DNA of 64,000 nt, from NCBI GenBank assembly GCA_965285935.1, contig OZ260667.1, positions 14,260,001 to 14,324,000 of the forward strand, given 5' to 3'. Position numbers and translations under genes: made by a program. Each line of letters starts with the position of its first letter. Position 1 is the stretch's first letter. Shown here one piece after another: positions 1 through 64,000 of the stretch. Below the pieces are notes generated by a model that made no database searches, was not told where the DNA came from, and saw nothing but the letters and a program-made list of their open reading frames with translations. The DNA comes from Ophelia neglecta. Its lineage: Eukaryota.

Positions 1-671
1 ATTAAAGGAAGGCGAGCGAGCACCTAAGTTATTTAAGAAATCGTTTTTTGATATATAAAGAAGATATATAAAGAAGAGGCTCAATATTGGGTGAGCCAAG
101 TGATTTAGGGCGAAATCTTTTCCTAAATTTACCATGATTTACGTACCATACAGAGCATCGCTTTAAATTATGAGCTTAAGTTTGCTGGAATATTGGAATG
201 AACATTTTAGCGGAAACACTGGGAATTTAAAACTTTTTTCTGGCACACTGGGTGACAGTATGGGCTAGATGGTTGGCAGAATATGTCAAAGCTCCGCAGA
301 TTCTTCCCGACTATACATACTGTATAGTCAACTATTATGATACTATAGTAGCTCGCTTGAAATAGTCCCACAGACAAGACTCTTAGCCAGTCTGATCCAC
401 TGAATTGCATGCCTCTTAAATAGCTATGACGCAATTCACAATTCAAATTGCTTGCGTATTAAACATGAAATGATACCAGTTACTTTCCTGATGGTAAGGA
501 CTTAGGCTGGGAGAATACCATTATTGTTTATTTTGATTTCCAATTAACAAATGACACTGTGATACTTAAAGTGGGGCACATTTAGTATAAAATGAGTAGT
601 TATAGAACAAATTAAGCATTCTTGCTCATGCCGCCAAATCAAGACATTTTATGCATTGTTTAGCCCTTCTG

Positions 672-737
672 CGTCAAATCCCAATGGCCTTATTAGATAT
701 AGGCTCGTCAAATCTCAATGGCCTTATTAGATAGGCT
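672..737. repeat. Short tandem duplication (2 x ~33 bp)
   Basis: cgtcaaatc(c/t)caatggccttattagat(at)aggct occurs twice head-to-tail. Confidence 0.8.
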
Positions 738-3069
738 TTGCCTTACAAAGAAGGAATCGAGGCAGACGACTTTTAGTAGGAACTGAAGAATTCGACTGAG
801 ACTTTTCCTTGTTCTAAACAATGGACTCTCGTAAGGGAAAATAACCTTGCCCATGGAATACGCCCATGAACAAATTAACACACACATAAATAGCCATCAT
901 GTTAATATTTCTTGTAATTAATTTATCCTTGCTATTAAGCCCATTATATAGTTTGGCCGAGACATTATATCCACAAGCACTGACACCGAATTTATTAAAG
1001 GTTGGCTAATTATTACAGGTTATTGTCTAGACTCCTCAGTATACGACGCCACCGCCGAAGAGGTTGGTCCCAATATGCCTCTTTTTTATTAAATGATTTG
1101 GCCCAAGTTGATTTACTTAAGTCACCCAATATTTCTAGAAAGAACTCTCACAATCTAAGCTTAGTGTCAGCATTGACAGCCCTATTTCCATAGTTAAACT
1201 ATTGCAAGAATAAACTAATTTCAACTATTATTATCATAGGAAACACTAGAATTATGTAGTACCGGAGCAAATTATGAAAAGCGTTTGGTCAGGTCAGGTC
1301 GGTTCAAGCGTATTAATTCAAACAATAGTATACATTAGTTCGATACAGCAAAGAAAAGGAAGTCTCCTAAAAAAAAGTTCGCTAGCGGAGCAGCTACCTT
1401 AAATGCGGTAAATTGGCAAAGTTGGGTTACACAAAGAATAGGCTCATTATTACAAATGATTTAATAACATCATCTTATAAGTCCTGTTTTCTGCAATATT
1501 GGCTGAATTATAGTGAAGAGTAGATTCTCGGTATGGCGGCGGTGATTCCTATCGTACTAAACGTCACGGATAATTGTGTTATTGTGACCAAGACCCTCAA
1601 AACACGGGTGTAGACATCTTATTAATAGGCCTATATATATATACCATCTTTGAAAACTGGCGAACTTCTGGGCGTTTGAGTGAAAAGAGTCCTGGTAATC
1701 GAAGCTGATTACCGTTGTGCTGAGCTAGAAATTGACAGTGGAAAAAACGTGATGCCTCTTTGAAAAAAGACTCTTCAAGAGAGGAGTGAGAGGGGGATGT
1801 CATTTCACCGGTGGGCTTATAATAAGATACTACGGTTATTATTTGAGCGTCTTCAAACAAAAGTGGCCTAATTGACATTTCTGTAACTTACACTTTAAAT
1901 GTTCAGTGCTCGGATAACAAGTGTGTCACGTGCAGCGCTATTGTATTGTAAATGTCACTTACATAAGTTTTACAAATAAGACAATTTGCAGCTCTAGACA
2001 ACCATAAAAAGCAACCCTTGGCTTGGCGCGATCTACATAATAGGAAATAGACCTTGTCACATAGTTAACTGTTAACTCAATTAGTCCTTTATAACACTAA
2101 AGCCTTCTCGACCTCTTGAGCAATCTATAGCTGTTGATTAGGAAAACGATTCATGTCTGCGTTTATTGAATGATTTTTCTTAACAATAAGAGCTGGAATA
2201 TTGCTCTGGAAAACGAGTTGTGCAACTCATTGCTCTGTTCTATCATGCTCGTTAAGTTTGGCATCATCCTACACTATCATAATATAATGTCACTCTTGCA
2301 CTAAGTGTTTAAGCATTTCTCAAGTTGGTGATTTTTTTTCGCCTAAGGAGATTTCGGTCATAGACAGTTTATATTACTACTGCCTCGCCGGGACCGGCAG
2401 TTCGCAATTGTGTTGGAGGTAATTCTCTACCTTTCTGAGATGGTTGTCATACTGGCTGTCGTGGTAGGCAGGCGGCCGCTGTCATTTGCTTCCAGGAAAC
2501 TTTATCATAGGGTTGGTGAGTGCTTCAAACTAATTGTGTATGTGTATCAAATATCGGGCACTATGTTGTGCGTGTCTGCTTATGTGTTCCTTCGGTTGAC
2601 ATTTAAAGTTGAAGTTTAAGTCGACTAAAATGAAAATCATTTCAGCTCTTGGGTTCATGTTTAGTCAAAATCTGAATCAGAATCTTGAGAATGATAGTAG
2701 AGGCAGAAATAGGAATCAGTCGATTGACTTATTTCCCGTCCATACGATACCTCAAAATGCGTTGTCCTACCGTCTACATTCTGATTGTAACCAAGACCGC
2801 AGCATCGTTTTGCCTTTATAGCCCCCATTGCTGTCACAGCATTATCTATAGCACGCATTTCCGCTACAGCTTGTAGCCTCTATATAGGATTCAATAATCA
2901 TGATCACTAGGCCTATTGCAAACCAAACAGTAATATGGTGACCGGATAGTATATATACTAGGGATAATAGGGATATTGAAGGAGTGCACTTCAGTAAATA
3001 TAATATCATTGGTCTGGTATATCATAATGATGAATAGATAATAGTGAGAGATAATGCGTACGAAACGGT

Positions 3070-3240
3070 AGTGACTAAACGACGGAGGTAGATTTGACGG
3101 AGCTATCTGCACCCATGTATAAGCGGCGGATCTGGCGGAGCTATCTGCGCAATGTATAAGCACCTCCGTCAAATTAATTGGCGGAGCTATCTGCGCCCAT
3201 GTATAAGCGACTACTGACTAAACCGCGGAGGTAGATCTAA
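3070..3240. repeat. Clustered imperfect repeats (3 x GGAGCTATCTGCNCCCATGTATAAGC)
   Basis: The motif recurs near 3099, 3137 and 3184, flanked by two copies of tgactaaac..ggaggtagat. Confidence 0.7.
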
Positions 3241-3429
3241 TATGGGTGGCCATATACATGTATGTTAGGAGGACATAGCGGACAGTATATAGAGCTTGGG
3301 GGGGGGGGGGGATATTTGGCGGATGTACTGGCAAGGTTTCGTGCCTCCTATTTAATTAAAAACCAAGTAAACTTTACCACCAAACATATAAGGCATCATT
3401 TGATAAAATGCTTTGAAAGTAAAAGCTTT

Positions 3430-3908
3430 TTATTGTTCCCCATGTTGAGAAAATAACAGATGGTGGGGGGTTGGGTAAGGCAATAGATTTGTATCGTTGT
3501 TGCAATATGCCAGAAGTGTTTGATGAATTGTCAGAGACCCCGTCAGCCGGTATTTAATGTCGGGACGAAAGCGGTACCGGACCCGCACTTCCTCTGCACT
3601 GTATACCTCCAAAGGGTTTGAATGGTCTCTGAAAACTTCAGGATGGTTGTTTTGGCCTCTTATTATTCTATTAAGTCGCCGGCGATGGTGGCGTCTGCCA
3701 TTCGCTGCCATCTTGATGTTTGATTCTTAATCGGTATTAGGGAACGTAATCCACCTTCAGACCAGGTTTAAGATCTAATACCAAATCACCAATATTTAAT
3801 ACCTAATACACTTTCCAGATACCCGATTAACTAGCTAATGCCGATTAAGCAATTTAATACCATTTTTAATCGGATTAAGGCTTAATACCGCTACCAGAAA
3901 CCGGCCCC
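3430..3908 (-). mobile_element. PIF/Harbinger transposon fragment (N-terminus of a HARBI1-like transposase, internally deleted)
   Basis: ORF 3430-3711 contains VFRDHSNPLEVYSAEEVRVRYRF...LTIHQTLLA, matching the N-terminal RVFRDRxNPL...ERYRF...ALTxxQ pattern of Harbinger transposases. A putative terminus GGGGCCGGTTTCT lies on the minus strand at 3908-3896. The partner end was not found. Confidence 0.65.
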
Positions 3909-4815
3909 TGGATGTTAGAAATGACCACTCCCTAAGTGGTGGTATGGCGGCAAGGTTGATAGCATCCAATCTCAGCCATGCAGGGGAAAACCATGAAATT
4001 TGATATTACGCAATATAGCCTAATTTTGCTGTGTGAGGCTCCACCTGTCTAACGAATAAATGTCGAATGTGTTTATTTAACCCATGCTTGGCAGAGTGGC
4101 CCTGAAAACTACAATTCTACAATTCCAACGTTCAGGCGAGGGGCCGACCTCTTTCGGACTTACAAGCTCATGTCTAAGTTCTTCGGTCACTACCTGACGG
4201 TAAGAACATTCAAAAATTGAATGAGCGATATTTACCGTATACCCGGTAATTTTTCCAGCGATAATAGTATTAACTCTGCCAGCGGTTGGATGAATCACAA
4301 ATATAAAAATAGAAATGTCGACACTTTATATGGTTTTCAAGGGTTCTCTCATATGCAAGCTCTTTACCTCGATTTAGACAATCTGCAGTCAAGCGACATT
4401 GTAGCGGCACGCTTCACTAGGGCGTTAGCCCTAGCCGCCGAGGATGTATCTATCTGTAACGTGAAACTAGCAAAGGTGCCCATGCTACGGGCGTCCAATC
4501 CCTGGCTGGGACAGCGAGATGTATTATGATGAAGGTAGTTCCTTAAATCGTACGAAGCAGTGCCTGGTAATCTGTTTACACGCGTGTTGTGCATAGAGGC
4601 TCGCTAGGCCAGGATGGCTGGATTTGATATCACTTCCGGTCTGGGCCTTATCTAAAGGAAGTTTTGACTAACACCATAAAGTATCGCCGCGTCAGACAGT
4701 GAAAAATGAAATTATACTAAACAGAGCCACAAAGAACTCTTAGCCTTGCACATGTATGACAGATCCGGTCTATTACAGAAACTTAAACCTTTTGATGGAG
4801 AACAGTTTTCACGCG

Positions 4816-5280
4816 TTAAGGCACTCTGGATGCACACTTTGGTCGAGTACTCAATGTTTCCCCGATGGTTTGGTTCTGTTTTATTGCTTCGTTGACGTCT
4901 TTGGCGCTATTTCTAGCTTCAATTTCTAGCTTTAATTGTCTATTTTTCTCCTTGAATAATTCCGTAGATTTTTCTAGTAGGGTGATTCTATGTTGTAGGA
5001 CGGCGTTTACAGCTTGAATATCTATCTCTTTTCTAAGCTTATTTTTATCGATTTGGCTTGCTTTCATTATGTGTTTGCCAAGTTCAACAAATGCTCAGTT
5101 CGGTTTGCCTGGATTTGTTTTCACTTAATTTAAGCTTCTCTTCTGACTCGATTAGGAAAAAACACTTTCATCCCGATCTTCGTCTTCGTTGTAATTTTTA
5201 TCATCTTTCTCGTCTCCAGCCTGCAGTTCATTGCACAACTTTCATGAGGAGATTCAACTATTTGTTAATTAGTTGTTTTT
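4816..5280 (-). mobile_element. Possible decayed non-LTR retrotransposon ORF1 (coiled-coil) fragment
   Basis: Heptad-like charged ORF (LQHRITLLEKSTELFKEKNRQLKLEIE) with upstream stops. No diagnostic domain seen. Confidence 0.25.
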
Positions 5281-5977
5281 AGTATTTTCCTAGACTGTTT
5301 ACAAAATATATTTTGATGAGGTCAATGAGGGAAAAGTGAAAGAACTCTTCACGGCTCTACTGAATGGTCCTGGAGTCTTAAGCCGACGTCATGTGAGCCT
5401 TTCACACCTTGTACTCGGACACTTATATAGCTGGGCTTTTCAGAATCACTGTTTGGTACACCAAGCTATGCGATGTGACATTGAACCCGTGGAGAAGTAT
5501 TCATTGGGTGTGACTATTTGTTAAGATGCTATTGGATGAGCTGGTAGGCTAATTTTCAGACAAATCTGTAATCAGTTAAAAAATTGTCAAATATATGTCA
5601 CTCTGCCTAAGGGCAAATCGACGAAAAGGTAACCATAGACCTACCCTGGTTAATTATTCAATCACGGGTGTGAACAAGGCGGTAGGGGCTAAGGTCGTTC
5701 GGTATTTACGCGATGTATTCGTTTGGTACCATTTTGTGCAGACCCTAACAGGTATGTAAATAATTAAGCAATAAAACAATAAAACCTGCCCCCCCCCCCC
5801 CACCAATATTTTTTTTAAACTCTGAACAAGCCCATCTATGTATATATCTTCTGTGAACCCCCCCCCCCCCGCTTTTCAATTCCTCCACATGGAGTGCCCC
5901 CCCCCTGGAAATTCCTGGATCCGCTCCTGTCTTTCATTGGTCATTGGTTAGCAATCTTAATCCTGATTAAAAAGAAA

Positions 5978-6192
5978 AGGTCAGTAAAGGACAGAACCGA
6001 TATGAATGCTTCCAGTCCTCCGGGACGTTTTTATAAACATGATAAGACCCGCACGGCCTTGTCACTTCAAATGTGTGTCAAGGGTTGGATGCTGTGGTCC
6101 ACTCAGCCCTTCTTGACTTGACCCTGATACTGGTTAACATAACTTAAATCTATTGTGGTAAAAGCTGTGGTCCACTAGTGCTGCTGCCCGTG
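5978..6192 (+). promoter_or_regulatory. Candidate CYP4 promoter and non-coding first exon
   Basis: AGGTCA-gtaa-AGGACA (DR4-type nuclear receptor element) at 5978-5993, TATAAA at 6032-6037, Inr-like TCACTTC at 6062-6068, strong donor TG|GTAAGT at 6192/6193, and acceptor ttttcag| at 6727, six nt before the CYP ATG. Confidence 0.45.
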
Positions 6193-6733
6193 GTAAGTGT
6201 ACTGTGATCTGTTAGTAAGGGTAAATGTTATTTTTGAATCAGAGGATCTGGAGCTAACCAGGGCAAAAGTAACAATTTTGCTGTCTTCACAAGTTCTAGG
6301 TCAGCGCCTGTGTATCATTTTTTTGATCTTATCGGGCTAATATCGGTAAAAAACACTTTATGTATCATTCAAACCATGGGTTCGGATAATGTACTGCATG
6401 CACGTCAAACCCAGAACCCCAAAGGTCCATAGTATAGATAATATAGGTCGGAGGGAGCGGGGGGGGGGGGGGTAGTGGATGCAAAAAAAGGGTACAAATT
6501 AGATACCCGGGTCTATCCGGACTTCGTTAGATATTTAAAATAGGCTAAATGGGCTTTATTCATTCTTATATTCTGTAATGCGTCAGCTATGAAAGAAAGG
6601 CTATGATAATACGTAACTCTATATTCTGTAAATAGCAATCAATTATATTAGTTCATGTCTCTTCGCTTGGAGAATATCAATGTGGACTAGAATTTACCCT
6701 TTTTGGAGAAAGTGCGTTTATTTTCAGTACAAT

Positions 6734-9700
6734 ATGGAGCTTACCACAGTACTTCTGACCGTCGTTGTTGCCATCTGTATAGCAGTCTGTATATTTCTAT
6801 CTGGCATTGTGCGATGGCTACTCAAAATCAGACACGTTGGCAAAAAAGTCAACTTATTACCCGGGCCGAAAGGAAATTTGCTCACCGGAACCCTCCTTCA
6901 GGTAACATACATGTCTTGTTCTCATCGAGAAAAGTAGTAAGTTAATTCAGATTGCGTAGAACATAAAAAGAAACTTTTATGCCTATAGTTTTTACATTAA
7001 AGCATGGATATCTACCATAACGATAAAATGTAAAACAGATTCAAAAGATTCATTTATAATGATGGATAAAACCTTTTATTAACAGCCAGGTGGGCGATGT
7101 AATATGATATTTGTTTAATTATAGCAAATTTCCATTGAACGATTCATCGATTCAGTTTTTACACTTTAGATTCCGAAACCCAGCGAGGCATTGCTGACTT
7201 GGCATACCCAGCTGTGTAGAGAGTATAAGACAGCCTTCCGATACTGGTTCGGCCCATTTCGCCCCACGGTAGGACTTGTTCATCCGTCCACTGTCAAAAT
7301 CATGTTGAAAACTTCTGAACCGAAACCGGTCTCAGGGAAAGGCGGCTACGCTCTGCTACTTGACTGGTTAGGTATGTAAAGATTATAGAACAATGACAGG
7401 CTACGGGTGAAAGCAGATGTGGTAAATAAGAATGAGGGGAGGGGAGGGGGTTATTTTAAAGTGTTTTATGCACATTTGGCCTGACATAGGCGAGGATTAC
7501 AATTCAAGATGGCAGTGGTAATTTTTTAATAACTCATGAAACTTATAAAGTAGCCTAACACCAAGATTTGTTGTAATAAAATAAATAATTGAAGCGACCG
7601 AGTGATCATAACTTTGTTGTCGCTCTTTTCTGATTTTGGTTTAATACTATATACGTCCTGTTGAGGTTACGGTTTGCTGTTGAACGGATGGCCGGGCTGG
7701 ATCCGAAACAGACGGCTGTTGACCCCAGCGTTCCATTTCGACATTCTGAAACCTTACAGTAAAGTTTACAACGAAGCCACTGACATATTTTTGGTAATTT
7801 CCTATTGAGATATTCTGTTAACTCCACATCCTCTTTGGTTATTATTTAAGTCTCTGAAATGATACAAATTAATTCCATCTTAACAACATCTCGTGTATAA
7901 GGCGGGTACTAATCACTGATGCGGCGAAAGAGTTGGTCCACTGACTTACATCATCAAGGCTATGTTATTGTAATTGTCTCTCTTAAAACATGCAGCAAGG
8001 TACACAAGTATATAATACTGTACCCCTAAAAAAGCGTCCAGTAATAACAGAAGGTTATGGTGTATTCCTATTTTAAATCTTATGTCTTGCTCCATCGGTT
8101 TGATAATACTAAAAAAGAGAAATAAAAGAAGTTATTGTCTTAAAGGAGAAGATGGCTAGGTTGAGCCGCGCCCAGACCAAGCCCAGTAGAGGTGTCGAGG
8201 TGTTTACCCCCGTCAGTCTGTGTACGCTCAATGTCATGTTAAGATGTGCCTTCTCCAATGACGACGATGTACAGAGACAAGGGTAAGAGACTTCAATACC
8301 AATAGATTGTATAAATATATAGTTCTTGACTCAGTCGGTGTTGAACAATGACATTGTCTCTATGACAATAAATCATTTTTCTGTAGATATACACATTGAC
8401 AGTATTCTGTTTCTGAATTTCATCCGTCCTATATACTAAGAGATGTTTCTTTATGCCTTGTGATATTACCTAAGAGCAGTTTTGCAGAGAAATTAGTAAA
8501 TATATCCTGGGTCACTGATCCCACGGATGCTGATTACGACATTCGGTGTAAACAATGGTTAGCATGATTAACTCGGCTCGGGACTGTGATAGGCGCACCT
8601 TAAGCCACAGAATGAAGCCCTCTTCTTAGGGTACATAGAGCAAAAGAGCCTGTCAAGAAAAATTTAGAAAAGCATACTCTATGAGACACTGGTTGTCCTA
8701 AGAATATATCAATCAACGGCTTTTGATTAAAAGCGGAGGCGCGGAGCCTTGCGGAGGTAAATCCCGAAATTAGAACAGAGCACTAGACCTATCAAACCTG
8801 TCCCTAACCCTTCCCTAAAATTAACCCTCCGTCCTAACCCTTTCCTTGCTGACGATTATTTGCTTCATGCCACTCAGAAATACTCATGACCTCCGCCTCC
8901 GCATAGCCTCCGCACCTCCGCGTTTAATCAATAACCCAATCAACAGCTAAGACTGGATTTCATTGGAACCAAATTGAATGTGTTCTGTTTCAGAGTCGAA
9001 CACCCTTATGTCAAAACCGTAACACTTCTTGCCCAACTTGTGATGAAAAGAGCATTGTAAGTATTCATTACTTTGAAATGTGCAGATTTATAAATATGAG
9101 ATCTTGTGATTGATTGTAGAATACACTGTAATGATTAAAAACAAGTTCGCAAAACTTATAATATGGATAAAAAGGAATAATTTCATCCTGAGACTTGAAG
9201 TCACATGTGTGCGACGATTCCCTCAAACCCGGACGAAGTCACATAATGCATCCGCCTTTATAATTTTAGTAATCCCATCCTTTACTTTGACAACATTTAC
9301 CGCATGACGGCAAATGGCAAGAAGTGGAGCTCTGGTTGTGATTACGCCCACCAGGTGGCCTACGATCTAATAGAGAGGAGGCAATATCAATTAGTAAGTA
9401 AGTGAGCTAGTCAAATTAATAAGGATGACTTACATAAATGCCTACGTGTCGAAAACGGATTATTTTTTACTGTTGCTGAACATATATATTAATGTACACA
9501 ATAACCGCTGTGTTAATAAAATGTATGCTATTTTGCTTTTATAGAAGGACAAGACATCGAGTGACATCACATCTAAGCGTGCCATGGACTTCCTAGATAT
9601 CCTGTTGCTGGCCAGAGACGAGAAGGGAGAGGGTTTAACAAAACTCGAGATGAGACAGGAAGTAGACACTTTCCTGTTTGAAGGTTCATATGAGATTTTA

Positions 9701-11306
9701 AGTTATCGCAGCTATATATAGATTCATTAACTTATTAAACTGACTCCTTTTTACAATAAGATGCCCTCATGATTGTTATTGGGATATTTCTTTACACATG
9801 GATTTATAATGGATTGTATGAATTGAAAACACATCGGCTGGTTAAGTAATGTAGGCATGTGATACACAGGGCATGACACGACAGCCAGCGCCATCTCGTG
9901 GTGCCTGTACAATCTAGCAGGCCACCCGGAGTACCAGTCTAAGGCGAGAGAGGAGGTGGATGAAGTCTTGCAGGGCAGGCAATCAGACTATATCGAGTGG
10001 TGAGAAAAAGACCTTCGTATAAACTAGTGATTAATGCTGTCTTCGACAGATGGCGCTGTTTTAATATGCCCACCACAAACACCTTCCCTTCCGGGGATAT
10101 TCATGGCGAAATCGCACTATAGCAATATTCGTATAAGAGTCAGTCTTGCCTCACAGTAATTCCTTAAAGCTAATGAAACTTTTCTTTATACAACTGTTTT
10201 TAGGGACGACTTGAACAAGCTGCCCTACCTGACCATATGTCTGAAGGAGTCGATGCGACACACCCCTCCCGTACCTTTTATCAGCCGGGAGCTGATCCAC
10301 CCTCTGGAGATCGACCGAGTCCATTTAGAGCCGGGTACTTTAGTAAATATCTCAATCTGGAGTGTTCACCACAACCCTCTTGTGTGGGGAGAAGATCACA
10401 TGGTGAGACTAAATGGGTACTAATAGAGAAAAGGGCAATATTATTTTTTACCTCTAAATATGTGGTTTCTTGTACATTTCATGATATCAAATCGATAATT
10501 ATATAATAATATGTTCCTTAGATGATGTTTTTACAATGAGATATAAATTACAACATTACTTTATTCGAAATTGTAAATATGAGATATTAACCTCTGCTGG
10601 TGTATTTCCCCAGGAATACCGACCCGATAGATTCTCCCCTGACAACTTGGAGACTATGGATTCTCACGCGTTCATCCCTTTTTCGGCAGGTCCGAGGTAT
10701 GACATATTCATTCTGGGCTACGTGTCTCTCAGTATACCAAACAGATTTATGAACCCATTTGTGACCTGTGAAATAAAACGTTTCTCTCATAGCAAGCATA
10801 TACACAACTACAATATGTCTTTTCCTTTTTAGAAATTGCATAGGCCAAAATTTTGCAATGAATGAATTGAAAACAATTATTGCTAGGGTCCTACACAGGT
10901 AAATGGCGCGGACTACTCGCTCATTATTATTTCTTGTTATATTTTCAATTCATAATATAACAGAAAGATACGGTTGAGTTAAAAACACTGTGATTCAAAA
11001 AATACCACGTGCTTTAGGGAATGAAAGTATACAGGCTGTCGAAAAACATGTGTCCAAGTTAGAAACCTTAAAGGTTAATTGGTATAGTATGAGAACATCC
11101 CTGACCATGTTTTACCAAAAATACATCCTCCCATGCCATGTATTTTAGTCAATGATATCATGTCTGATCTACCAAGTACTGATTTACTTTTAACTATAAC
11201 TAGATTCAGCTTGGCTGTGGACCCTGACCGTGTACCCGAGCGCGTCCCGGAGCTAGTCATGCGGGCCAAGGATGGGCTATATGTCATCTTAACCGAGCGA
11301 TTGTAG
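6734..11306 (+). CDS. CYP4: Cytochrome P450 family 4 (CYP4F/4B-like), 12 coding exons, 513 aa, intact
   Basis: Exons 6734-6901, 7170-7371, 7666-7793, 8146-8282, 8994-9056, 9270-9393, 9545-9683, 9870-9999, 10204-10402, 10614-10696, 10833-10898, 11204-11306. All introns are GT-AG and phase-consistent (1542 nt). Motifs: N-terminal TM plus [28 protein letters not shown]-helix [16 protein letters not shown] (CYP4 signature), ExxR (KESMR), PDRF, heme motif PFSAGPRNCIG. Confidence 0.95.
8718..8936. mobile_element. MITE in CYP4 intron 4 (GG termini, 8-bp TSD)
   Basis: Imperfect ~40-bp TIRs (ggcttttgattaaaagcggagg... / ...cctccgcgtttaatcaataacc), TSD CAATCAAC at 8710-8717 and 8937-8944, internal cctaaccct motifs. 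Confidence 0.8.
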
Positions 11307-12379
11307 GAGCTCAATCAAAAACAGATGGTGCCTTTCAAATTGATGTTTATGATGAATTATATATCTAGGATTACTTGGACAATCATACCAGCTTCAAACA
11401 ATGGCTCTGGTTCTAAAATAATTAAAAATAAACAAATTAAATGGCTAACTCAGATGAAGTCATTGTAGAAAAGACTGTATTAAAAATATTAAAATACATG
11501 CTTCTATATTTTATTATAACCAAACTGGCAAAAGAGAAATATTATCAATCATTGACCGTAAAATATATTCTATCCCATTTATAATACTGTTTGAATTATA
11601 TTTGAAATCATTGACTCCCGATATGTTTAGATTCATCTTTCCTTGTTCTGTCGGGTCAGGCAAGATATGTTAGGCTTTCTGGTGATACATGGATCTTTGC
11701 ATTTATTCCGTGTTGTCTGTTTAAAAAAAAATATATATCTCTCTCGGCTAGTAAAAATACTCTGCTGGGGGTCGTTTTTACCAGTCCAATAAAAGTCGCT
11801 TTGCCACAACTGTACCACAACATTTCTGTGGCATTATCTCTGTAAGGTTGTTGAGAACAAATGTACTTTTGCAAATTTCAAGAAACACATGCAAATTTCA
11901 AGAAACAATTGAAGGTATTTCTACTTAAGAATGATGTTTAGGTGTGATAAACTAGGTTTGTTCTTGTTGTTGTATTGTGTATGTGGTGTAATAATATGCA
12001 TATTTGATAAACATAATTTATACTTTATGAGCCAGTGAAAATATTCTTTGTCTAGAGATAGGATACATGTCCCATTTAGGGATCTTTCTGCTTTGTTCGG
12101 TTTTATGAATATCTCTTTATAATAAGTTTTATGACCGTATACATATATTTATATCACAAAGAGCAATATAAAAATTTGACATGAAAACTAATTTGACTTG
12201 AACTGTTTCTTCTTTAATGGTCATAACTTTCGTTGTATCGTCTCTGTGGGATAATGACTGTATCCGATTCGATTTTGTTTTATCACTTCCGAATGTTTAC
12301 CTCGCTACAATGTATATTCATGTCCATGTGTAATGCAACTGCGTTCCCCCGGGACGTGTTCTGTTAATAACAGTAAAAC

Positions 12380-13190
12380 GGCTTGCATGTAAGGAGGATT
12401 AGAACTATTAAGTTATATGTTGTTTTATCAATATTATTTTTAACTAATCGACACAGCATAAGTAAACGTGTGGTTAGCCAGAGACCGTCAAATTCTCTGA
12501 TAAGAAACGTGTCCCAATCACTAGGAATTGCGATGCCCCTTCTCTTCAGTGAGGAACCAGCCAAGAAGGGACTGCCATAAAACATTAGAATACGCGCTAA
12601 GAGGCCACACAAACCTCAGTATAAATCAAAGTGGGCTGTTATTTAGTGTGGACCATCCTTTTCTAGGAGCTTCACCTGTTGTAATTCTTTCATAAAATTG
12701 TCACGGCAAAGGTGTATCGGAGGGCTGATGCTCTTACAAACTTAGAAACAGAAATCATCGTTCGAAATAAATAATGATCCCTCATATTACCTAAATTTAA
12801 AATTGGGAAGCTAAAAGAAACACCTGTGTTTCTTCCAGGTACAGGTGCAAATGTGAGTGTACACACTCGATTACTGTCAATTCTTGTGGAAGTGGAAGAG
12901 ACCAGGGATACCTTACCTTGAAAGTGTTTTAACATGCATTCTTCCAGAGCTTCTCACAAGTACAACGGATTACGAGGCATAAGAAACACAAACAACTGTG
13001 ATCCTGAACATACTAGAAGCAGAAAAACCGTTAGCCCGACATATATGGTATATCATGATAATGGCACTCCCATGGTTAGATGTGATTCTGATACATGTAA
13101 ATATTAATGGTATCATTTCGCGTGTGTCAAAATGAAAAGAGACCCTTAAGGAGATCCAACGGCTGCGCAAAGACTGTAAAAAATCCACCA
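12380..13190 (+). pseudogene. Decayed YqaJ-like exonuclease/recombinase + PHD finger ORF of an ISL2EU-type transposon
   Basis: Broken translation: APSLQ*GTSQEGTAIKH* (cf. A..WG...E..A...Y), INQSGLLFSVDHPFLGASPVVILS*NCHGKGVSEG*CSY (cf. SGL.....PFLGASPDG...C.CCG.G.LEIKCPY), then MVRCDSDTCKY*WYHFACVKMKRDP*G (ING-type PHD finger). Confidence 0.8.
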
Positions 13191-13799
13191 AATGCATGCC
13201 GGCCAAAAACACATGACTAAACCGCGAACAGTATTTTGTGTTCAGTACTTCACTGAAGAAGCAAATTAAGGTTTAAAAATAATGATTTTATTATTAAAGT
13301 GATCTTGTGCTTGTGTTCATTTCATTATTGAGGAAGCCACAGACTTTATTTAAATTAAGCTACAGGTACATGTATGCAGACCTTTTTATAAAAACGCCCT
13401 TTTATGTCAGAATGGTAATGTGTGTCTTCTTACATGTTGTACCAACCTCACGCAATGCTCATTGTTTGAAGTAAACATAGTTTTATTCCTTTCACTTTTC
13501 ATCGCAGTTTCATCGCAAGTACTTCCGAGGGGTCAAAGCATTACAAAGATGCATGCGCAAATATCACATGAGGCACGTTCGATTAATCTTTAATCATTCT
13601 CTCATCCCCTATTTTTACTACGTTAATTACAGTGTACATGCCATCTTTATAATATGCAGGTAGACACTAAATGACCGCATTTTTATATTTAATTTATTTT
13701 ATATAAAAATGTTTATATATTACCACGAGGCCAACAAACCCAGACATCAATAAATCTGCATAATACTAGTTGATGATTTCCCTCCAAAGACCGTCTACT

Positions 13800-14144
13800 T
13801 TATTCATTATACACTATACTTTCGCCAATATTAGTGAACAGTTGCAGGCGTGACCAGCTTATTACTGGATGGTCTTTGCTCATTGGCCTCTTCCTTACAT
13901 GATTAATCATAGTGATTGGCAACCTTTTCCGAAGTATTGCATTTCGGCTTTTCAGTAAACCCATCACCTGACATTTAAGAATTGACGTGAGGTCTCTATG
14001 CAGACATTTAACCTTTTTTCTTGGTAAAGGCTGGAAAGAGAAGTTATTCGCTGCATGCAGTTGAAAAGTGATCCATTTGGTCATCCAGCAACTGATCCTA
14101 TGGCTGGTGATATATAAAGCCTGGCTAGCTAACAACCTCAACAT
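13800..14144 (-). pseudogene. C-terminal remnant of an ISL2EU/Harbinger-type DDE (DDE_Tnp_4-like) transposase
   Basis: FPAFTKKKG*MSA (cf. IPAFTKGKxQLS) and VMGLLKSRNAILRKRLPITMI...FTNIGESIVY (cf. VIGLLKxKYxIL..xLPI...LxNLGESVV). Convergent with the YqaJ ORF. Confidence 0.7.
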
Positions 14145-14846
14145 CGCCCCCCCCCCCCCCTGGCATAGTAGGCCTATTGGCTGATAACTTCGTACTAACT
14201 ATTACTATTTCATGACATAGATTATGCTTCTACGGTTAGAATGCAGTCCATATATTTAGCGAACTTGAGATCGGGTGCCTTTAATAGTAAATACGCAGAA
14301 CGGAATTCTGATAAGCAATAACAGCGGACTCCGCAGCCCCTCCATGTATAGTTTTTTGAGACCCCAGGTTACTATAGCACTAAGCATAGCACGCCAGGCG
14401 AAGTATTTGAAAGTGCTGGAAACAGAAAACCTTAAATTTCGATAGCATAATTGGTAACCTTTATTTCTTATCTTGCCAATAAGGACTTTTTAGTTTGAAA
14501 AATAGTCAAATTTTCCCAGAAGGATAATTCTTATTCAGGATTTCAATTTAATACGTTAAGATTGATAAGATGCTGTACAAAATACATCCGACTGTTGCCA
14601 TGTGTTGTTTCAGCTGGTTGTTTACAACGAATAGCTTTGAGATTTTTTTTTATACGTCTCATCAAGACGCAATATATCATATCAATCTATATTTGGTTCT
14701 CATCTATACATCTATTGTACGACCGCGGATAACTCGCTCAACTAAACCGGAGATCATCCAGTTAAGACTGATTACACATTGATCGGTTTATCACCGTACA
14801 GTGATATCTTACTATAGATAAGCATGTGCACGAACAAAACAATATA

Positions 14847-15049
14847 CAGTGAAACCTGGTCTAAAGGGCACCTGGAAATTAGGGGCACCTGATAATTAGG
14901 GACAGCTACATTAGGACCCAACATATCGGTCTGATTTTGGAGGTGGTCTGTTTAGACAAATTATTTAACATCGAAAGTATACAGCATAGTCATCATGTTA
15001 GTGGCAGGTGGTCTGATAATAGAGGTGGTATTTAAGGCAGGTTCCACTG
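14847..15049. mobile_element. Tc1/mariner-pogo-type MITE (family A), full length
   Basis: TA|CAGTGAAACCTG...CAGGTTCCACTG|TA with internal GACCACC/GGTGGTC repeats. Confidence 0.85.
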
Positions 15050-18000
15050 TAATAGCAGACTCAAACCTTACACACATTGCTTACAAACCGATCGGCTACA
15101 GCCTGATGTGACACTGTTACATCCATAAGGTACGATCGATTGTAACTAACGCTAAATATGCTTTAACGTATTAAAATAGTTGGTGACCCCCATTTTATAC
15201 TTATTTAATTTAGAAGATGTCGGAAACCACCAAAGTATTTATTTTCCTCATAATATCACAACAAACATGATTACTTCATCTTAAGGATACACAAAGTATA
15301 GTTCTGCTTGAAGATAGGCAGTGCAAAGAAATGTAGAAAAGAAAAATGATAAACGAGTCTTTAAAAACTCATCGAGTGTTAACGAGCACTCGGTCAACAG
15401 GAATGTCTGTACAGAGACTGCTAGTTCCACTGATGCATCGCTTGTGAATGCAATGTACACTCCTCTTACCCAACCGCCTCGTGGTGGGGCGGGCGTGTTG
15501 ACAAGGCGAAATAAGCCCCTCCATTCGTTGCACAAAACTCACAAAAGATACTATAGTCTTGACATTCTTACTGGCGATAGCTGAAAGTGATCATTTTAGA
15601 CAGATTTGAAGCGGGAACATGCAAAAGGTCTACCGGGTGTCCTTGCCCTTAGGGTCGGTTTTATTTAAGAGTTTCCTCTTAATGGTTAATACCGCTCTTA
15701 GTGCATGGACTAACTGAACATTCAAACCTTTCTCTTTATGTAGAGGCAGAATGGGGACCCTAACTCTTGTAGCTGATATCTCGGAAACAAATTGCAAAAC
15801 TCTACCCTAGACCAAATATATATCTCAGGGCTGACGATGTTTTGTTAATTTAATATTTACCTTGCCCCCTCCCCCTTCCCCCAACCCTCTTTGTAGAGCC
15901 ACTTTATTGTTGGTCTCTTAAAGGCCCAATAATATCCGGTCCTCCCCATAAATAAATATATTTCAATACTCAGGAAGCATCTCAGTAGCGAAAACGTATA
16001 TGTTTTTCTATAGGAATCCATAAATCACGGAATATCACAATGGACAACTTAAGAATAGCTCATATTTAAAAATAGAAATATGAAACCGGCCTGTTTATAA
16101 ATAGGAAATCTTTGTTGAATTCTTTTGACTTTAGGACATATCCATTCATTAAATGCGCAGTCACATATTTCTTGATTGTATGTTCTGATATATATATATA
16201 GAACGTGCACTGTCTGATTCATCATATTAATATTTTATTTTTACTCTTGAGTGAATATTTTCAAGGTCTTCTGAGAATTCGATTACCTACATTTCTGCGA
16301 CTGAAAAAGTATATTTTTCAGAAAAATGTCCTATTTTCTAATCTACTCCAAGTTTGACTTCACAAAACTTCACCAGACTTTTCTTTATGTTACACTTTGG
16401 TTGCAAGACATCGCTTAGTGTACTGTTGCCTCTGTTGGTGGCATTTAAATATGGAAGATAGTGGCCATGATAGGTCTCATAAGGAATTACTTGTTGAATC
16501 CTTTCACTTTAAGGCCTTTCCATTCATTATATACGCAAAGTCAGATAATTCTCCATTTTAAGTACTGTTATGTACATATATGTTCTCGGGCACTGCTTGA
16601 GTTGGCTCGATGGACCTTGTCACCATTGAAGATAAAGAGATCATTTGGCTTTAGTGAGATACTACCTTGAATATATTCTCCTAGTACGTAGGGCTCCATC
16701 AATTTTGTTGGAAACTTCCTTTTCGACATGCCTTGCGAGGGTTAAGTGCATTAATGGTCTACCTCACTTTGAGTAAAATTGCAGGAAAAGCAAAAAAATT
16801 TTCATCTTATCAAAAACCGATGTTTATGCAACAACGTTCTAACTTAATGAGATAGGCCGTTGCTGCACCCACTACTTTTGTCGGATTTTTCCTTTGTGTT
16901 ATAACTTGAGTTACCAATTGCTGAATTACTTCGCCCTGCCTCAAGTTGTCCTCTGTCACATAGAGATCTATCGATTCGAGCTCTAAAGGGGGATTTAAAC
17001 GTCTACCATGTACTTAATCACGAAAGAGAATGTTGATGTGTCTCACACCAAAAACCTTGTCGAGGATCAGCGAGGTCACTTCATCGTGGATCTACCCCGA
17101 GTCGATTGCGGGACATATTTTTCAATTACTTCCAAACATGCAGCTTTCACTTTTGCGTTCATCTCCTGCATATTTTGCAGCTGGCATATTGTTAAGACAT
17201 TTTTACTACCTTTCATCGTTAGCAAGAATCCTTTACCAACTCGTCTGTGTTACATATTTGTTATGAGAGACGACAGACCGTAGTCATGCCAGTGAATGGA
17301 AAACAATTACAAAAATGTTAATGCAGAGAGTCCCTATCTTCTTGTTAGCAACATATCAAGCTTGGTTTATACGTTAGAAGTTTGCAGGGAACACAGAACA
17401 CGCAGGACAGCTAAGATTTTGTCTGAGTACTTGCGATTATCATATTGCAATACCCTAGATTTATATTTCAATGACATCCTCGAATGATTTGTCATCTACA
17501 TGATTGTATACCTATGATATGTGTAGTGTATAAAAAGTCGGTCAGACCCTATAAACATTGCTAAAGTGCAATACAGTTAATACGACAGAAAATCTAGTGT
17601 TTTTTCAGTGTTTAGATTTAATAGCCAACTCTTCCCTTTTATTCATTAAGCATCCCATAGAGTGGGAGTTTAAATTATTGCATCATGCATATAAGGCAGT
17701 TACACACAAGACACGGTTTTCTAGCCGGGAAAAATACCGAAAAAATAAAGACTGAATGGTTTTATAAAATGTCGGAATTGTTCTGGCCCTTTTGCACATG
17801 AAAGCATCTTTGCATGCCCGAAAGGATGGATAGTTAAAATGACAAAAACTTTATTTTGACAACTTATGCACCAGATTGCCTGCTCATAGAAATGTTTATT
17901 TCGTTATAATGTATTAACATGGTACAGTTCAATATATTCCTGCTAGCAAAACGGGGAAACTTCTGACTAAATACGTACATTTCATTTACCTAATCCTATA

Positions 18001-18819
18001 TTAAGAAGTCTGATTCCAACGAATAACTAAGATAAAGGTAGACAATGCCAAACGTGGCAGCCGGTTTGAAAGTGGCTTCAATACCGCTACTTGCTTATTT
18101 TTAGCTTGCTTGAACAAGAAGACATGGGTGTACTAATCAATATCAACATCATTCGTATAAGTGTCTGGGAGGCTGAGATATTAATTAAGACAGCTCCTTA
18201 TCGGCGAGCAATAATTATGTGATTGCGATTTTGAAGGTCAACGAAACAAGAAAGGAAAGGAGATAGCACAAAGAAGGCAGAGCCCAACATACTTAAATTG
18301 TGCCAAAAAGTTGATCTTCCACCTTTTGCTTAAAGATGCCAAAGAGAGTCAAAATTTGTTCAAATCCGACCAGTATATATTAATGCTGTATCAGGTTATC
18401 TGCCCTCTTTTATGTGGTGTATTGCATTACCGTACTCTGTCATATTTAGAGCTCTTCCTGCTCAGAGCTAACTAAACGGTTGGAAGCATCGCTATTGGTT
18501 GAAGCATTGCTTCCTGGCTGGATGAAAACTAACATTATATGGGACAGTTGGTATATTACAACAAATTTGTAGACCCGTGCAGTGATATTTGAAATTTTCC
18601 CTGAGGGGTAAAATTCCCTAGTAAGCCCGTCACTTTGTTTTTCTATGTTTAATAGGCATGTATAAACCGAAAGAGAGGTTGACTGGTGCTCGGAACATTA
18701 TTTAATATTATTTGCTATTGGTATTTGTTACCGGTCTTGTTATCGTATAATATCGAATATCACCATTTAGTAATAATACAGTGTTATGTGACATTGCATG
18801 AACTTATGGGTTAATGAGG

Positions 18820-19085
18820 ATAAGTGTGAGTTATTGCGGGTTATTGGGAGTTATTGTTGATAATTGTGACATATTGTGAATTATTGTTAAGGTTATTATG
18901 CATTAGTGTAATTTATCGTGGTTTATCATGAATTATTGTAGGTTATAATGTATTTTTGTAGGTTATCGTGAGTAATCGTGAATTATTGTGAGTTAGCATA
19001 GTTTATCGTGGTTTATCGTTGTTTATTGTGGTTTATCGTGAGTTATCGTTAGTTATCGTATAGTATTGTGAGTTATCGTGTCACT
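18820..19085. repeat. Degenerate 10-bp tandem repeat (GTTATYGTGA)n
   Basis: Roughly 25 imperfect units such as gtttatcgtg, agttatcgtg, agttattgtg. Confidence 0.85.
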
Positions 19086-19175
19086 TATTTTATGCTATTG
19101 TGCAATGTTGCTACTAGTTTAAACTATTATACCAATAACATGATTTTGCAGGGCGTTACGCTATATCAGTGGCCC

Positions 19176-19243
19176 GACATAAATTATCAGCAGCCCTTCG
19201 CCTCGGGCGCTATGACTATGGCGGGCTGCTAATAATTTATGTC
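19176..19243. repeat. 21-bp-stem inverted repeat (hairpin)
   Basis: gacataaattatcagcagccc ... gggctgctaataatttatgtc, 1 mismatch, 26-nt loop. Confidence 0.8.
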
Positions 19244-19316
19244 TAAACAGACCACCTCCGAAATAAGACCAGTATTTGCCAGTCCCTTAGGTGGTCTTAA
19301 TTCACAGGTTTCACTG
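19241..19316. mobile_element. MITE family A, right half only
   Basis: taaacagaccacctccgaaataagacc...cacaggtttcactg|ta matches the 3' half of 29783-29960. Confidence 0.8.
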
Positions 19317-20079
19317 TATATTCAAAAAGGCATAGAAAGAATGTTTCCGTCAATACTACTTGTATTTTTCCCTTTTCGGCGTTGTAATCTGGTAGACTCT
19401 ATACCCAGTAGTATGTATCTAGAGGCGCACCAGAATCTGTATCCATAGGTTAATCGTAATTGAGACGTAGAACCCGAACAAAATTTGGTAAAACAAGTAT
19501 TTTCGGCACTGAAAAAGATATGACGACTAGTTACTTTATTAGGTATTGTATTTGACCGGTGATTGCACGTAGGGTGGTGGCAGCATTGCTCTTAACGTGG
19601 GTAAGATAATTTGGTATCTTAAAGACTGGCGAACATACCGGTTTCCTTTTTTTGGTACCTGGTACTGTTTCTTCCACGTTCGTTGGCTTTTCTTTTTCCT
19701 CTGTGTCAGCTTTGCCGGTCATTTCACTTACTTGGCTTTGTTTTGGAGGTTGGTTGAAGACATTACATAAAATTATTTGCGAAACCAGCAGGGAAATTGA
19801 GGTACATCATTGCAACATGGCGTCGGGCTCGTATGAATACTATAGAAATAATGCTACGCTGGTCGTGAATATGTTGTTTTTGCTTTATATTTGGCAAAGA
19901 AATTCTTTAGGAAGTATATTAAATGTGAAATACAATAAGCTACAAGCAATTAGATATGTCACATAATTATTTAGGATGCCCCTTAAGATAATAATGGGGA
20001 AGGGGTGGGCGCTACATTTATTGATGAATAGGGGTTTGTACTCGGGGTTGAGGAATTTAAACACCCGGAAGGTGTTCTC

Positions 20080-21256
20080 TTATATTATGGCCCTCCCTGG
20101 GATCTTCGCTTCTGCTGACAGAATAAAACATGCATTAAAACCCATCTTCTAGACCTTCCCTTGATTAACTAATTAAATTGTGTACCCCTCTAAAATTAAA
20201 TACATATAATGGAGTTGATCATACTTCCGTTGAGTTCCTCGATGTGGTACTTGCTGAAGACGAGATCGACTGTGATGTACAGCATGACGTGTGACATCAT
20301 CAGCCAGAATACTGTGGTATATTTATCTGCCCGACCGCCATCAAAGTACATGGCAAACCCAGAGAAAATGTTCACAACTAAGGGGAAAAACAGAAATCTA
20401 CATTATTTAGAATTATAAGATGTGTCTAGTTACTTACTGGCCCACTTGTCTTTGATTTACTGAGTACATGTATATTGCCCTGGAGAATGCGCATCCACCA
20501 GTTTTGTACAAACAAGTGTTTTGAAAACAATATTTTGGTTATTTGCCTTTTAAAATATGAATTGGTTCAGAACTGTACGACGAGATGACAACAGAAAGTT
20601 CCAGGACGGTAAAGAAAATCTTTATTTTGTTTAAATTATGCCTACAGGGAAAAGCTGTTGCTCTCCACAGGACACCGGGTGGGTAAACATTGATTTTCCC
20701 AGCCTGAACGATATTTAACCAGCCCTTGAGTCAATACAGTATACCCACCTCCCAGTATATGAGCCAGGGAGCCGATCGCCCAGTGGACCCAGTTGAAGGT
20801 ATGTCTATTCTCAGCATCAGGCTCAGGGCGAAACACAGCAATAATCGGCTGCGAAAGAAACAAACGAATGATAACACTTGAGGATCATTAAGAGATCGTG
20901 GAGAGATCTTGGCGATCACTGGGCGCTGACTGTCATGAGATCGAGCCAAAATATCATCGCCCAATGGTCGCATAACTTTGTTCCGTCCAGGGTAAGGACG
21001 GCATAACCGACCAGAGCATTTGACCAGTCAAGGAAATTAATCATTGTCCAATCTCACCACGTACATGAACCCCACTCACAAATCGAGGTGTAATTGATAT
21101 TTCGATATCTAATATTTAGCACTTTCTTTATTTAAACATACATGTTCTGTACTATCCCAGGCAATCGTCAAAACTAACAAGACTTACATTCACGATGACG
21201 AAGAGTGTGACAAACAAGCCAATGTACGGATGCGAATTACTGAAAGCACTGCTACG
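20080..21256 (-). pseudogene. FRRS1: 3' four exons of a ferric-chelate reductase 1 (FRRS1/SDR2)-like cytochrome b561 gene; 5' part not found in the window
   Basis: Exons 21256-21188, 20848-20749, 20377-20225, 20114-20080 splice in phase to RSSAFSNSHPYIGLFVTLFVIVNPIIAVFRPEPDAENRHTFNWVHWAIGSLAHILGVVNIFSGF...TEAKIPGRAII*. The HPxxG...P...FRP...R..FNWxHW pattern is typical of FRRS1. AATAAA on the minus strand near 20020. The exons themselves show no disablement. Confidence 0.8.
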
Positions 21257-21665
21257 CTAAAAGAATAAAAGATTACAATGTTTTATTTTTACTAATTCTG
21301 CTAATAAAAAGCTCTTTCAACACAGAATGAAGCCGTTACAACGAAGAGAAGGACTACATTCCGCTACTGGAGTGAACTATACAAAATTATATTCAATTGG
21401 AAAATCGTGTATTTTGTGAGTAACTTTGACGTTGAGATTTTTTTTTGAGACTGTATGGATTTTTTGTAAGTCTTGTTAGTTTTGACGATTGCCTGGGATA
21501 GTACAGAACATGAATGTTTAAATAAAGAAAGTGCTAAATATTAGATATCGAAATATCAATTACACCTCGATTTGTGAGTGGGGTTCATGTACGTGGTGAG
21601 ATTGGACAATGATTAATTTCCTTGACTGGTCAAATGCTCTGGTCGGTTATGCCGTCCTTACCCTG
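20988..21665. repeat. 201-bp inverted duplication (arms 20988-21188 and 21465-21665, 276-bp spacer)
   Basis: The arms are reverse complements with one mismatch by my reading (gaacatgTatg vs gaacatgAatg). Confidence 0.95.
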
Positions 21666-21690
21666 TGAGTGTTACTCTTGCGATCTGTGT

Positions 21691-21897
21691 AGTATCCTAA
21701 ATATGTAAGTTGGCTATCAAAGTGTTATCTTGCACTCATATTCAGTATCCTGAATATGTAGATTGTCTATCAAAGTGTTATCTTACACTCATGTCAGTAT
21801 CCTGAATATGTATGTTGTCTATCAAGGTGTCATCTTACACTCATATCATTATCCTGAATGTATATTGTCTATCAAAGTGTTATCTTACACTCATATT
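21691..21897. repeat. Tandem repeat, ~52-bp unit x4
   Basis: Unit agtatcctgaatatgtagattgtctatcaaagtgttatcttacactcatrtc. Starts 25 bp after the inverted-repeat arm. Confidence 0.9.
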
Positions 21898-24048
21898 ACA
21901 ATGTGTTGTATGGTAATCATAATAACCCTACAAGGTTACTATGTAAGTACATGTATATTAATAGTTATGAGATCTGGCATGTAATATTACATGGTCACAG
22001 CATAACTTTGTGATCTTGCTCAGCCTCTGTTGTTATCATCCGTTTCATCTCACTGCACCTTTTCATCCCCATTATCACCCATCCCGTTCTCATACTTCAT
22101 CACTGTTTTTATCATTGGTCGGTGAAATAGTCCTCTGGACTAATGTTACCTGTTAAAAAAAACTATGTAACCGACGGTAAATAAATTTTATCTTATCTTA
22201 TCTTATCTTAGACTATATATCATAGCGATTTTTATTATACTGTAGACAAAGACAAAGCACGACTCAGGAGTAAATGATCGGTCGCGGGTGAAAGTATATA
22301 CTATCTATATTTACCAGAAATTCAATGTAGCTGCTAACACCTTCCATCACTGTCAGTAACCTTACTGTAGTATTATAATTCCGGACATACAGCCCTCTCC
22401 TATAGCCGATCAAATGTAACCCTAAATCCTGACACAAATGTGTTTTGAACATGGAGCAGGACGGGGTGGAATAACTTTAATGAAAGAGGTGGATAAAAAT
22501 GATTATTGTTGCCACAATTATAAGTCAAAGTAAAGTTTTGGGGCGACATCGGAAAAAACTCCGGACTCTCCTCACACCTTGATTTACGGACTGCTGATAA
22601 TTGATTGAGAAACGGACAATCTTTTTTTTTGGGGGGGGGAGGGGGGGGGGGCGGGCTATATATTCTATATACCTATCACCTATATACCTATGTACCTATC
22701 AGCTTGGGGTTAGATCTTTACAATACTCATTACATGATCGTTAGGCCATTAATGAATAAATAGGGGCACTATACATTAAGACAATTAATGGCAATTACAC
22801 GAATTATACAGCTGGACCTAAACCAGCACTAACTTTTGAAGTTTGAATGACTTTGATCTGGCAGTTAGAGAGTGTGATAGAGCGCCGGGGACAGTCACTG
22901 ACAGCCCCGATTGGATCAAAGAATTGACAGCAATAATCGATAAAGCTAAAGATGACACTCAGATGACAGTTATCTGTGGCTGCAATGTTTTTAAATAGTT
23001 ATTTGCTATCTGATAATTTTGTGTTGCATGTATAACGTGCTTCTCAATTAAAATTATGCCTACACAACTAATTAACAAATGGGTGTGACAGATGTTATAT
23101 TATAACTCAACATCTGTCTTATGTATATATAGTCTTACCAAGAAACATACTATAAAAATATATAAAACATTTCTCCCCGTATACATAATTTTAGTATAAT
23201 TACGACACCCGTATAGCATCCACGCATGTGGACAAACTAAAGGAAAAAACTACAGTTGGGTGCTAGAAATAGTTAGAAAAAGATATTAATGTTGATACAA
23301 TATGCCAGATAAATGGCCCGGCCGGGGTGTAGGTAATGGAAAGACGTTTCAATTACCACATTTTCAAACCAAATATGCGTAGTTCTGCCTTGTCCCTCCT
23401 CAGGCAGCATTGATCAATTTGTATGGTTTGTATTACAAAAAAATGTTGTTTTTTTTTACACAAAAAGTCCCCCCTGTATCTTTATTGAATAAAAATAGTT
23501 TATTGCCACATAAAACATATAAATACAACATTACCAACATGAATGATATGATGAATTAAACACGTGACATAGAACTTTACAACAAAAGAACAGTTTGTCA
23601 CTTCGCCTGGATTAGAGCACAATAATTAGTTGTATCTGGTCGCTTAGGCCTATGTCCGCCTTACAGGATTTAAAAAACACAAAGCTTTCACGGAGAATAA
23701 CATGTATGCAATTACGTCTTTTATTCGAGGTATAATTTTAGTTAAGTTTGTCATGGGAGGTATGAATCTACTTGTCGAAAGAACATTGTATAATGTAATC
23801 ATATATGTGCTTGGATCCATATCTTATCATACGAAGGCCATTGTATACAATTTGTAAAGCCTGTCCTGAAAGTAGGAATTTATCTTCAGTGCTAGAAGGA
23901 TGCACACGTACAATGAAAAAAACTCCGAAATATTGTTTGGGCAAGCGGGCGGAGTGGGGCTGGGCGGACTGGGTGGGGTGATGTTGCCCCGTGGACGCGG
24001 GTTTCAAAACCTCCTTCCCCTGAGATAAAAGGTCCTATCTATACTAAG

Positions 24049-25580
24049 CAGGGTTGGGTTTCTGCCGGCAGAAACCTGTTTCCGCCGGACATGTGGCGGA
24101 AAGTGGTTATAACCGGCGGAAATGGGTTTTAGCCGGCGGAAACTGGCGGAAACCGAAACCTCCACACACAGATTGTGAAAATACACTATATTCCCATGAT
24201 GTAACTCAATCAATGGAACTAGAGGGGTGGTGGCTTCCCATCTTACAGGTAGTAGCTTCCAGACATGGGGCGAAGACACTTGATCAATCTCACGAATACA
24301 GCAGTTTTCAAATGTATTCGAATACAAATACTTTCGAAAGTATTCATACTTTGGGTTTTGTATGACAAAAAATGGATTATATTAATTAGATTATATAGCT
24401 ATTTAATATTGATTAAATTATACATTATTGATTACACAACCTGATATAGGAGGTATAACAAACAATTTATTAAATGCCTTAACAAATTGATGAGATGGCT
24501 CTGGCTTAAATACAGCTTCCAAAACATGGGCACTCGTCAAATTTAGCCAATCACCACACCTCTACTGGTATTAAGAATGTACAAAAGTGCCATATGTATG
24601 TGTGAAAATCAACACTCAAGTCCAATTCACTGGCCTCCACTTTGCACCAAGTTCAGGAGCATTAATTAAAATTGAACTCATGACCAAGGAGACAGAAGCA
24701 CTTGGCAAAGCTTGAAACTGATCTTGTCAACGCGACCAGGGTACAAGGCATCTGTCTTTCAACACTCTCCTTCCCTAATTCCTACACTTAAGACAATTGA
24801 TTGGTCTGTTTAATATCATACTCTCAACCATTGTCTCACCTGATCACTTCATTAGTCTGCTAATTATCATGTTGTCAGACAATGTCAGTCATTGTCTCAC
24901 CTCAATCCAAACATAACACTGATCAATGGGACTTTTAAAACTACCAAACTAACAAAGCAGTCTCAACTATCTGTTCCAGCATGGAACTTAAGATAGATGT
25001 GGAAATTCTAAGATCAGTTAATTAAATTAATTAATATTTTCTTTAAAAGAGTTTTAAGGGGAAAGTTGTATATAAATATTTAGTAGTAGCTTCCGTTCTG
25101 AAGAGTGGAGACTTCAATTTGTGTTTGATTAAAGTGTGAGTTAATTGGTATATAAATAACCACTTCAAATACAGTTTTGAATGATTACTGTATGGGAATA
25201 TTAAAGATGGATCAATAAAATGATAACTTAAACTTAAAAAATTTGTTATATTTTCAAATAATCTTGTTTTAGAATAATAGAAAATGTAAGTGGAATTGTG
25301 GCTTATTTTGTAGATGAACATTCTTGGGGCTGTGAGGTAGGGATAATTATTTTATCAAATAAGCTGTTCAATACAGTGAATTCCATAATCTGCATCTATA
25401 GATGTAATGCTGCATAGCCTTTTAATGAAGAAAAACAGAGAAAGCAAGTCAAAAATTACAAAATGAGGTTTCCGCCGAGAAAAGTGGCAGAAACTGGCAG
25501 AAACCTGTTTCCGCCGGACGGGTTTAAACCGGCGGAAACTAGGGGGTTTAAACCGCCTTCGGCGGAAACTGCCAACCCTG
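24049..25580. mobile_element. Non-autonomous hAT-like DNA transposon, 1532 bp
   Basis: Termini CAGGGTTGG...CCAACCCTG, perfect 8-bp TSD ATACTAAG (24041-24048, 25581-25588), subterminal CCGGCGGAAA repeats at both ends, no transposase ORF. Confidence 0.9.
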
Positions 25581-25679
25581 ATACTAAGAAGCACAACTGA
25601 GAAGGCTGTCATTAGCTGTGCACCTCGAGTTCTGCAATATAACATAAACCGCAGGAAAATAAAACAATATAATAAACTT

Positions 25680-26558
25680 TGCAATGTTTACTACACTGGG
25701 ATGACGAGCTAGAATTGGCTCACAAACTTCAGCTACAAAAACGCACTGTGTGGGTTAAAGAAGGTAAACCCAGAGGTCCGGAATATCATTCTTATAGGGA
25801 ATACAAGTCGGCCAAAACGAAATTTCGAATAAAACAATATGCCAAGTCTAACAGCCGTCAACATGAACGCTACGAGAAATCCCAACACCAGAGTGAATTC
25901 GACCTCCGCTCCTTTTGGAGGTATGTTCGTAGAAATCAGAGTCTCTACACCTAATCAAAAACGGAGATACTACCTACCGTACACTTGTGGAATTAATATA
26001 ATGAATGAAGGAATTTGTGCTTTAGAAATACATCAGTGGGCTTTTTCGATGTCAAACAAACCCGGATGTCACGTGTATAGCTATGCTTTTGGGGAGGAGT
26101 TGTCTCCAACTGTTCTGTATACCAGTTTGATAGACGGAATATAGAGTTACAAAACCTCGTAATTAACCTACTGTGGCTCTTCTATTTATACAACATCAGT
26201 TTAAAAGTATCATGTGCTCTGTGTAAATCTGAGGTACTATGTCCATTTAGTCATATGTTTTGCGTCACATATTTGGTTTGCGCTGTGTAACTTAATTAGT
26301 GTGGATACTTATGTAATTAAGGATAAATCTGATCTATATACTCTATTGAAACAAGTGTGTATATTCTATGGGCCTTTCTGTAAATCAATGTGAATAGTTA
26401 TGTGAACCTACCGGAACGTAGGTACCTTGATTGAATCGCCGATGTAGGCATCGTTATTATTGTTGTACATATATTTCACCCTCTACATAACTATGTTTGA
26501 TAACATTCTTTGATTAACCGTGTTGAATGTAATGCTCTCATCGAGTTGAGGATAATCG

Positions 26559-26635
<77 letters not shown>
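25680..26635 (+). mobile_element. Internally deleted 3' portion of a LINE (L2/CR1-group-like) ending in an (ATCA)n tail
   Basis: WDDELELAHK...WVKEGKPRGPEYHSYREYKSAKTKFR...DLRSFWRYVRR resembles the endonuclease-RT linker of such LINEs. A CALCKSEVLCPFSHMFC knuckle-like motif lies near 26212 and the microsatellite tail follows. Confidence 0.6.
26559..26635. repeat. (ATCA)n microsatellite, ~19 units
   Basis: Direct reading. Confidence 0.95.
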
Positions 26636-26636
<1 letters not shown>

Positions 26637-28486
26637 TTTTCAAATGTTAGTGCTTTTTTCCACTGATAAATAGACACGATTAGCTAAATGTCCGTCTTGA
26701 CCGTTACATGCAGTAGCCCTTTTCTTCACGGTCAAATCGGCTTGAGGCATAGTAATGTGGCCATGAAACAAGCAAACTAAAACCGAATTTTTTGTGCAAA
26801 CACTGGACCGACACGCTTGGTGTAAATAGGTTTAGGCTGATCATTCATCATTTCAGCAGGGACTATGGATCGCTGGTAGAAACCCATGGACGGTTGATCC
26901 GTCGCTTTGCGGCCTCCATGGCTTTGACTGTAGTAGTAGCCGGCAACATTTATTTTGTGTGCCTGATGTTGCAAAACTTTAAATGTAAGTTGTGACATGT
27001 TATATAGTGCATATACCTGAAAGTGGCTCGTGATTACACTTTTATCTTTTTTTACATCAGAAGGTTTCCCGCAGAACACCATTTTGGTGGATCCATCACT
27101 CTTGTAAATTTCTCTGAATCCCCGGGGTTCCTACATTGGACTGTTCACTCTGTTTCCTGAATGTTGGCATGAAGTCTGTTGTCCCAATCGCGCCTTAATA
27201 AACCCGAAGAAAGACCAGTAATCCTCTAGACGCATGCGCTATAGAGGTCGGAAATGACGTCGGGAATATGTAGCTAGCGTGTTATTACTGCTTTGACTCA
27301 TAACATACACAAATATTAATATGTAAGCCATATTAAGTCTAGGTTTGAGAGGCACAGCTAACTCCGTTGGTCTTTTGATCAGTGTATAATTACTCATGAG
27401 GTGTAAGGTATTCCCTAGCGGGAATCCCCAATGCTTTCATCGGGTTTGCAAATATTTGTCTAAACAACGACCTGTTCTGAGCAATATCTGTCATAATTGT
27501 ACTTTCAAGACACCCAACGGGAAGCATGAGGGGAAGGGGGGGGGGGGGGAGAGATTATTTTCAAACAAACATCTTTGTCTTCAAATTTCATCGTCTACTT
27601 GCAATATTAGTGATGAATTAGTCGCGACAACTTTGTCGGTGACAAAATCGAAGTTTTCCTTGCTAAATTTGGCCCAAGCTTCAACGACTTGAAATCCCGG
27701 AAGGACGAAGGACTATATGTCCAGGCCCCGAATGCCTATATAGAAGACGTTGAGAAACCATCTTTTTCTCCCCTAATGTGACCAACACACACTAATGGCA
27801 CGACCCTTATTCATTTCATATACAATAACTATTATAATAGAAAGTTTGACATTTGAAATAAGGCCTACAAGATTTTAATCGTGAAACCTTTGGCTTGCCG
27901 TTATTTTATTTCATGAAAAAGCGTGTACGAGCAACTTATAATCCACATAATCTCATATACCAAATTTAATATATATATTACTTCTCAATAACAAACATGT
28001 CCATTAGTCTAGAAGCTCGCTTACAGAATTTAGCCGTTATGTCCATTGATGTAAATGCAGTTGCAGCAAAAGCAGCGCTGTATTTTGTCACCGAGCCAAT
28101 GACTTGACAATGGGCTGTGGAATACCTTGATCCGAGGGATTCCCTTGACGTCATACCTAGAGCGTGGCACTTGACGACTATAGTAACATTATAAACAGAG
28201 GCGCCATATTGATCCTGGCTTAAATATTAATCAAACCTACATCGCGGGGGGAATCGCACACAGTGTAAAACGTCCAGATGGGCTCTACACACAATAGAGA
28301 TGGCGGTGCATATAGTAACGGGGGGGGGGGGGGGGGGGGGGGTCAGACATGGGAAGGGGAAGGGTGACTTGCGGGAGAAGAGGGGTAAGCGCTTCAATAG
28401 AATAGCATGCACAAGTACGAAGACGTTTTAATTATTCTTTTATTCTTTTAAAGTACACATTGTTATTTTCCCTCTAAATACATACA

Positions 28487-28663
28487 CGGTGAAACCTGTT
28501 AATTAAGATCACCCAAAGGGACTGGAAAATGCCGGTTTGATTCCGGAGGTGGTCGGTTTAGACAGGTGTTACAGTATACAGTATACAGCATGGTCCTTAT
28601 TTTAGTGGCCTGAATTGACAGGTGGTCTGATTATAGAGGTGGTCTTTAAGGCAGGTTCTATTG
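28487..28663. mobile_element. MITE family A copy upstream of ABCC4
   Basis: cggtgaaacctg...gcaggttctattg, the reverse orientation of 29783-29960. Confidence 0.8.
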
Positions 28664-29100
28664 AACTAATCATATATCACATGTTTATGTTGCTTAAATA
28701 CACGTTTATGTCACTGCACCATTTTCCCCACTCCATTTATTAAAATAAAACTAAATGGCATGCCCCTGGACAGTGGTGCAAGCGAGACCAATGTCTATTT
28801 ATTTTTGTTCATGCCGGTTTTGAATCATAGCTATTAAGAATGCGGTCGATCCAGTGGGATATTCCACAGGAAATTTCTGCCACCCCGAAGAGAACGGTGA
28901 AATAATCAATGAAGAGTGTTTCGTCTTGCCAGACGACCATGCGATATTGACATAATACCATACGGCTTGATATAACATATATGTGCATTTATTGTTGATT
29001 TTCAGCCAAACAGAATCATAGTAAAAATACCCACACTATAATTAAGCTTTACATTTATGACTGGTAAGCAGATTTGTTCCGTAGCGGCATCCAAGGCCTA

Positions 29101-29135
29101 TATATAAAGGAGCTCGAAGTGTTACACCTCATTCT
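29101..29135 (+). promoter_or_regulatory. TATA box + initiator of the ABCC4-like gene
   Basis: TATATAAAGG at 29101-29110 and TCATTCT at 29129-29135, about 90 nt upstream of the ATG at 29220. Confidence 0.65.
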
Positions 29136-29219
29136 CTATACGGTAACCAGCTGAGAGGGATAAACGGTGTGCTATTGAACCTAACTAAACTAGAGGAGGC
29201 AAGAAAAACCAAAAGCTTG

Positions 29220-38362
<9,143 letters not shown>

Positions 38363-39331
38363 TTGTTTATTTAGAGTTCACATTTTAGTTTATAAATTTT
38401 GATCTAAGTATTGTTTTCTCTTCAATATAACAGATATAGGAAAAATGTTTACAATATTAAACACTAAGTTTATAATGCATTTATATCAATATTGCTGTGT
38501 TCACTTGAAAAAGTAAACTTGATAATAAGTGTCATGCAGGTGTTCATTTAATCGCCCATGTCATTATAGTAAATACTTGCATTTCCAGCACAAGAGCTTG
38601 CCTATAAAATATATATTAATAAACTAATGTTATTGCAATTGTATGTTAAATGCATTTTGTCTAATAAAATGTCTTAAGATTTATGTTGTCGTTCATTCGA
38701 TACTGACCTAAGTTTAATTCAAGCAGATTTTTTATTAGATTGTCAATAAATAAAAAGGCTCATTCCGGAAGAGACTATTAATTAAAGTGCACAAAGCGTC
38801 TGTTACATTCATGATCGAAATGGTCATTTCGATTGCTTATGGTTGTCTCGGGGGGGGGGGGGGGGGGGATTCACGATATCAAAATGTCTTCTTCAGAAAA
38901 AATTACAAATACTAACAAACTTCAAGCGACACAATAATAAAAAAAGCTTGTCTCCCAGGTTGAGGCCCTGATATTATGTATCCATCCCCACCCCCGCCAA
39001 AAAGGCTGGTTTGACGAGGGGCGAGAACATTTTGGCTGTCAACATTTTATAAGCCCCCCCCCCCCCTTTCTCCCCCCCCCCCTCACCCGTCTCAACCCCC
39101 ACCTCTATTCTCGATTCCTAATGGTGTATCCCTTAATAATATACAAAAATAAAGAGAGATAAATTTACTACCAATGACATGCTATCACAGCAGTCAGCGA
39201 TGACACCTGATCCAGGTAGCTGATTACTCCTCTCAGAGAACAATGTGTCTGGCTTATAATAGTGCTGAGGGTATTCCCATCTCTATGAGTCACCGAGGCG
39301 TCAATCAAAGACTAACAGATCGAGTGGTGAT

Positions 39332-39475
39332 GCAGTTCTGGTGATTCCCGAGACTATTCCCCGGCCAGCGTGGCCTGTGACAACAGTCCCTGGCTATGAT
39401 TCAGTTCTGGTGATACCTGAGACGACACGCTGTCCACGGCCAACGTGGCCTGTGACAACAGTCCCTAGCTATGGT
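39332..39475. repeat. Tandem duplication, 2 x ~70 bp
   Basis: cagttctggtgat(t/a)cc(c/t)gagac...ccggcca(g/a)cgtggcctgtgacaacagtccct(g/a)gctatg occurs twice. Confidence 0.8.
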
Positions 39476-40147
39476 GTTTACCTACAAACTAGCACTTCAA
39501 TACGTTTATATCAAATTATTACTCACATGATGGAAGTTGGCACCTTTCGTCTTGCGGTAGTCTGTTGGTCAAAACCCCGGAATTCGGACAATACCTAACT
39601 TCGCGCACCTATACCAATTCATTTAGCCTGCACTGCACTGTCCTCATTACATGTATGTTGAAACACTCATAACTTTGAACACTGCTAGATCATGTCGAAT
39701 GCCCACGTGATAATGTACGGCCCACGAGGTCAAGTTAGTCAGCAACCACTTGCATCAGTTTTTTTTGACCCCTGTATTATAATCATTGTCTACTTAAATT
39801 GACTATTTTCATTATTGACATTCAGTAGCAACCATGAAAAGTTTCAAAGATGAGATAAAAACATAAAAGGGAGCTAGAAACAAGCACCGATATTTAAAAT
39901 CAAAAGATAATGTATAATTGCAGAAAATAATCTTATTTTTCAATATTCCGATTAATTTATCCATACTTGTTGAATGTTGTTTGCGAGCTTTTTATTGTTA
40001 TTTATTTTCGGCTATAATATCCTTGTAGAGAATGGGAAAAAACCCCGAAATGTACGAATGCTTTCACCATATACCGGTGACACGGAGACAGGCCCGCCGC
40101 TGCTGCCCTCTAGCGAATACAGTAGACAGCAGTCTGCCCGAAACCTG

Positions 40148-40703
40148 TAGTGAAACCTGCCTCAAAGATCACCTCTATATTCAGGCCCGCCCCACCCCCC
40201 CCCCCGGGGGGGAGGGGGCACTTACTCTATGTAGGTATACGGGTATGTGCCGCCCAAATGTCCCTTTTTTCCCTACATTTTTTCTCTAAATGACCCCTTT
40301 TTTCAACGTTTTCTCTCTGGATGACCGCTTGAAAGTAGTTTTTTCTCCCAAAATGAACCTTATTTCTCATAAAAGTCATTTTTTAACACAACATGTATTG
40401 AGTTCATTATTTAACCCGGTTATTAGGAGACTTTTAATGAATTATCTCAAATTTCTCTCTCGATGACCCCTTTAAGTTAAATTATACTCTCTTGTTGACC
40501 ATGACCCCTAGACCTCGGGCTACACATCCCTACCCAACTTGGTAGCCAAGTGCCACCCCCCCCCCGGGATTCAGGCACCTCTATATTCTGACCACTAGTA
40601 TATAGCCTTGTGTAATAACCTGTTTAAATAGACCACCTAATGTTTTCCAGCATATACCTATATTTTCCAGCACATTGGTGGTGTTAATTCACAGGTTTAA
40701 CTT
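40148..40703. mobile_element. MITE family A copy split by a nested insertion
   Basis: The left part tagtgaaacctgcctcaaagatcacctctat... resumes after 40576 and ends ...ttcacaggtttaact. Confidence 0.75.
40187..40568. mobile_element. Nested non-autonomous DNA element with CCCGGG(G)n..GGCACTT termini
   Basis: cccgggggggagggggcactt ... aagtgccacccccccccc-ggg. Duplicated target ATTCAGGC at 40179-40186 and 40569-40576. Internal ATGACCCC repeats. Confidence 0.8.
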
Positions 40704-41627
40704 TATTTGGCATTACTGCATATCATTTTAAAGAACATCTTTGATTTTCTTAGAATAGAAAGCCAAAAACAGTAAAATTAACAATTGTTGAAAAGTTTGT
40801 GTTTTACATTATCGGATAACACCACGCAAGGTCAGATTTAATCGACGGGTTTCGCAAATCTTCTCTATTGATTTATCGTAGATTATAGGAAAAAAAGTTA
40901 CAAATCGGCCATAGCAGATTTGCATACAAACCATACCAAAAACATTTATGAAATGCACCACACATTGATATGTTTTTCAGTGACTAATTGAACAAGACTA
41001 AATAACAAGGCAGAAGTATGACAATGGCTCCCGCTACATATAGTTAACTCTTGGTTACATTTAAAGACACCGTCCGAAGCACCATTCGTACACCAGGGGA
41101 CTGTACCTTTTTCATGTTTTTAAAAGCTTCGGTCTTTGTGATAAGTTCACCTGACAGGGCAAGGCAGCCTTACTTTGGGTCGCGCGTTTCAAAATCTGAA
41201 TGTTTTAAGTACCTACTTCGTACATTAATGGTGAATGAGATGCCATTTTATCTTCGCCTTGTTATAATACTCTTGTAGATCGTCATATAAAACATATGTT
41301 TGCACATATCTCACGTATTAACTTGTTAATACATAGACCAGTTAGGTTTTGCTTATAGCAAGTTATTATGCATTATTATATTAACTTTTGACTTCATAGT
41401 TTAACTATAAACTGAATGACAGTGACTGGTGAAAATAGCATCGGTACACTATTGCTCGCCACCAAGCGATATATGTTTTTTCATATCTGATTAATTTTCA
41501 TAGTTAAAGTTTTGACGTATAAGTACTTGTCGTGTATTTGTGTGTAAACTTTACACGTACGGTACACTGAACTTTAAACACACCAGTTTCAAAGAAAAAT
41601 CGTAAATACGGTGTAAGATATCATAGA

Positions 41628-41827
41628 CAATGGCGGATCCAGGATTTCAGGAAGGGGGGGGGGGGATTTCCAAAGTTGACAAGGCCAATGTCTGGATTGT
41701 CCCTGGCACCAACCCTCTGAAACCACCTTGCGCAGGTCCGAAAATAGGCGCCGGTCCGGGCCCACTTTTGGCAAAAAGGGGGGAGGCGGCTGGGTCTCCT
41801 GCCCCCCACCCCCCTAAATCCGCCACT
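41628..41827. mobile_element. GGCGGATCC/GGATCCGCC-type MITE (family B)
   Basis: caatggcggatccagg...cctaaatccgccact with partial target duplication tcataga. Related ends occur near 5929, 47823 and 56563-57090. Confidence 0.7.
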
Positions 41828-42942
41828 CATAGATAAATTGTTAACAATTGAGAATGACATGCCCTTGTGACGGTTTAGGAATCGGTAATCATCTCTATAT
41901 TTTTAACACTTAAGCGCATCTGTTTTGTCCTAATGGTAGAGTACCCCTTCAAAGAGACAACAAGCTAAGAACGACCTGCGAAAAACTGTAATGTAGCCAT
42001 ATCATTGACCTTAGCTCTTGTACCCTCCCCGGCTATGTATATTGTGTTATTTTAGATGATACCAGATTTTTATTTGATAACGCAGCTCTGCATGCGCTGA
42101 TCTACGGGAGTTTCAGGGGCGCTTTGCAACTATTTCGGAGAGGTCAGGAGCCCCCCCCCCCCTCTCCCCTCCCCCGGCCCCACCACCACCACCCACCGCA
42201 ACTTTATTAATAAAAGGCATATATACCCTGGAAGGCTCCAAACACCCCCAAAATAAGCGTATTACATGTCTCCAATCAATTAATCAATAGATTGTCATTC
42301 TTAATTATACTGCAGCCATTCCAATTTCTTCCGTAATCAATCGAAAATGCTTGCTTAAAAATAAATTCTGGCGAATGAATAATAAACGGTCACAACCACT
42401 CACTTCAGAGGCGAGATAAATTTCAGGAAATACAAACAATCCATGTACACTTGGGTTTATTAATTAGTTAAAACACTATTTGTATCACAATTTGAGTCGA
42501 CATATAAATGCACCACACTGAGCTCACGAGAGTGGTGCACACGGCCCAAAGGTTTGATCATTAGGCCCATCGTCTCAGATGATTAAGATTATCAACTCGG
42601 CACTCTGTTGCGAAGATAACTTTAGACACTAAAAAAAATCCCATCCTCCCCACATTCATTGTAACCATACAACGAATTTTAAACCACTTATAATAATGTT
42701 TCAACCACATGTTGGGATAATATCAGTTCAGTGACAGACATGAATGCCGTTTTGCGCCCGAAGCACTGTTTTGTTGACTTGACACTACCATACGCAATCT
42801 AGTACAAAGAATACTAAGTATTTCATTCCGTGAGAGATTCATAACATTAAAGTTGACTCTTCTCCAGACAGACGAATCACATTGTAAACACTCTACATAC
42901 ACACTTTGAAAGGTGTTCTTCAAGTATAATCAAGCTAGAGTT

Positions 42943-45900
42943 TTAATAGATATTCCGATTTGACAGCAGCTGGAAAGATATTGTCATGATGAATGACATA
43001 ATAAATGTGCTCCTCCAACCTGAAAGAAGGCAGAAAGTATAGCACATTAAACAACAGAAGGTATGAACAAAACAAATGCCAAAACCTGCAGGGTGGAGAC
43101 GCAAAAATTAAATAGGCGCGTTGACGCATGCATTTTATATTATATTTCAATCGAAAAGAAATCATTGACAAATGGTTAACATAAAAGATTGTTCTTTCAT
43201 ACCTTAACGAGGGCACTTACATGTTTTTTAACAATATTTCTTATTAAATGTTTTGTAATGAACGTGATGTTTGTAAAACATACAACCAAGCCATGCAGGC
43301 GTGGTACAAGGGTTCCGGGGAGATTTTAAATTTAATTTAAATAGTATTACATGCAATTCCATTCAATATTCGCCTGTCACTTTAGTGAAAATCAGTTTGG
43401 AAAACAAAATTATGATTTGAAAATAAATTTTAAAGTTAGTGTAAAAGTATTGCTCAGATAAACATTTAAATGAAAAAAGGAGCAGATGTCAAAGGCTTAT
43501 TTGCCCTAAAATAACATAAGATAATCACATGACCATGCATAAAGTAGGGAAATAGCTAATAACAAATATCATAAGAGACACTATAAACATGCTTACACAC
43601 ACACACCCACATACACATACCTATACGTATATATATATACATTTATAAAAAAAAATTGAGCCACAAATTCAGTGGGAACATATGAAAAAAAAAGGTTTAC
43701 ATATAAAGTGTGGCGCAAAAAAAAACTTTTTTGAGCCAAATACTAACTTAATATAAAATATATAAATTCGGAAAAAATGGAAAGGAAAATAAGGGAAGGA
43801 AATATGTGCATCGACATTCGGTCGATGCGGGGCTGGCAGCCTAAGACGACAGAAAACATAATCGCGCCTGAACCCAGCGCGACCGGACCCGCCCCAACCG
43901 CACTCGAGCACAAAATTATGCAAAAAGTTAATGTACCTCGGCAAAACATACAAGCAAAAGTCTTATATGAGGTCCTGCTTATTAAAAGGGTTAATCAGTC
44001 TATTTTACCTAAGCCTCTCCAAAACTGTTTAAATGGAGGTTAACCTATTTTGCTAGATATAGCCGTTTCTAAATGTAATTAAGAAACACGTACTAACAAA
44101 CAAAAGGGAAATATACTCAGTCTACCTGTATATACTGTGGAGGCTGTTGAGATCCCCTGACCTCCTTCGCCAATACCATTCACGTTATTGCCTTGGTTGC
44201 CTCCGTTGCTGCCTCCTCGGATACGGGTCAATGTCTCTTTGTAGTGCAAAGTAAAGCCCGGCCTGTCGTTAATCCCGTCCGTTTTGAGATAGAGGACAAA
44301 GTGGCCTTGGTTAATCTCTAAACTGGGGGGTAAAGTGGTGCCACACAGCGGCTGAGTGATCGGCTGGGTCATAGCGTCGTCTAAGAACACCTGGAGGTAG
44401 TCTACGCACACACCATTGATGGTTCGCTCCATCTCGAACTGGAGGAAGGAGAGACGGACACTGGAGGTGAACTCGTCCATGTGATAGTATCCTGGCAGTA
44501 TAAATAAATAGAAATGAACTGGAGGAAGGAGAGACGGACACTGGATGTGAACTCGTCCATGTGATAGTATCCTGGCAGTATAAATAAATAGAAATGAACT
44601 GGAGGAAGGAGAGACGGACACTGGATGTGAACTCGTCCATGTGATAGTATCCTGGCAGTATAAATAAATAGAAATGAACTGGAGGAAGGAGAGACGGACA
44701 CTGGATGTGAACTCGTCCATGTGATAGTATCCTGGCAGTATAAATAAATAGAATTAAACTGGAGGAAGAAGAGACGGGCACTAGAAGTGAACTCGTCCAT
44801 GTGATAGTATCCTGGCAGTATAAATAAATAGAATGAACTGGAGGAAGGAGAGACGGACACTGGATGTGAACTCGTCCATGTGATAGTATCCTGGCAGTAT
44901 AAATAAATAGAATTAAACTGGAGAAAGGAGAGACGGACACTAGAAGTGAACTCGTCCATGTGATAGTATCCTGGCAGTATAAATAAATATAATTGAACTG
45001 GAGGAAGGAGAGACGGACACTGGATGTGAACTCGTCCATGTGATAGTATCCTGGCAGTATAAATAAATAGAATTGAACTGGAGGAAGGAGAGACGGACAC
45101 TGGATGTGCACTCGTCCATGTGATAGTTTCCTGGCAGTATAAATAAATAGAATTGAACTGGAGGAAGGAGAGACGGACACTGGATGTGAACTCGTCCATG
45201 TGATAGTATCCTGGCAGTATAAATAAATAGAATTAAACTGGAGGAAGGAGAGACGGACACTAGAAGTGAACTCGTCCATGTGATAGTATCCTGGCAGTAT
45301 AAATAAATAGAAATGAACTGGAGGAAGGAGAGACGGACACTGGATGTGAACTCGTCCATGTGATAGTATCCTGGCAGTATAAATAAATAGAATTGAACTG
45401 GAGGAAGGAGAGACGGACACTGGATGTGAACTCGTCCATGTGATAGTATCCTGGCAGTATAAATAAATAGAATTGAACTGGAGGAAGGAGAGACGGACAC
45501 TGGATGTGAACTCGTCCATGTGATAGTATCCTTGCAGTATAAATAAATAGAATTGAACTGGAGGAAGGAGAGACGGACACTGGATGTGAACTCGTCCATG
45601 TGATAGTACCCAACACCGAGACAGAATCTCACAATTTGATATGCGTAATTCAGTTACCATCACTGTTATAATTTTAACGAAAACGTTTCATAACTCCAAA
45701 CCTGTAGCTTTGGAATATGAAAGTTTGGAATGATAAAGCCAGAAAAGGTTTTATGTGTTAGTTTTAGGACTATTATATCATCTATTTTAGCACCGTGTCC
45801 ATTTAACAGACATAAAAATATGTTCAATATTAAAAAAACCCTCAGGTAAATATTCTCAATGTAACACCGATAGTATTTCATATAATCATTTCACAGAGAA

Positions 45901-47050
45901 TTGTGCTTTTCGTTTGTATATATCAAATTTTGACATACGATACGTACCGTTTATGAGAGCATTGAACAGATATTACCTATATTAAGTACATATTGATTAA
46001 ACATACACGAATAACATAGTTTTTGTGTTCACATTTGCAAAGGCTTGTTTACATATTGGACAGAAAAGACTTACCGTTTCGTTTCTTTGACTTGCCGTTT
46101 TTTGGATATTTTACATATGTATAATTAATATACAGTTACAATATTTACATGTGTAGATATTAAACACGCGTACCGTTTGTATAGATATGTATATCACAGT
46201 TGTATCTTTCTCCGTATGTCGCACCGGTCTGAGATTTGATCTTGAGTTCAGGCATTCCCTTCCACCAAACATTGTGACATTTTTTAGGCCCGGGTGCATA
46301 GAAGAATTCTGGTCAGGGGAATCAAACAATTATGTTCATATTTAACATTATACCTGTAAAAAATAGTACTATACGTCCAAATGGGGGCGAAAAGGGTCCT
46401 ATTGTGCATTTCAGGCAACACCGAATTATTGGTACTCGTTGTACCCTTTAAAATGGAAAATATAGTTGGGATTCAGTTAATAAACGGGACAAACTGCCAA
46501 AAGGGTAGACAGTACTTTATTCCCATTTCCTGTTAAATATTTTCAAAATATTATTAATATTTATCTCTTTCATAACCCTTATTGAATCAGTTTTTTTTAA
46601 ATTTGTCATTATATAACGTAATGCTATGAAGCAAATGAACAATATTGAATTAAGTTAAACATGTTTGGCCAAATGAATAAAATTGTGCTTGTTCTCCGAG
46701 GTTGTTTCTCAGGGTAAGCACTGCTATTGTAACCTGACCCTTTTCGCATGCACTCACCCAGATGCTCTGATTAATACATTTTAATTGTCCGATAATTAAT
46801 CTTAGTATAAATATTATGGGTGTGAACAAGCCAATGATAACAGATACGATAGAAGTATCATACAGCTATCATATAAAGCTATCATGCAGCTATTGGAATA
46901 TTTATCAAATAACCAATCTACCCTAATATAATCAACATTGTAATATTAAACACACTCACGTGTATGGTCGGGGGCGATTTGAGGGACCACTGATTCAGCC
47001 AAAAACACGAGGAGTACCAACAATTTTTCAATGCAGCAGTAGGACGGCAT
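42943..47050 (-). CDS. Single-CUB-domain cell-surface protein with signal peptide and GPI-like C-terminal tail, 4 exons, 222 aa
   Basis: Exons 47050-46960 (MPSYCCIEKLLVLLVFLAESVVPQIAPDHT), 46308-46174 (FFYAPGPKKCHNVWWKGMPELKIKSQTGATYGERYNCDIHIYTN), 44491-44126 (GYYHMDEFTSSVRLSFLQFEMERTINGVCVDYLQVF...LCGTTLP...LKTDGINDRPGFTLHY...), 43019-42943 (GWRSTFIMSFIMTISFQLLSNRNIY*). All introns are phase 1 and GT-AG; 669 nt total. Four CUB cysteines plus the F.xE, DYL, CG and D.....GF.L.Y motifs are present. Confidence 0.85.
44436..45608 (-). repeat. 80-bp tandem array (~14.7 units); unit = 24 nt of intron end with AG acceptor + first 56 nt of CUB exon 3
   Basis: Period 80 (one 79-nt unit). Acceptors at plus-strand 44492, 44572, 44652, 44732, 44812, 44891, 44971, 45051, 45131, 45211, 45291, 45371, 45451, 45531. 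Confidence 0.97.
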
Positions 47051-50000
47051 TCTAAGTGGAAAGGAAATCAAAAAAATACGACCTACTCGAAAATGGCGCC
47101 TTACATGATCAACACTCAAGTCAATAATATCGATTATAACATAATAGACAATAAACAGAGAGCGAATGTCAATTTACCTTGTGACCTATGTTCATTTTAA
47201 AAGTGATCCTAATGTGATATCAAACAAAATGATATATTTTAAAGAAACTGATGCTTTGAGGCTGTAAGAAGTGCGATATCTTAAACCACATTTTTATCAC
47301 CCCGAACTAGTGTTCCCTTGATTAAATTGAAAGTAAACTAAGAGTCAGTATGTTGACAAAAGATAGAATTTCACTATAATCCTGTCCTCATTAGACAAAC
47401 AAGCAGGTGAATAATTACTTACTTGTTTTGTGAGTATATTATCTCCTTCGTCGACTGTATTCACACTCCCAATGATACACATTCCGCGTCACCAAATTTT
47501 GGGCGTGTGTCTTTTCCGCAGTATACTAATGTTCGGCGGAGCTGTGCGGCACAATGAACACTCACGTACCCATATGATTCATATAACATTGAACTCTCCT
47601 ATATTTTTCGCAAGCTAACCGTGAAAAGACAGCCTTGCATTGACGGATGGAGGAGTTTCGCATTAGGGGGGGGGGGGGGGGGTATCATGAAAGGATGTGG
47701 GACGGGTGCTCTAAGCAGAGAGGGGTGGGCCTAGACACCCCCTCCCCCCAGCTAACTTGTGTAAAGACTGGTGCCGAGGTAGGGGGTCCGGATCCCCAAG
47801 GTGACCCTTCCAAATCCGCCAGTACAACAACTTGACCTGCATGGTGAGAATTGGCCCGTTGTCACGGTTGAGTGGTATATGAGAGGATTCTGTGTGACAG
47901 CACGACGGTCACACCCATTAAAGGAGTGGTCTTCTGCTGGAAACACGATCATGCAGAGCGCGGGATAACATTACCGACTGTTCAGGAATACACTGGGAGG
48001 CCGGGCTCTGCGACTTAATACATTTTAAAGCAAAAAAATTTAATCATAAGGCAGTTTCTTTTAAATCCCATCTTGTTGCATTTCTATTGTATACTTGTGC
48101 GTGTTGTGTATTCACATTTTCATTTCCATATTCTGACCACAGTGGGTGATTTAGAAGAGAAATTATTGATGACACTGGGAAAGTATAATGTAAGTTTTAG
48201 GGAACTTGTCGCTCTTACTTGCCGGCCAGTGCACACCTGAATTGTCTACCTTATTCACGGCCCCCACTATAGGACACGGAAAGTGCCTAATGGCTGTTTT
48301 ACCGCCGTTAGAAGGAATTGTTCTCGTCGTCAGCACGATCTCCGCTTCTCTATTTGTGTGACCTCGCTTGACACAACTTTACTTTGTAAATAAGGAACGT
48401 ATAGGATTGTCAGTTCACAACTACGCTGGCCTCCTCGAGCTACCGTTCAGCAAGCCGTCAATATTTACCAATTGGCCCTTGATTCACGATTAAAGATATT
48501 TGCACTGCTCGGAGCGCAATAGTTGGAAGACTACCATCAAGGAACTCAATGACTAGAGTCTGACCTTTCCAAGCCTTATTAGGAATCAAAATAATATTGG
48601 CACATGACTAGCATGTAGACCTGAAGATCTAGATAAAAGTTAAAACCAAATGTATTTATGGTGCACACAGAATAAAACTGTTAAAGATTTCTCAGAGAAA
48701 ATTGTTTACAAACTTTTGATAAATAGAGTTGGTCTTATCAATAATTATAACGTTTCCTAAGGACCCCCCACCCCCTCCCCCTGCTCTTCTCCCACTTAAA
48801 TATAGGCTCGGCCGGTCTCAATCTTCCCTTGACCTCTCATTCTTTTTCATCAGAGTACTTTCTTTATTAGAAGCATGTGAGAACGACGAGGATAAAACAA
48901 CATGTCTGCTGAAACAAGATGGTTCGGGGGGGGGGGGGGGGGGGGGATATACTTAAAAACAGGATGGATAAGGGTATGTGTGATGGGTGCCTCCTTTTTT
49001 ATGGGGGGGGGGGGGCGGTGGTGTGATAAACGATTGATTTAAATATTATACGTAAAATGGGGCGCCAGAGAGTAATGATGCCACCTTCCATGTACTACTA
49101 TACAAATATTTCAAAGATCATTAAAAGACAGACGAATGTTTGGTTCTTAGTATAAGTCACATCTAGACTTGGTGTAAGCATCCTTGCAAGAAACTTAGCA
49201 GTTAGATTAACCATTCCAATAAAAGTTTATTTCATATTTTATGCCATAACACTACAGGACAAAAATAATAATACACGTAGCTAGGAACAATCACAGAATT
49301 CTCATACAATGAAATGAATTGTATTGACAGCTAAAGAAATCATTTAAAGAGCCAAAACCTTAAATTAAACTTTGTTTCCAGACAACCGGCAAGTCAGTCG
49401 TGTTCATTAACTTTAAGTGTTTATCTATCGGTATAAATTAGTTGTAATAAAAATCTAAACGATAGCACATGAAAAGTCCTCTTCAGCGTATGGTGGGCCG
49501 AACACTAATTATTTGACTCCGTTGCAACTTTCATTCCGACATATAACACATCATTAGGCAGCGTGGCTTGAATACAACAAGACAAATGCTTTGTTATTTA
49601 TCTGAACAAAAAGCAAAAATGCCTCAACGATGTACCAATCAACCAAGTTTTACAAATTAACAAGTATTCTTAATGTATTTATCAAGATTGTCAAAGCTCT
49701 TTTAGAAAGTTAGCTGTTTATTAAATAGGTGATATAAACCACGAAATGGTTCGTTAACACCTCAAACAGCCTCATTACGACCTCAATACGACCTCAATTA
49801 AGCTCATGGCGACCTGAAATAGGCACACGACAGGTGTCTCTGCCAAAATGTATATAAGACAAATGTAAATAGTTAGGCATATGCGTTGATTCACTAGAAA
49901 GAGATACGTTTAAAAACCACAGGCTTCTCCTCAGCTACTCTAAACGACAGTGACCCTACCCACGTCAATGTACCTAGATGAATGATTTGAAAATATCCTT

Positions 50001-50144
50001 AAATGTGGTACTTCTCCCAGGAATTAGATCACAAAGCATTCCCAATGTATCCCTCTGGCATTGAAATGACCAGTTGGAGTGAAAGACACCAGTATAGGTC
50101 ATTAACAGCTAGCAAACAGTGTCTGTACTACTAAGGCCCCAGAA

Positions 50145-51993
50145 CTACACGTTTATATACTGGACGTTATCGTATATGCTGACTTTTGACTCTGTAATAC
50201 CCTGCAGTGGATCTAGATATACGACCGACCTTAAGTCTTTGCCTTCCTCCGCACCGTCCGTCTGCTCTCCCATCTCCTCCGGTGCGAAGGGGTCCCGTAA
50301 TGGCCTCGAGCCGCCTGCAGATTGGATTGGTCGAAACACTCGATTTGAATAGTTCGAGTGGGGTAGGGGCGCGGCGTTTTTTGGCCCCGGTTCTCTCACC
50401 GGGTCCAAACTGTTAGGAGTGGGTCTCGAGTGGGAATGAGGCAGAGGCTTGGACCTGGTTGGATGTACGTGTGCTGACGTCACGGCGCCTGAATGTCGTC
50501 TGCCAGCGTACAACGGAACCGGATGTGCTGTAGGCGGTGGGTGTGTAGACCCGGTGGCACCACCCGCCGGTAGTTCAGTCACTCTAGCCTTACATGCTAG
50601 TCGGGGGGTGGTGTGGGCTGGCGGGTGGCACTCTCCCGAACACTGAGGCTGGTCCCTTGTGGATGGAGCCACCCGAGCATGTCCTGTCACGCTCCTTTGG
50701 GCTGCCCGGAGCGGCGTGGTCTCCGAGGGATATTCTGAAGAGCCTGGTTTGTACGAGGGCGGACTATGGAGTTTGGGTCTGACATCCGGGTCATCCTCCT
50801 TCACCCGTACACTAGACGCGGTACATGATATATCGGCTTCCGGACTCTCCTCCCTTATCTGGTGTAGCCTCGGCATTTGATAATGTGAATATATTGGAGG
50901 TCCATTGCGCTCCGCAGAATCCAAAGATGGAGCTTTAGTCGCCTCTTTCTCCACCTGAACATGGTCTTCTCCCGGAATATAAGTCACTACTTTGTCGTCG
51001 GTCGCGGTGTTGGCGACGCCCCGTTGGGCTTCCCTGTCTACGATCAGCACTTGTATCGGTTTGACGGGGTTGGACTGGAGCCCTTGTTTGGTTCCCGGAG
51101 GGTTGTTGGTACGGGGGATGCTGGTGTTCCTCGGGGCATGGCCGTTCACTAGGGCGGCCGGAGCAGGTGGGTGGACCGGGCTCTGAATAAAGTGGAAGTA
51201 TGAAAGAAAGAAGAATAAATTAAGTTCTTTTATCGTAATAACCACTATGATTATACACTATTCATGCCAAAAGGCCTTAGCGAATTTCGCTTTTTTATTC
51301 CACTATGATGGTATATCATGGGACGTTACTGCTCCTTGAACACTAACAAAATCTAATTGATGAAACATTGTATGTCATAATCAAAGTGATCATCTTAATG
51401 AAATGAAATACCTTCTTTCATAAAGTAGTGTAGGCTACATTTTGTCTGAAGACCAATATATTAAACTCTACACTGTCCTATTCTAAAACATCAAAACATA
51501 ATTTGTTACTTACACATTTGTATATTTGATGTATACACATTGCCTAAAGACTTATAGAGTCACCTTGTTTTAAAATTAATTGCTTCAAATAACAAATGTT
51601 CGTACACACAACCCGCGCTCATCCCCCCCCCCCTCCCCGGTCTCCTCCCTCCACACCAACCCACACCCTGTTATTTCGACTTTCTTTAGCCACTTGAAAA
51701 AAAAAGATACATTTCTCCTTTCGCCGCTTGGTAACAAAACGTTTAAATTTGGTCTTCGTTATCTTCCAGAAACATGTGTGAAATAAATATCTCCCAATAT
51801 CTTCCCAGAATAGCCTAAACTCAATTAATTAAATGAGAACTTTAGCTTGCGTAGCAGCCGACTTACGTGAGCTTTGGCCGAGTCGTCCTCTTCCACTGTA
51901 ATAACACAGTAAGCGTGTAGACAGAGTATAAAGCATATCATTAATAAACAGAACCCAAGGCCGAGAGTGAGGGAGCCCCATGACCGGTAGACG
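50145..51993 (-). CDS. 3' end of an unidentified gene: Pro/Ser-rich disordered tail ending in SIYDNVQYINV*
   Basis: Exons 51993-51955 (39 nt, phase 1-1), 51895-51867 (29 nt, acag|...|gtaagt) and 51182-50145 (1038 nt) splice in frame to xSTGHGAPSLSALVEEDDSAKAHSPVHPPAPAALVNGH...GITESKVSIYDNVQYINV*. Upstream exons were not identified. Confidence 0.75.
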
Positions 51994-53455
51994 CTGGAAA
52001 AAAGAACAGAACATTATAAACAGAACCCCAGGCCGAGAGTGAGGGAGCCCCATGACCGGTAGACGCTGGAAAACAGAACAGAACATTAATAAACAGAACC
52101 CAAGGCCGAGAGTGAGGGAGCCCCATGACCGGTAGACGCTGGAAAACAGAACAGAACATTATAAACAGAACCCCAGGCCGAGAGTGAGGGAGCCCCTCGA
52201 CCGGTAGACGCGGAAAAACAGAACAGAACATTATAAACAGAACCCCAGGCCGAGAGTGAGGGAGCCCCATGACCGGTAGACGCTGGAAAACAGAACAGAA
52301 CATTATAAACAGAACCCCAGGCCGAGAGTGAGGGAGCCCCATGACCGGTAGACGCTGGAAAACAGAACAGAACATTATAAACAGAACCCCAGGCCGAGAG
52401 TGAGGGAGCCCCATGACCGGTAGACGCTGGAAAACAGAACAGAACATTATAAACAGAACCCCAGGCCGAGAGTGAGGGAGCCCCATGACCGGTAGACGCT
52501 GGAAAACAAAACAGAATATTATAAACAGAACCCAAGGCCGAGAGTGAGGGAGCCCCATGACCGGTAGACGCTGGAAAACAGAACAGAACATTATAAACAG
52601 AACCCCAGGCCGAGAGTGAGGGAGCCCCATGACCGGTAGACGCTGGAAAACAGAACAGAACATTATAAACAGAACCCCAGGCCGAGAGTGAGGGATCCCC
52701 ATGACCGGTAGACGCTGGAAAACAGAACAAAACATTATAAACAGAGCCCCAGGCCGAGAGTGAGGGAGCCCCATGACCGGTAGACGCTGGAAAACAGAAC
52801 AGAACATTATAAACAGAACCCCAGGCCGAGAGTGAGGGAGTCCCTCGACCGGTAGACGCTGGAAAACAGAATAGAACATTATAAACAGAACCCCAGGGAG
52901 CCCCTCGACCGGTAGACGCTGAAAAACAGAACAGAACATTATAAACAGAGCCCCGGGCCGAGAGTGAGGGAGCCGCATGACCGGTAGACGCTGGAAAACA
53001 GAATAGAACATTATAAACAGAACCCCAGGCCGAGAGTGAGGGAGCCCCGTGACCGGAAGACGCTGGAAAACAGAACAGAACATTATAAACACAACCCCAG
53101 GTCGAGAGTGAGGGAGCCCCATGACCGGTAGACGCTGGAAAATAGAACAGAACATTATAAACAGAACCCCAGGCCGAGAGTGAGGGAGCCCCATGACCGG
53201 TAGACGCTGGAAAACAGAACAGAACATTATAAACAGAACCCAAGGCCGAGAGTGAGGGAGCCCCTCGACCGGAAGACGCTGGAAAACAGAACAGAACATT
53301 ATAAACAGAACCCCAGGCCGAGAGTGAGGGAGCCCCGTGACCGGTAGACGCTGGAAAACAGAACAGAACATTATAAACAGAACCCCAGGCCGAGAGTGAG
53401 GGAGCCCCATGACCGGTAGACGCTGGAAAACAGAACAGAACATTATAAACAGAAC
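51939..53455 (-). repeat. 72-bp tandem array, 21 copies; unit = 33-nt GT...AG spacer + complete 39-nt microexon
   Basis: Minus-strand unit gttctgtttataatgttctgttctgttttccag|CGTCTACCGGTCATGGGGCTCCCTCACTCTCGGCCTGGG. One 73-nt and one 60-nt unit. Confidence 0.97.
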
Positions 53456-53837
53456 AGATAACTTCCTCTTTCCGTAAGTTTTGCAGAGAACCTACCTAAA
53501 TATTCAGAAGCTTTGCCTATCCAGGTAGGACGAAAACTAAAGCGTAAAATGTTCAGAAAAGAAGCTGCAGTTGCATCTTGCATTGTAAAAAGTGCGGATG
53601 ATTATGAGGAAGTGTAATGATAATTCACTTGGTATTTAAACACCCGGAGTGTGTATCAGATAGAATGTTAGAAAGAAATGTTAGAATGTTATTATACACA
53701 CTAAGGCTTATTTAAAACAGCTTATAAAACTGTTATAGTTAGGGCAAACTAATATTCTATGCAGAGTGGATTTAAGCGTGGTATGCAGTCATAAGTTATA
53801 AACTGCTGTGCTTAGTCTGCTAAGGAGACAGCGAATT

Positions 53838-53975
53838 AAGAGTCAGTTTTTCCTTGATATGAGTCAGGTTTTCCGTGAAATGAGTCAGTTTTTTTCTTGA
53901 CATTAAGTCGGTTTTCCGTGACATTGAGTCAGGTTTCTCGTGATATTAACTCGGGTTATCTGGGAAATTAATCAG
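53838..53975. repeat. Degenerate ~21-bp tandem repeat
   Basis: gagtcagtttttccttgatat-like unit, ~6 copies. Confidence 0.7.
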
Positions 53976-55129
53976 GCGGCGCCTGAATAGACACTCCTTC
54001 ACGAAAAGTCCGACTCTGTTGGACATTAATTATCAGAGTAAATTATAGAATCAGACCATTAAGTTAACCGCGCTAAAATCACATATTTTCGAGCTTGTTC
54101 GTACTTACTTGTTAAAAAATATAGCACATTTCGTTCACACACGAAGTCGGTATAGGCTACCTCGCTCCAAACGCTGCCTCCTAGTTATGTTTATATTACA
54201 TAAAAGTGAAGGGGCCAATGACTTTCCCAAACTTCAAAGACAGCATTCTGACAGCTGCGTTTAACAATTCAGTGTATGCTACATGATAATAGTTTGGTGC
54301 GTTGCTACGGATCACGTGTGTGGCCACGTGCCAGGATAACAGTTTGGTGATATTGGGTGTTTAGAACTGGAAGTGCACCATTTGCACCCTGACTATACCA
54401 TGCTGCTTGGGAGTCACAAGTTTCATCTATGACACAGCTATAGACTTGTGAGCGACTCCCCCAGCACTCTCGACTAAACAAGCTCGGAATTAATCGCAAC
54501 CTTAAAATAACAAGCCTTTTGGTATAAAAAGAGGCGATTGACTTCTGTCAATCACAAAGAAATATATATATTTCAAATATATATAAACGAGATGCAGCAT
54601 GGCCGAGACCATTTCTATCTCAGGGCTCCAACTTAAGCTGGGATGATGAAGGACTGGCCTGACATTAGGCACTGGGTAGAAATTACAATTTGCACTTGCT
54701 ACAGGACACGGTAAACTTTCCTCCGTAGAGGGAGTCAATTCCGAACCTCAGTCGTCACATAGACATGAGATACTAACTAAATTTCACGTAGAACAGGTGG
54801 AGTTATTATCCGCCAATTAAGATAGCATGGTGCATTTTATTTGGCCAGCCCCGACTAGGCGTAAATGACCCTAATGCGATGGGGCCGGAAACGATGCTCA
54901 TCCCGAGAATAAAGCTTTCTAAAGTGGATTGCATGCCTAGTACTAATCTGTCAGAAGAAACAGATACCCGAAAATCTTTACTAGGCCAATACCAGCAAGA
55001 ATGGCAAGCCTCCAGACTTATATTTTAGGCCGAACTAGTAAAATTAGTATAGCTGGAACGATATTCAATAGACATGGTCCAGTCATATAACTGGATTGCA
55101 TATCGGCAAACACATCCAATCCGCTCATA

Positions 55130-55725
55130 CTGGGTTACGGACACCCGGCAGACAATATTTATAACAAGAACTGGTAAACGGTAGACATAATAATAGCAGT
55201 GATATAACAAGGACGGATACTAGCCTGACATAATCGTAGCAGTTATAGTAAGAACGAACAATAACAGACAGAATCGTGGCAGTGATAGAACTAGTAAGAA
55301 CGAACAATAACAGACAGAATCATGGCAGTGATAGAACAGATATCAGACAGATTTAATCATAGTAGGTATATCCAAAACGGGTACCCGTTAGGCAAAATCA
55401 TAGCAGGTTTAGCAAAAACGGAATCCCGACATATATAATTATAGCATGTAGGCCTATAGCAAGAACGGACAACCGGCAGATATAGTAATATCAGTGACCA
55501 GGCATCATCATATTAGTGGTAAAAAGAACGGATACCCGCGAGACATAGTCACATTAATATTATATGATAACGAGAATTAATATACGGCAGGCATAATCAT
55601 AACAGCTTTAACAAGAACGGATACACGGCAGGCATAATCATAACAGCTTTAACAAGAGCGGATACACGGCAGGCATAATCATAACAGCTTTAACAAGAAC
55701 GGACATAACATATTAAACATAATCA
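55130..55725. repeat. Ageing ~41-bp minisatellite with young sub-arrays
   Basis: Three near-perfect 41-bp units (cggcaggcataatcataacagctttaacaagaacggataca) at 55585, 55626 and 55667, two 46-bp units at 55248 and 55294, and further diverged aagaacgga units. Confidence 0.8.
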
Positions 55726-57477
55726 TAGCCACATAAAAGAAGACGTGAAAGTCTACGAGGCAATATTTTCAATGATGGTCTAAGGGGGGGGGGGGGGTTC
55801 TCTATGTTATTTCATATTGATTTTAATTTTATCATATTTAAGCAATATGACAGTAATGAGAAGAGTATCCAGGGAGTTTTGCTCATTAACAGTTTCAAAG
55901 ATATGTAGTAGTATGATATATTACTATGATGTAGTATGTTCAAGCCAGGGGAAAACGGTATACAACACACTTTTTCGTTACCCCAATATTTCTTAATGCT
56001 GTACATCTATGGGTCCGCATTCAAAAATACAAAGGTGTGCTGTCTTAAATCATAAGCAAAAGGAGACCATACAACATTCTTGACAAATTTTATTACAATC
56101 TAACCAATACAATACAGCAAAATTCAATGTCACATCTTTAGCTAATAAAGTAAGGGGACAAGGCGTATTAATGCATGATTTTATACGTATGCGGCCGAAC
56201 ATTGCATTGTTACTAAGACACCGTTGTAGGCGGCGAAATCGGCGCCGCGGTAGCGTTTCGGAAAATTCTCGATAAATCAGTCAACATGCTTTATTTATAA
56301 AATACAAAACGTTAGTTTTGTTCACAAAATGCACGGAGTGAGCACGAATTCAGGGCAAAGTTCCGTAGGCCAACATACAGTGAACGAAAATGATAAATTC
56401 ATCTTATATTTCTGGGTTAACTCGCGCTTTTTACTGTTTGAAAGACGGGCAATCATCAGTCATAAGTAGATCTGGCAGGCGGAGTGATATTAATGAGCTT
56501 ATAAGTGCGTGTTTTGTGTTGAATATTTCAGTCGACACTATTCTAGAGAAAGCCTGGAATACTCTGGCGGATCAAGAGACACTCGGAAAGGGGGTCCGCG
56601 GTTATTGTGGAGGGGGCGGGGGTGTGTGTGTGGGAGTGTGTGTGGGTGTGTGTGTGGGGGGGTCAAGATCTCATCTCAAGGGGATGGGGGGGGGAGTGAG
56701 GAGTTGGGGTAGACTAGGTGGCAGAGGTATCTTCTCATTTTGGGCGGGGGGGGGGGGGGGTATCAGGGGTGTTGGGGTAGGGGTGGGTGGCTGGTCTCCT
56801 CTCAGTGGGGGGTGGGGGTGGTTGTTGGAGGTCCGCTTTCATGGGGTTAGTGGGATATCTACTTGGTGGGGATGCTTGAAGACGGGTGATGAAGAGAACA
56901 GGATCAAATCAACAGCCTGCCCCTCCCAGCGGCCCCACCTCACACCCCAACCCTTCTTTCCAACGACACCCTCCCCCCTTAGCCTTAGCCTCCGAACCCT
57001 GGAGCTATCCCCGTTTCTTTACTCAGTGGGAATAAAGAACCCTGCCAAAGTTTGATCATGTCTACCCCCCTCCCTCCCTAAATCCCACCATGCACACAAA
57101 TTGTTTTTCACAACCCAGCACCTGTTCGTGTAATTTGCAAATATGAATTTGTATTCCGGGATCGCCAGACGTACGTGTTACGCTAATCTACTGAGCGACA
57201 AAACAAGGCAGCTCACGTAACGGAACATTCCATAGTGTTAGGCACTTAGGTTTTTCGTTTTAAAATTGATTCTATGCTTCAATTACATAAAAACATGTTT
57301 TGACTTCATTCTTTGATAAAGGAATTTCCTTCTTTAAATAGCAGATTGACTAGTTGTAGGTTTATAGTCGTGGCTGGCATATTATATACAAATACACAAA
57401 TCAAGCAAACTTTCGTAGAGACGTTTTCAGGGTCTTGTGTGTGTGTTCCTGTACAAGACTATGTTCCTGATAAGTGA

Positions 57478-57520
57478 CCACAGGTTGCCCACAGGTTGCC
57501 CACAGGTTGCCCACAGGTTG
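57478..57520. repeat. 11-bp tandem repeat (CCACAGGTTGC) x4
   Basis: Direct reading. Confidence 0.9.
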
Positions 57521-58679
57521 TTGTAGGTGTATAATGTTATTATGAATTTCTCTTCCCCTTTTCATGTCCGCTCGTCCTGTCCGCTCGTCCACCAAGCCGG
57601 CGGAGTCGACTGACCCACACTCCCTCACCGGAGGCTGCCCATCAAACCCCATGGGGTAAACCAAGCATCCAGGAAATGTCAGAACTCCAGGCTGCACTAC
57701 CCACATCTCCCTTAGAGTGCACAACGCGCCTGCTATCCCTCGTCGACCCAGCGAGCCAATCACACAGAGAAACAAAACACTGAGATCGCATTCAGGTCAT
57801 CTGCCAGAATGTTTGCTTCAGAATAAATCCTATCTAGACCTGGTGCTTTCAATGTACCTGGAACTGGTGAAAAAAGTCCGTTTAGCCACATTCCTCTGCT
57901 GATCGCAGCAAACGATATAGTAATCAGACGGAAATTACAGCTTCACAGAAAATACCATCTACATTCTCCACTTACATGCATTTGCTGGCCTGATTATTAT
58001 CGTCCATTTTGTTACTAGAGTTTCTTTTTCTTCAATAGAAAGACGTTCTAGAATGGTAGGCATTTGTTTGAGTCATGAAACTGTATCCACATCGGAAGTG
58101 CTCTTTACAACGGTACCTCTCAAGCAGTTGTCATGGTTCATCTTGTGGTTTGTCATTTCTAGGCGGCTACAAACGCCACCAACAAGTCAAGAATAGTGAG
58201 ATTAAAGCAATAGACTTATTGTAACAGTTCAGGACAGCCGCCCTAAGAGGCTCCGAAAGACATCTAGGGCCGAAAACACTTCGGCTCTCCAAACGATAAT
58301 TCTTAGAAGAAAAAATAACTCATGCTAACAGAATATAATGTTCTTAACAGTATACATCCTCTGTCTTCTAGTTTAATCAAAATTAATCAAAACGAACAAT
58401 AGCAGAGCAATCCATCAACCAGACCGAATCATGGCTTTTGACGCCCTCCACTGGTTTATAGGTCAAGTCACTCTTTTAACAAATGCCTTGATATCAAAGG
58501 GAGAAAACTTGTTAGTTTTAAAGACAATTGGAATATTTCTGTTGTGAATATTTCTTGGTGTCGACAATATATGTAGTGGAAGTAACTCATCACTTTTTGA
58601 CCCGGAAGTTAGCTTCCTTCCGTGCAACGAGGCGTAGCCACATTAGCAGACGAGAAAGGGGCTTCATTGGCCATCCATC

Positions 58680-60323
58680 ACCGATATCACTTCCACCTGA
58701 CGGTGCAGTGAACCTTACTGCTCCGGAGGAATTTTTCCTTGATAAGAAAGTCGACCTTGTTGTTCGAAAACCGGCGACATATACCAAACTTTGGCCAGAC
58801 AGAGGCACAAATCAAAAAGACCAACAACACGAGTTTAGAACGAATGCCATTGATAATTGGCCTATCGGGAAACCGATAAAAAATATAGATAAATTCAACA
58901 TACCGAGATACGCAAAATTAAGATAGATTTTATGGGTAAGCCTTGGTTTATTGGTTGGTCCATGCTAACATATATCTGTAATAAGCCGTAACTATAACTA
59001 TATTATTAAATTTAAACACTGCCAACTCTTATCTATAAAAAGACATGAAAGAATCAATTACAAACAGGCCCGTTAAAGAAATTTTGCTTAAAACTTCTCA
59101 ATGAGGGAGGAAATGGTCCTGAGTTTCTTTGAACCAAGAACCTAAAACTATGTAAAGCTTTGTAGACTGTTTGCTGGTACACCCTTCTTCAGTTAATCAT
59201 GTAGTGGTGAGAGGAATCTGATGTAGTCTTACTTCGAGAGATTTCATCTGCAGACATGATATTTGGCCCTGCATACCAATTTGTGGATGTGGGAGCTGCC
59301 TAAGACTACCGTCTGACGGTAATAATTCAAAGCTGTACAGTATAAACACTTCAAAGGGTATTGTTCAAGTCTGTGGGGGTTCCAAACTAAACCCTGTGAT
59401 TCATCGCTAGGTTTGATGTTACCGAACAATCTGTAACGGATAACCTAGCTAAAAATGTGCCACATATGTGGCTTGTAGATATTCTTGTGATAGCTAGGTC
59501 TCCTTGACATCCCGCGTTCTTCTACAGGGTGCCTGGGAGTGGAGTGGGGTTCACAGGGTTAAATGATGGAAATTCTGGAGTCGAGGCAAACAACTATCAC
59601 CAACACTTACACGAACAGGAATCAACATTATGGTAGCAAAAAAAATGCTACAAAGAAAAAACCGTTTTAAAGTATTTTATATTTGAAAAAAATTATTACT
59701 TCCGGTGACCTGAATTACATAAAACCCACCCAGAACTTCAGCTATCTTTCCGACAAATTGGGGTTTATAATTAAAGAACACGTTACTTTACCAGGTCAAT
59801 AGATCAGACTGGTTATGATTTATGGTGGAATTTTGGATCATTTTCAAGATAAATCACTGGCAAAAGAAATGCGGAAGTCGACATTGCTTCGAGCGTGATG
59901 TTTTTCTGGCGAGTCTTGCTCTTCCGGGTTGATTTCAACAGTCGTGTTTACCCGTGGTTGGTTACATAGTTGTACGTGTGAAAACTGACGACATGGAGGC
60001 GGTATTAACTCAGCATTTTTCCACAATTAATGTGCCCTCCTCCCCGTGGTGAGGCCGAGTAAGCACGATTAGGAGTCCGCCTGCTATTCCTTAACCAACC
60101 TGTTATATCGCTCTCTCGGCCATACCGTGGTGAACACCTGCGGCTACCTCTCATCATTTACTCATTTGATCAACTCAACACTTGTAGACCAATGCCCTAC
60201 ATAAACCACGCCTGTGTTTTTAATAAACATATCACTGCCGTTGAAAAATAAACCTGGAATCCAACATATAAAGTGCCAGTGCAAGTGTGGGCAGTGAACC
60301 AGTATGGTCCCGGCAAACACTAA
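58680..60323 (+). pseudogene. Possible decayed fibronectin type III repeat gene fragments
   Basis: LPPDGAVNLTAPEEFFLDKKVDLVVRKP (near 58690), AYQFVDVGAA*DYRLTVII (59271-59327) and PTYKVPVQVWAVNQYGPG (60261-60314) resemble FN3 strands A-B, E-F and F-G. Stops are present. Confidence 0.35.
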
Positions 60324-61379
60324 ACCTGGGTTTGATTATAGAAAGTAATGCAAACCGTATGGGAGAGGAATTAAATCCGGTTAACGTGCGCCAAAACCCA
60401 ACGAAGTTATCATCTTAAATACAATGGGATAGATGTACTGAACAAGCACACTTAGGTAAGAGTGATGTTGACAGTCTACGGGAAGACAGCCAAAACAAAA
60501 AACCTTAATCTTCACTGAGCATAGAGATGCTGTCAGCAGGATGAAGTCTGTGAGGAATCAGTCATCAGTGTGGGCCCACTCGATCAGCGTGAAGGCTGAT
60601 GTACGAGCTGGTGTCGATAATTAACATGTCCCAGGGTATAGGTATTTTGGCAAGACTTCCGGAGTCTTCCAGAACCTGTTTGCACTGAGCAAGGTCAATG
60701 ATAAAGAAAAAGAACAGGAACAATGTGTGTCCGTCATCACCAGCGGGGTCTGATTATTTATTCAGATTGATGGGAACAGCGGCTGGTAAATAGAAAAATT
60801 CTAAGATGGTTTTCTCCCCTTCCCGTCTAACAATTTGATGATACCGTACAATGCCATGCAAGAGTACATGTTATTTGCTCAGCGTCTTAGCCCTGAACAT
60901 TTGGGGATATGAAATGCAGGTGACGTTAACGTTTTGAATAATCATTTCTTCTATTCTTAACCGAATACTGTAGCTATATAGTCTTGCTCTAGCAATATTA
61001 TTGTTAATTCTCTCAGCAGCCCAGCTTACAATGCACAAGTGGATGGAACATAAGCAGTAACATGTTTTTTTAAATTCTTATAGTTGAGGAGTGGCCTATT
61101 GTCCCACTAAACCATTAACGGACAGAATCTGCTCCTTGGTCGAAACACTGGTGTTTCTTAAGGACACGATATTTACACATTCAGTGTATATATTGGCCCC
61201 CAAACCTAAATTAGGTCTATGTACTAATCCCTGACATGCACATTAAAGCCCACTTCATGTGATTATTTAGTCCAAATAAATATCGAGGACAATAAAATGT
61301 TTACAAATATATATCTTAATCCCATATGTTTCAAAAAAAATCAATTCTAAGAACAGCTTTTCCTGAATTCAACAGATAA

Positions 61380-61513
61380 CAGTGGATCATGCCTTGAAGC
61401 CCAACTCTATGATTAGACAACCTTTCAATTCAAACCTCGAGTATGAAGACCAAGCTGTATTAGTTCAGTGTCATATAACCTTTCTTAACAGACCACCTTC
61501 ACACGTTTCACTG
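61380..61513. mobile_element. Old diverged copy of MITE family A
   Basis: cagtggatcatgccttgaagcccaactctatgattagacaacc...cacgtttcactg|ta aligns with the ends of 29783-29960. Confidence 0.65.
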
Positions 61514-62969
61514 TATATAACATAAATTCAGTTATTTTAGCCTCATCATCAAGAGACTATTATTAAGACAAACAGTAAACACAATCAAGCAACTAATATC
61601 CTATATGGCCTGCAGGAATATATAAGAGGTAGGATCGCAGTTTTGTTACATATTTTTTAGTACTAAAAGGGCAATGATATCGATAATAGAAACATCGAAG
61701 GCCCTACGATTTAGATATATATTAGTGCCTTAATAATTCTATTATCGCTCTAAACTTCTTTTGGTGCCGTTTTACATTTGAAAATGACATTCATTGTAAC
61801 TGACACGTTTTTACATATTTGTCCAGCGGTTGTTGTACCACCGGTGCCGCGTTAGCATTTTCTGCTAGTTACGTGTTTCTATAACCTAAGGAGGCAGTTC
61901 AGTTCCGAGATGTTTCAAAACCCGTATTGGATTCGAGGAAATAAAGAAGGCGCTAACACTTGCTTTTGCGTGCGTAATCTGACTGGCAGATTCTGAACGG
62001 CTCACTCCAAATATATCGATCATTTATCACGCAAAATAACTGATTCAGATGATTGCAGACATAAGAGCAACATATGTAGACTGTCACTGCAAATATGTGT
62101 CAGTGTGACCTTTCAAAAGTCGCGACAGGTCACACGTCATTTGTTTATGTTAAATTAACCGCAGGCCTTAGCGACGTTTATAGTTATGACAACAAACTTT
62201 TACAAACCCTTAGCAACATCGTGGATACCACAACAAACTCTAACCGCATTACGTCACGGTTGCCATGTCGACAGACTTGACAGCCGACGGACTGGGCTAT
62301 TGTCACCTTTCGTCTGGGGGGTGTTAATTATTGACATATTCACTTCGATTGTCAAAACTGATAACTTTATTTCACTTTCTATTTTAAATGACCAAATTAT
62401 AATCATTAATGGAATTACTTATGATATAAGAAGTTCATAGATGTGTTTTGTTACTTTCTTTGTCATTAAGGGAATATGGGTCACACTTCTATACCTACAC
62501 GCCCCTTTCGTCACGTAAAATGGTTTAACCGCCAGACACTTTTTACAAAGGGATTTATGAATGGAACAAACAATGAACCAGCCCGACTGTGCCAAAAGAC
62601 GGAAAATATAATATTATTACAAGAAGAAACGGGTCTAGCCATTCGCGGGTGTTAGGGAATGATCATTATTCATGGCAGGGTGTGTGTGTGTGTCTTTGTG
62701 TGTGTGGGTGTGTGCAGCGGTTATTTCGCAGATCACGATAAGAATAAAGTGGCCCCCACCCCTCAGGTACAAATTTTGTGACCCCCCCCCCCCAAGTGAC
62801 CGCATTATTACACCAAATTGTGTATATATAAATGTGTAAATATAGGCCAATCTATATATTTAAATGTATATATGCTTCCGTTTATTTATCTACAGGCCAC
62901 CGAATGAAGTACTTAGGGCCTGCGTCCAGAGCGCGCAATACACATAATTCATGGAGAACCCCATAAGTT

Positions 62970-63335
62970 TGCGCAGCGCACTTCTCATAACATAGTAACA
63001 CATTAAGGTATGTAGCGCAGTGTTAAATGTGCATTCCAGTTAATCCCGAGCAGCGCTCATTACGTCTTCTAGTTATCGTTGCTTTGCGCAGCGCTCATTG
63101 CGCATCCCGGTGATAATTGCGCTGCCAAGCGCTAAAAGTTACGCAACCTAGAGTGTCAATTCCGTAGCGCAGGGCCCATTACGCCAACTATTCGATCCTC
63201 ACCAAGCGCAGGGCTCATTATGCAACCTAACTAGCCACTGCGCTGCGCAGCGGTTATTACGCCCCATGTTTGATCATTAAGCCGCGAAGCACCCATTTCG
63301 CCACCTAGTTACCAATATGGAGCGCCCAATGCCTC
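62970..63335. repeat. Diverged ~39-bp periodic array with core GCGCAGCGCTCATTACGC
   Basis: Cores at about 62971, 63015, 63048, 63086, 63124, 63167, 63206, 63245, 63284 and 63318. Confidence 0.75.
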
Positions 63336-64000
63336 ACCAATCTGATCAGTAATGGGTACTGTGATTGGTCAATCTTTTTAAGTTGATAGTAAGTGCGGGG
63401 GTAGGGGTGGGGGGTGGGGGTGGGGGCCTGGAAAAACAGGAGTCGAGAGCTACATAATAATAATAAATAGAAAAAGAATGGCGTTCCTTTAAACGGTGAC
63501 AGGGAAATCAGGAATTTTTCCAGTCAAGTAATACATCTTTGGAAATGAGGTCGTTGCTAAAAGTTAATCCGTTCACTGCAGATATCAGGCATTAGGTCTA
63601 CAAGTCCGGAAACTGGTTGTGGGATGTACATTTTGTACGGCGCAATAAGTACTGCAGTTCTACTATTCATGAATTTCGTAGGCACAAGGTGACAACTGAG
63701 CATCGTTCAACATTAGTCAAAATTATCAGCGGAGGGTGGGATGGGGGTGGGGGTCGGGGGTTGAAAGGAATTAAGTTCAATGCGACATAAACGTTAGCCT
63801 GATCTATAGAATAGAACCAACCTTAAGCACGGTACAATGGACAAGGCATGCACAATTGCCCAACAAATAGTTTAATGCAAACAATAAATCAACTGTTTCT
63901 TAATTTAGAAGGTAAACATATGATGTTCAAGTTTGCCTGTTGTTTTTGGTAGATGTTTGGCACATATAATACCTTACGTTATTGACACTCATGTACTGTC

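Follow-up and report, generated by a model that had tools for sequence, protein, structure and literature searches.

A Truncated Young LINE and an Inverted Copy of a Neighboring Intron Start in a Cytochrome b561 Gene Fragment of Ophelia neglecta

The window analyzed here, a 64,000-nt stretch of O. neglecta DNA, carries on its minus strand a three-exon 3' fragment of a cytochrome b561 gene, reduced to the final three b561 exons (table 1). The first surviving exon, 69 nt long, had been described by a sequence-only reading as FRRS1-like with phase 0-0. Both points hold: the exon shows b561 homology (E 0.006 against a Reeler-DOMON-b561 ORF of the same genome), and its phase fits the exon chain of a paralog described below. 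The exon that follows gave an Atlas lead to PF03188 at 0.92 (20% of members). The intron after the 69-nt exon has its likely branch point at about nucleotide 300. Profile and database searches were less informative. Pfam yielded no b561 match for five single-exon frames, a protein database search with one exon frame returned 17 candidates, none at E 0.001, and the b561 portion of a homologous protein had no match by sequence in the PDB. A complete b561 domain has four histidines as ligands. The window copy lacks the exons with the first two helices: the paralog's two upstream exons were not found anywhere in the 64-kb window, and no second near-identical copy of the first of them is present among its 10 genome matches. 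Relative to the paralog, the three exons of the window carry four amino-acid changes and one silent change, a ratio that suggests an earlier loss of function; at two of the four changed residues the paralog, rather than the window copy, resembles an outgroup. These comparisons hint that the fragment lost its function some time ago.

Table 1. Positions in the window of the b561 gene fragment, the inverted repeat, the LINE, and their flanks.
Feature	Position	Strand	Remarks
Segmental duplicate, part in the window	1190..21445	.	G000:C12:14244527-14281445 vs 14740805-14780489, 37 kb, inverted
Third b561 exon, 3' end not fixed	20231..20377	-	exon comparison with paralog
Next b561 exon, 100 nt	20749..20848	-	identical to paralog; tblastn E 5.7e-10
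Arm 1, template of arm 2	20988..21188	-	final exon base and nt 1-200 of the 339-nt intron
69-nt exon, phase 0-0, FRRS1-like cytochrome b561 domain (HP..G helix)	21188..21256	-	RSSAFSNSHPYIGLFVTLFVIVN; first surviving exon here
Upstream intron remnant	21257..21445	-	paralog homology stops at 21445 (possibly 21451)
Candidate left target-site duplication	21448..21456	+	AGACTGTAT; 8/9 match with right copy
8-nt linker	21457..21464	+	GGATTTTT; resembles 21435-21443
Arm 2, inverted copy of arm 1 with local alleles	21465..21665	+	one derived change at 21513
LINE 3' end, 5'-truncated, 547 nt	21664..22210	+	overlaps arm 2 by 2 nt (TG)
LINE, final 14 codons and stop	21664-21708	+	
LINE, four 52-nt repeats	21691-21896	+	
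LINE, (TCTTA)n tail	from about 22186	+	
Candidate right target-site duplication	22210..22218	+	AGACTATAT; pairs with 21448-21456
Right flank, unrelated to paralog	22212..23333	+	83-93% like G000:C12:32836116-32837782

The gene fragment belongs to an inverted segmental duplicate whose two copies differ by 1151 substitutions over 30,552 aligned bases (3.8%). The homology to the paralog ends 20 nt short of arm 2. The paralog lies 460 kb away, lacks arm 2, and has two further upstream b561 exons. Its five exons form one continuous open b561 frame, with which phase 0-0 of the 69-nt exon is consistent. An intronless Reeler-DOMON-b561 ORF present in the same genome matches them over its b561 part, a resemblance to FRRS1/SDR2-like Reeler-DOMON-cytochrome b561 genes. 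Unlike these genes, the window copy comprises only the last three b561 exons, and a search for Reeler or DOMON exons of the paralog found none either. As its first exon was not found, we consider the paralog a longer copy and not a proven intact gene. Other b561 relatives are present in the genome: two genes some 6.5 kb from each other are arranged head to head (L008-L005 region, G000:C12:14729954-14742016; no Reeler or DOMON exons found for this pair), a third relative maps at C12:31.79 Mb, and several intronless relatives of 620-636 aa are encoded elsewhere. The duplicate also contains, to the left of the window, a GPCR frame under purifying selection, part of which shows 9 silent and 3 replacement codons among 182, in contrast to the three b561 exons, and plus-strand exons that we take to be cytochrome P450-like from motifs at about 9543 and 10640.

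Four inverted pairs were identified in the 64-kb window, of which only one exceeds 80 nt. The three others are 55-78 nt long with 84-87% identity and originate from an old miniature inverted-repeat element (28468-28670, 29741-29979, 14920-15051, and 19240-19324). The long pair is a 201-nt inverted repeat with a single mismatch (21140/21513) and a 276-nt spacer. The sequence-only reading had described it correctly: arm 1 is made of the last exon base and the first 200 intron nucleotides, starting as T|GTAAGT at the donor of the 69-nt exon (21256-21188), and arm 2, which had been placed about 210 nt upstream of this exon, begins 208 nt upstream of it. A genome search with arm 1 hit three places: arm 1 itself, arm 2, and a locus 460 kb off. 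The counterpart of arm 1 in the paralog is 97-98% identical. At the five positions where the paralog differs, arm 2 always has the base of arm 1, and the sole change in arm 2 is private; arm 2 was therefore templated locally and recently. The mismatch between the arms is T to A, which is not of the editing type, and arm 2 contains no spliced joint.

Arm 2 directly abuts a second feature. Judged by its sequence, the plus-strand segment 21664-22210 is a young LINE that lacks its 5' part. Other copies extend upstream into a reverse-transcriptase frame, and three members of the family have open 1014-aa frames. In one of them (L030), this ORF matches RVT_1 (E 4.3e-31) and Exo_endo_phos_2 (E 2.2e-6). 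The family displays a common 3' end, a simple-repeat tail, and variable 5' truncation. It is small, with 24 near-identical 3' ends and 18 copies containing the junction motif, and diverges by 0.55-2.6% from the window copy, the nearest copy differing at 3 of 546 positions. The assignment to a young LINE relies on this low divergence and on the intact endonuclease and reverse-transcriptase frames of the relatives. The family may belong to the L2/CR1 group; its tail type and 3' motif are common to sister families. Three of these (L078, L079, and L080) have the same tail and, directly before it, a conserved inverted motif that is likely a recognition stem. Target duplications at other copies of the family are about 5-19 bp long. 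At L023 (G000:C7:27926600-27933200), a direct duplication of about 80 bp, far above the rest, flanks the LINE. At G000:C1:6.89-6.95 Mb, one LINE insertion has been multiplied four times in both orientations (L040-L042 and L044); L044 contains a 1016-nt inverted repeat (99%), the second arm of which begins at the cut-off of the LINE fragment.

Along the plus strand, the order is thus left flank, linker, arm 2, LINE 3' end, tail, and right flank. Arm 2 and the LINE lie at the terminus of the 37-kb duplicate, between the halves of a probable 9-bp target-site duplication. An 8/9 match of this kind is expected in 0.6% of random 28-nt windows. No single match to the linker was found within 19001-24500 or in the LINE. 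A lariat read-through was considered as the origin of the linker and discarded, since comparison by eye showed no agreement between the linker and the bases that precede the likely branch point. Attempts to reconstruct the empty site gave no match to the 130 kb lying left of the window. In the similar sequence at 32.8 Mb, an old miniature transposon stops exactly at the boundary and the homology goes no further.

We propose, with a probability of roughly 0.5, that fold-back DNA synthesis during the insertion of the LINE produced arm 2 from the nearby arm 1, and that arm 2 has no regulatory function. According to this model, the LINE endonuclease would have nicked the target at about 22210-22218, and reverse transcription primed at the tail would have halted after 547 nt. 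Resection of the other target end over at least 470 nt would have left the plus strand single stranded, a polarity consistent with the plus strand being the 3' overhang on the left side. With a short linker added, the free 3' end would then have annealed back at 21188 and been extended over 201 template nucleotides, before the new end was joined to the LINE cDNA through the TG overlap.

Several observations support this scenario, among them the youth of the LINE family and the local alleles of arm 2. There is no gap between arm 2 and the LINE, which starts precisely where arm 2 stops. The divergence between the arms (1/201) is close to that between the LINE and its nearest relative (3/546) and far below the 3.8% separating the paralogs. 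Finally, the candidate 9-bp duplication encloses the whole insert. Other observations argue against it. The homology at the fold-back point is 1 nt, with a linker of 8-13 nt, and the template lies 276 nt away from the insert. Arm 2 starts at most 1 nt from a real splice donor, with a chance of 0.6% for this donor and 1.3% for either splice site, and fold-back synthesis would make this start a coincidence. The candidate duplication, whose halves disagree at one position, extends across the junction of the segmental duplication, which requires either a further coincidence or a single complex event. We also surveyed the 5' junctions of the family. Among 25 other loci fetched, 8 near-full-length copies fell outside the comparison, and none of the 17 examinable truncated copies, representing 13 independent insertions, has an inverted local copy at its 5' junction.

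A similar arrangement is known from human cells. In the available text of PMC11702581, an inverted duplication beside a truncated L1 is explained by fold-back of the reciprocal end (Fig. S9C), and two inversion cases of Fig. S9 rest on homologies of 14 and 6 bp. The O. neglecta locus likewise combines a truncated LINE, its tail, a short target duplication, and an inverted copy of nearby sequence before the LINE 5' end. It differs from the L1 case as there described in being a germ-line event of a non-L1 LINE in an invertebrate-type genome, in the length of the copy (201 nt), in the single nucleotide of homology and the linker at the fold-back point, and in the start at a splice donor. The inverted local copy sits, as in such duplications, between the target end and the LINE 5' end; since the annealing point offers a single nucleotide of homology, we place the locus beside the LINE-associated templated inverted duplications as a case that works in a similar way, without counting it as a proven member. 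The accessible part of a tumor study (10.1101/2024.08.27.596794) describes 22 L1 templated insertions, typically <250 bp and templated within 15 bp of the site. Here, too, a local non-LINE segment below 250 bp has been duplicated, whereas the template is 276 nt away and the copy inverted. If fold-back synthesis is the correct reading, the locus would be a germ-line example of a LINE by-product so far known mainly from human cell and tumor work; located in a dead gene fragment, it would have little biological consequence.

The strongest competitor, which we hold to be distinctly less probable than DNA fold-back, involves RNA instead of DNA. The LINE reverse transcriptase would have switched through the TG onto intron RNA of the host gene and run off at the splice donor; a few bases would have been added and the target then joined. 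The LINE RNA may itself have been cut at a cryptic donor. It is conceivable, though less likely than not, that the spliced-out intron of the target gene was captured and that both templates were RNAs cut at splice donors. In the boldest form of this proposal, nascent RNA would have kept the cDNA attached to the source gene and so set off the 37-kb duplication. Run-off predicts the start of arm 2 at the donor (chance 0.6-1.3%) and needs no homology at this point. Arm 2 includes no exon sequence beyond one T, possibly part of a T-run linker. Arm 2 and the LINE have the same sense, as template switching requires according to the available text of two reports (PMC11702581; 10.1101/2025.02.02.635956). 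Moreover, the 5' end of the LINE piece coincides with a donor motif, T|GTGAGT, and the same holds for two other copies with different flanks, L016 and L032. Three of 14 independent 5' ends thus fall within 3 nt of one another, although three of the 14 (L017, L018/27, and L034) may be secondary deletions and not true truncations. In simulations, the chance was 1.6% for any such triple and 0.06% for one at GTRAG. The LINE site ranks third of 224 GT sites by donor score, a rank that is only indicative.

Several features of the LINE ends run counter to intron RNA capture. The base before the GT is kept at every start, and L032 retains another two LINE bases past its duplication. In both predicted structures (overall z 0.10), the 52-nt repeats are closed by an 11-bp stem whose foot lies at this same LINE site, and this stem provides a rival cause for a truncation hotspot at the donor site. 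No end occurs at an equally good donor at LINE position 3312, and the three clustered ends all belong to one subgroup, which makes a shared short source possible. In two sister families, none of 11 truncated ends lies at GTRAG; this test is weak because 5 of the 11 are downstream of the last donor. A general cutting of LINE RNAs at donors was rejected on the same ends. The host gene raises further difficulties: the copy ends at intron nucleotide 200, not near the likely branch point, no promoter is known for the window gene copy, and this copy may already have lost function, to judge from its exon changes. The clustered ends themselves (L016 at 3036, L032 at about 3000, and 21664 in the window), where the donor motif coincides with the foot of the stem, may mark a hotspot of truncation or derive from a short source element that they share.

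Chimeras with a host RNA 5' of a LINE 3' part have been described. The available text of 10.1101/2025.02.02.635956 reports U6/L1 and mRNA/L1 chimeras in which the partner is either a small RNA or an exon that terminates at a donor. The present locus resembles them in having same-sense host sequence 5' of a truncated LINE within one target duplication. It differs from those reported there in that the partner is an intron start from the insertion locus itself. For the TSI/TSIP insertions, an RNA origin is proposed in the accessible portion of PMC5110952, with distant donors and, in class 2, neither LINE nor target duplication; an intronic patch with microhomology and extra bases is common to them and to our locus. 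Our literature queries, part of which were weakly phrased, found no report of in-place intron capture by a LINE. If inverted copies linked to LINEs were to start at donors more often than by chance, this would imply that LINE enzymes copy host intron RNA on site. Were RNA capture true here, the locus would preserve, as a genomic fossil, the capture of an intron in place, with the implication that spliceosomal cleavage sets some LINE 5' ends.

We regard as improbable a third explanation, in which a template switch during the rearrangement that formed the duplicate or truncated the gene left arm 2 behind as a scar, the LINE having been captured there or having landed separately. Arm 2 does lie at most 20 nt from the end of the duplication, and a single complex event would remove the coincidence of a LINE landing on the junction. 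The depths of contigs derived from three sequencing runs (X1, X2, and X3) are also compatible with a junction on one haplotype only: they reach 6.9, 25.5, and 21.1 at the junction and 13.4, 23.6, and 38 in the paralog continuation, with X2 disagreeing and contig depth being a poor measure. Conversely, the arms differ by 0.5% and the duplicate by 3.8%. The candidate target duplication mixes letters of the left segment on the right with letters of the right flank on the left, which suggests that the junction predates the insertion, and the four amino-acid changes against one silent change point in the same direction, to an earlier loss of function. We therefore favor an older junction followed by a later LINE insertion, on the basis of the straddling target duplication and the apparent exon decay. 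One complex event is nevertheless possible, because the presence of the LINE on the junction would otherwise be coincidental and the depths fit one haplotype in two of the three runs. The suggestion from sequence alone that the repeat is a fold-back scar of the gene truncation thus came close as to the scar; its partner is an insertion of a LINE that had gone unnoticed, and the evidence for truncation in the same event is mixed.

Selection for the stem as an RNA element, masking the donor and promoting exon skipping, editing, or production of small RNAs, is very unlikely. A transcript spanning both arms is indeed predicted to form a 200-bp duplex including the donor (about -418 kcal/mol for 750 nt). 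However, the structure is young and tied to the LINE, and no minus-strand gene that could read through it was recognized by eye in 22211-31100. The sequence-only reading had proposed that the stem would bury the donor and favor in-frame skipping of the heme-ligand exon. Such regulated skipping finds no support, since it would need a donor further upstream, which the window copy, having no upstream exon, does not offer, and since the stem is absent from the longer paralog.

Least likely of all is that an assembly chimera produced the inverted repeat: the linker junction is present in contigs of all three runs, the arm 1 contig breaks exactly at 21188 in each of them, and a 276-nt spacer with a linker and a LINE is unlike a read fold-back product, although the runs are from one sample, possibly the assembled one, which limits this counter-evidence. 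In each run, one record leads from the paralog segment through the linker into 30 letters of arm 2, with no mismatch in X1 and X3 and one in X2. This reach is one letter below the 31-letter bridging threshold. The joint between arm 2 and the LINE and the 21513 allele are absent among the contig records listed, which is the point in favor of a chimera, although the missing cover of the joint proves nothing. We consider an artefact unlikely. In record 4 of X1, the right flank is preceded by 1125 unaligned letters; this record may represent another haplotype.

The remainder of the window contains other repeats and a probable gene. A 1.5-kb interspersed repeat occupies 24049-25580 and has many copies at 84-96%. 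Plus-strand exons at about 29990-36550, ~8 kb from the junction, presumably encode an ABCC-type transporter. Two young tandem arrays with 94-96% matches were identified at 44436-45608 (80 nt x 14.7) and 51939-53455 (72 nt x 21.2).
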